DNA of 64,000 nt from Amphiscolops sp. MND2022 (taxonomy: Eukaryota): the NCBI GenBank assembly GCA_964187785.1, contig OZ076409.1, forward strand, positions 11,410,001-11,474,000. The letters run 5' to 3'. The notes beneath the pieces are model-generated. The model did not search any database, was not told the origin of the DNA, and saw only the letters and a program-made list of their open reading frames with translations. Of this stretch, positions 1-64,000 are shown in pieces. The position numbers and the translations under genes were made by a program. Positions within the stretch are counted from its first letter, which is position 1; each line of letters starts with the position of its first letter.

Positions 1-2
1 TT

Positions 3-98
3 AAATTGGATGACACCACGGTCACCGATAAGCCCACCAGCCAAGAAGACGCGAAAAATAAACAAACCACATCCATTTTAAAGAATCCAAAAAACTAG
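3..98 (+). CDS. gag: C-terminal end of Gag of element A (...TSILKNPKN*) with A-AAA-AAC slippery heptamer at 89-95
   Basis: Frame ends CCA AAA AAC TAG, the same PKN* ending as the reconstructed Gag of element B, just upstream of pol. Confidence 0.65.
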   Translation, partial: KLDDTTVTDKPTSQEDAKNKQTTSILKNPKN

Positions 99-3000
99 AT
101 TTGCCACGATTCTAAATAAATGGAAAACTCCGTGTACGACAATACATAATATCTGACCCTTCAAACGTCTATTACACCGAATACTATACAGCTCTCAAAG
201 AAACTTCATCAGCTGACTGGCAGCAGCAGATGAAAACTTCACCTAATTTTCTTACCACTCTGGACCCTATGTCCAACAGACTACAAACGGATACTTCAAT
301 GATACGACTTATACTCTTATTGATGACTATAACCCATACTACTCTGATCCTGACTATAGTTTTGACCCCTATTGGGACGTCAATTGCTACAATCAACATC
401 ATCTATATTTCTACCGTAATTTCAACAAACCGAGCCACAACATAGAACTAGATTCCAATGACATTGACCAAGCCTTGAATATGGTCCTTGCTAAAGCCCG
501 AGTGGACCCTTGGCAACATGGCACCCACCCCATTCATCACACGACCCACCCCATTGATGACGACGAACTTCACCGTGTGGGACCACAGGTCTCTCTGGCT
601 TCAGCAGTTACTGCACGTTTCGTGAACACCCTAATCACAAGAACAGGCGAACCAGACTATGTACCGCTGACAACCAATCTCGGTTTCAAATATAAACGAC
701 GAATGCTCTATTTTCCGATGGATTTCGGCGAACTAACATTAGATGGCCTTGTAGACACGGGAGCGCTATATAGTGCAATCCCAGAAGCTGATCTACGTAA
801 AATCCGATTACTAGCCCCTCAGTCCATTGTGAAAGAGGGCCCGGCCCCCAACTTCTAAATCATGGTTGCTAATGGGCAGCTGGAGACTCCAAAGGGCACC
901 GTCGAATTGAAGTTTGGAGTCGGCGATATTGAATTTCACGAAATATTCATAGGCATGGAAAAACTCACCAGTCCTTTGATTGGTCTTTTGTTCCTTCAAC
1001 GGAACAACACAATTCTGGATATGAGACAAGGAGTCCTGAATTTCCCCTTCTTTTCGATGCAATTAAAAACTGCAGACCACAAATACACTAACGTTATGGA
1101 ACCCATTTGCATTAGGGAGGATGTAACTATCCCACCTAATGGCCGACACTCGGTCCTCATGACTTCACAACTGTACGAGAATACTACAGTTACTGGGATC
1201 CTTCAACCAAGCAACAATCTTACAGACGATGGCGATATTGCCTTCTGCGCTGCTTTAGTCACCCTGACCAATGGTCAGGTATCGGTTCACCTGAACAAAT
1301 TCACTGACAGTCCATACACGCTCAAAAGGGGTACACAAGTAGCTAATTTCACTGTCCTAACACCAGAGCAGATGAAATACGTTAAACCTATCGACCCGGT
1401 GAACACCTGGCATCTCTTACAGGACAACCCTGAAAAGGCTGCTTACTATGCAAGTAGCTTGATTAAATCCACCAAACCTGAGGACTTCAAGGAAAACTAT
1501 TGGTTTCCAACGCCAGAGGACCCTGGGGACCCTCAGCATCACACTCCAATCCAGAAAAGGATTTTATCAGAACTGATCAACCTCCAGGAATTAGAAAAAC
1601 TCAATCCTCAGGACGACCCTGAGTCGAGACGTCAATTCTTATCCAACTTCGACTGGACTGACTCTATGCTCCAACCGGCTGAAATAGCTCGCATAGAGGA
1701 CCTACTTGTCGAATTTCACGATATTTTCGCTAGGCATCGCTTCGACATAGGCATGAACGAGGACTTCAAGGTCAAACTAACCCCGAAAGATGATTCTCCG
1801 GCCTATAGTCAAAGTTTGCCAACGCCCATAAATCTCAAGGAGGATATCCTTGTAGAATTGGCCCTACTGCATCGCTATGGGATAATTACAACACTACCAT
1901 TCTCCAAATACGCGAGTCCCATTTTTGCACAAAAGAAACCCAATGGCAAACTGAGACTTCTAGTTGACTTGCGCAAAATTAACAACCTGATCTCGGATGA
2001 CTATATTAACAATAATCATCCAGTGAGTACACTTACTGATGCAGCCCAACACATGGCTGGGAAAAAGCTATTCTGTAAGTTGGACTGTTCGCAAGCTTAC
2101 CATTGCCTACAAATGGCGGACCAACGGTCCATTGAAATGCTTGCTTTCAATTTTGCCAGCAGAACTTTCGCGTACAGAAGATTGGCTCAGGGTCTCAGCA
2201 GAGCCCTATCGGCCTTCTCTCGTTTCATGCGCGAATACTTGGATAAAGTAATCAAAGCAGACCAATGCGCCCAATATGTTGATGATATTGGCATTGCTGC
2301 TAACGATGCTGAACAACTCATCAACAACCTGAGGGCCACATTCCAATGCATACAAAAAGCTGGCCTCAAGCTTACGATGCATAAATGCCATTTTGGCGCA
2401 ACGGAAATCGACTTTCTGGGACGCACCATCACCCCTGCTGAAGTGAAGCCACAGAGACCACGGGTCCAAAATTTCCTAGAAAATACGAAATTCCCGAAAT
2501 CCAAGAAAACACTACAGCGGTACTTGGGATTTTTGAACTATTACCGGAACTACATCCCAAGACTATCAGAAAAACTAACGCCGTTTTTCAAACTGCTTAC
2601 TAAAGATGAAAAAGTCATGGTAACACCGGACCTATTGGAAAAATTTACCGAGATAAACAAGGCTCTTGATCGATGCTGCGAACTAGCACTCAAACAACCC
2701 TTACCGAACAAGCAAATAGCCCTTATGACCGATGCCAGCTTCTCGGCCGCAGGGTACGCAGTTCTCATCTATACAGAGGATGACGATGAGACAGAAGAAC
2801 AGATTTTACAACGGAAAAAAGACGCTAGGGACAATCCAACGAACCAATTACCTGACATCTCATTCGAAAAATTTACTACACACAAAAGTGATTACCACAA
2901 ACTTTCTACACTCCAAAAACTCTCATATACGAACTCTATAGCAGTAGAGCAAAACAATGACGTCATTTTACAGCAATTGCGCCTCAAAATATTGAAGGAA

Positions 3001-4676
3001 AGCTATTCCGAGACCATTCTAGTCCAAGACACACGCTACCAACATTACTGTCGCCAAATGGACCGACTGTCCGTCAAAGATGAAATCATTACTAGACAGT
3101 ATTTTGATGACACAGGAGCTGTCAAGTACAATCAAGTCCTCTTACCAAAACACCTAGTCCAAGAACTACTTGAATCCCTACATGGCAAAGCTAATAAACA
3201 TCCAGGAATATCCAAAATGCTCATAGAAATTCGCCAAAAATACTACTATCCTGGCATTGCAAAAATTGTTAAAAAATGGGTGCAAGGCTGTGAAACCTGC
3301 ATAAAAGATAAACGAATCCCCATTTCAACCATCACGCCCGAATTGTTAAACTTGCCTGAGTGGGACTTAAGTCCAGAGGATGCAATGCAAATTGATTTGT
3401 TACCAAACCTGCCCCCCAGTGGAGGTTACGAAAATATCATAACTGCAATGAACGTAGTTTCTAGATATCTCTTTGCATATCCTGTTACTGATGCTTCGGC
3501 CACAAACACGGCTAAGGTTATTATAGACATAATGACCAAACATACTTACTTGCCTACCACCTTGATCACTGACAAAGGGACGGCCTTTACGTCCAAATTA
3601 GTTGCTGAAGTAGCTCAAATTTTGGGAATCCAAATAAAATGCGCAACTACAAAACATCCGCAAACAATTGGCAAATTAGAGCGTACTCATGCTAGTCTTA
3701 AAAGAAATCTCAAGATGACCTCAGGGGACTACAGGCGACAGTGGCACAAATACTTGCCATTAGCCGTACTGAATTACAATACGACCTATCACGCCACCCT
3801 GGGATGTGAACCATCTAGAATTTTCCATGGAAGAATCCCATACAACATTCTCGACCACAAACTGGGCCTTAATCCAAACCCGAAGGTCCCACCGACTACA
3901 GATTTTGCAGATGAATTTCAGCGACGCACGCAAATATTACTAGATTCTACAAAGAAAAACATAATGCAGTCATATTTGAAATACAAGGAATATTACGACC
4001 GAAAGGCAAAAGCAGCTCCTTTGAACGAAAACGATTATTGTTTCATATTACAACCTATAGCCGATCACCAAGGATCGAAAATTCCGTTCCGAGAATATCG
4101 ATGGACAGGACCCTATTTTGTGGAAAGAGTCTTACCGAACGAAAACTACATAGTTCGAAAACTTAATTCCAACAAAACACAAATTTTGCACCGCATCAGA
4201 CTACGCAAATACGAACCGCACACCGTCCTACAGGATATCAGGCCAGAAGGAAACCTACAACCGGACGATGAAATTATTATTCCACAGGACGACTTGTATG
4301 TTATTACTTGGGAAACCAATTTTGGAGCATTCCTCGACTCCGATGAAAAAGCCATAACTCCAACACGCCCAAGTGCTGCAGACACTTCTACTGGTCTAGC
4401 GGATGACGCTAGTACGCCAGACGAAAATTTCACCGATGTGGACCTCTGGTCTACTGAGCCACACGAAAAGAACGACTCTGATATGCCTGAACAAACACGT
4501 TCAGACAGCATGTATGAACCCATTGATGATCAACAATCACGCCGAGCGATACTGTCGTGCCCGAAGTATTAGATGATGAAAACGATATGATTGTAGAAAA
4601 TGAAAGCCCTAGGGGAGGGAAATATAACCTACGTCCTAACCCCACCCCCAACTTCACTGATGAATACAGATACTAG
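95..4676 (+). pseudogene. pol: pol of element A (protease, dUTPase-like segment, RT, truncated RNase H, integrase), disrupted
   Basis: LVDTGA protease; YVDD RT; TDAS RNase H start; HGKANKH...CETC, D..D..E and GPYF integrase. Lesions: stop at 856-858, stop and frameshift upstream of 475, in-frame loss of ~150 aa at ~2769 relative to B, and a frameshift near 4545 before the conserved YNLRPNP tail (stop 4674-4676). Confidence 0.93.
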
Positions 4677-4858
4677 TCAGATGTTTGAATTACAGCCCCC
4701 GCTACTAACTAATAAATACGAGTATTTTCTCGGGACTTGTCTGACTGATAGATTAACAGTATAATCAACAAGAGAAACCAAAAATGTAAAGAACAAATTA
4801 ATGACAGTAAGTTTATATGAACAAGTAATGAGTAAATACAATTGTACTCTATGTACAA

Positions 4859-7800
4859 TTAGGATTTACTAGTGCCGGCTTGGAGGGAGCCAGTAGAGGA
4901 AGATCGATCTCGACTTGAAGTCTGGTAGCGTCCACGCTTCTTGCCTCGAGCATAATGGATGCTCTTTGGGGACTCCATTGGGACTGTATCGCGGAATGCA
5001 GGTTGGGCCTGGAGGTCTCGCTGACATGACCCAGTTGGATCCAATTTCTTGAGGATAACGGCACGATCGAAGAAGTTGACGCTCAACCAAGGGCAATAAA
5101 CGTCACTAAGGGCAGAGTTCCCAAAACTGGGCTCCAAAGCGAGGAATTTAGAGACAGGTTCTTCTCTGGTCATAACCTCAACACCCTGCGCCACGTTAGC
5201 AAAATATGATTGTACAAAACGGATCAAGTCTGTTAATTGGCTAGTCGGGTCGTCAGAGTTGACATTCCAGAACTTAACAGCTGGCAACTGGAGAAACGGC
5301 ACATCGAGGCATAGACAACTTAGCCTAAACAGTTTGTAAAGGAGAGGTCGAGTCTGCAAAGATTCTTGTTTCATCAAGAAATCAACGGTATCTGCTATGA
5401 AGAGGGTAGGTTGGCTCATTCCAGAGTACTGCTGTCGCATAGAATCTACGAAGGTCACGTACTCTTCATAACAAGGTGTCTCTTCTGTAGAGTCGTAATA
5501 CCCGCGTAGTCGGAAGCTCGTAAAAAGTTGACGTAGACAGTACGTACCAAGCTCTGGAGGGTCAACTAAAAGTGTACTGAGGTCAAAAGCACCCAGACCT
5601 TTGACTATACCTGATGTAAGGCCTTTGAGACCTTGTGTCTTCCTGGATAAGTAGACCAGGTAACTTCGTGCAGACCGAGCAAACTCTTCTTTCACGAGAG
5701 GAATCACCTCCTTTACTGAAACACCTTCATGTTTCTTGTCATGCTTTTCACGATCAGCACGGATTTTGCAAGCTAGGTTTAGTTTGGCTCCAAATTTCAT
5801 TCGCTCCAGAAACTCAGTGACGTTAAGTGCCTTCGCATCAGCAATGGAGACATCCAGGATCTTGGTGAAACTGCCCTCGGTTGGCACGTTTTTTGGATTG
5901 ACGCAGCGTCTTCCAAGCGCCATTAGGAACAGACAAAGCTCACGAAAACAGTAGAAGGACCTATCACGGCGTCCACCAAGGCTGACTGTAAAACTGCTTA
6001 CGTCTAAAAAACATAAAGCTGTAATTCAATGGAACTGACACAGGTCCGGCAGAAGACAAGAATGCAGCTAACAATCACGGATAATTTTGCAGAAAAGGTC
6101 AAGACGAGTAGTGAACATTTCGTCATGGACGATAGACCATTCGAGGCTCTTTGGCTAAAACAACTAGAGTATGAAATACTGCGATATCTGACTAGAAGTA
6201 CTCGATGCCACACACATACCTGGTTAGCAACTGCATGCATTTCGTGTGGGTATGTATTGGAAGAAAAGTAAGCAGAGATTGAGGCCCAGTTTGATAACAT
6301 ATCGTGGCATAAAGTTGGTAGAGCAGCTACTCCCAACTTGCATGACTTGATGGCCTAAGGAAACAAGTCTACTTAAGACCAGTCCGGAAACAATAAAAGC
6401 CCTAACGAGACAAACTTTACATACCTTGGTAAGTTCAGGAGTGGTCAAGGTCCATTCATGCGAAACACATCCGCCGAGAGAGACTATGAGATATTGCAGT
6501 ACTGAGAAAAAGTCGACTCGGCCAAAGACGCTGTAGCACCTTTTGTTCATGAGGTCTTTCACGGACAGGCAGTCAAATCGGAACGGGCTTTGGACTCCAT
6601 GTTGCAGGAACTTGCAATTGTCCAGCAAACTGACAGTGTCTGGGCTACAACCAAGACAGGCAACAATATCAGGCCTGGTGGAAATGGCCCCGACTATGTG
6701 AACGATTAAGCCCAATTCAGCTGTAGTCTTTCCCTGTCTCAACCCAGCTCGTTTGAGGTACACCCGGACCAACTGTCCACTGTGCCAGAATCGAATGTAC
6801 ATATGGTGGAAGGCTCCTTCTGATTGGAACTCAAGTGTGTAGTATCCACTTGCAACGACTTCACTGCCAATGTTTTCTATTATTTGCAGGAAGAGATGGT
6901 AGAATAGCACCTAGAATGAAAAGACGCGGTCGTTGGAAAATTTTACCTTAGTTGATGTGGTGTATGAAAAATGCCTAGAATGGACTTAATGTCGTATGAG
7001 CCAAAGTTGAATACTTACTGAAAGACGTTCTTTGCCCCAGTTGAAATCAACAAAAAGCGCTTGGTGATTAACAACAACACCAATGTCTTTCCACTATCCT
7101 CGCAGCGCTCTTATGTCTCCAAACGTGGGTAGATAGCGGCCATGAATCGAGATCTGGACTCTCGCCCTGTTGTCAGAGGAAGAGGCCATGTGTTGCGCCC
7201 CAGCCATGAACTCATGGTAGAATGGCAGCTTTTCGCCGATGTCCACAAGTTCAGCGTCAAAAAACAATGGAAGCTCAAGCTCCAGTTGATACGGCGTTAG
7301 GACCTTGCCGTCTTTTCCTCTGACCTGATGTTGAACTGCGTTTGTTAATGGATCAATTGTTGACAGGTGCTCGTATCTCCACCTTTGGTCCTTTTGAAGA
7401 TGTTTTTCAGTAGAGTAGTGACGGAGGATTTCACGTGCCCCTTTGCCATAAGTTGACACGTTGCCCTTGCAAATTTGGCAGTAGAACTTGTACTTGTTCC
7501 ACTTAGGGTCAACTGGTCCTGATACGAAGGTCTTTGTCCAAGCCATGCCTTCAAAGTACTCTTCCTTCATAATCTTGCAAGATCTTGTGACACGTCTGCG
7601 GGTTGTACGAGGCTTACTTGGGACTTTGGTCTTTCGCCCCTTGGACTGCTGGTCTCTCAGTGCTTCTTCCTTTAGGGCTGCCAATGTCTGTGATCCCGGG
7701 CTGGCAACTTGCTGATGTGGCTCAGAAGACGTTGGGTCCATAATCCCAACAGGAAATCCTCTTGGAGGGAGGGAGATGGCAACGATAGAAGGTGGGGTCC

Positions 7801-9220
7801 GTTCATAGGTATACCCTATACTATTGGAGTCGTCATCGCTCCTTAATGCGCCGCTGGTTAAGCTTTCCGCCCTTCCAGTCTCACGATCGGTCATGCTGTC
7901 AGCATCGGAATCGGGAACTGAAGTCCTATTGTAAGGAGCGCTTGAGTTTGATCTGGCTGGCAAGGCAGTGCTTAGATTCAGTCGTCTTGCTCTCTCAATG
8001 AGATCCTCCATCATCGCATATGAAGCTCGGACACTCTCGTCAGCAACAACCCTCAATATGCTCTGCATTTGGTCGGAATTGAGTGCGATAGTAGGGTGTC
8101 CCCTGGGCAGTTCAATGAGACTAGTTTCTTCAAAGTAGTGATTAATGATGGCCCTGCTGGTATTACTTAACCGGTGAACTTCGGGTCCTTTCACGTTCTG
8201 CTCGCATGTCGATTCGTCGGCGTCTTAGCCAGAGGTGATGTCAGTGGGACTAAGGTGCGCCACAGAATGATGAAGTAGAGCGTCTGCAAGTGTCGATCTC
8301 GCTGCCTCGATGGAAGTTGCATTTGATGGTAGTGATAAGTCACTTTCACTCATGTGGCCTTCAAGACACTCAGTCTCAACATCAAACTGGCTAACCTCAG
8401 TTATAAAGACGTCGTCTTCCCCCATCGTGGAATCTTGCCCAGCCCTGTCCTGAGCTTCAGCAACATTAGGTGGACTTGCAGTTTTGACGTTGACAGCCGG
8501 TTTAAGTGGAGAAACTCTACCCCTGCGGAGACGTGGATCGGCAACGTAATTGTGATCTGGATCCAAGAAAGATACTGCTAGAGGCGCAGTACTAGTAGAG
8601 TCTTCATAAGTAGACATGTTCAGTCCAGGAGTGAGCTCCATCGACTCAGACTGACTTCCTTTTGCCCACAGAATAGTGACTTCTTGTACTGGCAGATCAT
8701 ACTCACTTCCGCCAAGTTCTTCCATTCGCCTGGTGAAATAGGTTTGGCAACTCTCTTGGGAACTACCAGACTCTAGTGGGACATCATCTTTATGAGGCTC
8801 ATCGGACTGCCCGGTTGTGGGAGGATCAATCATGTTAGCATCTTCTGCATCATTCGTCTCCATTAACTCTGATTCAAGATTGGCCCCGATCGATAATTGG
8901 ATGCCCACAACTTCCTCTCGCTGGACATTAGCTATTTGCGGCGACGAAGAAGTCAACATCTCTGGCTCGGGCTCATTTGACTTAAGGTCAATTACCAAAT
9001 TTCCCTGGAGGACATCTTCAATCTCAGGAGAATCCAAGATTGGCAGTACGTTTTCTGGCTCACTAGACCTAGCGGGCTCTTGGCCGGCTTGTTGAACTGA
9101 ACTTGGGACATTAGGTTCCAGTCTGTGAGTGCTTTCTCTACAGGATGGTTGGCCATCTTGCTCTTTGTCTAAATGAAAAGAGATAAATTCACGCGGTTCA
9201 CTTCCAGCAAATAAATCCAT
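4859..9220 (-). pseudogene. Antisense spliced accessory gene of element A (zinc finger plus hAT-like body, ~1350 codons, two premature stops)
   Basis: Exons 9220-7019, 6910-6425, 6354-6220, 6154-6073 and 6003-4859 are joined by GT-AG introns of 108, 70, 65 and 69 bp that keep the frame. In-frame stops at 8225-8227 and 7094-7096. CQIC-x16-H-x5-H finger at 7400-7480. Aligns with the antisense gene of B. Confidence 0.82.
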
Positions 9221-10385
9221 CTTGCCGCTATTTTGAAAATCTTCCGGAAGTAAGTTTGAACAATGTTTCCTTATGAAAACATTTCACGATGGAGGAAGTA
9301 CTTTAGCTTAATCTGAACCCTGATCAAGTTTAGCTTAAGCAAACATTTCAAAAAACCAACCTGACGTTACTTCCATGACGGGAGAACGGAAATTTCAGTC
9401 CTGAAAGGAAAAATTTGTCTTGAAGTCTGCTTAGGGAAATAGAGCTGGCTGTAAAGTTTGTCAGGAAGACCTGAAGACGGATGTGCTGTATGGACGATCC
9501 AGTGGAAAGGCTTACCACGGGAGCGGGGAGTTGGATCCATAGAAGAGGATAATGTAACGGAATGACCAATTCAATTGAATGTTAGAATGAAGGTGTGTAT
9601 GGAACAATTCGGGAGATTGATCCGAATAATGAGTTGTACCCAAAGTTCAAAGATTGACTACAAACAGACACAAATATGATGTTATGCATTTTATTGACTC
9701 ACTACACAAGTACTGTACCATTGTCACTAACCGACTCTACATGAAATACTCACCACTTACGACTTACAATAACTATGATTGAAAGGACGTCGTGGCTAAA
9801 ATCACTTTCATTACCTGTTAACTAAAATACAATAGATGCGACCAGATATACTTTGCCTTTCATGTCTGGAACCTGCCAGTGACATTCATGAAATTTATTT
9901 TGTTTCAATTCATTTCATTTCATCATACTCACTTTATTATTTCATGTTGCCAATCATTTAATTATCACCATAATTATTCATGGCTTCTTATTGGTTACTT
10001 CAGCGGTGACGCTCAGCGGACCACCGGTCTTTATTGATCTCAATGTTTACTTGTTGTTATGAATGAATAACACTTTCATTCACCATTACATCTTAATGAA
10101 GTGTTAAACAAATAAACTGAGGGCTACTTGAAAGCGAATTAACTAAAGGCGACTTCCATTCAGGGAAGGAACTAGAATAAGTCTTTCTTAAAATGGAAAA
10201 GTTTGTGATAAATTTAGGAAAATGCGCAAAAATTTTCCTCTCCTAATATTTTCCCGCGACCCTGAGGATTTGGGGTCGGCCAGTCGAGAACAATTCATTC
10301 GATTAAACCTTGTCAGAGCGATACAGTTGTTTCATATCTTCTCGAGATTGCTAAGAAAATACTCTTACAAAGATTCAATATTGAA

Positions 10386-11198
10386 ATGAATTTGCAGTTC
10401 AACTTAGAGGCACTAACTACACCGGCGATAAGTCCTAGTTATTTTTCCTCGAATGAGGATATGGACGTTGATATAGAATCCGTTGACGCAATCGGTGAAC
10501 CGTCAGGTGATAGTGACATCGAGGTCATTGCTTGCTACCGACATGTCCCGGTCCCCGAACAAGGATCAGTAGCGGGACGGCAGATGACAACTGAACTGTC
10601 TGATTGTACGGGCAGCGAGTTCCCACCTTTTCCTTGGGACGACTTCGAAGACATGCTGAGACTGACTGAGGATCAAGTGGACCCGCTAGACAGAGGAGCT
10701 GGTCCTAGTGGCGCCGCTCAGACCGGAAGTCCCCCGATTAAACATTGTGGAAGTCTCACACCCTTAGTAGATACTCCTCTCTCGCCCCCACCACACGAAC
10801 GCGGTCCGACTTATGGTCCCTGTGGCGATAACTTGCCCCCGTAGCTTGATCAACCGTTACCTCTGAGTTCACATACACAAGGGATCAGCGTAAGAATGGC
10901 CTCCCATTGTGGACAGCCTAATACAGCGACATATGGAGATTGCATAGTGTGTGGGCGAAGCTATGAGCAGATAAAGGAAACTGCAGTTTTAGATTATCTT
11001 GAGAATACTACTAATCTGCACGAAACTTATGGCGAACGATTGAAAAGGAGAGCAGCCTACTTAGCAGGAATGGACCAAGGCACTGTACTTTTCGTCCCTA
11101 GGAAACTGTCGCAGGCGGCCGCCTGCGACGGCAACTATTATCAAACACTAGTGGACGGAGATAACACCAACCCACCGCCAGGTGTTTTGCCAATTTAG
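10386..11198 (+). pseudogene. 3' sense accessory ORF of element A (~270 codons, one internal stop) running into the 3' LTR
   Basis: ORFs 10386-10844 and 10896-11198 are in the same frame, separated by one TAG at 10842-10844. Acidic/Pro-rich N-terminal half and a CxxC motif. The last ~30 codons lie in the inferred LTR, and the YYQ...TNPPP tail recurs in the solo LTR at ~53290-53345. Confidence 0.7.
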
Positions 11199-12705
11199 AA
11201 CATATTAGACTTTTGGCCTATTTAGCCACACCCAAAAACTAATGTTAGTACGGAAAACTTGGTTAATATTATGTTTTAGTTGAATAATATTTCATTTTGT
11301 GCCCGATTGGAACTGTTGCTAATTGTTTTGTAATTGGCAGTGTAAAGTTGATAACAGCTGTAAAATGCAATTAATTTGCTAGCAATCGGTACAAGGAAAC
11401 GTGTTCAAATACTTATTTGGTCTCGCTCAGCGTACACTCGGTCCAAATAGTATTAACCAATCACAGTGCTTCATTTGTGCTATACTTGTGCTTATTTTAC
11501 TGCCGCCGCAAAGACTTTCAGTCCAAAGCGGAATTAATCACGTGACCTAACCATGTACTGCAATTTGAGCGCTGTTGATGAAGTCAAATAGACTTGTAGT
11601 ACAATTTATTAGAATGCTACTATTATCCATTCATGTAGTGTTGCTGTTTAGTTAGAAGCATGTAAATAGCATATTTAAAGTTAGAGAAATTTCACAATAC
11701 CAATGTTAGTAAACTGTTAATCTGATTCAATCTCGCTTAGCCGCTTCCCTTTGATGCTATTTTTATCATATAATCATGATGAAATGATGACGTAATGTCG
11801 CTAGACTTGCCCTAAAACCCCATAAAGTGCTATTTTTAGAAGCATGACACGCATAATTTTGCGTGTCACTCTGACCAAGCTATAAATAGCAGGGACACTG
11901 AGGTGCAGGGACAATTCTTTTGATGAACAAGATACAATTCAGTTGATACTACATTTGGTATACGCAGTATTGAGTTCTGTTAACTCAGTTAACGTTCTGT
12001 TGATTGGAATAATTTTGTTTGTGACGATACACAATTGACCTTAAAATCACGCAATCTTCTCAATGCCTTCAACAAGAAAGCAAAAGGCTAAAGAGAGACG
12101 CTCAAGGCAGTTAGACATGCTGTCCGACGCAGAAAATGTTGACATAATGCTAGGGAGTTACTCTAGAGATGATGAAGAGAACAATGTTAGCGAAAATGAT
12201 GTGAATTTAGACTCAGGGTCTAGTAGACCGCAACAAAGTACGAATATCATAGGGGAAAATTTTAGGTCTTTACTTAATACCAACAGTAGAGAAAACAGCG
12301 AAATTACCATAGAAACAACTACATTGATCAACGATGAAATTTCTAGCCAATTGAGTAGGAAGCTCAATGAGATTAAAACAAGCCTGAATTCTCAGATACA
12401 AAACGCAATTTCAGCTGTAATTACTAATACAGTGCTTCCCTCCATTCAAAATACCCTTAATATGCAGGGGGAGCCCAATTTTACCATTATGAACCCAAGG
12501 TCCAATGAGCCACAGCAAGGGTTAAAAGCAGCCAGCTCAGCCAGCAAGGACTTAAGGTCTAGTGAGCGACAACAGAACCCCGGAGCTGAAATAACACAGG
12601 AAACCTGGGGAAAACGTTCTAAAACGTCCCCACTAGAAGGAAATCGTAGACACATGTCTAGAGATAGTTCAGAAGATTCGTATAATAGTGAACAAAATCA
12701 CGACA
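11107..12705 (+). repeat. 3' LTR of element A (~1.6 kb)
   Basis: TGTCG...CGACA inverted termini. Collinear similarity with 53277-54923. The left boundary is inferred because the 5' LTR is outside the window. Confidence 0.75.
11881..11890 (+). promoter_or_regulatory. TATA box of LTR A (TATAAATAG), with upstream CCAAT (~11457) and TGACGTAA (~11787) motifs
   Basis: All three motifs occur in the same order in the diverged solo LTR (CCAATCACAG ~53676, TGACGTAA ~53996, TATATATAGTAGGGAC ~54088). The TATA box is ~180 nt upstream of the Gag-like ATG. Confidence 0.6.
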
Positions 12706-12719
12706 ACTTCGTAGACTAG
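12063..12719 (+). CDS. LTR-encoded Gag N-terminal fragment (MPSTRKQKAK...) reading out of the 3' LTR into flanking DNA
   Basis: The open frame runs to the LTR end at 12705 and stops 14 nt later. Homologous to 54282-54923 and positionally equivalent to the LTR-encoded Gag start of B. Confidence 0.75.
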   Translation: MPSTRKQKAKERRSRQLDMLSDAENVDIMLGSYSRDDEENNVSENDVNLDSGSSRPQQSTNIIGENFRSLLNTNSRENSEITIETTTLINDEISSQLSRKLNEIKTSLNSQIQNAISAVITNTVLPSIQNTLNMQGEPNFTIMNPRSNEPQQGLKAASSASKDLRSSERQQNPGAEITQETWGKRSKTSPLEGNRRHMSRDSSEDSYNSEQNHDNFVD

Positions 12720-13557
12720 AAAGTTTATACTTTCAACAAAGATGCATCCGCTGTTCAGTAGTCTTTTGTGAAGATATTGAGGCAGTCTTGTGAGCAAAAA
12801 TAACTCAAATTGGAACCGAAAAGGAGAAAAAAACCCAAAATTTTCCAACTTTCAACCTTTTTATCCAATGTTTGTCGAATTTTCGAAAGGCTTCGTGGAT
12901 TAGATTGTTAACACGAAAACATCATGTCGTTCAGTAGGCTTTTCAAATGGAAAATGTCTCAACTTGACACCGAAATGACCAAAATTTTCCAGTTTTTAAC
13001 AATTTTATTCTAATTTATCAAATTTTCGATAAACTTCGTGCATGCGAATGTTAACAATGTTCAACGAGTGAACAACTCGCTGTCAGGAGGTTTTTGTCAC
13101 GCGATAAATACAGTCTGTAAAAAATGCCTCACACCCAGAAAATGTCGGAAAAAAAATTTTCCAAGTTTTTGTGGTTTTTCATGCAAGTTCAGTATATTTT
13201 CCACTTCTTTTAATGCAACGTATGTGTACCTTCTGAAATGTTTTGAACGTTGAAAACGTAAAGAACGTTGAAAACGTACAACAACAGTCGCACGCCCTAT
13301 CGAAAAAATTTGTTTTGAACTTTCAATGAAACATTTTGAAATTTTCAATGATTTTATAAAAGTTTAGATACATTTAGTAAGCTAAAAAGGATTCAGATAG
13401 GTTTTTGCTCAGCACGTTTTTGAATGAGTAGTTTGCAGGTTCTGTTGTTGAAATTCACGGCAAAACGACCAAAATGAACGAAAAACTAGAAAAACATAAG
13501 TTCTTGAAATATTATGCTGTATGTTGTATGCGTTTCGAGCAATTTAAAAGAAGATTA

Positions 13558-13984
13558 AACAAGCCGGGACCGGCCCAAATCGGCGCCATATCCAAGGCTC
13601 AAAAATAGCAAAAGGACTTCGAAGTGTCAATTTACAGTACTCGCAAATCGAAAAGCCAAAAAAATGGACCGAGTGGCGCGCCGGGGCCCGCTAGCGCGAG
13701 CCCCTGGCGCGCTAAAGAGAAACAAATTTTAGAAAAAAATCTCAAAATACCGAAAAAAATGTCGCAAAACGGGCAAAAAAATGAAAGGGGTCTCGCCCGG
13801 TATGGTATGTTACGCGGGAAAACAGGAAAAACCTTTTTGGTTCGCTAGACCAAATACTGCAATTTGGTGCAATAATATTTTGTAGAATTTTTAGGAACTA
13901 TTTTGGTCAGTTCGTGTGGATTGAAAAAAAAAGAAAAGCCACTATAATAGTCGCGTTTCACTTTCATGAAGCGCCGACTAAAAA
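13558..13984 (-). mobile_element. Helentron-associated non-autonomous repeat (HINE/DINE-1-like)
   Basis: Ends AACAAGCCGGGACCGGCCC-AATCGGCGCC and AGTCGCG...GCGCCGACTAAAAA: asymmetric subterminal inverted repeats plus terminal hairpins, shared with other copies in the window. Confidence 0.65.
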
Positions 13985-14666
13985 CTAAGCAACTGCTAAA
14001 CTTGGTATTTAGTAGACGTTTCTGAACAGTTAACAGCATTCTCTTGTTCAATTTTTGACAAATTGTACTCAAGTTTTGTCAAACCACAAACATTTTTATA
14101 GAATAGAACTTCCATGACCTTAACGTTGAAACAATAGGATATACAAAACTAAAATTGGATAGAAAGTGGTATAAAGTTCTTCAAACTTGACAATAAAGGT
14201 GTCAAAACTATTTCATTTTTTGACAAACTTGTCCCATTTTTGGACACTTTCCGAAAATCTCCTTTTATTAGAACGTTTATAGGGTCAAGATAGAAACATG
14301 AAGCCGCTGGTAGTGATTAAAAAAATCGCACAATTTTTTTGCAGAAACAAAACATTACTCGAAAACGTGAAATTCTTTTTCAAACTTATTTTTCGAAAAA
14401 GTATTATTCAATAAGTTTCCAGCGAAATCACCAGCTATGCTGTATGCATTCCAGAAGAAAATAATTAGCAGTTTCCCACATAGGAAGAAAACCTCAGAAT
14501 GGCCCAAAAACTAAAAAAGACATGTTTTCATTTTTTGACGCTTTATGACGTTTTGTGCAAAAATATAAAAATCTACAATGTTAGGTACTGGTATCCACGT
14601 AGTTCAACAACAAAACAATTAGGTACTTAGCGTGTTTATAAGTTAGTTGTTTCCGTTAGAAACATG

Positions 14667-14834
14667 TGTAATAGCTAACGGCTTGATAAAAGAAGTGTGA
14701 AAGCAAATCAACTGTATTTCAGCTATCTCAGACTGTAATGGTGGTCTTTACTATTTTGTCAGAACACTGTGTTTCTGTCTGGCAGGTACTTTGTCAACTT
14801 TGACTAACTGTTCTTTTATCGCAACACTACTACA
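14667..14834 (-). repeat. 3' LTR of element C
   Basis: Direct repeat of 19511-19678, preceded on the minus strand by the polypurine tract GGCGGGGGAA (14835-14844). Confidence 0.95.
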
Positions 14835-15098
14835 TTCCCCCGCCTGCAATTGACGGTTGGGAATTATAGGGGATACAGTGATTTATAAATGTAACAAGAA
14901 CACAATTGTACAGATTAGGTAAGGTAAGGATAACTGAAAAATACTACAACGTCAAGTTTAAAATGTTTCTCATGTTTTAGTTTTTCGCCGCTTTTTTCTT
15001 CTCTTTCACTTCACAGATATACACTGGAAATCCATATCGATCGGGTGCCCGTCTACTTCTTCTGATCTTTTCTGGCATATCGTCTGGGTCGTCTTGTT

Positions 15099-18000
15099 CT
15101 ATTCTTTCTTCTTGTTCCAATTCAGCAAACACCTGTGTGTTTTCTTGTTTCTGTTTGTCGATATCTTCCAGGGCATATTGTCTCGCTCTTTTTGGGGCTC
15201 TTTGTTTTCTCGCGGGCTTTGGCTTTTGGATAAGACTGTCTCGTCTGTTTTTCCTTCTGGGATGAATTTCACCGTGTGACTTGTTTCTGCGGTGACCTTT
15301 CCCCTTCTCTTTTTGAAAAGTCCTGTCAACTTCCCTTTTCTCTGCCGTTCTCTGACGAATATCGTGCTATCGTCATCTCTTGGGAAGTCTTGGAGTCTGT
15401 CCAGGTCCACATTTTTGTCGTAATCTAAATCATTCAATTCTTTATAAAGTTTTACGATTAAAGATGTTATCGTGTTTGGTTTTCGGCCCGTGTGCCTCTC
15501 GAACGGTGATTTTCCATCTTTTCCTTTGCTAGTTCTTAGTGCGCTTACCAGTTGGTAGAACAATTTGTTCTGCCTTTCCGCTAAAACTTCAGGGTTAGTT
15601 CTTAGGCTCTCGTTCACCGTTCTTATGAGTCTCTCGACCTTTCCGTTTCCTCTGTGGTCATATGTTGGACAAACTATGTGGCGGATCCCGAATTCTTCTC
15701 TAAAGTTTTTAAATTCGCTTCCCATGAAGACCGCGGCTTGGTCTGTTCGCACAATTTGTGGAATTCCGTTGTCACTTATATATTTTCGCAAGAATTTTTC
15801 GATTCCTTTCATGTCAGTACTTTTTACAAATTTTAGAGTAGGGTATGCTGAAAAATGATCTATTGCGACTAATATATATTTTCTATTTTCGGGAGCTCCT
15901 GAAAAAGGACCCATAAAATCTAGCGCGATTTCTTCAATAACTTGTTTTGGTTTTCTAATATTTCCGAATTCCCGTTGACTTTTTAGGGGTTTTACATTCT
16001 TACCTGCTTTTTGGCAGTTCGTGCATGTCCTTGCTACCGCAACAATTTGTCGATTAATTTGCGGCCACCAGACCTCATCTACCGACCCCAGCATCGCATC
16101 TCTGCCATTATGACCGCTGTGGATGCTGTTTAATACTGCTTGTCTTAAGTCGGAAGGAATAACTAATCGATTTTCGAAATAAACAAGCTCTCTGTCTACT
16201 CTCAAGTCCTTGAATACGTGGCGATACAATTTGTTTTCTTTACTGAGAAGATTAATATCACGCCTTAATACAGCGTCACGAACGTTTTGTAATTTCAAGT
16301 CAGCTTGATAATTTGACATTAATAGGCCATCAGTAATTTCTTTGAAGGTTTTCACCTTTACGAATTTAACTTCAGGTTCGGGGTTAACTTGCGATGCAGA
16401 TGAACTTTCCTCTATTGAGGATACAGTTGATTGGAGTGGGGAAGTTTTTAATTTCTCTTCTCTCACTTGTAAAAATTGTTCGCTTTTGGAAGTTTTTAAC
16501 GCTTTAATTAAACTGCGTGTATTATTTCTTTCACGGCTAATTTGCAGTCGACTCATTTCTAATTGTTTATTCTCGCACTCAAGACGGTCAGCGCTTCCTA
16601 CTTTCTCTTCAGCGTTGTTTCTTTGCTGAACGCTGATTGGCTGATTGCACAATTTGTTTAGCCTCTGATTAGTAGGTAGCTGCCTGCTGCCATTCTTATC
16701 TAATTCTTGTACTGAATTAACTACGAACCAACTTTCCCATAGTTTTTTAGCGCTTTTTGACCATTCGTTTTCATTATAATCGCTTGGATGCCTTGACAAA
16801 TAGTCGGCTAATCCCATGGTTCGTCCTGGTTGATGTACTACTTCCATATCAAAGGGAAAAAGCCTGTCTATCCACCTCGTAAGCCTACTTGAATAAGTTT
16901 TATTACCGTGATTGCTTTTTAGTGCGGTTTCTAAGGTTTTGTGGTCCGAAATTACCTCGAATTGGACTCCGTACACGTAGTTCCGGAAATGTTCTACAGC
17001 CCAGACTATAGCAAGTAATTCTAATTCATTCGTAGAATATCTTGTTTCATAATCTGACAAATATCGTGATGCGCATGATAACAATTCCCACTCATTTTTA
17101 TCGTTTTTCTGCATTAATATTGCCCCCAGGCCTTCGTGACTCGCGTCGCAAATTATGCGCAATTTGCTTGATCTATTAAAATGCGATAGTTTAATTATTT
17201 GTTGTACACTTTTTTGTACTCGAGTGAAAGCTAAATCGTGTTTTTCTTTCCACTGCCAAGTTCCCTCCTTTTTTAGTAAGTCTCTAAACGGTTCGGTAAT
17301 TTGGGCCAATCCGGTGATAAATTTTGTTAATTGGTTTACGGCTCCCAAATAGGATCTTAGTTCTTTTAAGTTTTTGGGTTTAAGTTTCTCCGTTATCCCT
17401 TGCACCTTTTCATTCAATGGTTTTATTCCTTTTTCTGAAATGTTGAATCCAAGCCAATCTATTTCATTTTTCGCAATTTTACATTTTTCTTCCTTGAGTT
17501 GTAGTTTTCTACTATCTAATTTTCTAAAAACCTCCCTAGCCTTTTCTTCGTGTTCTTCCCTAGTTCATTTTGTTACTATTAAAATATCATCTATAAAAAC
17601 AAACACATTAGAGATATTTATTAAAATGTCCTCCATTATTCGCTGAAAATCTGTGGGCATTACTGTGAGCCCATAAAATCCTGTTTTAAAACGGTATATG
17701 CCGCTAGATTTTCCCCCGATAATTGCGAAGTTACAGTGTTTCGCCAATGCGGGGTTTAGTTTTACTTGTCCGAATGCGTATTTAAGGTCGACTGATGTAA
17801 ACCATACTTTTTCTCCGTCTTCCGACGTGATCGTTTCTGCCAAGGTATTCAATAAGTCGAAGTCGTCCAAATTCGGCATCTGGTATTTATCTTTCTTTAT
17901 ATTTTCGTTCATCGCTCTGGCATCTAACGCTATTTTAACTGTTTTGTCTCGTTTTACTGTAATGACCGTGGGTTGTATGAAAACGTCATCTTTTATTTCA

Positions 18001-19511
18001 CTGACTTTTTCGATATGTCCATTTTTTATCAGTTTTTGCAGTTCCTTTTCAACCGAATTTTGGAGTTGTAGGGGTATGCGGCGTCCCTTTTGTTGTTTTG
18101 GTACAAAATTTTCTTTAAACTGCGCATTTATTTCGTGTCCTTCGACTCGTCCGTGCCTATTGAACAATTCTCCAAATTCGGTAAACAATTTGTTTGGTGG
18201 TTCACCTACGCAATCAATTTCACACTTACCACCATCTGTCTTTAGCTTGACGCCCAAACCCCTCAATCAGTCTCGGCCTATCACTGTTCTCGCGCCGTTT
18301 TCTGCTATTAGGGCCCTGACCTTGTCCAGCTTTTTACATCCTGCTTCGACTTGTCCAATAATAGCCCCGATGAACTCAATTTTGTTTCGGCTGTAGTCAA
18401 CATATTTTTCGTCTTCTCGCAGGGTTTGCAATTTGTAGTTTTTTCCAAACATTTTGTCCACGTGTGCTTTTGTGAAAATTGTGATCGGGGACCCGGTGTC
18501 AATGAGTGCGTGGAAGGGTTTTCTGTTAAACTTTCCTTTCAATACAAAGGGTTTGTTTGTGTGTCCCTGTTCTTCGTCGATGAGAAATATTTCCACTTCT
18601 TCTCCTGACTCGTCCTCCGATCTGCTCCATGATGATTTTGACTGTACTACATTCACCCTTTTTTGTTGGGGGGCCTTGTTTTGTTTCACGTCTGTTTGTT
18701 TCATTCGGCACATTCGCGCATAGTGACCCATTCTCCCGCAGTTTCTGCACTGTACGTTTTTCGCCTTGCAAATCTTCTGATGTCCGGCGACGAATAGTCT
18801 TTCTCCGCATTTGTAACATTCGTTGTGTTTCTCTATCGCGAACACCGGTTCCTCTTTAATGTTTGTTGATTTCACACAAATTGTTTTCTTTTGGTAGGCA
18901 CCTTGTTCAAATGCTACCGCAAATTTTAATGCGTCCTCTGGGTTGTCCTTTGGTTCAGTGAAAAGTCTCTCTTGCACTGTTGTATTCTTCATATTCGATA
19001 CGAATATATCGTAAACTAGTCCAGTGGTCTGTGAACCAAAGTCACAATTTGCAGCTAGTCCGTTTAGGGCGTGCCAAAACTGTTCTAAACTCTCGTCGTC
19101 CTTTTGTTTTCTATTTAAAAATTTGTGGCGGTCCATCAACCGATTTCGCTTTTTCTGAAATGCCTCGTTGCATTCTTTCAGGAGATCTTTCAATGTAGTT
19201 GTTTTTATGTCCATATTGGGTTTCCGATCCAATAATGCCTTTCTGGCAGCTTCTCCGAGTGCTATATACAGGAAACTCACTGCTTTTTTCTCTGCAATGG
19301 ACTCTTCTGCACCTCCCATCAGTTCTTTTTTTCTAGGGTTTGTGCTTGCATCCTCTCTTGTGAGTTCTTCTAACGCTTTGGAGGATTTCGCCATAAGGGT
19401 TGCTTCAAACAGTTCTAGCCATCGACTCCATTCATGTTGTTTTTCTGCGGCTGGATCTTGCCAGAATACGGGTATGCCCGATATTGGTTGGCTTTCCGCT
19501 CGCAGCGCCAT
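15099..19511 (-). pseudogene. gag-pol: gag-pol of element C, one frame with two premature stops
   Basis: Two zinc knuckles (CYKC...H...C and CRNCGRMGHYARMC), LIDTGS protease, FIDD RT, ICDAS RNase H, HSGH...CTNC and D..D..E integrase. TGA stops at 18267-18269 (IGRD*L) and 17565-17567. Confidence 0.92.
19498..19510 (-). promoter_or_regulatory. Primer-binding site of element C (TGGCGCTGCGAGC), probably tRNA-Ser
   Basis: TGG directly follows the 5' LTR terminal CA. The complement resembles eukaryotic tRNA-Ser 3' ends (from recall, not searched). Confidence 0.7.
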
Positions 19512-19678
19512 GTAATAGCTAACGGCTTGATAAAAGAAGTGTGAAAGCAAATCAACTGTATTTCAGCTATCTCAGACCGTAATGGTGGTCTTTACTATTT
19601 TGTCAGAACACTGTGTTTCTGTCTGGCAGGTACTTTGTCAACTTTGACTAACTGTTCTTTTATCGCAACACTACTACA
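19511..19678 (-). repeat. 5' LTR of element C
   Basis: Direct repeat of 14667-14834, followed by the PBS. Confidence 0.95.
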
Positions 19679-21300
19679 ACATGAATCAAAACTTTTTGTA
19701 CAACTGTTACTGCATTTTCATAGTGCAATAGTTACTCTTCAGCCTCAAATTTTTGTGGTTGTAGTACAGTTTGGGGCGGAAAAAATTTGCTGGTCAGCGT
19801 GCGTCTTGTTAATTAAACATCGTGCTTATTCGGAAAACGATACTTCTAATCACTTTGAAAAGATGTCAGTTAACTGCATGTTCGAACCTCTAGCGTCACT
19901 TTCGATCTCTGATATGTTTTGACCAAACCAAGTTGTTTGAATATGCAAAGGACACCTTTTTAAACTTTGATCAATTTTTATTGGCACAAATTTTCCAAGG
20001 AATACGCATAAGTCTCGGAAATCGTTTTTTCCCAACTGGAAACACTAGAAGACCCACTTTTGCAAATTAATTTGTTCTTGAATTTTTAGGAATAGATTCA
20101 AAGTGCCAAAAAAGGAGCTTTCTATGAAAGCGAAGGGGGTAGTTTTGACCACCCTTTGGTCACCCCTTTAGAAAATGAAATTTTCGGAAAAAAAAGAAAT
20201 AGCGGAAACAAGCTTGGATATGTCTTCTCTACAATCATCAAGAAAACTCAGCAGTTCCGCAGAATCAAAAAGTAAGAAAAACGTCACCCTCAAAACTCGG
20301 GAATCATGTTTCTTCATGATCTTTCTTCATCATCTTTCTAGAAAACATCAAATGCAAAAAAGTGTGAAAAAAAAACGTTTCAATTGTTTTGGAAAATTTC
20401 CTTCAATTTTTTTAACTTCAGTGAGTCGCAGAGTGTCGCAGAAACTAAAAGTCGCAAAACATCTATGTTCGCAAAACGCTTTTTTTCTGCTGAAAATCGA
20501 GGGAGGGAGTTTCGGTTTGATAGAAAAAAGTTGGAAAGTGCTGAAAAACTCAATAGATACTCTAAGTGTCTTTGGTCTACCCCCTACTTTTTGTGGAAAA
20601 AAACATACTTTTTTTGGTTTAGTTCGGGACTCGAGCCTATATACCCCGCTTGGAAGACCTCTTCTCAGATCTTCTTAGATACCCGGGTTAACCTCTACGC
20701 CGAGTGGCATTTAGAAGTTACTAACTTTGCCAAAATAGGAAATTTTTAGTAGAAACATTTTGACTAGTTCAGGTGTATCGAAACAAAAACTGTGTCGACT
20801 AAAAACTAACATTCACATACTGGAGGCTATATCAAATCCAATTAACATGTCCAGACCCCTAAAGTGTTCCTCTGGATAATTCTGACCCGAAGTAACCAAA
20901 CCATTAGTAAACCATAGAACTATGCAACCGTCAAATTAGGATGTCCAACTCGGAACAAACCATTATAGATGGTACAAATCGGTTTCCGAATCAAAGATGG
21001 ACCTCAAAGCCATTCCACGAGTGACTTTTGGACATGCGGGAAAATGTGCAATTGATTAGATTATTTGTCATCTTAATTTTGTCTTTGTTATTTCACGTTG
21101 ACCCGAGCAGCAACGTCGAGAGAAAACTATCAGAACTAGTCATAGGAGCAAAAGTCGTTCCAACAAACAGAAACTTTTTTGTTCAAGTTAGATTTCTGGG
21201 AAACTCTCTCAACCCTCGAAACTGAATTTTATACCGACACTCTATGTGCATTTATTTATGACTTATTTTTCAGATACTTTTCGGCTGAGATATTTCCAGG

Positions 21301-21795
21301 TTTTTAGTCGGCGCGTTTTCCTTTTCAGGAAAAATGTCCGACTCTTACAGTGACCTTTTTTCAGACCACAGACACTGATCCACTGGTCCACTTTTCAGAG
21401 AAACTCCTGAAATCACTAAGGCCAAGTCCTGCCCATGCAAACTTAGTGCAAAGGGTCCCTTTCATTTTTTTAATTTTCTAAGGTAACCTACAAAACCGAA
21501 CGAGACTTACAGGTGACCCCTTTCATTTTTTTCGGCACTATGCCCCTTCTACATTTTTCGGCACTATGCGACATTTTCCGAAAGGAAAAATCCAAATTTT
21601 TTCCTCAAAAAATTTTTTTGTTCCCTTTTGGAGAAAAAGTGGTTTCCGAGTCTTATCGAGCTTGAAAGGCACCCTTTGGGCGTCTCGAAACTCTGTTTTG
21701 TCAGCTTTTCATAAATACGTCCTGTGCATTTTTCAAAAACTTTGCTCTTTTTGAGCCTTAGATATAGCGCCGACTTTAGACGTTCTCGTCTTGTT
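21301..21795 (+). mobile_element. HINE/DINE-1-like repeat copy
   Basis: Starts TTTTTAGTCGGCGC...CCGACT (hairpin) and ends GCGCCGACTTT-AGACGTTCTCGTCT-TGTT (subterminal inverted repeat plus hairpin). Confidence 0.7.
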
Positions 21796-22302
21796 TGTTT
21801 CCAAACGATTGAGTGTCGTGAGTGTTGTATTTTTTGTAACAGTATACGAAACATATCTCAGTACCACTGCTTCACTTGTTCCATTATCTGCGAAAGTGGT
21901 TTGGGTCATTTGATGCCAAAAATCAGTGAAGTAGCAATAGCTTCTAGTATTGGGCTCAAAATAGGTTTATAAAACAATTTATCTAGAATCAGTAACAATC
22001 AATTCTGCTGAACAATTAATCATTCAAGAGTATTTTCGATCAAACAGTTACGGAGATTTGTGAAATTATTGAAAAAAACTGCCTAGAATGAAAAGAGCTG
22101 TAAAATGTTCTAAGAATCTAGTGAAAACTGTTGAATTTTTTGTGGGTATGAATAAGCACGGAGTTCAACAGGAAATTGATTATCTTCTCAGCTTTCTTTC
22201 ATAAACTAATTTGATAATTTATTGAAATTTAACGTTTTGACTACACTTTTTACACTTATTTTCAAATGTTATGCTAAACAGAGTTAGGCGAAAGCTAAAG
22301 CA

Positions 22303-23080
22303 AACAAGCTGGGAACGGCCCAAGCGGCGCCATATCTAAGGCTCAAAAAGATTCGAAAACCACTTTTTCTACAACTGGAGACAACAAAATCTCTCAAAAA
22401 ACTGAAAATTGAGAAAAAAATCCGAATTTCTTTTCGAATTTTTTTTGAAGTTTCCGGTAAGTCGCATGGTGCCGAAAAATGTAAAAGGGTGACCCTTTGG
22501 GATTTTTTGAACATCCATTCTATTGCAAAATATCAAAAAATTGATGGGGGACCCTTTGGAGCAATAAAAAAATTTCGGAAAAAAAATTTCAACAGTCTCA
22601 CAGTGCCGAAAAAAAGGGAAAGTCTCACAGTGTCGAAAAAAGTGGAAAGAGGGACCCTTCTGCTTTGGAATGGCTTTTCATCTCATGTTAGAGGCTTTGG
22701 ATGCGTTGAAAATGAAGTACTAAGTACATATGGTAAAAGTGCATTAATGCACAAAAAGTGGACCGATCGCGTTGAACTGACGATAAAAAAAACTGGTCAC
22801 TGTAAGAGTCGGGATTTGCTTCGAAAACGCCGACTAAAAATTGAAAAAAAAATTTTTGGTCTCCGGTAAGTCGCATAGTGCCGAAAACGTAAAAGGGGAC
22901 CTCAAAAAGGATAATTTACCTCTATCTCAAGTGCCAGTAGAAGTAGTGTGGCAGTTAGCGTTAGTGCAAGTCAGCTTATAAAGCTTATAAAATCTGTCAC
23001 TTCTTTGGTCTTAAAAAATGATCAAAAAGAAAAGTCACTGCTATAGTCTGCGTTTTCTACGAAAAGCGCCGACTAAAAAA
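22303..23080 (-). mobile_element. HINE/DINE-1-like repeat: full copy 22303-22840 plus adjoining partial copy to 23080
   Basis: Same termini as the other copies. 22303-22840 is very similar to 62677-63162. Internal GTCTCACAGTG(C/T)CGAAAAA repeats. Confidence 0.7.
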
Positions 23081-23305
23081 CAGCTGAAAAAAGCTTTGAA
23101 AGTAGTTTTTGAAATTTTCGAATAATTCATTGTTTAGAAAAATTAACAAAATAATTTTCGAATTGTCGATGTATGTTCTGTGAGCGTAAGAACCCAGTTC
23201 AAAAATTTTACAAAACTGTCTTCTTAATTCTACTTTAGCTAAAATCTTGATTCTGATTGGGTATTTACTGCCCTTTTTCCATTTGAAAAAAGTTCTGTTG
23301 GCCTT

Positions 23306-23889
23306 CCCAGGTTGACCCAACATACTCACTATACTATGATCATACTAAAATCATACTATGATCATGGTCATTCCATGATCATGATCATGCCAAGACCTTA
23401 CCACAGTGACCATGTTCCATAGTATGATCATACTATGATCCATCATGTTTCATAGTATGAACATAATATGGAAATCATGTTTGGAGAAAAATGTCGGACA
23501 TGACAACCACCTGTAAACAAAGTTTACAGAAATAGGTTGCCGAGGTCCTTATTCTGTATTTTTAAGGAGGCACTCAGCTCGTGAGATACAGCGTATCACA
23601 CTTGGCGAGACCCACGACGAGAACGTGGCCTCCACGGGTCTCAAAAAAACTGAAAAAAAAGAACTATGAAATACTGAATTTCCAATTTACCATTTCCAAT
23701 AATAACCGCTAGGTGATAATCGAATTTTTCGAAAATTTCGAACATGTTCAATCATACTATGATCATAGTCACCGACATGCTATTCATAATATGACCATAC
23801 TATGATCATAGTATGACCATCATTTTCCATCATGACCATACTATGACATGGTATGATTCATCATTTCCGAGTATGTCGGTCAACCTGGG
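23306..23889. mobile_element. MITE with CCC...GGG termini and CATACTATGAT subterminal repeats (CACTA/CMC-like)
   Basis: TIRs CCCAGGTTGACCCAACATACTC / GAGTATGTCGGTCAACCTGGG, with TT on both flanks (2-bp TSD). Confidence 0.7.
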
Positions 23890-25625
23890 TTGTTCTAATT
23901 TTATACTGAAAAGATAGAGGTTCCTACACCCAATTCAATTAAGAAAAAAAAGAGGTTCGTAGCATACGCGTCTGCGGAGATTGCGAACTTAGCTGGAAAA
24001 TGTGGTAATTTTCAAATCAATCTTTATCATGTTTCTGCCATTTCGAAATATTTTTTCCGCATGAATATCCACACCCGAGTTCAACTGCAAAACAATCAAT
24101 TCCTTAACTTTCTTTTTTATTAAACTGAAGAAAGCGAAAGTTTTTTGAGGTGCCTAATTGCCAAAAGGAGTCAAAAAATGTCAATGTTTATGCAAGTTTT
24201 CAACTTTTTGGTGCAAGTTTGGAACGCTTTCATTGGCATGAAATTATTGGTTGAGCACAGTTCTCAAACGAATGTTGTGGCTAATACAACTCAACTAGGA
24301 AGATAATCTGATGCACAGCTGTTGTTCCTTTCTGATGCTGGCATATTTTTATAAAAAACATCGATTGTTTAAATGAGGACTTTGGCAGCGCATTTCACAA
24401 CGTAAGAATTCATTTTTCTTCCAAACCACGGCATCAAAAAAGCACTCGTTTTCTTTCATTCATGTCTGAATTTCTTTCCATTTCTTCTCATTTCCTTTTG
24501 ACAAAAATAGTAACCAAATTTCTGAAAAAAAAATCAAATTCAAGTGTTTTTTCTATAACTAATTGGAACCTCCAAAATTTCAACTAAGGAACATCAGCTT
24601 GAGACGTTACCCAGAAATTGACTTTGTGACATTTTTCTCTACAACTTGCGAAAATCACGGAAAAACCTGGGAAATCCCTGTCTAATCTTGGAAAATCTTG
24701 AAAATTTTCCCTGAAATCAAGTATCCTTGAAATTCTTGGCCAGTTCTTGATATGTGAACTTTCCATTTTTCATACGGGAAAGCCGCTTCAACTATTTAGT
24801 GGAGAATTGGGCAGCTAAAATGCAAAATTGCTATAATTAGAGATAGTTTAGTACAGGAAACCACGCAAAGATCCCTAGAAGCCTTAAGAATTCGAGGGAA
24901 TTCCCACGTTGCCGTGTGAAGAAAAAGTTCACATTATTCCGAGCTGAATACTTTTGCCACAACATTTCCGTTGAAATCTTCAATGACGTCATTGAGCAAT
25001 TAGGAGAAACCAAGCAGTCAGTCGATTTGCAGCGGATTGAGTCTATTAGTGCAGCTTGAGAAAAGTAGCAGCGACAAAGCTTCCCTTATTGGGTTTTTTC
25101 ACCAAGTATCGATTCCATAAATTTTTACGACCTAGAGAATACTCAAAAGTCTGAGCTATACAAATGAGCTATACAAAAGACTCAGAACAAAAAATCATGG
25201 CTGGATTTCAGCTAATGTTTCTGCGTAATTGTGTTAACGACAATTGCAAAAGTGAAAAACTCTTTTTTTTGCTCTTGATGGTGCCAAGTAATTACGTGAG
25301 AACTTTTATGACAGGTCATTATCAGCTGTTTCATTAGTAACATTAGCAACTTCCTTCGTTGCTTCTTATACTGCAGAAAGAAAGTCAGTGTTTTAAACTA
25401 AAAGAACCGTCAATTTGGTTCTCTACCAGTTAATAACGTTTCTTGAATTAGACTTCCATACATGGCAAATGAAGTTTTTTGCGAAAATAAAGTTTTATTT
25501 CGTTTTCAATTTTCATCAGAATATTTTTCTGTCGTTGAATGAGGTTTTCGACACAGTTGTAGAAAAAATTACTACCTCAATAGCTTCATTGAAATGGGAT
25601 TTGGCTTCAAAAACTTGGATGAAAC

Positions 25626-26226
25626 GATTACCAGAAATTTCGTCGTCAGAAATTTCGTCGCAAGAAATTTCGTCGTCGGAAATTTCGTCGCCAGAAATTT
25701 CGTCGTCAGAATTTTCGTCGCCGGTGATTACGTTCTACAAAACGTGGCATTTTCTTTAATCTAATAGGAATCGTTTTATTATTGAGTCTTAATATATATC
25801 GATAATTGTACAATTATTACTATATTACTATATATTATTGTACAATTATGGTATATTTTCAGTCCTACCGGTGTAACTACTTATCGGGCTTTACAATACA
25901 ATTTAAGTTTGTTCCAGGGGGAATTTTTGCTTTTTTTGCTCAATATTGCTCAATGAGCGTCTTGATGCGTTGATTCAATGCAATTAACTTTTTGACTCAA
26001 TTTTGGTGTCAAAATGAAACTTGTTCCTAAGATCTCATTTTAATAATTAAATAATTGAATAATTCAAATGATATTTTTTGGTAAACGCTGTTATTCTAAT
26101 CAATACGACGAAATTTCTGACGACGAATTTCCTGACGACGAAATTTCTGGATTTGTTAATACGACGAAATTTCCTAGGACGAAATTTCCGACAACGAAAT
26201 TTCTAACGACGAAATTTCCGCCTCCC
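25626..26226. mobile_element. Foldback/MULE-like MITE with inverted arrays of a 15-bp unit (CAGAAATTTCGTCGT)
   Basis: About 6 units at 25631-25720 and about 7 inverted units at 26105-26220. GATGAAAC is directly repeated at 25618-25625 and 26227-26234. Confidence 0.7.
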
Positions 26227-26347
26227 GATGAAACATCTGGATGAGTAAATTTCAGAACATCTCGAAGTCATCTACACTTCATCTTCTAAGAATAACTAAT
26301 ATTTAAAATGGCAAGCAAGTCACAAATGTTGAATCATGGTGTTAACA

Positions 26348-28060
26348 CTGTACATAGCGAAATCTGTACATAGCTGAACAAATGTATATCTCACAAACCG
26401 ATCGTCACAACACGATGACGATTAATGCTAATTGGGGTACAAGTCTTCAGGACGGCGAAGCTAAGTTCATTTACAGTGGACCCTTTGGAATTTTTTAACA
26501 TCCATTCTATCGCAAAACATCAAAAAATTGAAGGTGGGACCCTTTGGGGGGAAATTTTTTTTCGATAAAAAAATGTCTCAGTGCCAAAAAAACTGAAAGG
26601 AGGGGCTCTCTTGTCTCACCCGGTATAGTATGTTACCCGAAAAAAAAGAAAAACCTTTCTGATTCAGTTCGCTAAGCTAAAAGGTTCAATTTGATACCAT
26701 AAAACTTCATAGAACTTTCAAGAACTTTTTCGGTCAGTTCGTGTGGATTGAAAAAAAGAGTCACTAGTATAGTCGCCCACTAAAATTGTTCCATTAAAGC
26801 GTTTCAGTCATGCGATATTCAGTCATCCGAAGAGCAGAACAGAAAGTAAAATGTAAATTCGAGACAGCAAAGATCACAACGCAAGGTTTTCCTGAAAGGA
26901 ACTAAAGCACAATACTCAAAACGTTTCGATGTTCATGATGTATGTTGTGAACGTCAGATGTAAAATAATGCAACTCCATCATTCAAAACAGCAAGTTTCA
27001 AAACCAAATTTTCAAAACTGCCAGAAATCATAAAATAGTCAACTAGGAAAGTTTTTCAGAATTTTTTCATAGTTTTGAAAAATGCTTGTTTAGAAGTTCT
27101 GTAACAAAATCACAAACGTTAGAAATGGTAAATTTCGGCAAAAATTAATCAAAAAATATTTTTTGTAAACTAGGTGAAATTCTGGGAAACTTTTATGCCA
27201 GGTAAATTGTTGTATTTGTGACAGTTTACGAGATAATTGGGTTTGAGTTTCGATATTTCAAGCAATGGAGTTGTGATACTTTAGAATGCTACTGCATAGC
27301 CTCAGCACTTATTACTTATGTAAATACCTATTTGTCCAAAAAATACAATTCTGATCGCTTTGTACAAGAAGTTACCAGACATTGCACTTAAGCAGTTTCG
27401 AAATTCACAGATGCTGATGGAGTTCATGATCTTGTTTCTCACATCAACATCCAAGATAATTAAGCAAAATCATCTGAAAAACTACGATATCTAGGTATAA
27501 CATAGCAGTTAGTTTCAAGATGACCCTTTTGTATCTTCTCGAGATTACGAGCCTTAACGTCATAGATAAAAATTCTGAAAGCAATAAGTTCACGCAATTG
27601 GTCAAAGTTTGTTCAGCAGAGGAAACTGCTTCGATGTCACATGTAAATTTTTTTAACTCCTGCTTTTGAGTACTACTTAAAGGGGTCTCGAACGAGAAGT
27701 TTACAATAATTGTAAATTGAATAAAGTTTCGAGGTATAAATTCAATTTTCAATTCTCAGGGACTAAAATGGGAGTCATCATCTGTCATTTCCCCTGGCTC
27801 TGAAACTTCTTCGAAAAGAAAGTCAACTGCAACGTCATCCAACTCATCATATGGGTGAATGCCAAAATTTTGATTCTGAAAAAACGGTCCTTGTTTTATG
27901 TTCGTCGTATACGCCCCCTCCCCAAACTTTTGATCACTAAAAATTCAAAAAAGAGGGAGCTTATACGCCGGAATATACGGTAGCATTAATCGTCATCGTG
28001 TGGTGACTATCGGTTTGTGAGATATACATGTGTTCAGCTAGACAGACATTGCTGATACAG
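26348..28060. repeat. Long imperfect inverted repeat pair (~26348-26430 and ~27981-28060) enclosing other repeat fragments
   Basis: TAGCTGAACA...GATTAATGCTA is reverse-complemented at 27981-28040. The interior holds a HINE fragment (~26478-26785) and a Tc1/pogo-like end (CTTATACGCCGGAATATACGGTA, ~27960-27982). Confidence 0.5.
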
Positions 28061-31000
28061 ATAGCTTGATTTATAGCTTAGATTTAATTGAACATCTTAG
28101 ATACCTCTATTTTATCAAAACTCTAAAAATCAACAGGCAGTTTATCTGGTAAATAAAAAAAACTGCCCCGAACATTACGTCAGACGTCAATTGTATTCAT
28201 TCACAGCTTCAGACAAAAAAACATTCTGGAATCAATTATTTCAAAATTATACAGCTAAGATTATTTATGGAATTGGAAAGCTGCAATTATAGATTCTTTG
28301 ATATTTTTATTTTTAGATTGAGATTATCAAAAATTTTCTATTTTTACAGCTAGGCTGCATTTGTGTTACAGAAATAAAAGTTTACGAAGAGAAATGTTTT
28401 TTAGAAATGCAAAACCCTACATTGCTTTCCAAGTTTTTTGCGAAGAAAATTTTTGCCATAATTCAAATTGAAGAGTTCTGCTCCAAGAATAGATATAGAC
28501 GTCTTTAAATTCTGATTTATTTTTAGCATAGCGGGGGATATCCTTGATGAAAATAGAAAAACTTCCTAATTAGCATTTTTTCCAAAATTCCGTTTTCGTG
28601 TAACGCTTTCATTGGGTATTTTCAAACGATAAACCGTGATGTTCTAAAATAACGCAATTCAGTGCTCTAAAAGTTCAAACTCAAACCTGGTTTTTTAAAA
28701 TGTGGCGAATATCTAATTTTATTGGCTAAATATGGACACTGATTAATTCATTTGAAAAATTTTATGCTTTAATTTAGATAAAAGGGTCCTAATTTTGTCA
28801 CTCCATTTTTGTTTCACCCCAACACGATGGACGAAGCTACAAAAAATTGGACAAACTTTCAAGGGCGGCTGATCACAGTCCAGTGGTTTCATCTGGTTTC
28901 GGGGGCAAAAGGTTATCAGTTCGAATCCCACTAACTGATTTTCTAAAATAAAAACGTTTAAAATGCCTATGACTGCCTTTTTGAGGTTTAGCAGTGAGGG
29001 GGCGTTCATCTGTTCCCAGCTGGTTCTATTTTGGATATTTTCCTATCATTACTGGAGTCATTTCCAATCCGTAGCTTCATGAAAAAACGACTTGGTGCCT
29101 ACTTATTCTGAATTATGATCGATAATCGATAGATACATTGATGCTTAGTTATAACAGGGATTTTTACAACTTGTTAGGGCCCCAAAAACCCTGGATAATT
29201 TTGTCAATTCTCTTAGGAATCGACCAAAACGGCTTCGCTGATGTAAAATACTGTTAACTTCCCTCTCAATAGCAACCCATAAATCATCCAAATTGTTGAG
29301 GCCGCCTTTCTGATAAAACCTCCTTCCAATAGCCACAAATTCCCTTTTGTCGTAATTGCAGCTAATTGATTTCTCATTTTTGCTAAACAAGGTTGGTCTA
29401 TGGAAGTATTCGTATCCTGAGACAAAAGCTTTCAAATCAGAATGGAAGCCATTCGAGCAAACCAAATTTCCACGAACGCAATTAGCGCTAAAAGGTGTAA
29501 AGAGTATTCATCTTTACATTGCTGGAGGCTACCGAAAACCTACGTTTCTATTGAAAATTAAGTCCGTATTTTTGAGTGTTTAACGCTTCATTACTTCATT
29601 AGGCAGCATTCAATCCAGAACCAAACCCTCTATTCAAAACAAAACCTTTGCTTGGATTCTTCGGAAGTCTGAAGGTTGGAGCTTACTCCGGTTAGGTACA
29701 GGAATCGCTGTAAAAGCATAAAACAAAACACCGCCCACTGATTACCGGAATTTGGCCGCCCTCCAATGACAAGCTGAAAGAAAATTCTTTTTTTTTGTAA
29801 AAATGAGGCTAAAAATTTAGGGCTGTTTCTACGCGAGGCGAAGTTTTCCGACGGAAGCCACCAAACTTGTCGAGCTGATCTCGAAATAGTAATTTGAAGG
29901 AGCTATTTTTGAGGTATACTGAGAATCGCACTGATGAAGTTAGTGGAAGCACCCTTCAATTCTTTTTGCTATTACTTTTTCGGTTCGTTTTCACAATATT
30001 TAGGATCAACTAAAACTACGGCTTCTATTCGAAAGACAGTAGTTCAGTTTGAAGAGATGCCGTTGCATCGAACCCACAATCTAATGCCTGCGAACTTTTC
30101 GAACAATTATTTTAATCAACTGTCTTTCTTGTCAATAACATACCACTAAATGTAACATCCAGCAACTGATTGCAAAATTTCGATGAAAAATTCGAAATGT
30201 GTGATAACAATTGAGATCATTCAAAATGGCCGACCTGGCAGGTGCAGAAAATTGAAAAGGAATACGAAAAAAACACAAAACACCCCACCCCCAGACCGAG
30301 AGAGTACATCCCGCCATAGAAGTATCCCCGAAATCGCCGCGCGGTGCCATCCCCCTCGGAAGACGTCCCAGCTAACAGCAGACCCCGAAGAATTGCCCAA
30401 GAGATGAATAAACTCAGAAGTTTGCATATTTTGCATGTGGCACCTCGCAAGTCCAAGACTCGCTGACACTGATGCCTGATGTTTCCTTAGTCTGTTGTAC
30501 CGTATTTGTGGTTTTTGCTGGTATTTGGTGATGTTTGAGCTAGTAGGTCTCTATTTTAGATCATATTCCCTCAATAAAATGCACTTTAGCTAAACACCTG
30601 TTTTTGGACATTGGGAGTATGTAGGAAGTCGTAGGAACCTTAGGATACGTTTTTACAGGCTTGTGGGACGTGTCCGGACTTTGAGTGTGCCGGCACGTCG
30701 CCTCGGAGCTCTAACTGAGGTACCTCCTTAGACGTATGAAAAGTCCCCTTCTAGGATGTACGCTGCTAGCTGGACGTTACAAAACTAGGCATGAAAAACT
30801 TGCTCAAAGTCCAACAACAAAGGGTTTATAAATGTTCTAATCTGAGACCGTACCAATGAGGGCTAATTGCTCAAACCACTACTTCCTAGTTGGGAAGAAA
30901 TTGAAGTCTACCTATTATCTTGCACATTTATTACAAAACATGTTATTCTTGCCAGTTTCTTTCGGGCCAATTACAGTCTTGCAAGAATCTTGCCAGAGCA

Positions 31001-33488
31001 AATCAAAATTTGCCCAACGATGATTAACAATCTTTTAAAACATTACAAATATGGCGACGTATTCAAAAGCTATACGAATTGTCAAACAATGTTTCCTCGA
31101 GTTTTTGTTCGCCTTTTTTTCGAAAAAAGTACGAATTTGACCACTTTAGGGTCGTTCGTGCAGCAAAGTCTGCATCGTGTACATAATATAGGTGGGTTAT
31201 TTGTTTTTCAATGACCATTAAAACTTCGTTCTAAATGTCAGTTCTTCTGTACAACGAATAAGCTTTCTGACCACATTTCTAAAATTACCCTTTTAGAGAT
31301 TGCAATTTCAGGTTCTTCGCAGTTCAAGCAAAGATGAACTGTATGAATCTAACCGTCTCCATTAAGTCTATATTGATATGATGAAATTGAGATAGTTGAC
31401 ACAAGATTTTTGCCTATTATTATATTCTCCCTTAATAAAAGCTGTCTGAATGATAATTGGTCGTTTGATTTAAAAAAACTAGTGAGGAACTATCATGGTT
31501 TATCATACGGTGATCTTCCGTTGGGAGAACATAACGAGAATTTTTCCGAACTCTCGAAATCGCAGTTCAATTCGCAAGAATCGCAAAATTTGCATACTCA
31601 CCTTGCAGGCTTCTTGTATAACAGTTTGCAAGAACAACGCACTGTTTTGCAAGCTTTTTGCAAGAGGTGCTTGTTTCATCCAATGGCTGCAACATCTCGA
31701 AAAATGTTAATAAATGGAAATACTCAAAAATTGTTTCCGAGAAGTAACCTAAGTAGCCTTATTGTTTTTTAACTCGACCCTTGTTGAAACTGCTTGAATT
31801 TTTTGCATGTACTTCAATGTTGCCGGCAACATTTATCATGATTTTCTAAAACTCTTACGGAAACTTTCATGCAAATATAAATCCCTGTTGTAATTAACTT
31901 TTATCAAGCTGCTTGAAAGATTCATCAAAGTTTCGGCGGCAATTTTAAGCTATGAAGTTTTGCAAGTTTCATTAAGCAGCAGCTATAATTTTAAAAACAA
32001 TTACGTTGCCAACAGTTTTACCGCTATTTCATTGCAAAATAACTTCAGTCGCGTAATAAACTGCAAACTAGCGTCATATTTAGCGTGCTGATGGAGAAAC
32101 GGTGATCATGTCAGATGAGTAGTTGAGAAAACAAAGTGTAAATACAAAATGATCGTGTCGGTAATAAAGTGGAAATTTATTTTCAAATTTAATTGCAGTA
32201 GTCGAAAATTCAGTGTAATTCTACATGATTTACCATCCAAAGTTCACTGAAATTTCTAGGTTTTATAAAAAAAATTACCAAGCAGGCCTGCAGCATGTAA
32301 AAAGTTCCTGCAGTTTCAACTAGGGAAGTAGCCTTACAAACACTTATTAAAGATATCTTGAAAAATACAGAAGCTGCTATGTGAAACAAATCGGTATTTT
32401 TAGGCTTTTCGGGCAAAAAACTTTTTTCTAAAAACGTATGCTAATTTTTGGAAAACTTGTTGGAACCCTGTGGACCAAGAAAATTGCACAAAGATTTTGG
32501 TTCAATTGTAAAACTTTTTATGAGAAAAATTCCTTGTTTCCTCAACCAAAATGATACCACGTAGCTTTTTATTTCGTTGTCAAACGTTGTCGTTACTTGT
32601 AAACACAAAGAGTCAAATAGCTGAAAGAATAAAAATGCTGGTTACTTTTGGTTTAATGGGGATAATTTTCTATAAAACAAACTTCATTTTCAGGGTACGC
32701 AAAGTAGCAGAATGTTGTTGCTGGACACTATGAAAATTAAATCTCACAAACATCACCAAGGTTTCGAATGTTTTTTGAACTAGCAAAAGGAAAAATGTTT
32801 AAACTTTTGAAAACTTGATTCGTTTGAGGGCTTTTTTGAACCAAAACATTGAAAATCACTTCGAGAAAACGTTCCGTTTAGCTTGTTGTTTTGTCGTTTT
32901 TTTTTCGACAGATTCATAAACACAGTATCAATTCGAACTTCATCGAAATATGATTTAATCAAACACTCGCTCGCTCTCTTCTGATTTTTTGTAGCTTCTA
33001 ATTTTTTCAACCAAAAATTATTCTAAGTAGATATATAATTGGTTTTCGAACTCTTCGGTTTTCAAGACCGACCAAACTATCCAGTAGGTGTACAAAAAAA
33101 TCAAAAACTCTTTGCTTTTTGGTGTTTGTTGAGTGTTTTTAAAATTTGCATCTAACATTCGCACAAACATTGCAGGAAGTTTTTTGAAAAAAGAAAAGCG
33201 GCACTTTTTATAAACTTTTTCAGAAAAAAAACGCAGATTTCACACAAATACATAAGTTACGAAACTAGATTTCTGATTGTTCGATTCTGTGGAAGAACGT
33301 CTGTCGTTTGCGTGTAATTTTCGCGGAATTAGAAAAAAAACGCAACTCAATTCGTAATTTTTCCCATATGGAATTATGTGCAGAAAATAACGAACATGTG
33401 AAGCTTCTTTTGGACATTTATTTTAATTAGTTTAGTTAGATAAATGACCGTGATTCGTATTGTTGTAACCAGTGCTGGTCTGGTATAT

Positions 33489-33903
33489 CTATTGGACAAG
33501 CCTAATTGTTGTTATAAACTTATTGTTACGACTATTGTTCGGTGTTGTTTTAGAACTAGTCGCAGTTCGTGTCTTGACTGGGGTGGACGTTCTTGTTACG
33601 GAGATGTTTTCTTGGTCAGAATCAGAATCTTGTATGTTCGAACTAACTGTGCGTTTCTTGTTCGTAGGTGCTATTAATTTGAGCATTTCCTTTTGATTTT
33701 CGGCTAATATCTTTGTTAGATCAGTCATTATTTCTTTCCTCAGAGTTGTTTTCATTTCCTCCAGGTTTTCAAGCTCAAGTCTAGGATTTTTACTAGAACT
33801 AGGTATCAGGTTTTCAATAGAGCCATTTTCATTCAGAGAAACTTCGAAATCTCCTGACACTAACTCAGCTACAGCTTTCCTCTTCTGGCTTCTAGTTGCC
33901 ATT
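33489..33903 (-). CDS. Copy of the Gag N-terminus (MATRSQKRKAV...NNSRN) in the 3' LTR, reading into flanking DNA
   Basis: Nearly identical to the first ~126 aa of ORF 46682-48166 and diverges exactly at the LTR end (33524). Confidence 0.85.
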
Positions 33904-35868
33904 TTGATTGAGAGAGAGAGAGAAAGTATCTTTGGAAAAGTTGAATTCTTCAAAGATTTAAGTTTTCTTTTGGATACGTTATAGTAACGGAACAAAACTG
34001 ATTGTTACAAGGCAAGTCAAAAAATTGTAACTTTACATGTATGTACTACATATTTATACTTTCCCAGCATCATTTGTTCCTCACCTAAAAATTCCTAGGT
34101 ATCACAAAAATCGGGTTTGTTCAACAAAAAGCGCTAATGATTCATATCATTTCAGTGCCGCGTCGTAAAATCAGGCTTCAAAATTCCTAGTTGCGTCAGC
34201 GTCCCGTAAAATTTGTTGAAATCATTTTTGTTCAGGCAATCCCATTTCCTGTTTAAGTCTCAAAATTGCGGTAAAATAAAAGTCTAGCTTGCATTTTCAT
34301 CAGCGTAAGCACGCCGACATGAACAATTAGTCAATTTTCAATTTGGGAAGCTGAGATTCGAAGCAACAGAATGACACTCAAAAATGGTGACGGAATGACG
34401 ACGGAATAAATCAATTTGGAAGCGGATGAAAAACATGGAAATTTGGTATAAAGGAACAAACGATGCTGAAATTATAATCTCAAATTCAAACATATGAATT
34501 ACCTGCTAATGGTATGCTATATTGTTTACATTGAACACAAATTAAGTCCAAACGGGACTTTAACGGGATACAACAAAGATGAGCGCAACATATTCGTAAT
34601 AATAAACGGAAAGCAACTTCAACACTTTGCACAATAATCATGAAATTTATCAAAACATAATCGAAATCTGGTCATTAGCCCGATTGTTATTATCATAAAA
34701 TACAACTGTCACTACTGACTTGAAGCCGATGAATTGACGTTGACCTTACGTCCTATGTTAGGATTATTGTTAAGATATTTTAAGTGCCGTAGTAAATCAA
34801 GTAGATTTGTTCCCTTAAGGAGGAACTAAGTAAGGCGTAATGTCAACGTGTTTTAGTGATTTACCATGATGATACAAATCCAGAACATAAAATTACCATT
34901 GCAATTTTCTATCATTCTTCCTTACAGTACAGTTTTCCTTATGTAAAATCATAACTCTTAAATCTTTCAAATGCATCGATTTAAAGGGCTTCGTTTGGAT
35001 TTCGTTTGAAGCAGTATTTTTCATTTGCGATTTTACAATTCGCTCCGTAGGTGCTACGTATTAAGATTATCTATAGCAGAACAGCGGAATACAATTTTAC
35101 AATCCGCACCGTAAGTGTTCCGTACGTATTGAGATTGCTCATAGCTTAGCTGTCGGACCAAGCGGAGAGAAAGCGGAGTGCGTAGGTGAATTCATTCTCT
35201 TTCTCTTATTCCAATTGGTGTTGCTAGGGGCAACCGAAATTGATTCTATTTGACTTAGCTAAGAATAGTTCTATCAATAGAGTGACGTTATCGGTCCGTA
35301 GAAGCAAAATTCCTAATATTAGCTCAGTAGATTGACGTTGCCATAGCGTTGTAAATATTTGCCTAAATCACTTGGCTGTGCTTTAAGTGAATATTGACAA
35401 CCACTTCATCTCTGGAAAACAATTCCGCTCTATTATTTGTCTGTTCTTTTTCATTTTAGATTGTATGAATTCCGTTGGGATCTCGGAATTGAATTTTATT
35501 TTAATGTTTTCATTTTAGTGTGGACCAGTGGAAAGAATGATCCCAATTATAAATGTTCATTTTAGTGTTTAGATTAGTATGGCAGAAAATCAGAAGATCA
35601 TACCGGAAGTGAAAAATCTTATCACGCACGGAGAATATTTAACCGGAAGTTTTAGCTAAAAATCATTTCTGAAGAGTGTTCCGTAACGTTTACGTTAGGT
35701 TTTGTATTTGGAAAATTATCTGCAATCGATTTAGCTGTACTGTAAGTAGAATTTAGATTAGTTTAAGATTAGTTTAATAGAGTTTACCTCGGCCTTGTCC
35801 TCGGCCTCTTCCAAAGCCGGGTATGCCGCTACAGCAATAGAAATTACGACCGGGAGCGGGTCGTGACA
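33524..35868 (-). repeat. 3' LTR of element B (2345 bp)
   Basis: Near-identical to 47788-50124: about a dozen substitutions plus 2-bp and 6-bp indels, counted by eye. Confidence 0.96.
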
Positions 35869-36679
35869 GGGCTCCTCTTGAACCAAGAGACAAGGGTAGA
35901 GCGTTGCAGTGTGGGATCTCTTTTCCGATAATGATTGGGGGACGTCCGTTGTGTAGCCGCCTGCCGCGAGCAAGACCTCTGCCCTCCTTCATCTTGGCTA
36001 TGAGCTTTTCTTCTTCTTCCATTTCGTGACTTTCCTTTTCTATTTGCGCCCACACAGCAGGACAAAATTCGGGTGGCCCACTTGGCTTGCTCGAGTTGCC
36101 CAATGTACAGTTGCATTTTTCTTTTCCCTCCGTAGGGGGAACGTTTTCGTTTCTGCGGGGTAAGAATGGGGGTTGTCTGGGGCATTCCATTGCTTTCAGG
36201 CCATGGCCACGTCTGGCGGTTGCGGAGAACTGACGGTCTTCTAAATCTAAGTTGTATAGAGCGTCCAGATCTGCTAGCGGGGGTTCATTTAGGTCATTCA
36301 GCCTGACCGTATTCGGTACTCTTTCATTTCCCAGCAAGGGAATTTTACCTTTCGGAGTGGACGCGGTTTCTGCCCGAGAGGACTGTTCCTGCGGGGAAGG
36401 TGGCTCTTCGTAGTAGTCATCTGTGTCCGAATTGGCTGTTGACAGGTTGAACGTGACTCGCCCGAACTTCTTTTTCTTTTTGGGGGTGGGCCCAAATTTC
36501 CTCGGGGAGACATCGGAACCAAAAGAAGACTCTAAGTCTGCGTCGCTCCCGCGGTAAACTTCGACCGAGGAGTCACTTAGAGTTCCTACCGTATTCAGGG
36601 GCAGCGTTTTCAGCGGAGTGCTCGTGCGATTATTTTCCTCATCAGAAGAGATGTCAATAACCAAGCTGTATCCGTTCAT
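35774..36679 (-). CDS. 3' sense accessory ORF of element B (301 aa, low complexity) crossing the PPT into U3
   Basis: Intact ATG-to-stop ORF. N-terminal LVIDISSDEE, basic PKKKKK stretch and RG-rich tail. The last ~31 codons lie inside the LTR. Confidence 0.75.
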   Translation of the reverse strand: MNGYSLVIDISSDEENNRTSTPLKTLPLNTVGTLSDSSVEVYRGSDADLESSFGSDVSPRKFGPTPKKKKKFGRVTFNLSTANSDTDDYYEEPPSPQEQSSRAETASTPKGKIPLLGNERVPNTVRLNDLNEPPLADLDALYNLDLEDRQFSATARRGHGLKAMECPRQPPFLPRRNENVPPTEGKEKCNCTLGNSSKPSGPPEFCPAVWAQIEKESHEMEEEEKLIAKMKEGRGLARGRRLHNGRPPIIIGKEIPHCNALPLSLGSRGALSRPAPGRNFYCCSGIPGFGRGRGQGRGKLY

Positions 36680-37272
36680 CTTGTTGAGAATTTCAGATTG
36701 TTTTATTTCAAGGATTTTCCTTGTTGGTGACGATTGTGCGTTAAGAAAATTGTGCTGGTCAAGCTTTATGAAGATTGGACGACAAATGACCGTTTCAAAT
36801 TCTTTCTTACATAATTTTTATCGAAATTCTATTGGTCGGTTTTTCCGTTTTCGTTCCGGTGCGTCCCGAGTTAAGAAAAGAGATTTCTTTCATCTGCGCA
36901 GTGATTGGTTGAAAACTCATAGAAAATCTTCTAATTTTATCTTCTTTCTTCTTTCTGTTTAATGGCGTAATGACGTCATTGATTTTTCTCGAATGTTCTA
37001 CGTTCATATTCCGTAATTTTCAAAATGCCATCTTTCCTTCAGAGCTTCTTGATGAATCTTTTATTCATCCGTATGCTTTTTGGAACGTTTTGTCCCGTCA
37101 CTGCCGTAATAGGCTTTCACTGAAGTTGAAGTTTAGATGATTTTTCAATTACGTAGGGATGACGTTGATGATTTCTTTTAGGGTGTCAACTTTTACTCGA
37201 CGTGATTTCTATTTTGTTGATTTCTTTTTCCTTTTTAGATTTCGTTGGCAATCGCTATTGTCACTTTTGGTC
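36680..37272. promoter_or_regulatory. Putative bidirectional internal promoter region
   Basis: Lies between two divergent start codons (36679 minus, 37273 plus). Contains palindromic ATGACGTCAT (36970-36979) and several ATTGG/CCAAT motifs. Confidence 0.5.
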
Positions 37273-40200
37273 ATGAGTGAAAACGCTGTTCCTCCTGATG
37301 TCTCTGGTTTTCTCAGTGGGCATGAGACTAACTTGTGCTTCACTGAAGACGACGCTTATCCCTCGGAAACGGAAGTTATAGTTACTTCTTCAGGTTGGTA
37401 AAAATCTTTCTGACTTCTTGGGTAGTAGGGCTCTTTTTGTTTTGGTGATCAGCCTTTTATAGTCTTACCCGTATCTCTGACGCGTCTGAACCAGATCTTG
37501 ATTTTCAGTAACTCAACCTGGAACTTCCTTGACTGTTGTTTCCGCTACTACTACGGGTGGGACATCTGCTACCCCCATGGGGTTATCTTCGCTGGGTTCT
37601 TCTTTGAAGCTGCCTCCAGTGACTTCAGTGCTGGTTCCTGAGCAGTCCATTAATGATGTTTTGACAACATTGCTTCCTGCTAATCCTACTACTGGATCTT
37701 CAGTAGTTCCGGGTGTTGATGTCTCTTCTGCAGCTCCTCCTGGTTTGTCCGAAGTAGTTCCGGGCGTTGATGTTTCCTCTGCAGTTCCTCCTGATTTGTC
37801 CGAAGTAGTTCCGGGCGATTTTGATGTCAGTGTGGAGCCTCATGAAGGTGAGGCTGCTACCACCTCCACAGGAGAAGAAAGAACTGTAGAAGAGGAGGAT
37901 ACTCCAGTCTGTAAGTTGTGTGTTTGTGTGATTGGGTTCTTTTGTTGTTGTTGTTTTTTTTGTCAACTTGTTGGTTTCTGTTTTCCATTTCTTATCACTC
38001 TTGTGTTGTAGGTTCGAAAGTGTTTCCATTCCGGAAGACGAGCGTGAAGTTCATGGAATCGTCTCCGAAATTGAAAAGGACAACACGGGTCGCAGATGTT
38101 GATGCTACCTTGAGTGGTTGGAGTGGGGCAGAAGACGTATCATTCTCGGCAACTCCCGTGTCACCCGAAATGATGCAGCTGGGTCGTCAGTTGGCTTCGA
38201 CGGTAGAGGAGCGTACTGCTCGGCAGATACAGACAGGTGAGTTGTTTATTTGTGATTGGCCTCTTGTTGGAATGGTGTGTGGTACGTTGCAGCGACGTTT
38301 GTTTTGGGTGTTACATTTGTTTGATTGGTTTTGTGTGTGTTATAGGCTTCAGCGAGCTTGTTGAGAAAGTGGAGAGTCACTTTGAGCGCCCGAAGGCGAA
38401 GAAGTATAGCAGTCGGAAGTTGTTGCATCGTCGGATGCTAGCGCTGAATCCATTGTTTGCTGACTTCGTGACGGGTTCGGAGTGTGGAAGTGCAAAGGTC
38501 TTCTATTGTCGCATTTGTAGAAGAGACGTAAAGATGGGCTCAAAAGGGGCAGCTGAGTTTGTTCGTCATTTTGAGTCGAAGAAGCACTGGGAGCAGGACG
38601 TCACATATCGTGTGCACATGGGTCTCCCTGTGTACAACAAGCTAATGGAGCCCATGGAGCTGAGTGCCCGACAGAGGGACGATTTCCTTTCACGGCCCTT
38701 CGTGGATTTGGGCGGGGAGTTTCCTTTCCCTGAGGACATGTTGCCCAAACATTCAAAGGCTTCTTCGAAGGTGCCACTGATGACTCTCGTTTCAAGTTTG
38801 AGTGATGTGTTGCGCAGTGGCGGGGATTTCACGTTGGTTCGTCGTCTGTGGGGCTACTTCCTTGCGTCTCTGGGCGGTCGGGATCCGGAATTCTCTCTAC
38901 AGTGGAGTCGCTCAGAGACTGTGGTTAGTATTTTTGTGTGTTTGGTACATTTAGTGGGTGGTGTTCTGTTATGTGGTATTTGCTCCTTTTATTGTAAGCC
39001 GCTAGGTGACCGTAAAGATGTACTGTTGTGTGATTTCGCTCTCCGTTGTTGTTTGTTTCCTCTTCCTTCTTCTTTTCATTTGGGTGTTTGTTTCAGTCCG
39101 TGTTGTGTCAAGGCCTTGTTCCCCGAGTGCTGCGCGTGATGTTCAAGAACATTGGGCAATTTCGGGAGTATTCTCTGCAGTATGAAAAGGATACGGAGGT
39201 AGAACGTTGTTTCGTTCTCTTCTGGGAAGACAACTATTTGAAGAAGGTATGTGTCGGTTGTGAGTCGCTGCTGCAGCATGTGCCAAAACCAGAGTTGCTG
39301 CCCTTGGCACGAGTCGTCTGTAGTTTACCGTCTGGGAAGTTGCCTTTGGCTATAGTCGGCGGAAGTCCGTCCTTAGTCCGTGTCTTGAGTGACACTCGCG
39401 CTGACAGTCGTGTCTTTGTGTCTTATCAGCCCTTCACTAGTGAGATGTTGATTCGTTGTATTCGGCAAGCCTATCAGGACGTGTTCAGTATGATGGAGGT
39501 GACTTCCCTGGTGGATTATACCGTGTTACGTTTGAAAACTGCCATTTACGAGGACTGGATGGAGGAGAGAGCCATACTGTGTAAAAGTGTTCGTCAGGGC
39601 CACGTGGAATTCGCTGATTTGCGGGAAGTACTGTCAGATCTGATAGAGTTATGGCCTTCAATACGTCCATTTGTTCGATGTACTGGTAACCCTGAGGCTA
39701 AGGACAAGGCTGAACGGGTGAGTGAAAATTGTTCCTTCCGTCCGGTGTAGTTGCGGTGTTACTTTTTGTCATATCATGTTGTGTATTTTAGCTACAGGGG
39801 ATTGATTGGTTACTAACTGCCGATAATATGATAACGTATCGGTTCAGTCTGCTGAAAGTGATCCTTGATACTTGTGAGTGTTTTCTTTTGAGTTGATAGA
39901 TTGTTTTTTGACTGTTGTTGACTGCGTATTTGTTCGTATTAGTGGCTGTTCTTTCCTGTCTTTCTCTTTTGTGTATTGGGGTAGGGTTGTTCTTCTGTTG
40001 TATACGAATCATGGTGTATGTTTTAGTCTACAACAATTGCCCCAGATTTCGACAGGATCAGGCGGATTATGCTTTCCGCGCTTATGGCGAGTTTTGCAAT
40101 TTTGTGTATTGCCTGCTCTTGAAAACTCGCAGCACCAGTGGTCTTCCTGAAATTCATGCTTGGGAGTGTTACATGGATGTCGTGAAGGCCCGGGATTTCG

Positions 40201-41327
40201 CTGTTGTTCCGTGTGATTCTTTCCTCTCTAATCATGACTTGGGGAAACAGTTATCCGCAGGCAAGACGAAAGAGTATGTGGCTTTCCGACTTCATTGTCG
40301 TCAGTTCGTTGATCGTCTGATCATCATTTTACTGGAAAGCACATATGCACGTTCTGTTATTGCTAAGGGGATGTGTAGTTTCTGCCCCGAGTTGATGCTG
40401 GAAGGCGATGATGTGGCCGTTTTCAGTCTATTTGCGGATTTGTGCCGTATTCTTGTATCCTGTGGTTCGCTGAGTGTGGACGAAAGTAGTGCAGCTTTGG
40501 AGGAACAGGCAAGTTTCATTGTGGAAAAGCGTGGGTATCATTCTTCGTCAGGGCAGTCTGCTGGTGACATCGTGAATGTGGTGCCGTACCTGCTCCGTGA
40601 TGTTGGGTTCTTGTCACGACCACATTTGCTCCGGGTATTCAAGTTGTGTTGTCTTGTCGCGGGAGTGTCTGTCTCACGCTATCCTGCCGTGTCTCTGGAT
40701 TTATCTGAGTTTACGTTGAGTGTTGCAGACTTTCAGAGCTGTGTGCAACTGGTGCAGTCTTATATATTGAGCGAAGGGTATTCGCATCAATCCTTCTTCA
40801 GTGATCAGACTCTTATAGTTGTGAAGAAGGCCATCGCAGATGCTGGTAGATTCTTTGGAGCGTCTGACTTCAGTATGTGGACAGATTTTTGTAGGGAGGA
40901 TGTAGATGCCTTTGTTGTGAAGTATAGTGCCTTATTTACTACTTTCCTCGCAGAGCGCCGGAAGAGCTTCGATGCCCGTTATGTGGAGTACAATAATTCA
41001 AATCGGATGTCCCGTCTATCTGATAGTGGCGATACAGCTGGTTCGAGTGGTTCCTTGAGTTCTGTGATCCAGCGGAAGAGGCAAGATACAGGTCCTCCAA
41101 GTGGTGTTTCTGTGAAATCTGGTGGCAGTAAGTCAAGTAATGGCGGAACGAAGTCGGAGTCGAAGTCTGCTACTATTTCGTTTAAAAGGAAGCAGCAGAA
41201 AAACGTCGGTGGTGATTCGGGTGGTGGAGCTGGTTCATCTAAAGGAAGAAAGAAAGCTGTGCGAGATGCTGATGATGATGATTCTGGTAGTCAGCCGAAG
41301 TCTAAGAAAGTGTCCAAAAACTGTTGA
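37273..41327 (+). CDS. Seven-exon antisense accessory gene of element B (1109 aa; zinc finger plus hAT-transposase-like body)
   Basis: Exons 37273-37393, 37509-37910, 38012-38236, 38346-38923, 39097-39717, 39792-39873 and 40027-41327. All six introns are GT...AG and T-rich, with phases 1,1,1,0,0,1, giving one uninterrupted 3330-nt frame. CRIC-x16-H-x5-H finger at 38507-38587. Confidence 0.85.
37703..37820 (+). repeat. 51-bp coding tandem repeat (VVPGVDVSSA(A/V)PP(G/D)LSE, ~2.3 copies)
   Basis: Units start at 37703, 37754 and 37805, within exon 2 of the antisense gene. Confidence 0.85.
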
Positions 41328-41475
41328 TGATTTGGTTTCTTGTTGATGTAGTTATATTTTCCTTTTAATTGTCTGCCAATCTTTGTTGTATTAGTTTTTG
41401 AGTATATAGTTTTAGAGAATCTTGAGAAAATTGACGTAGCCATTCCGGTTCGGTTTGGTTTGTTGAGTTTTTTAG

Positions 41476-44400
41476 CTAGTCTTGAGTTGGACGTGAGTCC
41501 TCCGTAGTAACTGAGTCAAGCATTCGAAAATCAGGATTGACATTGGGTTTCGGATTAGGTCGTAAGTTGTATCTTCCCACTTTTCTAGGGTTATATCCAA
41601 CGACGATAGGCGGCAATTCGGGTGTTTTGGGAGGGCTGTGTATCGGTGGTGGGGTCAAAATATATGGGTTATCGCTGACATCTAGGTCAAATGACGTTAT
41701 ATTGTCGGAAGGTGTTTTGTCTTCTGCAGTATTTTCATTTGTGGCTGTTTGAGCCACGTCGTTTTCCATTGTAGGTGCGTCTGTGGTTATTTTAACCACG
41801 TCATTTTCCACTATACTTTCTTTGGTGGTTGTTTTAACCACATCATTTCCCGTTGTAATTTCGTCGTTTCCTGTTATGTCTTCGATTTCTGTAAGTGTAG
41901 CTTCTTTGGCGGCGTTTTCCGTATTGTTTCCGAACAGAACTTCTCCGAATTCGGTTTCCCAAGCTTGCGCGTACCAATCATTGTGGGTTGTTTTAACCTC
42001 TTGGTCTGGAAGGTAATCTTCCCTTCTGACTGTTACGTCAGGTACTCGCTGATTGGGCGCATATAGCCTTAGGCGAATTCTGTGGAGGGTTTGAGTATAC
42101 CTAGTTCTCGTGCGGCGTACGACGTAGTTGTTGTTCGAGAGTACTTTGACTACTATGTAGGGTCCAGTCCAAATGCAATCTTTAAAGGCGAATTTCATCG
42201 ACTGGTTGTCTGCCCTCGGATTAAGGACGTAGCAGTAGTCGTTGACTTTGAGTGGCGTTGCTGTCGCTTTCTTGTCATAGTACTGTTTGTACTTTAAGTA
42301 GGACTGCATTAGATTTTCTTTGGCGGCTTGGTGTATTTCGGATATTTGCTTCTGTAGTTGATCAGTCAGTTCTTCGTTGTTATCTTTTTTCCATTCAGGT
42401 TTCAATCCGAGTTTTATGTCTAGGATGTTGTACGGAATGCGTCCGTGAAATACTGTTGTGGGTTCACAACCTAGGCTTTCATGATAGCTCGTATTGTAGT
42501 TCATGACCGCGATCTGGACATATTTATGCCACATAGAGCGTCGTTCTCCCGTTGATATCTTTAGGGAGGTTTTCAAAGAGGCATGAGTCCTTTCTAGGAT
42601 GCCAATTGTTTGAGCGTGTTTCGTCGATGCGTGGCTTATCCGTATATCCAGTGTTTGTGTTATTTGATTGACTACTTCTGACCTGAATTGTGATCCTTTA
42701 TCCGTTAGAATGACGGTCGGCAGGTAGCAGTGTCGTGTCATGACGTCTATTATGCATCGTGCGACTGTTTTGGCTGTCATGTCCTGTGTCGGGTAAGCGA
42801 AAAGGTACCGCGAAAAAACATCCATCATCGTTATGATGTGTTGGTATCCATTTGAGGAAGGTAGATTTGGTAGAATGTCTACTTCTAGGCAGTCTTCTGG
42901 TCCCATTGTGAATTCAGTGTTGCTTAGCATTTTGGGACGTATTTGTCTTGTGTCAATTCTTTTATTGGCAATGCAGTCTTGACAGCTGGTTACCCAAGCT
43001 CTGATTTTACGTGCAAGACCCGGGAAGTAGTATTTCGCTCTGCATTCTTGTATCATTTTTGTGATTCCTGGGTGTTTATTTGTTTTCCCATGTAGAGTGG
43101 CCAAGAGTTCTGGGACTAGGTGTTTCGGAATTATAATTTGATTATGGGTGACTGATCCGTCTTCTCCGTAGTATTTCCGCATCAGAACTCCATTTTTCAT
43201 TATGATTCTTTCTTCATGGCGTAATAGGTTTCGTCCTCGTGGTTCAGTTTTGAGAAGGTGTTTGTCATATTCTTCGTGTGAGATCCGTTGTTTCAGTGCT
43301 TTGAGGAGAGGGTCTGCATCTTGCTTGTTTCTGATCCGTGCATTTTCTTTGATTGCACCGAAGGAGTAGACTGCGGAGTTGAGTGGTATCTTGATGACTT
43401 CGGTTACTTTTGTTGATAGTTCTCTCTCATGTTCGTCTAGGGCGCGTCGTTTGCTGAGTGCTTTTCGGGCAAAGATTTCTTGTTCAGATTCATCTTCTTC
43501 ATCAGGTAGGAAGAAAAGTTGTTCTTCGTCAGCTACATCTGATGATTGTAGATTGACCTCAATTGGGGACGTTAGGATGTCGTCTCGTAGTTTAAGTTGT
43601 ACCTTTTCTTTCGGTGTAAGTTCGAGTCTTGAGAGAAAATCTGCTGCTGTGTTTTGGGAGCCTGCTACGTGCATAATTCGAAACTTGAACTGTAATACAT
43701 AGTCGCAGGCATTCCAGAGTGCAGGGGGTGTCGTTTTGGTCTGGAAGAATCTCGTTACTGAGCGGTTGTCTGTTAAGACCAGGGTTGGAATTGTTGCTTC
43801 CCATAGTATGTGACTGTATTCGAGGAATGCATGATAGATTGCTAAGAATTCCTTGCAGTAGATAGACATTTTCAGTTGTGCAGGTGAAAAAACTCGTGAT
43901 CCGAACGCTACTGGTGCGAAGGTTTTTCGTTTGGAGAGTATTTTGCGTTCATCGTTCTCCTCAATCATGAGGGCGTAGCCTGACGCACGAAAGCTTGCAT
44001 CCGTCATTAGGACGTATTGTTTTCCTGCTATGGGCTGTCGGAGCGCAAGTCCACAAGCTTCCGCTAAACTGGCGTTAATTTCCTTAAAGTTATCGACAAG
44101 TTCTTCTGACATTCTGATCTTGGAGTTTGCTTTAAGAAGTTCGTACATGCCGATGAGCTTTTCTGACAAGCGCGGTATGTAGTTGCGGTAATAGTTAACA
44201 AAGCCAATGTATTTTTGAACCTGTTTTTTGGATTTGGGGAAGCGGACTTTGGAGAGGAAATTTTTGACTTTTTGATCTTGCGGGGCTACTCCGTCGGGGG
44301 TGATGGTTCGGCCAAGGAATTCGATTTGGGTTACTCCGAAATGACATTTTTCGATAGTTAGTTTTAGTCCTGCTTTCCTAATACATTTGAAGACTGCTCT

Positions 44401-46761
44401 GATGTTTTTTATGAGCTGTTCCGTTGTGTTTGCGGCAATGCCAATGTCATCTACGTATTGTGCACATTGATCGGCTTTGATGACTGAGTCCAGATACTCA
44501 CGCATGAAGCTCGAAAAGGCTGATAGGGCTCTGCTTAGTCCTTGTGCCAGGCGACGATAGGCGAACGTCCTACTAGCGAAATTAAAAGCAAGTAACTCTA
44601 CTGACCTTTGGTCTGCCATTTGAAGGCAGTGATACGCCTGGGAGCAGTCAAGTTTGCAGAATAGTTTTTTCCCTGCTAGGTGTTGTGCCGCATCTGAGAG
44701 GGTGCTGACAGGGTGGTTATTGTTGATGTAGTCATCTGCTATGAGTGCGTTGATTTTGCGCAGATCCACCAGTAGTCTCAGTTTGCCGTTGGGTTTCCGT
44801 TGTGCAAATATAGGACTGGCGTACTTGGAGAAGGGGAGTGTCGTGATGATGCCGTATTTGTGCATCAGTGCCAGTTCCACTGTTAGGTCTTCTTTGAGGT
44901 TGATCGGGACAGGTAAGCTCTGTGTGTAGACTGGTTTGTCGTCCTGTGGTGTTAGGCTGACTTTGAACTGTGTATTCATCCCGATATCTAGTCGGTGTCG
45001 AGCAAAGATGTCATTGAATTCAACAATGGTGTCCTCAAGGTTTTCACGGTCTTTGCCCGTAATTAGTGAGTCTGTCCATTTGAACATTGATAGAAATTTG
45101 TTGCGAGAGTCTTCGTTTTCGGTTGGGTCAAGTTTTTCTAGTTCGGCAAGGTCCCGCAGTTCTTTCAGGATTCGCTTTTGTATGGGCGAATGTTCTTGTT
45201 CGTTGCCTGGGTGTTCTGGGGTCGGGAACCAGAATTTTTCTTCATTGTCTTCTGGCCGTTCTACTTGCATTAGTGCGTTGATGTACGTGACCACATCGTC
45301 ATGGTCATTGAGGAGATTCAGGGCGGCAATGTCAACTGGACGGATCATCTTCGTTTCTTCGGGTTTCAGGATTTGCAGTTCGGCCATTTTGGTGTCGTTG
45401 GCTATTGTGTATGGAAAATCCGTGGTGTTGGCGATTTTAATTGGGAGCTTTTTATCTCTAGCTGTTGTAATCGCTGGGGCTACTATTACTTTCGCGCATT
45501 CATCGAATTGTGGTAGGGGTTGTATTGTGCCCGTTATTGGGTGCTCAATACTCACAGGGATTGTTGCGTAGATGACTCGGGTAGAGTGCGCTGGGATTGT
45601 ATGTTTGGCTTCGGTCTTTATCGTGATGGGTTTGGGATTGCACTTTTGTCTTTCGTCTGTGAGCGCCATCGTGATTTGGATCTTGGGAAAGTTGATGGTT
45701 CCCTGTGCCGTGTCAAGGATTGCGGCATGCTTTCGTAGAAACGCTAATCCAATTATGGGGAATGACGTTTGATTCATGATGATGAATGTTTCTTCAAAAG
45801 TGTAATCCCCTATTTTGAAGCGTAGAGTGTACGTGGCAAGTGGTTGTTCTAGTTCGGCATTGGCGTATTGCACTTTGAAAGGGGGTGGAGGTGCTTTGTT
45901 AACAATGCATTGACTCGCATTTTGGTGGAGTTTTTCAGCATCCCTTTCGCTAATAGCATTAATGTACGCACCTGAGTCGACTAAGGCTTCGATTTTGACA
46001 GTGTTGAATTCGATTGGTAAGAAGAGCATTTTCTTCTTGAGGGCAATTGCAGACATTAACGGGATGTAGTCGTCTTCCTTGTCGTGCTGGATGAATTCTT
46101 TGATGACATCTAGATCTTCTGGTAGTGTTGGGTGACATTCCGTTATTTCTTCGTCTTCAGCGGCTATTGCTGTGGCTGGCGCGGTTTGTGGTGGTGACGA
46201 GAGCGAAGCGGTGTTTTCTCGCTGTTCTCTTGCTTGTCGTGACCATATTGTTTTGTCTTCAATGCCAATGATGTTTTCGGCATCGATCGGTGTGGACGTG
46301 ATGGTGACGGGTGCTGTTGGGGACGGTGTTGTTCTTTTCAGGATCGGTGACGGCGGTGACGGTAGGTTTGTGATCTTCGTAGCTTGAGCTTGAGGGTTTG
46401 AGACTTGGATTTTGAAGGATAGTTTATTTGTATCATAGATGGTTGGTTCATCCCAAGGGTCACATCTGTAGTCTCTGTCATATATATAAATTCGGTCTGT
46501 TTTTGATTCCGGCAACGGTCTTTTGAGTGTCGCATAGTTATCGGGCGATTCTGTTATCCACTGGGGTAGTGGCGTTGGATCTTCTGGGTGTCTGGCATTA
46601 TGCCTGAGTATCATGCCTACGTTCCAACGGCGTTGCCAGTCTTGAGTTGGTTCTTCATTACATTCGGTTAAAAAATCTTCTTCATACCTGTTTGGGGGGT
46701 CCTCTATCGTGTACGCCCTCGCGTCTACTTTTTCCCCAAATCGTAGGCGCGGCGACTTTAA
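41476..46761 (-). CDS. pol: pol of element B (protease, dUTPase-like segment, RT, RNase H, integrase), uninterrupted
   Basis: LVDSGA; YVDD; TDAS...E...TDN...ADFLSR; HGKTNKH...CQDC; D..D..E; GPY. The frame stays open from the slippery site at 46761 through the 1712-aa ORF. Confidence 0.96.
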   Translation of the reverse strand, partial: LKSPRLRFGEKVDARAYTIEDPPNRYEEDFLTECNEEPTQDWQRRWNVGMILRHNARHPEDPTPLPQWITESPDNYATLKRPLPESKTDRIYIYDRDYRCDPWDEPTIYDTNKLSFKIQVSNPQAQATKITNLPSPPSPILKRTTPSPTAPVTITSTPIDAENIIGIEDKTIWSRQAREQRENTASLSSPPQTAPATAIAAEDEEITECHPTLPEDLDVIKEFIQHDKEDDYIPLMSAIALKKKMLFLPIEFNTVKIEALVDSGAYINAISERDAEKLHQNASQCIVNKAPPPPFKVQYANAELEQPLATYTLRFKIGDYTFEETFIIMNQTSFPIIGLAFLRKHAAILDTAQGTINFPKIQITMALTDERQKCNPKPITIKTEAKHTIPAHSTRVIYATIPVSIEHPITGTIQPLPQFDECAKVIVAPAITTARDKKLPIKIANTTDFPYTIANDTKMAELQILKPEETKMIRPVDIAALNLLNDHDDVVTYINALMQVERPEDNEEKFWFPTPEHPGNEQEHSPIQKRILKELRDLAELEKLDPTENEDSRNKFLSMFKWTDSLITGKDRENLEDTIVEFNDIFARHRLDIGMNTQFKVSLTPQDDKPVYTQSLPVPINLKEDLTVELALMHKYGIITTLPFSKYASPIFAQRKPNGKLRLLVDLRKINALIADDYINNNHPVSTLSDAAQHLAGKKLFCKLDCSQAYHCLQMADQRSVELLAFNFASRTFAYRRLAQGLSRALSAFSSFMREYLDSVIKADQCAQYVDDIGIAANTTEQLIKNIRAVFKCIRKAGLKLTIEKCHFGVTQIEFLGRTITPDGVAPQDQKVKNFLSKVRFPKSKKQVQKYIGFVNYYRNYIPRLSEKLIGMYELLKANSKIRMSEELVDNFKEINASLAEACGLALRQPIAGKQYVLMTDASFRASGYALMIEENDERKILSKRKTFAPVAFGSRVFSPAQLKMSIYCKEFLAIYHAFLEYSHILWEATIPTLVLTDNRSVTRFFQTKTTPPALWNACDYVLQFKFRIMHVAGSQNTAADFLSRLELTPKEKVQLKLRDDILTSPIEVNLQSSDVADEEQLFFLPDEEDESEQEIFARKALSKRRALDEHERELSTKVTEVIKIPLNSAVYSFGAIKENARIRNKQDADPLLKALKQRISHEEYDKHLLKTEPRGRNLLRHEERIIMKNGVLMRKYYGEDGSVTHNQIIIPKHLVPELLATLHGKTNKHPGITKMIQECRAKYYFPGLARKIRAWVTSCQDCIANKRIDTRQIRPKMLSNTEFTMGPEDCLEVDILPNLPSSNGYQHIITMMDVFSRYLFAYPTQDMTAKTVARCIIDVMTRHCYLPTVILTDKGSQFRSEVVNQITQTLDIRISHASTKHAQTIGILERTHASLKTSLKISTGERRSMWHKYVQIAVMNYNTSYHESLGCEPTTVFHGRIPYNILDIKLGLKPEWKKDNNEELTDQLQKQISEIHQAAKENLMQSYLKYKQYYDKKATATPLKVNDYCYVLNPRADNQSMKFAFKDCIWTGPYIVVKVLSNNNYVVRRTRTRYTQTLHRIRLRLYAPNQRVPDVTVRREDYLPDQEVKTTHNDWYAQAWETEFGEVLFGNNTENAAKEATLTEIEDITGNDEITTGNDVVKTTTKESIVENDVVKITTDAPTMENDVAQTATNENTAEDKTPSDNITSFDLDVSDNPYILTPPPIHSPPKTPELPPIVVGYNPRKVGRYNLRPNPKPNVNPDFRMLDSVTTEDSRPTQD

Positions 46762-48166
46762 TTTTTTGGCTGAGAGGACGTGGTAGGTACAGGTTGTTCA
46801 CTGATTTTGTTGGTTGGGATGGTGAATTCTCGTTTCTTCTTTCTGGGGTCATTTGCTGCGTTGGCTCCGTTCCAACAATTCTCAGTTTTGTGCATCTTGC
46901 CACATGTATCACACTTGGGTTTGGGTACTTCGTTTTGGGCTGGGTCTTTGTGTTTGTTTTGGCTGTATTATAACGTTCTCGTTGAAGTTTGCGACACTGT
47001 GCTTTGTAGTGGCCATATTTGCCACAGTGAAAACAATGGCCTCGTTGTTGTTGGTCTTTTTTATGGTCCGTCACTACAGCGTCCACTGTGTTGAGTGGGA
47101 CTAGGATTGTTTCATCGGGCGCACCTAGTCCGTTTAATCTCATCTCCCTCTCAAGATGTAAAACTATATCATTGTAGGGTTTATCTTCCAAATATGCTCT
47201 GTTGAGGATCTTTTTGACGTGATCCGGCATTTTGGCGTAGATTGCTTTATCAATGAATTTTTGTGCTTCTGAGCCGAAGGCTTCTTTTGCAGTTTTTTGC
47301 AGGGTGTCAAGGAACTCATGGAGTTTCTGTTTAGTGGGGTCAAAATGCAGGGCGTCCCACTCACATCTCGCTTTAGCGGATGATTGGAAATCACCAAAGC
47401 GGCGTTTAAAGGCCGTTATGACTTCTTCTAGGTTGTCTTTTTTGGTGTCATCTAGATTACAATACGCTTGTAGTGCGTTTCCTCGTAGGAGTGAATGGAA
47501 GTAGTTGATCTTTTGTATCTCGGTTAGGTGAGGATACATTTTGATATTGTTTCGGAATAGGTCCTCAAAAAGTTCAAACTTTTCGGACTTACCATCAAAA
47601 ACTGGGAGCGAAGCAGTGAGTGCTTTCGGCATTGGAAGTAGATTGGTTGATGGGAATGTCTGTGGTTGTGGTGCGAACAGTATCTTTGACGTGGATGGTC
47701 GGTCTTTTGGTTGTTCGCTGAGTATACGTTGTGCTTTTGGTCTTTTGGTGGGTTGGTTAGTGGAATCATTGAGGACTCCTGTCACCATGTTACGACTATT
47801 GTTCGGTGTTGTTTTAGAACTAGTCGCAGTTCGTGTCTTGACTGGGGTGGACGTTCTTGTTACGGAGATGTTTTCTTGGTCAGAATCAGAATCTTGTATG
47901 TTCGAACTAACTGTGCGTTTCTTGTTCGTAGGTGCCATTAATTTGAGCATTTCCTTTTGATTTTCGGCTAATATCTTTGTTAGATCAGTCATTATTTCTT
48001 TCCTCAGAGTTGTTTTCATTTCCTCCAGGTTTTCAAGCTCAAGTCTAGGATTTTTACTAGAACTAGGTATCAGGTTTTCAAAAGAGCCATTTTCATTCAG
48101 AGAAACTTCGAAATCTCCTGACACTAACTCAGCTACAGCTTTCCTCTTCTGGCTTCTAGTTGCCAT
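46758..48166 (-). CDS. gag: gag of element B (starts in the 5' LTR; one apparent frameshift between the two zinc knuckles)
   Basis: Capsid-like LPVFDG...KINYFHSLLRGNA and knuckle CFHCGKYGHYKAQC. The second knuckle CDTCGKMHKTENC (46875-46913) and the PKN* ending are in a shifted frame. Confidence 0.9.
46761..46767 (-). promoter_or_regulatory. -1 ribosomal frameshift heptamer A-AAA-AAT
   Basis: Immediately before the gag TAA. A -1 shift enters the pol frame. Followed by a potential stem CGCGcCTAC...GTAGaCGCG. Confidence 0.7.
47775..47787 (-). promoter_or_regulatory. Primer-binding site of element B (TGGTGACAGGAGT), possibly tRNA-Leu
   Basis: TGG directly follows the LTR terminal CA. The complement ACTCCTGTCACCA resembles tRNA-Leu 3' ends (from recall). 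It lies within the gag coding frame. Confidence 0.7.
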
Positions 48167-50124
48167 TTTGATTGAGAGAGAGAGAAAGTATCTTTGGAAA
48201 AATTGAGTTCTTCAAAGATTTAAGTTTTCTTTTGGATACGTTATAGTAACGGAACAAAACTGATTGTTACAAGGCAAGTCAAAAAATTGTAACTTTACAT
48301 GTATGTACTACATATTTATACTTTCCCAGCATCATTTGTTCCTCACCTAAAAATTCCTAGGTATCACAAAAATCGGGTTTGTTCAACAAAAAGCGCTAAT
48401 GATTCATATCATTTCAGTCCCGCGTCGTAAAATCAGGCTTCAAAATTCCTAGTTGCGTCAGCGTCCCGTAAAATTTGTTGAAATCATTTTTGTTCAGGCA
48501 ATTCCATTTCCTGTTTAAGTCTCAAAATTGCGGTAAAATAAAAGTCTAGCTTGCATTTTCATCAGCGTAAGCACGCCGGCATGAACAATTAGTCAATTTT
48601 CAATTTGGGAAGCTGAGATTCGAAGCAACAGAATGACACTCAAAAATGGTGACGGAATGACGACGGAATAAATCAATTTGGAAGCGGAGGAAAAACATGG
48701 AAATTTGGTATAAAGGAACAAACGATGCTGAAATTATAATCTCAAATTCAAACATATGAATTACCTGCTAATGGTATGCTATATTGTTTACATTGAACAC
48801 AAATTAAGTCCAAACGGGACTTTAACGGGATACAACAAAGATGAGCGCAACATATTCGTAATAATAAACGGAAAGCAACTTCAACTCTTTGCACAATAAT
48901 CATGAAATTTATCAAAACATAATCGAAATCTGGTCATTAGCCCGATTGTTATTATCATAAAATACAACTGTCACTACTGACTTGAAGCCGATGAATTGAC
49001 GTTGACCTTACGTCCTATGTTAGGATTATTGTTAAGATATTTTAAGTGCCGTAGTAAATCAAGTAGATTTGTTCCCTTAAGGAGGAACTAAGTAAGGCGT
49101 AATGTCAACGTGTTTTAGTGATTTACCATGATGATACAAATCCAGAACATAAAATTACCATTGCAATTTTCTATCATTCTTCCTTACAGTACAGTTTTCC
49201 TTATGTAAAATCATAACTCTTAAATCTTTCAAATGCATCGATTTAAAGGGCTTCGTTTGGATTTCGTTTGAAGCAGTATTTTTCATTTGCGATTTTACAA
49301 TTCGCTCCGTAGGTGCTACGTATTAAGATTATCTATAGCAGAACAGCGGAATACAATTTTACAATCCGCACCGTAAGTGTTCCGTACGTATTGAGATTGC
49401 TCATAGCTTAGCTGTCGGACCAAGCGGAGAGCAAGCGGAGTGCGTAGGTGAAATCATTCTCTTTCTCTTATTCCAATTGGTGTTGCTAGGGGCAACCGAA
49501 ATTGATTCTATTAGCTAAGAATAGTTCTATCAATAGAGTGACGTTATCGGTCCGTAGAAGCAAAATTCCTAATATTAGCTCAGTAGATTGACGTTGCCAT
49601 AGCGTTGTAAATATTTGCCTAAATCACTTGGCTGTGCTTTAAGTGAATATTGACAACCACTTCATCTCTGGAAAACAATTCCGCTCTATTATTTGTCTGT
49701 TCTTTTTCATTTTAGATTGTATGAATTCCGTTGGGATCTCGGAATTGAATTTTATTTTAATGTTTTCATTTTAGTGTGGACCAGTGGAAAGAATGATCCC
49801 AATTATAAATGTTCATTTTAGTGTTTAGATTAGTATGGCAGAAAATCAGAAGATCATACCGGAAGTGAAAAATCTTATCACGCACGGAGAATATTTAACC
49901 GGAAGTTTTAGCTAAAAATCATTTCTGAAGAGTGTTCCGTAACGTTTACGTTAGGTTTTGTATTTGGAAAATTATCTGCAATCGATTTAGCTGTACTGTA
50001 AGTAGAATTTAGATTAGTTTAAGATTAGTTTAATAGAGTTTACCTCGGCCTTGTCCTCGGCCTCTTCCAAAGCCGGGTATGCCGCTACAGCAATAGAAAT
50101 TACGACCGGGAGCGGGTCGTGACA
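47788..50124 (-). repeat. 5' LTR of element B (2337 bp)
   Basis: Direct repeat of 33524-35868. TATAAAT on the minus strand at 48314-48320, ~150 nt upstream of the gag ATG at 48166. Confidence 0.96.
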
Positions 50125-50228
50125 CTTATTAAATAGATCTTTTTGGTGGTTAGTGAGCCATACGACCTGGGCGGCCCTTCTCGGCAATTCAGCATTGGCT
50201 CTTTGGCACCCTTCATACACCTGTTTCA

Positions 50229-50712
50229 AACAAGACCAGAACGTCTAAAGTAGGCGCTATATCTAAGGTTCACAAAGCGCAAAACATTTCTTATAGAAAA
50301 AAACTTGAAACTTTCGAATTTTTCTGTTTCGAAAAATGTCGCATAGTGCCGAAAAATGTGAAAAGGGGACTCTTTTGGATTCATTAACATACATTTTGTT
50401 GCAAAATTTCAAAAAACCCGATGGGGGGACCCCTTGGGAACATTAAAAAAAATTTCGAAAAAAAGTAGCACAGCGCCGAAAAAAATCCAAAGGGAGACCC
50501 TTTAGGCACTCCCGGCTTTGTAGGTGTCCTCGAGAAAGCAAAACATGAAAAGGGGAACCCTTTGGACTAAGTTTTCCTTGACCTTAAGTGGTTTCAGGAT
50601 TGTTTCTAAAAAATGGACCGATCAGTGTGAGGATTTTAGTCTGAAGAAAAAAAAGAAAAAAAGGTCACTGCTATAGTCGGGCATTTTGCCTTAAAAGGAA
50701 ACGACTAAAAAA
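50229..50712 (-). mobile_element. HINE/DINE-1-like repeat copy
   Basis: AACAAGACCAGAACGTCT-AAGTAGGCGC at one end and AGTCGGG...CGACTAAAAA at the other. Internal GTCGCATAGTGCCGAAAAA motif. Confidence 0.65.
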
Positions 50713-50719
50713 CAAGTCA

Positions 50720-52075
50720 TCAATGTCTATGGTACCAACAGAGCAACTGACAGCTATCATTGTCGGCAATGAACACTTGGAAGACAATGTCGAACAAGTA
50801 TTAGCGCTATTGGTCAGATACAATGATGTCAAAATTCACAAATTGTCAAACTGCATTCGGTTGTGTATCATCTCAACATCAAAGTCAATGAACTGGAAAG
50901 ATACCAATCAAAAGACTGTCGCATTTTCCGAAATATGCCAGAATGTTCGAATGGCTTGATCCTGGAAATTACACTTGACTTCATTTGTGATATCACGTGT
51001 GTGAACATTCAAGCGTGTGATCTAAAATCTTGTCATGCTTTAGGCACAGTCGTATTCGTGAAACCTCCGGCCATTATTGTGAAATTTGTCTATTTCGACC
51101 AAAAGGACAAAATTTGGTCACGCAAGCGAGTATAACAACAACCCAGTATACATTCACGAGCGACCTAGCAAATCTGACAAGGGCATGAAAAAACGAATCG
51201 AAACGAATGGGATGTATGTTGAAACCAGCAAATGAGTGCCAGGTGTACAAATCGAACAAGATGAGAGAACAATGATTCAATTATAATTAACCCACTGTAA
51301 AGATCTCAGAGCAAAATGTGAAGTAGCTCTAGCATAGAGCTGCAAAAGAAACCACGGGCGAGACATTTTCAAATTAGCGAACGGAAGAGAGGACGGCATG
51401 AACACAAACTAGAGAAACACCATGTCACACAGCTAACAAAGCATTCAATCTTGTCTTCTTGCACAATGCTTACAACAGGTATCCCAGCATTGAAACGTGG
51501 ACGCAATCGATTCAACCCGCCTTCTTTAAATGATGAGGAGATAATATTGTTAGAACTGAAAGCTCGAACAGACCATGACAATGACTTACTAGACTATGTG
51601 GAAGGCCTTCTCAGTGGAACACCAACTGCCAAAAAACATTTGCTTCAATTTGACGAGGAAAATTTTTGTGCCGAAACAGGAAAAAAGTGGAACAGTTGAA
51701 ATCTTATAAAATACATTCACACCAATTGGTAAGTCAGTGTGAAACACTATCTGTTTTAAATGATAATTTCAGATCTTTAGATAAACACTTCAACGAATTA
51801 GACGCTGAACTACAAGTACGAAAAATTAATCTGACTCTGATAGGCCTCAGCGAGACCTTCGTCAACAGCGACAAGGCAGCAGGATCCTTCAAGTCCCCTG
51901 CCTATTATAAGTTGATCAACTGCAACAGAAATGATGGTCATTAAGAATGAGTCGAATGTTGCATAAGTAACAGAATAAGCCACCGCGTGCTTGTGAAAGA
52001 CACTACCAAGAAGTGGCTAGTAAAAATTCTTTGTCCATCCATAGTTTTAGTTGGAGTTACCTATAGGATGTTGTA
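50720..52075 (+). pseudogene. Decayed non-LTR retrotransposon (CR1/L2-like) fragment: ORF1 and start of the APE endonuclease
   Basis: VNELERYQSKDCRIFRN...CHALG...PAIIVKF resembles LINE ORF1. NFRSLDKHFNEL...LIGLSETF...NRNDG resembles the start of an apurinic-like endonuclease. Many stops and frameshifts; no RT follows. Confidence 0.7.
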
Positions 52076-53276
52076 GTACCTATACGAATGAATTCGTTCT
52101 ACTGTCTGCTTTCGGAACTCCCCATTCCCACAGTTGGGGTTTTTTACCATCAGCTATAATATGGCAGCCACAGTAAGAACATTGGCGGAACATGGACCCT
52201 TAGCATCGGACGTCAAAGTTTTTGGTATTTTTAGTAGTATCGAGTGTTTTTATTGCAAATCTAAAGCGCCCGGAATAGTTCATGAAAGATCAACTTCGCT
52301 CGTAGAAACAATTTCAGAACATGAGAAACCATCGATAGTCGTTTTTTTTCAAAATGGGAAATATAATTTTTAGGCGAAAATGTTTAAACATCAGCAATAG
52401 TGTTTGAACTACGTTCAAATTTTTGGCAATTATAAAAGTGTTCCAGGGTTACTAGCCTTAGTTAGGAAGTGCAATTTATTTTCTTTGCCTATATTAGAAG
52501 GTTACTTGAATCTGTTAACATTTTTTCTACCTCACAAGTATTATAACAGTCCAGGTTCTAAATAGAGGCTGTTCAAAGGCTATAGCTACAGGTTATAAAA
52601 TGGAATTGCATTGACATCATGTGTCAACAAGCGTGAAACATCTTCACCATGACCCAAACACTGACTCATCATTTAAAAAAAGAAGGTAAGGTAAATAATG
52701 TTTGTTGAGGAAGATGGTTGTTTGATATTTTGTTACCAAGTTCGTCTTGAGCGGGCAATAGCCTTTGAAGGTCTTTTTGAGTTCTTTGCATGGATTTCTT
52801 TCCGAGCAAAAATCCAGGTAAATATCAATAATATTAACAATCGGATTCGAACACTGTCCTTACGTAGCAGTGACACGATCTTTACAAAGACTCCATGAGG
52901 TGATTGAACCCTCAATTCACAACAATCTTTGGAGCACTTCATTTTTTGATCCATATCTCCGAAACTATTGATACTCAAGAGAAATGCTTCCATCAAAAGT
53001 TTCTCAAAATTTCATCTAGTGTACATACGTGTTTGTGAAAAAGTTCTATGACAAACATTGGGGCAATTAGCTCTCAAAACTTCTATAAGTAATGTTCGGT
53101 TTACAAACCAAGTTGTAAGTTTTTGTCTAATTTACACACTTTTGAATAGTTTTCCTTTATTATAGCTATCCACTGATTGCACTGTCACACTAGGAGGCAC
53201 TTAGCATTTACACGTTCAAAGAAACTCGGTAATGTCCACTGAATTGAATCCTGTACATGTATTAAGATTTGGTATG

Positions 53277-54923
53277 TGTCATTTGGTATTACTATCAAAT
53301 TCCCCAAGCATACGCCGAAACCAACCCCCCACCGGTAGTACTTTTCGTTTAGACCAATAAAAAATAAAGGCACTATAAGCTACATGTAATTTTGATGCTA
53401 TTGTTATGATTTTATATTTTTACCGTAGGGACATATAGTCCATACGGCCACGATAAAAATTAATACTTTAGATGTTAGAGTTTATTTTTAGTTGATTGTT
53501 AGTTAAATCTGTGCCTGATTTTAGCGAAATGTTGTTGAATATTGAAATGTCGATTTGTAAAAGAAATCAATGTAAACTTTGCTGAATTGAAAACATGCAA
53601 TCAAACGCAATTAGGAAACGAGTTCAAATGAGCTTCCAACGTAGCTTAGTGTATTCGCTGTCCTATATTAAACAACCAATCACAGCACAGTAATTATATC
53701 AATTTTGGTATAGCTGCGCAGACTTGTAGTTTGCCACGGTTAAATTACCACCTGACCAGCACTGGTACAAAACTGAAGTATATTACTGTAGCGGGACAGA
53801 CTTGTGGTCCGCTAAGGTGAAAATACTGAATCTATGCAAATTCTCTCACCATGTAGTGTTGCATTGTATGAAAGATACATAAAAACATCATATTCGGATT
53901 TAGTTGAATAGTGCTATATATAGAATTGAGACACTCGGTTGACACAGCTTCCCCTCCTAGTTTTGCTTTGATGCTACATTTAACCTGATGAACAGTGACG
54001 TAACGCTAAAGTCATTAAGCCTAAAATGACCCAGTTGCTATTTGTAGTAACATGATCAACACAAGTTTGCTTGTCATGCAAGGAAGACTATATATAGTAG
54101 GGACCAGTAGGCAGAATTCAATTATGTTCCTTCTTGACCTAAATCTACACGCACAAACTGGCACTTATTGGAATCACCAGTGAATTTGCTTTTTTATACT
54201 TGTTGTATTCGCTTTCTTTGTATTCAAGTAAAGATCCAAGACAACCAGTCAATTCACTGTTGCCAAATACAACCTTTCTTCAATGCCTTCAATTAGAAAA
54301 TAGAAAGCAAAAGAGGCGTTCTAGACAGTTAGACATCATGTCTGATGTAGAAAATGTTGACATAATGTTAGGGAGTTACTCTAGGGAAGATGAGAGAGAT
54401 GATCAGAATGAAAGTTAATTGAATCTGGACTCAGGGTCTATCAGGCCTCAGCAAAATTGCAACTTAGTTGGAGAAAACTTTAGGTCGTTACATATTACGA
54501 ATAGTAGAGAGAATAGCGAAATGACCATTGAAACAACTAGAATGATTAGCGAGGAGATTTCTAATCAGATGTCTAGTAAACTTAATGTGATCAAATCAAG
54601 CTTAAAATCTCTGATACAAGATGCAATTACAACGGCAATAGCTGGGAAAGTGCTTCCTTCTATCCAAAATACGTTAGATACACAGGGGAGAGCTAATTTC
54701 ACCGTGGTGGACCGAGAGTCCTGGGGGCTAGAAGTGAGCCCAAGGACGACTGATTTCACCGTGGCGGACCGAAGATCCAGTGGACTACAACGGAACTCCG
54801 AAATTGAAAACAACTCGAAAACGTGGGAGAATCGCCCCAAAACGTGTTCTACGCTGGAAATTTATAGACGAATGTCTAGAGAGAGTTCAGTAAACTCATA
54901 TTTAGGCGAACAAAATCGCAACA
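53277..54923 (+). mobile_element. Solo LTR related to the LTR of element A
   Basis: TGTCA...GCAACA termini, with flanks GTATG / GTATA (4 of 5 match). Contains the YYQ..TNPPP tail, CCAAT/TGACGTAA/TATA motifs and a degenerate Gag N-terminus (RRSRQLDIMSDVENVDIMLGSYSR...). Confidence 0.8.
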
Positions 54924-55439
54924 GTATAGATTTAAGACTCAAAGATTCGCGAAAATCTCTTTACATTTATACTCCAGGGTACAAAAAACGTTTGAGTGTA
55001 ATCAGTGAATGATGGGCACCTTGAACAATATGAAAAAGTAAATAATGATCAACGTCCGCTCCTAATTCAGACTCTACAATTGAATTTCCAAAAACCTTTA
55101 TGTAAAAATTGCCATCTGTAAAGTTGTCGCATATTAGTTTTAGGGCTTCCATAATTAGAGGAATAAAAACCTGACAAAAATCGAAGAAACCTATGTTTCT
55201 TTCACATTTTGAAAAATTTTACAGTTTTTGAAAAATTCACAAACTCATAAGGCGTTCCAAATTCACTTACCAAACAGAGGTTCCGTTCTTCTATCACAGG
55301 ACTGTATATTGGTGACTCTTGTTTTGAGTCTAACCGACCAAAATAGATCTACCATAAGTTCTAAAATATTTGAAGGGGGCGAATTGGACAAATCGGTCCA
55401 CGGAACTGAACTATGATCGTTATTCCTCTTTAGCGTAAC

Positions 55440-55695
55440 GAGACTAAATCGTTCCCCTTTCGTTTTTTTTTTGGCATGGCACTGTGAGACATCTTTTCGA
55501 AAGTTTTTACATGTCTCGAAAAGGTCCCCTTCAATTTTTTGATAGTTTGTAAGAAAATGAATGTTGAAAAGGCCCAAAGGGTATTACAGTTTTCGGCACT
55601 ACGAGACTTTTCAAAGTCAGGAGAGAATATTTTGAAGTCCTTTTGCAATTTTTGAGCTTTAAGCGGGCGCCGATTTATGCCGTTCCCGGCTTGTT
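55440..55695 (+). mobile_element. Partial HINE/DINE-1-like repeat (3' end)
   Basis: Ends GGCGCCGATTT-GCCGTTCCCGGC-TTGTT like the other copies. Confidence 0.55.
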
Positions 55696-56520
55696 TTGCT
55701 CTCTCTGAATCCTTGGATCGAGCTGCAGCTCATACAGTGGGTTAAAGAATCGATATTTTGTTTCATGGTTCTACAAAAATTCGTCACCACATAATGATCT
55801 TTAAACCAACAGTGGAGCTGTAGGATACAGAAGAATTTAGCTTTAACATTGGCAAGTAAATTATTTTTTGCAAACAGTTAACGCTCTGAAAGTTATTTTG
55901 TAAATGATGCTACAAACTATAGGTTGCACTCTTCTGCAAACTAACATTCCGAGAAGAACTCAATTCCAGTTTGATCATCTTGAACATTCTGCAACCTTGG
56001 AGCCGTATTTTTCAAAATCCTACGCAAGTTGGTTATCGCAAAAAGTCTCGTGATATATTGAAAGGCCTGACCTTCACAATTCAGTGTTAAAAGTGATCAC
56101 ATTTCTGCGTGAAAAGGTTACTGAGATTTGAGTACTGTCTTATGATCTAGCATTTATTTAACAGGAAATGAAACGTCGAAATTTATGCTTCTAGTTTGAA
56201 GATAAAACCCTATTGCGACGTTCAAATGCCAAGTTTTTAGCTGTCATATGATCGAAATTTGTCATATTTTTATTCATCACGTGACAAACTCAAGGACGCA
56301 ATTCATTACTGAACCATGGTTGACATTTTCAGTCAGAGTTTTGCAGATGTACGGTTTTCACTGAATCTTGCAAAATATCAGTCGAAATCATACATCTGCA
56401 GAACAGTAGCCAAAAATTCAAGTCTTAACAATTGTAAGAATAATATTTTTTCAACCAGCTAAGACAAAGAAAACGAATTAACTCTAAATGGACGATGGTT
56501 ACAATTTCGTACCAAATATT

Positions 56521-57183
56521 GGACCATGTGGTCTATTTCCCCCCCCCCCCCCCAAACTGCGGCGGGGGGGGGTTAATAATACAGTAGGTTCAAATACTAG
56601 TTTTAAACGAATTAATTATGTCGACATAACATTTTAAATAGTCAAATACCATTATGTCGACATCGTTGCGTTGAAATTTTAGTCCAATAAAATATTTGAT
56701 GTCGACATAATCATATCTTTTACATTGATTGACAGTTAAAATCAATCATTATTCTTTAAAATCTGCTTCCAAACGGACATACTTCCATATTTACAAAACT
56801 ACGAACTTTGCATTCAGCATTTAAAAAATTTGGGTCTTTTGCCACGAAGTTTAAATTGTCCCATCTGCAAAAATTGTCTGTTTTGGACAAGATATAAAAA
56901 AGTCAAAGATGGTTTTGGCTGGAAGTGTCAAAATGGAAATTGTGCGAAATTCAAAAGTATTTTTTCTATTCGCACGGGAAGTTTTTTCGCCCAAAGCAAT
57001 ATTCAGTTCTCAAAATGGTTACATTTAATTTACCTACAAATTTACATTTATTTGTAAGCATATCAACTTGTTTTATTCATTCAATATTTAATATACTTGT
57101 GAAAAAGCCGTTTTCGTTTTTTTTTGGGGGGGGGGGGCGAATTCCTAACAAGGTGTACCTGGGGGAAATAGATCACATGGTCC
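56521..57183 (+). mobile_element. Merlin (IS1595-like) DNA transposon deletion derivative
   Basis: TIRs GGACCATGTG(G/A)TCTATTTCCCCC; 8-bp flanks CAAATATT / CAATTATT. Internal fragment CPIC...DGFGWKC...C...SIRTGSFF (56830-57057) is typical of Merlin transposase N-termini. Confidence 0.75.
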
Positions 57184-57651
57184 CAATTATTTTCTGCAAA
57201 GTCTGAAAGCACCAGCTGACCGTATGCTGAAGAAAACTCTTGAATAAAATTTTCAGACGATATTACATAGCATTGCACGCCTTTTCACGGAATATTGACT
57301 TGATGTCTCCGAAAGCAAGGAAACGGGACCAAAAATTCAAAAAATCGAGCGCAGATTTTCGGTTTTTCCAGTTTCCGTTTGTGGCGACTTTATTCCACTG
57401 GTATCAAGATTGAGTTAAAGCGGCCCTAGCATCTTTTGAAACATGTGGAAATGCACACAGAGACACGAGGCTTCAAGGTTTTGGCGCAAAGACAGGAGCC
57501 AAGGAGCCAGTGTGTTTTCTATTCAAGTTTCTTTTTGAACAACTTGCTAGTTAGCTAGACCGAAACTCGGTGAAGGCCAGGACGAATGAACCTCCAGGGA
57601 ACGTTTTTAGGTGAAACCGATACTTAAGTTAGGATTGTTGTAAGACATTGG

Positions 57652-58104
57652 GGACCATGTCATCTATTCCCCCCCCTTGGGTACACCTTGTTGGGAATTC
57701 CCCGACCCCCAACACGAAAGCACATTTTGTTCTTGAATAAAAATATTTCATTAATAAGAGAATATTATATGAATGTATATACTTAGAGGATTGTCTCTAC
57801 AATTGTTTGAACACTTTAGGTTTAAAAAATACCATAATTTTTTGATATTAGTGTCCAAAATAGCAGAAATTCACGTTTGGAACAAGCTAAAATTGTATAA
57901 AAATGTATAAAAAATTGTATTCTATTTCAGCGCAAATTTTGTCCGCTATAAAATCTAATGAGCAACTTTCAACTGACAGTCAATGTAATGGATAGGATTA
58001 TGTCGACATCAATTACTTTATTGGACCAAAATTTCAGCGCAAATGATGTCGACATAATGGTATTTGGAATAGATATCGACATAATGGAATAGATGACATG
58101 GCCC
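57652..58104. mobile_element. Merlin-related MITE
   Basis: TIRs GGACCATGTCATCTATTCC / GGAATAGATGACATGGCCC; 8-bp flanks GACATTGG / AACATTGG. Shares ATGTCGACAT motifs with 56521-57183. Confidence 0.7.
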
Positions 58105-59374
58105 AACATTGGTCTTCTGTCTCCCGGTGTCTTAAGTGTCTAGATCGTGCTCGTTTTACTGGACGTTACATCAGAAAACTTGGGACGATGCGAATTTCAT
58201 AAAGCATGTTCTCTGCACATCGCAATGTTCAATGCAATTTCTCTTCAATAAATGCATTTTCGCGGCGTAAATGGAAGGAGCATAAACCAATGAAATGCAA
58301 TTCATGGAGTTGTGAGTGATATCACAGACATTTGGATACGTACATTTCTAATGTTTTTTTTTCTAATGGGGGCGTGCAAATGTTTGGATGCTTTTAGCTT
58401 GTGTAGTCCTTGAACGTTCATCTTTTTGGTGGGAAGGAACTCGGAGACTTCAATGAAAAATGACAATTATACACGCAACGAAACCAGAAGTAACCAAACC
58501 GGCTGAAATTCGTCATACTTGAAAGATAGAGGACATAAGAGAGCATCCACCATCGCTAAGAAGTTTAACGCCAGAAAAATCAAAGCGTGAGCTTGAAACG
58601 TATCAATGAAATCAATGATGTTCAAAACATGCATGTCAATGAATCAAATAAGCATTATCGTTTAATTGCCATTTTACTCAAATTTCCTTTCAGAGCTGAG
58701 ATTTTTGTTTTTCTAGGATGGAATACTTTCCTACAAAACTCACTCATCTTTCTCGACATTTAAAATCACAGTAACCGAGTAATCAAATACTGCTTCTACG
58801 ATTTCGGTTCTTTGCTTCCACCTCAAAATTTTTAGAATGGAATTTAAAAAATTAAACTGTCATAATTAAAAGTGAAATTTTCGCAACTTTATGAAAAGAA
58901 ATGGTGTGAGAAAGTTCATATCTGGAACCTAAACTGTTACCTTGAAATTAAAGTTAAATTTGAAGGCTTCTGGTTAGGTTTTTAGTCTCATTGTCATAAC
59001 ATTTTGGGTAATTTCGTATAAAAATTTTCGCGGTGGGGACATGAACAAATTACGCTTTCTTTTCTAAGTTGTACCATGGTTTAGAAACTTTGAAAAAGAA
59101 GCCCAATTATAAAAATAGCTCAATTCAGAACGTAGAAAATTATCACTTGAAACAAAGCGTGAATTGATTTTGCTCAAAAAGGTTCGCAAATCAGACATTA
59201 TTGAAGCCAAAATTATTGAAGAGTTTTTCTTTGTGTTACAATAATACAATTCAGAATTTTGCGTGAAATTATGGCAAAAATGAGAAAAATATTAATGAAA
59301 CCTGAATATAAATCCCCATTGTTTTTTTCGGTATTTCATTCAGGCCGATGAATGAAACCGGTTTTAAGAAAAAA

Positions 59375-61250
59375 AAACAGAACAAAATCTAACTCATTTA
59401 TTTAATGAAGTGGCTTCCTCTCGTCATCTTCGTTCCCAGGATGAAGAAATGCCATTCATACCACCATTAATTTCCTTTTATCGGAGAATCTTGAAAACCT
59501 TCACTTTAGCAACTTCCTTTTCAACTGCACCAAATACGTCATCAGTATTGAAACTAGCAATTCAAGGAGAAAAAGTCAATTTGAAAAAAAAATAGATTAA
59601 GACAGAAAAATTGGTTGAGATTGTCTTGAAAACAATGATTTAGCTACCAATATTTTTCGGCACTGTGAACCTCTAAACGATTTAATCGGTCTCTTCGACT
59701 TGCGACTTCGACTCTATATTACGCGACAAGTTGAACAAAAAAGTACGGAAACAACAGACGGCAAAATTTCGGTTTTCTCAGAAGTGAAAACACAAAATTA
59801 GATGCAGAGACCCATGTTGAAGCTTCCAATGTTCGAAATGAAAATGTAATAATAGAAAAAAACAGGGGCTTTTACGTGAACTGATTATTGATCATCAAAA
59901 GATTTTCCATTTTTCTCACTTTTTCAAATGCAGTTCTAACGTAATGATTTGCGACAAGATTCTCACAGCGACGATATTCTCTGAAAATCTTAATAAACAT
60001 CTCAATAATTTCTCAAGCGAAAACTTTGCTCGTTTTAACACGCAACTTACATTTATTTATGCAAAAAGCGCTATAACGTCAACGACAATTTTTCAGAAAC
60101 CCAACAAACTATTGAGAAAATGTTCCGGGAAGAAAAATGTTCTGAGCAAGGCTATCGAAACTGTATCACTGACAAAATGTCACAACCATATTCATATTCC
60201 TTTATGCTGCTTTATTAGCTTGAGTGAGAGTGGCTACAATTGAGAGATGATATCAAAGAATTGTATTCATTTAATTCAAAAACCCTCATTTTTCAAGCAT
60301 AAAGACCACTTTCAGGTCTACCGATGCAAAATTTTCCCTTTGAGGAAAAGAACAAAATCTAACTTATTTAATAAACGGCGGAAAAAAGGACAAAATCTAA
60401 CTGCTTTAAACAATGACGTCGTTTCCCTTTCATCATCTTCATTCTAGGAATAGAGAAAAGTCATTCAAACATTCAAACCACTGTTAATTTCCTTTTCTCT
60501 GAAACTCCTAAAACTCTTCACTTAGCAACTGCCCTTTACCACTACACCAATTACGTCATCAGCAATTAAACAAGTAATTCAAAGAGAAAAAGTCAATGAA
60601 ATGAAAAAACATAGCGGAACAGAGGACATGGTCGAGATTGTTTTGAAAAGCATGATTTTACTAGCGATACTTTTCGCAATGTGAAAGTCTGAACCATTTA
60701 TTTGGTCCCTTCGATTTGCGATTTCAACTCGATATACTGCGACAAATTCAACAAAACAAAGTACAGAAAAAAAAACGAGCAACAAAAAGCAAAATGTCGG
60801 TTTTCTGAAACTTACAACTAAAAAACTAGATGCAGAGGCACTTCTGATGTTCGAAATGAAAGTGTTACGATATGTAGAACCAGAGTCTTTTTCGTGACTG
60901 TTCATTTATCATCAAAAACTTCTTTTTCCTTCACTTTTTTAAAACGCAGTTCCAATGTAATGATTTGCGACATAATTCTCAGAACGACAATATTTTCTCA
61001 ATATCAAAATCTCAACAATGATCTCAATATTTTCCCAAACGAACACTTTGCTCATTTTCAAACGCAACTTACATTTATCCAAAACACTATCACCTTTTCG
61101 ACAATTGTTCACAAGCTTTGCAAACTATCAAGAGTGTGTGGGAAGAAAAATGTTCTGAACAAAGGTATCAAAACTGTATCACTGACGAAAAGTCACAGCC
61201 GTTTTCAGAGACCCTTGTAGCCCTTTCACTAGATTGAGAGTGGCCACAAT
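59375..61250. repeat. Diverged tandem duplication of a ~0.87-kb unit (~59375-60242 and ~60385-61250)
   Basis: Collinear shared blocks spaced ~1 kb apart, e.g. ACAAAATCTAACT, GTAATGATTTGCGACA, GGGAAGAAAAATGTTCTGA, AAACTGTATCACTGAC and GAGAGTGGC. Confidence 0.75.
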
Positions 61251-62676
61251 GGAGATAATTAGCAACATCAGAATCATTTGTTTGGTTCAATATCAATATT
61301 CCGTTAGGTCAATTGCATTGATATATTTCGAAAGCCCACATTCTTTAATTATGAATTTCGTCCTGCACAAGGTAACAAAACTTGTCCGTGATATCAAGAT
61401 CTCGGTTGTAGCACAATAAACTCCGTTATGTAAATTATATCTGAAGGTTTCAGTATACTTCAACCCAAAAAGATACAAAGTTACTTTTTATGGACGACAT
61501 ACTCATCTTTAGCCACTCATCCAAATGTTTCTCGTCATTCAGATATTTATGAGGTTTAAACGTTATGAATCAGTTTTTGACATTTCTGACCTTGACCGAG
61601 TCACCTTGAAACTAAAGCTTCGAGTCGATCATTGTTTGACAACTTGACTGCAAAAATGGTTCCACAGCTTGGTATAGAAAGATAGTATCCGAAAGAGCAC
61701 GGACTTAAAAAAGCAGAACTGCTTATTCGACGTACAAACCGCGGATTGGGGAAATGAACTTTCTTCTGGGAATCATGATCCACAATCGCAGCGAAAGATC
61801 AAATCTTATCCCAATATTGTTCACAACCTTCTTGAATCAGTTCTCTCGAAAGTTGCAGCTTCATAAAAAGGATTTGGTGCAAACTGAATAACTTGAATTC
61901 GAAAGAGAGGCTTTGTTTTTTGGAGATATTTCCAATCAATTATGGTTTATAGTATTACACGAACTTTATCGAAAGAGACCGTTTGCGGGCAAACCCTCAT
62001 TGTGTTACTGACCTTAGCGGTTTCTGTCGACATTAATTGTTTTATTGCACTGAAATTTCATCGCAAACTATGTCGGCACATTTGTTTTCGAACCTTGTTT
62101 CCTCTCACCCCACTGCAGCAGCTTGGAGGAAAAAAATGGTCCTAATCTCATACAGTAACTTTTCGTAAACGCTGCATCTAAAAATACAGTAAATACTACT
62201 TTATGAATCTGATTTTCCGGAAACGGTTTAACAATTCTCGAAATCAAAATATACATTTTACTCGACTTGGGCAGTTAGTTGAGTACTTGCCAAAAACTGT
62301 ATAAATTGACAAAAAGCACAAAACACAATTTTGCTCAAAGTCAGCAATTTATAACTTTCACAATTTTTGTCTCAGAAAATAAGAAAAATAGTATACACTA
62401 AATGAAGTTCTAAGAAACTTTTATCTCTGATGTTTTCGGAAAACTTTATTCGATTTCGAGAAAATAGAGCCTAAAATGGCCTCGGGCATGATAAATTATT
62501 CACAGTACTGTACTTCAGAAGGTTTTTTGAAAAAAGTTGAGATCCGAAGTCTGAGTCTAATATGGTTACATTTCAGTTTCATTTTCAGTCGAAACCTTCG
62601 GAAGGTGATTTGGTAAATCAGGGTGACAAAAAACCTACGCAAAATGAATTCCTAAGACTTAATAAGGTAATTGGAA

Positions 62677-63162
62677 AACAAGCCGGGAACGGCCCAAGTC
62701 GGCGCCATATCTAAGGCTCAAAAACACTCGAAAACGAAAACCACTTTTTCTACAACTGGAGACAACAAAAGCTCTCAAAAAACTAAAAATTGAGAAAAAA
62801 AACTTCCGAAGTTTATTTGAAGTTTCCGGTTAGTCGCATAGTGCCGAAAAATGTAAAAGGGGGGGACGCTTTGGGATTTTTTGAAGATCCATTCTGTTGC
62901 AAAATATCAAAAATTGATGGGAGGAACAAAAAAATTTGGAAAAAAAATCAGTCTCACAGTGCCGAAAAAAGGAGGCAAGTCTCACAGTGTCGAAAAAAGT
63001 GGACCCTTCTGCTTTGGAATGGCTTTTTATCTCATGTTAGAGGCTTTGGATGCGTTGAAAATGAAGTACTAATTAATGCATTGAAAGTTTCGCGTTGAAC
63101 TGACGAAAAAAAAACTAGCCACTGTAAGAGTCGGGATTTTCTTCGAAAACGCCGACTAAAAA
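62677..63162 (-). mobile_element. HINE/DINE-1-like repeat copy
   Basis: AACAAGCCGGGAACGGCCCAAGTCGGCGCC...AGTCGGG...CGCCGACTAAAAA; close match to 22303-22840. Confidence 0.72.
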
Positions 63163-63691
63163 CAGAACGGAAGAACTTTTGCTTTCCATAATTGTATATT
63201 CGTTAACAAAGCATTGAAATATTGTTTTTTTTTTAAATTTTTCCTGTCAACCATTCAAAATGGAGCTCTCACTACCTATTCAAGTCTTGAGCTAAGAATG
63301 GTTCGAGCCTTCCGAAAAATTCGAGAAGTTACCAGTCTTTCCCTTTCAACTTTTAATGGGTGAAATTCACTACCGTCGAAGAAAGTTGCCACATTAAGTG
63401 AGTAACAGCAAAACTCACAGCTGTTTCGAAACGTTTGTTGACAACTATTTGAATCGTTTTATGCCTTCCAATTTTTGGTTCACCTGCAGCGTGTTACTAA
63501 AAAACTCGAACAAGCACTAAAATTTTCCCATTGGCAAGAACTACCGCAACTACCGAAAACTATAATTCTAAGACGTTAGAGTCATAAAAGTTCATCAAAG
63601 TGCAAAATTTTGCAACTTCAAGGCTTTTTGTCATAACGTGCTATTAACCTTGCCGACTCTATACTCTATACTAAATTTGGGGAGACTACCT

Positions 63692-64000
63692 TGTAATACG
63701 GTTGATTCCGAATGACCTTCACCGAGCTTCAGTCTAGACTCTTTAGACAGCCTAACAAGTTGTTTACTAACAAACTTGAAACTATAGAATTACAATTTAT
63801 ATACATTTAGTATAAACTTTTGATACGAATCAGTCGTACTCAATACAGTTTCTATTTTATCATCTTGTCCTATCTTAACCTAGCTTAGAAATACAACATG
63901 GCGCAGTCAGCCAATTTTAACAAAAAAATTACAACGAACTTCTAACAAGATGGCAGAACGAAACACAGTACCAAACCTAGAAGCAAAAGCCACCGACGGA
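63692..64000 (+). mobile_element. Possible 5' LTR (63692-63898) and tRNA-Ser-type PBS of another Gypsy element running off the window
   Basis: A TGTAATAC...ATACAACA block is followed directly by TGGCGCAGTCAGC. No second LTR or coding domain is visible to confirm it. Confidence 0.45.

Follow-up and report, generated by a model that had tools for sequence, protein, structure and literature searches.

The deltaretrovirus HTLV-1 expresses from an antisense transcript HBZ, a nuclear bZIP protein with a spliced form containing one intron, which regulates the expression of the element itself, and antisense genes are also found in other deltaretroviruses. Intron cassettes in reverse orientation are moreover used in retroviral vectors and in retrotransposition indicator genes. 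Outside the retroviruses, plants and fungi are already known to harbor elements with antisense accessory genes between pol and the 3′ LTR. In Botrytis cinerea, Zhao et al. 2011 (Virology 417:248) are said to have described brtn, an antisense gene of Boty-like Ty3/gypsy elements. In plant Ty3/gypsy elements, antisense ORFs between pol and the 3′ LTR comprise Grande gene23 of maize, those of RIRE2 (rice) and Retand (Silene), ORFs with a TRP28 domain, and PvRetro13 of Phaseolus; passages of the two reviews concerned describe the Grande gene23 protein as nuclear and its gene as having its own promoter (PMC7264820, PMC11963269). The antisense promoter of HTLV, as outlined in a section of PMC7264820, is situated in the 3′ LTR.

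The window analysed here, a stretch of 64,000 nucleotides from Amphiscolops sp. MND2022 (contig OZ076409.1, positions 11,410,001 to 11,474,000), contains a young and complete Ty3/gypsy-type LTR retrotransposon. As delineated by self-BLAST, end sequences and Pfam matches in pol and gag, it covers 16,601 bp of the minus strand (33524..50124) and comprises the following features (positions are those of the window):

47788..50124, minus strand: 5′ LTR, 2337 bp, TGTCAC...GTAACA (self-BLAST, end sequences)
33524..35868, minus strand: 3′ LTR, 2345 bp (self-BLAST, end sequences)
33519-33523 and 50125-50129: 5-bp target-site duplication ATAAG flanking the LTR retrotransposon (end sequences)
47771..47787, minus strand: putative primer-binding-like site TGGTGACAGGAGTCCTC, directly 3′ of the 5′ LTR and within the gag frame
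35869..35882, minus strand: candidate polypurine tract ..CAAGAGGAGCCC, purine-rich, abutting the 3′ LTR
46682..48166, minus strand: gag ORF with a DUF1759 match and a CCHC-like motif (Pfam)
41476..46797, minus strand: pol ORF, 1773 codons stop to stop, with aspartyl protease, RT, RNase H and integrase (Pfam)
35774..36817, minus strand: third sense-strand ORF, 347 codons stop to stop, first Met at codon 47

The two LTRs are 99.19% identical over 2345 columns (self-BLAST), and both display the TG..CA ends of a Ty3/gypsy (Metaviridae) LTR pair. The order of the pol domains, protease - RT - RNase H - integrase, is likewise that of the Metaviridae (residues: Asp_protease 255-362, RVT_1 667-832, RT_RNaseH 926-1032, Integrase_H2C2 1223-1279 and rve 1300-1392 in Pfam). 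The TGG-initiated stretch TGGTGACAGGAGTCC, which adjoins the 5′ LTR, is a candidate primer-binding site, and the gag start codon (48166-48164) lies together with the first ~126 gag codons inside the 5′ LTR. The third sense-strand ORF carries an RGG-like tail inside the 3′ LTR and is possibly a further accessory gene.

Antisense to gag-pol, between the end of pol (41476, minus strand) and the 3′ LTR (boundary 35868, minus strand), seven exons form a gene on the plus strand (37273-41327), the start codon of which is positioned 1405 bp inside the 3′ LTR boundary. This is the location of an aORF-3R in the sense of PMC7264820 (pol to 3′ LTR, antisense). The exons and the first intron are:

37273..37393, plus strand: exon 1, start codon at 37273, 40 codons plus 1 nt
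37394..37508, plus strand: intron 1, 115 nt, GTTGGT..TTTCAG
37509..37910, plus strand: exon 2, Ser/Thr/Pro/Val-rich
38012..38236, plus strand: exon 3, from the spliced frame
38346..38923, plus strand: exon 4, conserved C-x2-C-x15-H-x5-H zinc-finger motif (FYCRIC...RHFESKKH)
39097..39717, plus strand: exon 5, from the spliced frame and comparison with relatives
39792..39873, plus strand: exon 6, from the spliced frame and comparison with relatives
40027..41327, plus strand: exon 7, all-alpha domain followed by a Ser/Gly/Lys-rich basic tail, stop codon 41325-41327

Joined via six GT..AG introns, the exons yield 3330 nt, corresponding to 1109 codons and one terminal stop. Introns 1-6 are 115, 101, 109, 173, 74 and 153 nt long, begin with the donors GTTGGT, GTAAGT, GTGAGT, GTTAGT, GTGAGT and GTGAGT, and each end in a pyrimidine-rich YAG acceptor. 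Since five of the six lengths are not multiples of 3 and the remaining intron contains an in-frame stop, the frame is continuous only after splicing. Exon 2 includes a tandem repeat of 51 nt (17 codons; 37702-37817), whose copy number differs among genomic copies. The first-pass annotation had claimed a 1109-residue frame with six introns, antisense inside an LTR retrotransposon: joining the exons reproduces the frame with its donors and acceptors exactly, and the LTRs, the target duplication and the position of pol on the opposite strand confirm the setting.

Retrotransposons of this type are copied via a full-length sense RNA. In this RNA antisense introns read CT..AC and are not seen by the spliceosome, so that each DNA copy inherits them intact. 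Passage of the introns through retrotransposition by virtue of their antisense orientation, as also proposed from the first reading, agrees well with the genomic copies: the element is a bona fide insertion with LTRs 99.2% alike, a probe containing intron 4 is covered end to end by 40/40 scored genomic matches, and all 12 splice dinucleotides are intact in 25 of 27 distinct copies. A genome search with exon 7 gave 99 matches from 7363 first-look candidates; exon 7 is devoid of stops in 50 of the 55 matches which span the whole exon. Twenty loci were fetched, chosen by exon 7 similarity only and representing tiers of 97, 91, 87-89, 66-72 and 51% amino-acid identity. At every one of them, throughout the five divergence tiers, pol is found in the same relative position beside the gene, matching the presence of an aORF-3R in most or all copies of its family. 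The gene occupies the same place and orientation in all sampled copies of at least five sub-families, and it is also present in a second, distant lineage described below. The spliced frame is open in 16 of the 27 distinct copies and broken by frameshifts or stops in 11, as expected for decaying insertions. Indels in open copies measure 0, 3 or 51 nt in exons and any length in introns, and in diverged copies the exons are 93-94% and the introns 86-92% identical.

The first-pass annotation had suggested comparing dN/dS as well as exon and intron divergence across copies. Among nine open copies, dN/dS is 0.14-0.33 in 36/36 pairs, not about 1, and in the diverged copies the exons differ less than the introns, so that the outcome named there as refuting does not occur. 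Measured against the window copy, ten copies give 0.14-0.22 for the annotated frame, whereas both shifted frames on that strand yield 1.14-3.62; for pol of the same ten copies the ratio is 0.05-0.15. As judged from these substitution patterns, purifying selection acts on the spliced frame almost as strongly as on pol. One reverse-complement frame, whose third positions coincide with those of the gene, is also low (0.18-0.30), which shows that the ratio by itself does not fix the coding strand. Because the minus strand has no open frame of more than 116 codons across the gene, this low ratio is read as an echo. Synonymous distance (0.05-0.27, Nei-Gojobori estimate) exceeds intron distance (0.01-0.18) in 36/36 pairs; hence, either the introns do not evolve freely or the Nei-Gojobori estimate is inflated by transition bias.

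Intron 1 stands apart, being 92% identical to the 51% family. In that family a homologue of coding exon 1 is found with 50% identity, and the start of exon 2 is 58% identical. As intron 1 is more conserved than the exons, non-coding constraint exists in the region. This, together with the low reverse-complement ratio and the antisense non-coding RNAs known from the retrotransposons micropia and TART (cited in a section of PMC7264820), would fit a plus strand that holds no protein gene at all, conservation stemming from the sense genomic RNA or from a non-coding antisense RNA and the open frame being incidental. Such an explanation is hardly credible, considering the lack of a long open frame on the minus strand, conservation that tracks codon structure in the plus frame only, exon indels that keep the frame, and protein similarity which reaches down to 21-26% identity with the finger ligands retained. 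Moreover, beyond intron 1, the introns vary in sequence and length, whereas the exons do not. The exon/intron pattern and the selection are far beyond chance, and a genuine conserved spliced gene of the element is very probable.

Between the 3′ LTR and the start codon, one further feature is apparent:

36831..36979, plus strand: promoter-like block, ATTGG at 36831 and 36904, palindrome ATGACGTCAT at 36970-36979

Both ATTGG motifs and ATGACGTCAT are invariant in the 97, 91, ~70 and 51% families (alignment A4, mean column identity 60%); this conservation, combined with the consensus match, suggests that the block is promoter-like, and it is the one feature that might fit the expression from an own promoter proposed in the first-pass annotation. 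At the other end of the gene, a plus-strand scan of the 1.27 kb that follow the stop codon (41328-42600) shows no AATAAA/ATTAAA, and the nearest poly(A)-signal variant is AATATA, 330 nt downstream of the stop. RNA folding of intron 1 is no better than that of shuffles (z 0.42 on the plus and -1.34 on the minus strand), the intron displays no covariation, and Rfam gave no family match over the whole element. Two candidates for intron 1 were rejected: an internal sense promoter, since the other families do not conserve its minus-strand TATA-like TATAAAAG, and a box C/D snoRNA, since the boxes would be too close and the C box imperfect (by eye).

At the exon 4/5, 5/6 and 6/7 junctions, the 51% family agrees with the window copy in residue and phase; its introns there measure 80, 91 or 70, and 137 nt, those of the window copy 173, 74 and 153 nt. 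Homologues in other public assemblies are similar up to ..WSRSETV and again from ..QS.LC.GL onwards, the two stretches being separated by unrelated read-through, and the intron after exon 3 has the same position in homologue P0001. The window itself harbors a more distant relative:

4859..9283, minus strand: distantly related paralogue (21-26% identical) of the antisense gene, carried by a second element, which is truncated

The pol of this second element (859-4572, plus strand) belongs to a lineage whose pol proteins are only 43-57% identical to those of the first. Its antisense paralogue retains the finger motif, displays TCA/GTAAGT...TTCTAG/ (slashes marking the splice sites) at the exon 4/5 site and has a phase-1 intron at the exon 6/7 site. 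On the basis of these alignments, the intron positions and phases are ancient.

A cellular homologue of the antisense protein was not found. Relatives of exon 7 form 427 unnamed clusters in public assemblies; all are single-exon gene calls without a name, many of which belong to multi-copy clusters, and the 150 listed are all at most 443 residues long. All ten clusters that were looked up lack a name, a single-protein scan of metagenome contigs gave no relative, and no full-length relative of 757-2160 residues was found, which is weak evidence only. With respect to the first-pass description of the gene as host-style, the term is appropriate for the architecture only. This architecture, with many short GT..AG introns and a TATA-less upstream block of the CCAAT/CRE type, is what would be expected of a host gene captured (transduced) in reverse by one family and of no use to the element, and gene capture by LTR elements is discussed as a source of extra ORFs in part of PMC7264820. 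A passenger of this kind is, however, very unlikely: the gene is found in five sub-families and in both pol lineages, and dN/dS between the element lineages is ~0.2, whereas a useless passenger would drift to ~1; nor does any cellular, named or long homologue point to a source. Since the gene dates back to the separation of the pol lineages and no cellular homologue was found, it represents an ancient element gene and not a recent capture.

At the protein level, the four zinc ligands of the C-x2-C-x15-H-x5-H motif line up in 9 of the 10 alignment A2 rows which span the finger, the exception being P0224 with displaced cysteines, and the pattern is also kept in the 26%-identical paralogue. The conserved C-x2-C ... 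H-x5-H arrangement is that of U1-like/matrin/JAZ-type C2H2 fingers. No exon matches a Pfam family at E<=0.1. Below this threshold, exon 4 gives four matches, all to C2H2-type fingers and three of them U1/JAZ-like: SF3a60_Prp9_C (E 0.14; 13.1 bits, curated cut-off 30.7), zf-C2H2_ZN292 (0.21), zf-C2H2_jaz (0.22; 12.2 bits, cut-off 22.6) and zf-met (0.91; 10.4 bits, cut-off 21.2). Homologue P0223 matches KIN17 at E 0.086 with 13.5 bits, below the cut-off of 27.7. The all-alpha domain of exon 7 is modeled by AlphaFold2 with a block-mean pLDDT of 82-98 (exon residues 11-210). Foldseek against the PDB gave no match for this model at E<=0.001, BFVD gave none, the match in VIA-align wide was confined to one long helix, 289-338 (Z<=5.6), and a PDB sequence profile returned one chance-level match only. 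Scores up to 0.87 in the ESM Atlas, to assorted helical-repeat subunits of nuclear complexes, are leads only. In conclusion, the antisense protein defines a family without name, Pfam model or fold match.

The order of an N-terminal C2H2-type finger, a long region and a large helical C-terminal domain recalls the layout of hAT-like transposases. The gene may accordingly descend from another mobile element, for example an intron-bearing DNA transposon with a zinc-finger transposase gene, which nested in an ancestral LTR element and was then kept, and a low-confidence model of P0003 residues 277-352 would place three strands, a helix, a strand and a helix in succession. This origin is nevertheless improbable, as Pfam shows no transposase family even at E<=10, no inverted repeats were found flanking the gene, acidic catalytic residues could not be placed, the model of exons 4-5, obtained via a read-through homologue, is too poor to use (pLDDT 41.7), and exon 7 gave no PDB or viral fold match. 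An origin from a mobile element is in any case compatible with a present accessory role.

Taken together, the gene is probably an accessory gene of the retrotransposon itself, intron-bearing, maintained by selection and located on the strand opposite to gag-pol. Its transcription would start from an internal TATA-less promoter ~300-450 bp upstream of the start codon, in which a perfect CRE palindrome accompanies two inverted CCAAT boxes. Six introns, and possibly one more in the 5′ UTR, would then be removed by the host spliceosome, and the mRNA would be translated into a protein of 1109 residues, which may enter the nucleus by means of its Lys-rich tail and bind nucleic acid via its U1/matrin-like C2H2 finger. 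There it could act in trans on expression or RNA handling of its own element, by analogy with the trans-regulator role proposed for the plant Retand/Grande antisense genes and for HTLV-1. Regulatory nucleic-acid binding in the nucleus is put forward as a tentative role that is somewhat less likely than not. Still more speculative, and on balance doubtful, is a wider reading, according to which a widespread unannotated clade has co-evolved with a multi-intron antisense nuclear zinc-finger gene since before pol identity fell to ~50%, intron 1 is a cis switch, and the introns are useful. Here the intron 1 switch would tie the splicing of the antisense mRNA to the sense-strand life cycle, and the introns would give the transcript a host-like mark, allowing its export and expression in settings in which retroelement RNA lacking introns is silenced. 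If this were true, such elements would deserve to be called 'complex' retrotransposons, by analogy with HTLV as a complex retrovirus.

Annotations seldom include the additional genes of retrotransposons, since these are concealed by repeat masking and, when split, overlooked by ORF finders. The antisense-gene family has 427 clusters in public assemblies and thousands of first-look candidate matches in the 1.07-Gb genome. Its exons may also pass for host genes in annotation. The family provides a natural system for asking what use antisense accessory proteins are to a retroelement, what the ultraconserved intron 1 does, and whether introns aid the expression of mobile-element genes or their escape from silencing.

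No description of a multi-intron antisense gene in an animal LTR retrotransposon was found in the open-access library searched, and the word 'intron' is absent from the main text of the reviews PMC7264820 and PMC11963269. With the plant antisense ORFs, as far as sections of these reviews portray them, the gene shares the antisense position from pol to 3′ LTR, the presence in most or all family copies, a long pol-LTR region with a tandem repeat and a suspected nuclear, nucleic-acid-binding regulatory role. In contrast to them, it has six introns, far exceeds them in size with its 1109 residues, resides in a genome that from its intron and promoter style is probably that of an animal, and has no sequence relationship: PF04195 (TRP28; Transposase_28), the mark of the Retand/Grande type, is absent even at E<=10, SMC is absent as well, and no other family reaches E<=0.1. 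Like brtn, the gene is an addition to a gypsy element and is encoded on its reverse strand; brtn differs in its fungal host. HBZ would resemble the present protein in being retroelement-encoded, read antisense, spliced, nuclear and active on the expression of its own element; however, no bZIP family was found in Pfam, and, unlike HBZ, which starts in the 3′ LTR, the gene has its start codon 1.4 kb inside, an internal promoter-like block and six introns. By comparison alone, LTR elements can own a host-style spliced gene, and a large gene with six introns can be kept for long by being carried in reverse. As in the engineered cassettes, only introns that lie antisense in the genomic RNA come through reverse transcription; unlike these, the six-intron gene described here is natural, ancient and under selection.

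The antisense gene is located within an LTR retrotransposon, as the first-pass annotation had proposed; it occupies the interval between pol and the 3' LTR, on the strand opposite to gag-pol. The features concerned are as follows.

33524-50124, minus strand: main element (LTR retrotransposon)
33524-35868 and 47788-50124: its direct repeats
between and within these repeats, minus strand: gag ORF, matching DUF1759
minus strand: pol ORF of 1773 codons, encoding protease, RT, RNase H and integrase in that order
37273-41327, plus strand: antisense gene
859-4572, plus strand: pol of a second element
4859-9283, minus strand: paralogue, a distant relative of the antisense gene
14667-19678, minus strand: third retroelement

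The seven segments assigned to the gene by that annotation join into 3330 nt, made up of 1109 codons followed by only one stop, at the end, and their coordinates and splice motifs were reproduced exactly. The six introns are 115, 101, 109, 173, 74 and 153 nt long; each starts with GT and ends with a pyrimidine-rich YAG. Five introns have a length not divisible by three and the remaining one contains an in-frame stop, so the frame is continuous only after splicing.

Self-comparison of the window revealed one long direct repeat, the two copies of which share 99.19% identity over 2345 columns. Read on the minus strand, the repeats begin with TGTCAC and end with GTAACA, and the five bases ATAAG are found on both sides of the element. 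A primer-binding-like site (TGGTGACAGGAGTCC) directly follows the 5' LTR and a purine tract (CAAGAGGAGCCC) directly precedes the 3' LTR. These features, in combination with gag and pol, identify the main element as a complete, young, 16.6-kb insertion of the Ty3/gypsy type. Within it, the stop of the antisense gene (41327) faces the stop of pol (41476).

The gag start codon and the first ~126 codons lie inside the LTR (47788-48166 and 33524-33902, minus strand); therefore the 3' LTR holds a second copy of the gag start, continuing there into flanking DNA (ORF 33489-34004). The primer-binding-like site falls within the gag reading frame, and a 42-nt tandem repeat (2.8 copies, 41740-41857) is situated in the C-terminal tail of pol.

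Copies are numerous in the 1.07-Gb genome. For a 1372-nt probe running from exon 4 through intron 4 into exon 5, 535 candidates and 40 scored matches were obtained, and each of the 40 extends over the entire probe with 90-100% identity. With the protein sequence of exon 7 as query, 97 of 7363 candidates were scored and 99 matches obtained; these form tiers, here termed families, near 97, 91, 87-89, 66-72 and 51% identity. Fifty of the 55 matches spanning the whole of exon 7 contain no stop. At 20 loci picked across the tiers by exon 7 alone, the order LTR end, antisense gene, pol was observed without exception (20/20). The antisense gene is part of the element. Copies were then aligned pairwise to the window, no consensus being built; the further set comprised 14 loci, two of which are insertions already contained in the first set.

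Splice sites and spliced frame in genomic copies of the antisense gene
First set: 15 copies; all six GT..AG kept in 14; spliced frame open in 9 (terminal stop altered in one of these)
Further distinct copies: 12 copies, the last 110 nt of exon 7 being uncovered for 7; all six GT..AG kept in 11; spliced frame open in 7
Total: 27 copies; all six GT..AG kept in 25; spliced frame open in 16

Among open copies, exon lengths differ by 0, 3 or 51 nt, and intron gaps are of any length. Exon 2 contains a tandem repeat of 17 codons (37702-37817, 2.3 copies in the window), whose loss or gain accounts for the 51-nt steps.

A third sense-strand ORF of 347 codons (35774-36817, minus strand) extends through the purine tract into the 3' LTR and has an RGG-like C-terminal tail (GFGRGRGQGRGK). 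Compared with seven close copies it shows dN/dS values of 0.10-0.50 and is open in three of the seven; in the 91% and 51% families most of its region has been replaced.

Exons as mutated as introns and a dN/dS near 1, named beforehand as the outcome that would speak against a maintained gene, were not seen. By the Nei-Gojobori method, dN/dS was 0.14-0.33 in 36 of 36 pairs formed by the window and eight other open copies, and in diverged copies exons are 93-94% and introns 86-92% identical. Ten copies, each compared with the window, were further analysed in all frames.

dN/dS of ten copies against the window
Annotated frame of the antisense gene: 0.14-0.22
Two shifted plus-strand frames: 1.14-3.62
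Two reverse-complement frames: 1.00-2.45
Third reverse-complement frame: 0.18-0.30
pol, same ten copies: 0.05-0.15

The low ratio of the third reverse-complement frame, whose wobble positions coincide with those of the antisense gene, is read as an echo of that gene's own signal; on the minus strand across the antisense gene no frame exceeds 116 codons. Synonymous distance was larger than intron distance in all 36 pairs, indicating either that the short introns are constrained or that the estimator is inflated by transition bias. LTR elements are copied through full-length sense RNA, in which antisense introns are present as reverse complements, invisible to the spliceosome, and hence survive reverse transcription; sense-strand introns would disappear from spliced templates. 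The antisense gene, introns included, is inherited by every new copy and maintained by selection.

The introns can be traced to distant relatives. In the 51% family, exons 4-7 are present with frame changes between them, and frame-keeping GT..AG junctions (^) occur at the homologous residues ..WSRSETV^S.., ..D(V/K)..(D/E)R^L.. and ..LD.F^.. (phase 1), with intron lengths of 80, 91 or 70, and 137 nt as compared to 173, 74 and 153 nt in the window. For the frame to remain open between exons 2 and 4, this family needs three introns, not two: no valid two-intron model was obtained, versus 396 valid three-intron models, among which the exact choice is not secure. Relatives in other public assemblies are single-exon gene calls of 46-59% identity. 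In their alignment with the window gene, similarity ends at ..SETV(VS) and restarts at ..(F)QS.LC.GL, with an unrelated hydrophobic stretch in between. Judged from these protein letters, the outside homologues appear to read through introns, 'VS' and 'FQ' probably representing a translated GTnAGT-type donor and TTT CAG-type acceptor.

The window itself contains the second element, which is truncated at its 5' end and belongs to a sister lineage; two blocks of its pol share 57% and 43% identity with the main one. Tail-to-tail with this pol lies the paralogue, which is 21-26% identical to the antisense gene and preserves the finger FYC.IC...H.....H. At the exon 4/5 site its DNA reads TCA^GTAAGT...TTCTAG^; the exon 6/7 site has a phase-1 intron, GTTAGC...TTTTTAG^. 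Introns at homologous sites in the 51% family and this paralogue, and apparently in the outside homologues, thus indicate that positions and phases outlived almost all sequence similarity.

The paralogue is broken by an in-frame stop (8222-8224) at the junction of ORFs 8225-9283 and 7094-8224, and the second element's pol lacks an RNase H segment aligning to main-pol residues 958-1067. The third retroelement is flanked by 168-nt direct repeats (14667-14834 and 19511-19678, 99.4% identical); its ORFs (15099-19562), split by stops, encode a CCHC knuckle, protease, RT, RNase H and integrase.

Between the window gene and the 51% family, intron 1 agrees at 102 of 111 positions (92%), versus 50% for exon 1 and 58% for the start of exon 2. 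Including the first 36 nt of exon 2 (37391-37544), it is the best-conserved segment of the whole 10 kb by BLAST, with 87% as against 78-79% for pol. Its two ends constitute an inverted repeat spanning donor and acceptor; neither an Rfam match nor a significant fold or covariation was detected for this intron. In all families the start codon is preceded by two ATTGG boxes ~73 bp apart and, ~60 bp past them, by the palindrome ATGACGTCAT (at 36970), a 10-mer occurring three times in the window versus 0.06 expected. Boxes and palindrome are invariant, the mean column identity of the whole upstream alignment being 60%. By its motifs this block looks like a TATA-less CCAAT/CRE promoter, from which the antisense mRNA would be transcribed, its start being predicted downstream of the palindrome. 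A pyrimidine tract followed by TAG is conserved ~35 nt before the ATG (~37230-37245), reading TTTTTAG in the window and TTGTTTCAG in the 51% family. It suggests one more intron within the 5' UTR, possibly ending at the TTTTTAG near 37240.

The window copy alone has an additional ATG at 37159, in frame with the conserved start codon and 114 nt upstream of it. Downstream of the stop, no poly(A) signal was detected within the 1.27 kb scanned. Where the antisense gene and pol converge (41427-41687, including the 148-bp spacer), conservation between families is 72-76%, higher than in the adjoining exon 7 sequence, for which BLAST gives no alignment at all with the 51% family. Signals for the 3' ends of both transcripts might reside in this convergent stretch.

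The antisense protein matches no Pfam family at E<=0.1. Exon 2 encodes a repetitive, Ser/Thr/Pro/Val-rich segment, and exon 4 a C-x2-C-x15-H-x5-H motif, the spacing of which is typical of U1/matrin/JAZ-type RNA-binding fingers. Pfam hints far below the cut-off are exclusively C2H2 fingers, most of them U1/matrin/JAZ-type, and a low-quality model draws a hairpin and a helix at this site. For exon 7, structure prediction gave a confident all-alpha domain (residues 11-210, block-mean pLDDT 82-98) whose fold found no match in the PDB or among viral models. Its relatives comprise 427 clusters at E<=0.001, 237 of these at E<=1e-10; the 150 listed of the 427 are all short, and none of the ten checked is named. 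The C-terminus forms a basic, Ser/Gly/Lys-rich tail. Based on the finger, the Pfam hints, the all-alpha domain and the tail, we tentatively propose, with doubt prevailing, that the protein could act in the nucleus, where it would bind nucleic acid and regulate the expression or the RNA fate of its own element.

HTLV-1 HBZ is a retroviral analogue of an antisense element gene, and the fungal element Boty reportedly carries an antisense extra gene, brtn, between pol and the 3' LTR. The survival of antisense introns is a textbook principle. Extra ORFs in antisense orientation are likewise already known from the interval that separates pol from the 3' LTR, having been recognised in plant Grande, RIRE2, Retand and PvRetro13 (PMC7264820, PMC11963269); the main text of these two reviews does not mention introns. 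Position and antisense orientation are alike in the main element. New here are scale and depth: six or more introns, 1109 residues and an unnamed protein family, in an antisense gene that is very old when set against the divergence of pol, appears to sit in an animal-type genome and has an ultraconserved first intron.

What the first reader, a model, noticed from the sequence alone, without database searches (positions are those of the whole stretch)
38346..41000. Antisense protein resembles a catalytically degenerate hAT DNA transposase carried by a retrotransposon
Seen, in hAT-like order: an N-terminal FYCxxC-x16-H-x5-H finger (G..E..RH....KH), then a beta-strand pattern YSLQYE...CFVLFW...KKVCV / YTLEFQ...MYIRFW...VRVYL, then a long helical region and RPHLLRVFKLCCL / RPLLYKLFRLSCL. 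Established: hAT transposases have a BED-type finger, an RNase H core beginning roughly FSLxxDExTD...VRY, and a C-terminal dimerisation motif similar to P.L..L....L. The first catalytic Asp and the S...ER.FS motif are not evident here. Inference: a class II transposase repurposed as a nucleic-acid or chromatin-binding accessory factor (integration targeting or anti-silencing). This assignment is pattern recognition only.
Basis: inference. Interest (0 to 1): 0.72.

Follow-up and report, generated by a model that had tools for sequence, protein, structure and literature searches.

The report
Retrotransposon carrying a disarmed DNA transposase
A young, intact copy-and-paste LTR retrotransposon carries on its opposite strand a predicted seven-exon gene that likely descends from a cut-and-paste (hAT) transposase and lacks the motifs needed for cutting, so one class of mobile element would have tamed the enzyme of another as a helper protein, most likely one that binds DNA.

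Summary
An intact Ty3/gypsy element (33524-50124, minus strand, LTRs 99.2% identical, 5-bp target duplication) holds a plus-strand gene between pol and the 3' LTR. Seven predicted exons give one stop-free frame of 1109 codons. A second, decayed element in the window (pol 43-57% identical) has a 19-26% identical gene at the same place, with three introns at identical positions and phases. Relatives form at least 425 unnamed protein clusters. hAT ancestry rests on three modest, collinear signals: the CCHH finger resembles hAT fingers; the exon 5 model has RNase H topology and its ten best Foldseek hits are all Hermes (best E 0.0075, low-confidence model); exon 7 aligns over 244 columns with a hAT profile (pairwise E 6e-5, z about 20 against shuffles). 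Against it: no Pfam hAT hit, no Foldseek match for exon 7, no profile match for the exon 5 core. The DDE, CxxH and ERxFS motifs are absent, and no transposon ends were found. Ancestry about 0.85. Function is untested; best guess is a nuclear DNA-binding regulator of its own element (0.45). Transcription and splicing are not shown.

The parts
33524..35868 (-). 3' LTR of element A (2345 nt, TG...CA)
   Evidence: 99.19% identical to 47788-50124, 11 mismatches and 2 gaps
47788..50124 (-). 5' LTR of element A
33519..33523 (.). target-site duplication CTTAT, left copy (right copy 50125-50129)
47770..47787 (-). likely primer-binding site, starts TGG next to the 5' LTR
   Evidence: tRNA not identified
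46682..48166 (-). gag, 494 aa from an ATG inside the 5' LTR, CCHC knuckle
41476..46797 (-). pol, open for 1773 codons: protease, RT, RNase H, integrase (Ty3/gypsy order)
   Evidence: Pfam
35774..36679 (-). extra sense ORF, 301 aa, no Pfam family, basic stretch PKKKKK, head-to-head with the antisense gene
36680..37272 (.). likely divergent promoter region between the sense ORF and the antisense gene (TGACGTCA at 36971, three ATTGG boxes)
   Evidence: motif scan without control; inference
37273..37393 (+). antisense gene, predicted exon 1 (ATG; acidic)
37509..37910 (+). predicted exon 2 (acidic, S/T/P-rich, likely disordered)
38012..38236 (+). predicted exon 3
38346..38923 (+). predicted exon 4: CCHH finger (38501-38587) and helical region
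39097..39717 (+). predicted exon 5: predicted RNase H-like core without catalytic aspartates, then start of the helical insertion
   Evidence: same length and phases in copy B; matches in P0072 and P0054
40027..41327 (+). predicted exon 7: helical domain collinear with the hAT insertion and C-terminal region, then a K/S/G-rich basic tail
247..4572 (+). pol of element B (decayed, related gypsy element)
   Evidence: 57% and 43% identity to pol A in two blocks
4859..9283 (-). antisense gene of element B; predicted exons ending at 7019, then 6910-6425, 6354-6220, 6154-6073, 6003-4859; in-frame stops at 8225-8227 and 7094-7096

Best explanation
This is a predicted spliced accessory gene of a Ty3/gypsy retrotransposon family, likely derived from a hAT DNA transposase, that lacks the catalytic motifs and most likely encodes a nuclear DNA-binding protein that keeps its own element expressed. 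Shown: the intact element, the open seven-exon frame, its fixed place and orientation in two distant elements, the large protein family, the conserved CCHH finger, the absent catalytic motifs. Inferred (about 0.85): descent from a hAT transposase captured once, long ago, with its transposon ends lost. Inferred from established LTR biology: the introns survive retrotransposition because on the element's own RNA they read CT...AC and are not spliced. Inferred (about 0.5 of the remainder): it is transcribed from an internal promoter, enters the nucleus through its basic tail, binds the LTR or internal promoter through the finger and transposase scaffold, and uses the acidic N-terminal 250 residues or the helical domain to activate transcription or hold off host silencing, as host-domesticated ZBED proteins regulate host genes.
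For: Gene. Part of the element: same position and orientation in A and B, 148 and 286 nt from the pol stop; no TIR pair with an 8-bp duplication among 36 and 102 candidate pairs; 90%-identity clusters of similar size for gag (101), sense ORF (64) and exon 7 (59); 4 of 14 listed sense-ORF members share a contig length with the 15 listed exon 7 members, 3.6 expected if fully linked. hAT descent: Atlas rows with a family for exon 4 are GTF2IRD2/zf-C2H2_12, FAM200-ZBED5 and zf-BED clusters at 0.88-0.90; finger aligns with a hAT finger, pairwise E 0.019 local, 0.0043 semi-global, z 5.9; the hAT N-terminal profile ranks the two finger ORFs first and second of 693 window ORFs, E about 0.1; exon 5 model has b1-b2-b3-a-b4-a-b5-a order and Foldseek ranks 1-10 of 350,542 chains are all Hermes, E 0.0075-0.093; exon 7 profile ranks a Pfam-confirmed hAT transposase first of 630 ORFs, E 3.6e-4, aligns at E 5.7e-5, probability 66% and end to end over 244 columns, score 26.2 against 4.7 reversed and at most 4.6 in 20 shuffles; the reciprocal profile gives 22 of 150 forward and 0 of 150 reversed homologues at E<0.1. 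Catalysis lost: reference hATs keep D 27/32, D 35/36, C 33/37, H 31/37, W 34/36, E 39/40; the family has E 28/29 (Q in copy B) and G 37/38 at the inferred aspartate sites and no conserved Glu at positions 208-223 of exon 7 (at most 10 of 76). DNA binding: finger ligands kept in 59/62, 59/61, 57/62, 58/62; hAT BED fingers bind DNA (PMC10368747, passages).
Against: No Pfam hAT or BED family for any of 97, 62 and 39 aligned members. The confident exon 7 model (pLDDT 86.7) has no Foldseek match below E 0.65 in the PDB, with no Hermes row among those shown, and none below E 0.46 in BFVD. The exon 5 model is poor (pLDDT 48.5, TM 0.19 to Hermes). Exon 5 does not align significantly with hAT profiles (best E 0.089), so the two aspartate sites are placed by eye from predicted strands. 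Only one hAT subgroup matches: 1 of 5 masters. hhalign E-values are pairwise, about 30 comparisons were made, and the reference set was hAT-enriched. The window's own exon 7 ORF is not among the six hits of the reciprocal search. No repeated binding-site-like word stands out in the LTR or promoter region. None of 14 gag and none of 14 pol members share a contig length with the 15 listed exon 7 members (small samples). No functional datum exists.
Confidence: 0.45

Rival explanations
1. Same hAT-derived dead transposase, but it would act at integration: it binds cDNA ends or chosen chromatin and tethers integrase, or helps nuclear import.
For: A transposase scaffold is built to hold DNA ends and target DNA (established; PMC10368747 passages). 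The RNase H-like part stays conserved although catalysis is gone (50-97% identity among the 44 hits). Basic tail. No chromodomain was reported on either integrase.
Against: A separate antisense transcript and an acidic disordered N-terminus fit a regulator better (inference). No insertion-site data. The gene diverges much faster than pol (19-26% against 43-57%).
Confidence: 0.2
2. The hAT-derived protein would work as a decoy through protein contacts, titrating host silencing factors or host ZBED-like repressors, with DNA binding secondary.
For: Fast divergence and at least 425 clusters at 50% identity suit a conflict with the host. Accessory TE proteins in Arabidopsis evolve faster and have more predicted host partners (PMC13547354 passages).
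Against: All four zinc ligands and neighbouring R73 (60/62) and W81 (58/62) are nearly fixed. No partner evidence.
Confidence: 0.13
3. A real accessory gene that is not of hAT descent; the likeness would be a generic C2H2 finger, a generic alpha/beta fold and helical patterns.
For: No Pfam hit; no Foldseek match for the good exon 7 model; exon 5 profile comparisons negative.
Against: Three methods point to hAT in three successive exons in hAT order and register; reversed and shuffled controls are clean. A true Buster-type hAT also finds no PDB chain by phmmer at E 10, so such blanks are expected between hAT subgroups.
Confidence: 0.12
4. A hAT transposon inserted into the retrotransposon and is a decaying passenger, or only its antisense RNA matters.
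For: Nested insertions are common (established); copy B carries two stops; antisense RNA can regulate LTR elements (PMC7264820, parts 1-2 read).
Against: No TIR with 8-bp duplication; 1109 open codons in a copy whose catalytic motifs are already gone family-wide; exon lengths kept exactly (621 = 486 + 135 nt; 82 = 82 nt) across 80% protein divergence; conservation confined to exons.
Confidence: 0.07

Closest known systems
hAT transposases (Hermes; nearest here the subgroup of L035/L072, L075, L077, Pfam PF05699 and DUF4371 positive)
   Same: Order finger - helical region - RNase H-like core - helical insertion - C-terminal helix; finger spacing; collinear profile match over exon 7.
   Different: No DDE, CxxH, RW or ERxFS; extra acidic N-terminus and basic tail; no TIRs or 8-bp duplication; moves only as part of an LTR element.
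Antisense additional ORFs of plant Ty3/gypsy elements: Retand TRP28 (PF04195), Grande gene23, RIRE2 (PMC11963269 passages; PMC7264820 parts 1-2 of 3)
   Same: Antisense gene between pol and the 3' LTR, kept across a lineage, proposed nuclear regulatory role.
   Different: No TRP28 hit here. The review states those ORFs show no clear similarity to other TEs and that their origin is unknown; here a class II transposase is the likely source, and the gene has six predicted introns.
Host-domesticated hAT genes ZBED1/ZBED6, GTF2IRD2, FAM200 (PMC3606216, PMC2780926: search listing only)
   Same: hAT transposase turned into a likely regulatory DNA-binding protein.
   Different: Those are fixed host genes; this one is multicopy and owned by another mobile element.
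Plant mobile domain (PMD) in gypsy and MULE elements (PMC5418596 passages); bdelloid LTR ORF3s (PMC5408684 passages)
   Same: Extra domains shared between element classes; anti-silencing proposed for PMD.
   Different: Those are not transposases; the PMD moved from host genes into MULEs; bdelloid ORF3s are esterases, exonucleases or env-like.

Membership tests
Active hAT transposase/transposon | N-terminal CCHH/CCHC zinc finger | tested here: met
   Four ligands kept in 57-59 of 61-62 sequences; aligns with a hAT finger; not scored by Pfam zf-BED
Active hAT transposase/transposon | RNase H-like core | tested here: inconclusive
   Right strand-helix order, pLDDT 48.5; Hermes ranks 1-10, best E 0.0075; DDE integrase cores at Z 2.2-2.9, rmsd 3.6-5.2, about 70 aligned; profile match not significant
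Active hAT transposase/transposon | Helical insertion domain followed by the C-terminal hAT region | tested here: met
   Profile match over 244 columns, pairwise E 5.9e-5, z about 20; below Pfam PF05699 detection; no Foldseek support
Active hAT transposase/transposon | DDE catalytic triad | tested here: not met
   No conserved Glu where ERxFS aligns; E/Q and G at the two aspartate sites, whose register is inferred
Active hAT transposase/transposon | CxxH and RW motifs | tested here: not met
   No such motifs at the expected places in alignment A2; present in the reference set
Active hAT transposase/transposon | Terminal inverted repeats with 8-bp target duplication | tested here: not met
   0 of 36 (A) and 0 of 102 (B) candidate pairs have a duplication with at most one mismatch
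Active hAT transposase/transposon | Oligomerisation and DNA binding | not testable with these tools
   Needs protein work
Ty3/gypsy LTR retrotransposon (carrier) | TG...CA LTRs, short target duplication, gag, pol in PR-RT-RH-IN order | tested here: met
Plant-type antisense aORF (TRP28 or PMD) | PF04195 or PMD domain | tested here: not met
   No such hit
Plant-type antisense aORF (TRP28 or PMD) | Antisense, between pol and 3' LTR, kept across the lineage | tested here: met
   2 of 2 elements of this lineage in the window; linkage elsewhere only indirect
Plant-type antisense aORF (TRP28 or PMD) | Own transcript, nuclear protein | not testable with these tools
   No expression data were in hand
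Host-domesticated ZBED-type gene | Fixed, low-copy host locus outside a mobile element | tested here: not met
   Inside a young LTR element; 59 members in its 90% cluster

The most novel reading that the evidence does not exclude
A whole lineage of LTR retrotransposons has domesticated a class II transposase: a dead, intron-bearing hAT protein is a standard antisense gene that gives the retroelement a sequence-specific anti-silencing or targeting factor, with hundreds of diverged variants tracking a conflict with the host.
Probability: 0.5. Interest if true: 0.85.

Novelty: new variant of a known kind. Interest (0 to 1): 0.7.

Why it matters
The origin and role of antisense accessory genes of LTR retrotransposons is an open question; the 2020 review read here calls their origin mostly unknown. 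This case offers a traceable source, a DNA transposase, and so shows a route by which one mobile element class co-opts the core enzyme of another, as hosts did with ZBED genes. It also shows how a multi-intron gene can ride through reverse transcription by lying antisense. A young intact copy and a large diverged family make the function testable. Searches of the paper library listed no report of a hAT-derived gene in an LTR element; I saw listings only for most rows, and the library lacks most subscription journals and Repbase Reports, so a prior annotation cannot be excluded.

Tried and rejected
No own genome is held, so copy number, linkage to LTR elements and dN/dS could not be measured. 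Sequencing runs: no RNA holder listed. Search for longer (full-length) relatives of exon 7: none among 3310 candidates. Atlas on exon 7: best 0.89, low recognition, no lead. Profiles against PDB sequences: nothing below E 0.1. VIA-align: exon 5 model best Z 3.9 in the wide search and 2.9 in the second look, Hermes not listed; exon 7 model best Z 5.0 and 4.6, Hermes not listed; absence there does not exclude the family. Complex of exon 5 with exon 7 pieces: no verdict, alignments not used. Related DNA: two 25-residue matches in metagenomes, taken as chance; none in prokaryote genomes or viral contigs, nor in G001/G002. Motif scans of viral contigs gave no hAT; none in plasmids. Single Buster-type hAT L019 against the three alignments: no match. 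In one search the second hit (E 0.037) is not a hAT frame. ORF 31377-31769 scored E 0.013 with the hAT profile but has no tblastn support: taken as chance. Earlier scan notes: nothing found. A recalled guess at the host group was used for one paper search; it is untested and not claimed. The spliced protein could not be folded whole, so all structure work is on single exons.
Full report
Setting. The finding lies inside an intact Ty3/gypsy element on the minus strand. LTRs at 33524-35868 and 47788-50124 are 99.19% identical and flanked by CTTAT on both sides. gag (ATG at 48166) and pol (41476-46797, protease, RT, RNase H, integrase) are open. The low LTR divergence marks a recent insertion. The host is a eukaryote and was not identified; no genome is held.

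The gene. Between pol and the 3' LTR, seven plus-strand segments bounded by GT-AG chain into one frame of 1109 codons with a single terminal stop; the six introns are 74-173 nt and T-rich. Relatives support two donor sites: identity drops past them and the Val spelled by the donor is kept in 63 of 68 and 29 of 30 sequences; acceptor-side drops are weak. A second element in the window (pol 57% and 43% identical) has a gene at the same place and orientation, 19-26% identical. Its exons measure 486 + 135 = 621 nt and 82 nt, the same as exons 5 and 6 here, with the same phases and one extra intron; it carries two in-frame stops and is decayed. On the element's own strand the introns read CT...AC, which explains by established splicing rules why they survive reverse transcription. 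Transcription and splicing are predicted, not shown.

The family. Exon 7 finds 425 clusters at E 0.001 or better among 1.84 billion representatives; exon 5 finds 44 of 184 candidates and exon 4 finds 114 of 161. All members looked up are unnamed pieces from ENA or Logan assemblies (10 of the 150 listed were looked up). The 90% clusters hold 101 gag, 640 pol, 64 sense-ORF and 59 exon 7 members; these are not copy numbers. Contig lengths used as tags link the sense ORF with exon 7 (4 of 14, 3.6 expected) but show no overlap for gag or pol (0 of 14 each). Direct linkage to an LTR element is shown for 2 of 2 copies only.

Is it a hAT transposase by descent? Standard libraries say nothing: no hAT Pfam family for 97, 62 and 39 aligned members. 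A control shows how little that means: a true Buster-type hAT finds no PDB chain by phmmer at E 10. Three signals point the same way. First, exon 4: the Atlas rows that carry a family are GTF2IRD2, FAM200-ZBED5 and zf-BED clusters at 0.88-0.90, a lead only. Second, exon 5: the model is poor (pLDDT 48.5) but has RNase H strand-helix order, and Foldseek ranks ten Hermes chains first, E 0.0075-0.093, TM about 0.19. Third, exon 7: I gathered real hAT sequences from two contaminated bins (Pfam check). The exon 7 profile ranks one of them first among 630 frames (E 3.6e-4). Profile-profile alignment gives E 1.5e-4, 5.7e-5 and, semi-globally, 244 columns from residue 1 to 265 against hAT 94-354, score 26.2 against 4.7 reversed and at most 4.6 in 20 shuffles. 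The reciprocal profile scores 22 of 150 homologues and 0 of 150 reversed copies at E<0.1. The finger aligns with the finger of the same hAT subgroup (E 0.004-0.019), and the end of exon 5 falls weakly in register just upstream of the exon 7 match (E 0.089).

Results against. The good exon 7 model (pLDDT 86.7) has no Foldseek match below E 0.65 or 0.46. The exon 5 core does not align with hAT profiles. Only 1 of 5 masters matched. The E-values are pairwise, about 30 comparisons were run, and the best master was chosen after it topped. The window's own exon 7 frame is not among the reciprocal hits. I put hAT descent at about 0.85.

Catalysis. Reference hATs keep both aspartates, CxxH, RW and the ERxFS glutamate in 84-98% of rows. 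In the family the ERxFS segment aligns to a gap at low column confidence and no Glu is conserved there. The inferred aspartate sites hold Glu (Gln in copy B) and Gly; that register comes from predicted strands and motif likeness, not from a significant alignment. The zinc ligands are nearly fixed. No transposon ends flank the gene. It is therefore not filed as a hAT transposon.

Mechanism. The anatomy is an acidic S/T-rich N-terminus of about 250 residues, a finger, a dead transposase scaffold and a basic tail. The best-supported reading is a nuclear DNA-binding regulator that keeps the element expressed (0.45 for the whole chain), by analogy with ZBED proteins (listing only), BED finger binding to subterminal repeats (passages) and proposed roles of plant antisense ORFs. 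Rivals are an integration tether (0.2), a protein decoy (0.13), non-hAT origin (0.12) and passenger or RNA-only (0.07). No repeated candidate site was found in the LTR or promoter region. Names of hAT motifs and subgroups used to design searches were recalled; the counts come from calls.

Comparison and novelty. Antisense ORFs between pol and the 3' LTR are known in plant and fungal gypsy elements, with unknown origin (PMC7264820, parts 1-2 of 3; PMC11963269, passages). Domains shared between element classes are known (PMC5418596, PMC5408684, passages). PMC6431247, PMC8220671 and PMC13547354 were read as passages and gave no such case; no supplements were opened. Eight searches listed no LTR element with a hAT-derived gene, within the library's limits. 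Verdict: a new variant of a known kind, interest 0.7. The gene and its family are solid, the ancestry likely, the function open.

Noticed in passing
window 46682-48166 (-); 12045-12719 (+); 54419-55012 (+): gag starts about 380 nt inside the 5' LTR and reads through the primer-binding site. Two related gag-start-like frames elsewhere look like LTR remnants of the element B family.
   Followed up: partly
window 35774-36679 (-): Second accessory ORF, 301 aa, sense to the element, basic stretch, no Pfam family, 64 members in its 90% cluster; it runs into the 3' LTR. Element B has frames at a similar place (10266-11198) with no detected similarity.
   Followed up: partly
window 859-4572 (+), residues 83-167: Weak dUTPase-like score (E 0.028) between protease and RT of element B, a placement described for some rotifer, fungal and planarian elements.
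   Followed up: no
window 14667-19678: A third, unrelated gypsy element (minus strand, 168-nt LTRs 99% identical, broken pol) with no sign of the antisense gene.
   Followed up: partly
P0375 (gag) and P0007 (exon 7 homologue): A gag in the same 90% cluster as element A's and an antisense protein only 42% identical to A's share a contig length (425402); possibly swapping of the accessory cassette between families, possibly coincidence.
   Followed up: no
G001 and G002 (loci L013, L019, L024-L084): Two bacterial metagenome bins hold 70 and 8 matches to the eukaryotic hAT domain PF05699, likely host contamination.
   Followed up: partly
window 21300-28100, 50200-50700, 55500, 56600-58100, 62700-63200: Several families of short dispersed and inverted repeats, MITE-like, and 15-nt tandem arrays at 25619-26225.
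   Followed up: no
exon 5 residue 30 (39184-39186): The inferred first catalytic position is Glu in 28 of 29 aligned sequences, so an acidic residue is still kept there in the A-like group; its role is unexplained.
   Followed up: no

Follow-up and report, generated by a model that had tools for sequence, protein, structure and literature searches.

Where does the Gag protein of an LTR retrotransposon begin when its reading frame can be followed from the capsid back across the primer binding site (PBS) and deep into the LTR? This question is raised by the window, the whole stretch of 64,000 nucleotides from Amphiscolops sp. MND2022 that we analysed. Our answer is that the element concerned belongs to a Ty3/gypsy clade in which gag starts within the LTR, 100-250 codons from its end, and continues across the LTR end and the PBS. 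The RNA of these elements is likely translated from the first ATG into a long Gag, with a front that is likely matrix-like. Taken as a whole, we regard this reading as quite probable.

The element in question, element B, is a young Ty3/gypsy element. It is an LTR element of 16.6 kb on the minus strand. Its 5' LTR (47788..50124, minus strand, 2,337 nt, TGTCAC...GTAACA) and its 3' LTR (33524..35868, minus strand, 2,345 nt) are 99.2% identical, with 11 substitutions and 2 indels between them. A target duplication of 5 bp, ATAAG, flanks the element at both ends. The pol gene (41476..46740, minus strand) encodes protease, RT, RNase H and integrase, which is the Ty3/gypsy order; the Pfam matches are at positions 194-301, 606-771, 837-971 and 1162-1331, respectively. 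Towards the end of gag, the frame of the window copy is broken between the two zinc knuckles. The usual gag stop site coincides with a heptamer, A AAA AAT (46764-46755, minus strand), and pol is in the -1 frame. Judging from this arrangement, the heptamer is likely a ribosomal frameshift site.

The gag ATG of element B is at position 48166, and 126.33 codons of the frame lie within the LTR. These LTR-coded codons (1-126, at 47788..48166, minus strand) consist of a basic tip (residues 1-15), a predicted helix (residues 44-76) and a remainder that is predicted to be disordered. The LTR ends at 47788 (..GTAACA) and is followed without a spacer by the PBS, TGGTGACAGGAG (47776..47787, minus strand), the complement of the 3' end of tRNA-Leu(CAG). 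Over this CA/TGG junction the gag frame reads NNSRN/MVTGV and continues without a stop into capsid sequence. The last base of the LTR and the PBS together form an in-frame ATG (M127). The remainder of gag (46682..47787, minus strand) holds a linker, the capsid (about residues 181-344) and the zinc knuckles. A preliminary description of this DNA had reported a TATA box, the ATG at 48166, about 126 LTR codons and the read-through, and all of these are present in the sequence. It had also proposed that the N-terminus of Gag is duplicated in the 3' LTR. The duplicate exists (33489..33902, minus strand; 137 codons, the last 11 of them in host DNA), but it starts at 33902 and not at 33903.

The PBS matches tRNA-Leu(CAG) of the same genome over 12-13 nt, and ARAGORN called a gene for this tRNA at two of the eight loci scanned. 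The 3' part of the primer tRNA-Leu sequence is also found in a tandem array with steps of mostly ~296 nt (G000:C8:35589243-35656977). This array makes up most of the listed matches among the 773 matches to the primer tRNA-Leu sequence.

Family A, also present in the window, has even more of its gag in the LTR. The 3' LTR of the family A element (11107..12705, plus strand, ~1.6 kb, start approximate) has its gag start at 12063 and contains 214.33 codons, as expected from the earlier claim of ~214 codons from this position. The 5' LTR of this element (L032) lies just outside the window, and its frame is broken after 67 codons. Of 10 other or related 5' LTR copies, 4 show that family A reads through. 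At 54280-54721 (plus strand), the window also contains a decayed piece of a family A LTR that has 74% identity to 12060-12503 and stops in its gag frame.

The other end of these elements has reading frames as well. A short purine run, AAGAGGAG, followed by CCC precedes the 3' LTR of element B, and in most family A copies the sequence before the 3' LTR is AGGGGAG. A sense ORF with no Pfam match precedes the 3' LTR in both families (36679-35774, minus strand, and 10386-11198, plus strand); the family A copy (10386-11198) contains one stop. In families A and B alike, this ORF crosses the purine tract and runs ~30 codons into U3, so that the LTR is coding at both ends. Antisense ORFs with a C2H2-like motif (37577-41327, plus strand, and 4859-9220, minus strand) lie between pol and the 3' ORF.

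The gag-in-LTR layout is not a peculiarity of the window: it holds for the whole clade. The exact junction of CA and TGGTGACAGGAG occurs 7,527 times in the genome (control 1), and the same PBS occurs 290 times after a base other than A (control 59). Our sample was drawn from the first 92 junctions listed on contig C1 and comprises 90 of them; the two that stem from the window's own elements were left out. Above the junction, 68 of the 90 copies have 100 or more open codons in the gag frame, and no copy has as many in either of the other two frames. When the upstream sequence is shuffled, only 3 of 4,500 trials remain open for 100 codons, hence the open frames are more than chance would yield. 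The downstream gag is intact at 53 of the 90 sampled junctions, and 46 of these 53 have an ATG 103-253 codons upstream. Intact copies fall into 13 clusters at 80% capsid identity (median pairwise identity 48%), and the gag frame is in phase with the capsid in all 13; the copies and pairs counted throughout are related and hence not independent. To identify the coded stretch, we can turn to 20 of the first 30 copies, for which the far end was fetched. In 16 of the 20, the upstream stretch recurs at the far end and terminates at the same CA, thus the coded stretch is the LTR. Two of the remaining four are cut by the edge of the fetched region and two are without a second copy.

The same junction, with 129 codons above it, is found on a metagenome contig (L299), the one confirmed case among the 589 pattern matches listed. 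The best match of this contig, which is known from one LTR side, is only 70% in this genome, so it likely comes from another host.

Two further arrangements were observed among the copies in the genome. Head-to-tail arrays that apparently share LTRs give matches at steps of 14-16 kb, and some of their inner LTRs are followed by a PBS (G000: C1:94128546-94157667; C9:54613993-54661769; C12:14837368-14881035). An internally deleted copy, L087 (G000:C1:3825373), has 186 LTR codons that lead in frame into protease-like sequence, not capsid.

The preliminary description had also asked whether the frame inside the LTR is conserved across copies. It is: the 126-codon frame is kept in 29 of the 30 closest copies of element B, and dN/dS indicates purifying selection. 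The LTR-coded part has a dN/dS of at most 0.28 in 13 of the 15 measurable pairs (19 pairs were compared), with p < 1e-4 in 17 of the 19. The two exceptions, with values of 0.58 and 0.39, are close copies with a dS near 0.1. When read in the gag frame, six family B pairs have pS values of 0.33-0.70 and pN values of 0.08-0.18. In the wrong frames, pN is similar to or greater than pS in five of the six pairs (frame +1) or in all six (frame +2). Hence, the LTR-coded part is under purifying selection in the gag frame only. Within the LTR-coded segment of family B, conservation is highest in the basic tip and the helix.

The position of the start codon can be examined in the 46 copies with an upstream ATG. 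The median distance from this ATG to the next in-frame stop above it is 9.5 codons (n=46). An open frame that ends just above the ATG matches the expectation for a genuine start. Lysine and arginine make up 31% of the first 15 residues versus 11% of those after (n=46), and a purine is present at position -3 of the first ATG in 21 of 46 copies. From its sequence, the LTR-coded part is very likely translated as the N-terminal portion of Gag.

The helix at residues 44-76 is predicted with a pLDDT of up to 87. Gag residues 181-344 are modelled as a helical capsid, for which the best Foldseek matches are PNMA2 and Arc, with a best E of only 0.009; in the Atlas, the capsid and CCHC part reaches 0.94-0.96 to Gag/CCHC clusters. 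The LTR-coded part had no Pfam match above the cut-offs in any of eight proteins and no usable Atlas match. A complex prediction for three copies of residues 36-85 gave a score of 0.19 (mark 0.32). Its position and make-up suggest that the Gag front likely plays a matrix-like role in targeting or assembly.

For the LTR codons to be translated, the RNA has to start above them. The TATA box, TATAAATA (48313..48320, minus strand), lies 154 nt above the gag ATG. A CA dinucleotide (48288..48289, minus strand) follows 32-33 nt past the first T of the TATA box, and we take it to be the initiator. Going by the TATA box, the RNA is predicted to start near 48288 and to have a leader of 122 nt. The motif TATAWA occurs 100-200 nt above the ATG in 23 of the 46 intact copies and 200-300 nt above it in 11 of the 46; the other six bins hold 1-6 each, and several clusters are without a TATA box. 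Of 14 representative copies inspected by eye, 11 have a CA 31-36 nt past the first T of their TATA box. With such a start, R and U5 together are predicted to span ~500 nt in family B, 379 nt of them coding, and ~785 nt in family A. The strong-stop DNA of roughly 0.5-0.8 kb and the largely coding R/U5 that had been suggested earlier agree with these predictions (0.50 kb in family B, 0.79 kb in family A, about three quarters coding).

Other properties of this region were recorded as well. One recombinant, L013, changes from one subtype to another at the position of the predicted RNA start. In a linkage scan of 30 family B copies, r2 is lowest (0.05) just above the TATA box, in a noisy profile. 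RNA folding from the predicted leader through the PBS yielded no unusual structure (z = -0.78), and no AATAAA is shared across clusters between 200 nt above the ATG and the LTR end. Placing the end of R with the help of recombinants was rejected, since a template switch in the 5' region leaves identical breakpoints on the left.

We propose the following sequence of events. Genomic RNA would start ~32 nt after the TATA box, and its first ATG, in the LTR, would be translated into one long Gag. This protein would consist of the basic tip, a disordered stretch, one helix, a linker that runs through the PBS, the capsid and the zinc knuckles. The Gag front would be copied in minus-strand strong-stop DNA. 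Hence, a transfer between two co-packaged RNAs would build a chimeric Gag, with the front from one parent and the capsid from the other, joined at the PBS.

The same frame could be explained in other ways. It could be an untranslated relic or a product of base composition, with Gag starting only at or below the primer site, and the often weak context of the ATG would suit such a relic. However, selection acts in the gag frame only, the shuffles that reach this length number 3 in 4,500, and the open frame stops just above the ATG. The relic reading is largely refuted by dN/dS, and we give it almost no chance of being correct. Selection could also act mainly on something other than Gag, either a spliced first exon or a free peptide made by 3' and solo LTRs. 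Every 3' and solo LTR does contain the promoter, the ATG and the frame, and the sense ORF without a Pfam match before the 3' LTR needs an RNA of its own. Yet no stop precedes the capsid and the phase with the capsid is kept in 13 of 13 clusters. Of 46 LTR-coded parts, 5 contain a donor-like GGTRAG site, without a common position, and the C-terminus of a peptide from a 3' or solo LTR is fixed by whichever host DNA comes next. Selection on an exon or a free peptide is therefore improbable in our view.

Alternatively, these elements may make two forms of Gag: the LTR ATG would yield the long form, and the junction ATG a short form that begins with the capsid and stems from an internally started RNA, like p22 of Ty1. 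Ty1 p22/p18 come from a subgenomic RNA according to PMC8458377. At all 53 intact junctions (of the 90), the junction ATG shares the frame of gag; it never falls in the other stop-free frame. Moreover, an unrelated element in the window with small LTRs of 168 nt (19678-14667, minus strand) starts gag at its junction ATG (19511), which is formed by CA/TGG. But the two starts are separated by 9 other ATGs in the median, and by 6 in the window copy, which makes leaky scanning to M127 unlikely. The junction ATG and its context are also dictated by the LTR end and the tRNA sequence, and the shared frame may be simple inheritance. Two forms are conceivable, but we would not expect them. Since the small-LTR element starts gag at the junction ATG, it also suggests an origin of the layout: an ancestral gag with a junction start may later have gained an upstream extension.

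Returning to the single long Gag, an exchange of its front can be observed in the genome: the LTR-coded segment has been swapped between lineages, likely in the course of reverse transcription. Four copies on four contigs (L129, L141, L181 and L189) form a chimeric lineage. Their distance from the window element is 1-2% over the first 700 nt past the PBS and 2-3% in U3, but 27-28% in codons 11-126. Over these codons, L129 differs from a second subfamily by 4-9%. The swapped segment is joined within 48243-48139 on the left and within 47803-47766 on the right. Trees of 15 rows, from which L199 was omitted for a deletion and in which groups were named after the distances had been seen, place the four chimeras with the window type in gag and with the other subfamily in the LTR-coded part (support 100/100 each). 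The tree conflict is significant, with AU p of 3e-5 and 4e-4.

The same swap pattern is seen in L085 of the L081 cluster. The swapped block starts 350 nt above the ATG (~660 nt above the end of the LTR), and it fits a strong-stop transfer only if the RNA of the L081 cluster starts where the block starts. Significant change points number 22 among 217 pairs. Nine of them, from about three events, fall at codons -18 to -3, six near codon -50 and seven downstream. This pattern suggests a breakpoint hot spot at the PBS, but breakpoints are found at other places too, and in further family B mosaics the switch lies above the TATA box or within the coding part. Intermolecular first-strand transfer, in which R/U5 of the primed RNA is joined to U3 of another RNA, is described in PMC6894440. 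In LTR mosaics that arise by first-strand transfer the regulatory region is mixed, whereas here the exchanged stretch is protein-coding, which results in a chimeric Gag.

How does the clade compare to known elements? Ty1 of Saccharomyces cerevisiae (Ty1/copia, Pseudoviridae) has a 5' UTR of 53 nt and a PBS at nt 95-104, inside GAG (PMC5454406 and PMC4974528). A gag start codon in the LTR and a PBS in the gag frame are both found here too. However, Ty1 has ~14 LTR codons compared to 103-253 here, where the LTR holds a selected protein module. Ty1 also has the copia order and a tRNAi-Met primer, whereas here the integrase follows RNase H and the primer is tRNA-Leu. Hence, the clade works like Ty1 in layout but is not a member of Ty1/copia. 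The competition of translation and priming that the preliminary description had proposed would have its counterpart in Ty1, whose priming site is within GAG (PMC4974528), a precedent missing from that description. The layout is a scaled-up variant of the Ty1 precedent and not a new principle.

With Ty3/gypsy elements (Metaviridae) the clade shares the order of protease, RT, RNase H and integrase, the Arc/PNMA-like capsid, the zinc knuckles and the target duplication of 5 bp. It differs from yeast Ty3 itself, whose PBS is outside GAG (PMC4974528), in that the gag frame here includes the PBS. Outside the clade, the best matches of the RT-RNase H stretch share ~26-32% identity with it, and the six outside matches that were looked up are all named as pseudoscorpion proteins. 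In the open literature we found no Ty3/gypsy gag with at least 100 LTR codons; repeat databases, most subscription papers and supplements, which lay outside the scope of this search, may hold one.

A further comparison concerns partial Gag proteins. Like Ty1 p22/p18 (PMC8458377), a partial Gag made by the element could interfere with assembly. Ty1 p22 is a C-terminal piece of the capsid with proven activity, whereas the candidates here, an N-terminal peptide from the LTR or the M127 form, are putative. If we extend this thought, the Gag front, a quarter to a third of the protein, could be a mobile module that is re-paired at the PBS. The cassettes of promoter, ATG and ORF in the many thousands of 3' and solo LTRs could then make orphan fronts that restrain the family in trans or seed new host genes. 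We offer this as speculation that is rather unlikely to hold in full.

Our results describe an oddity of Ty1 that is stretched about tenfold: the clade accounts for no fewer than 7,500 junctions in a single animal genome, and most of its R and U5 is predicted to be coding. If our reading is true, then strand transfer shuffles a protein domain, and each 3' or solo LTR is a start cassette aimed into host DNA. Gag annotation that begins from the PBS would misread these elements, and so would LTR-based dating, as some of the LTR evolves under protein selection and recombines.
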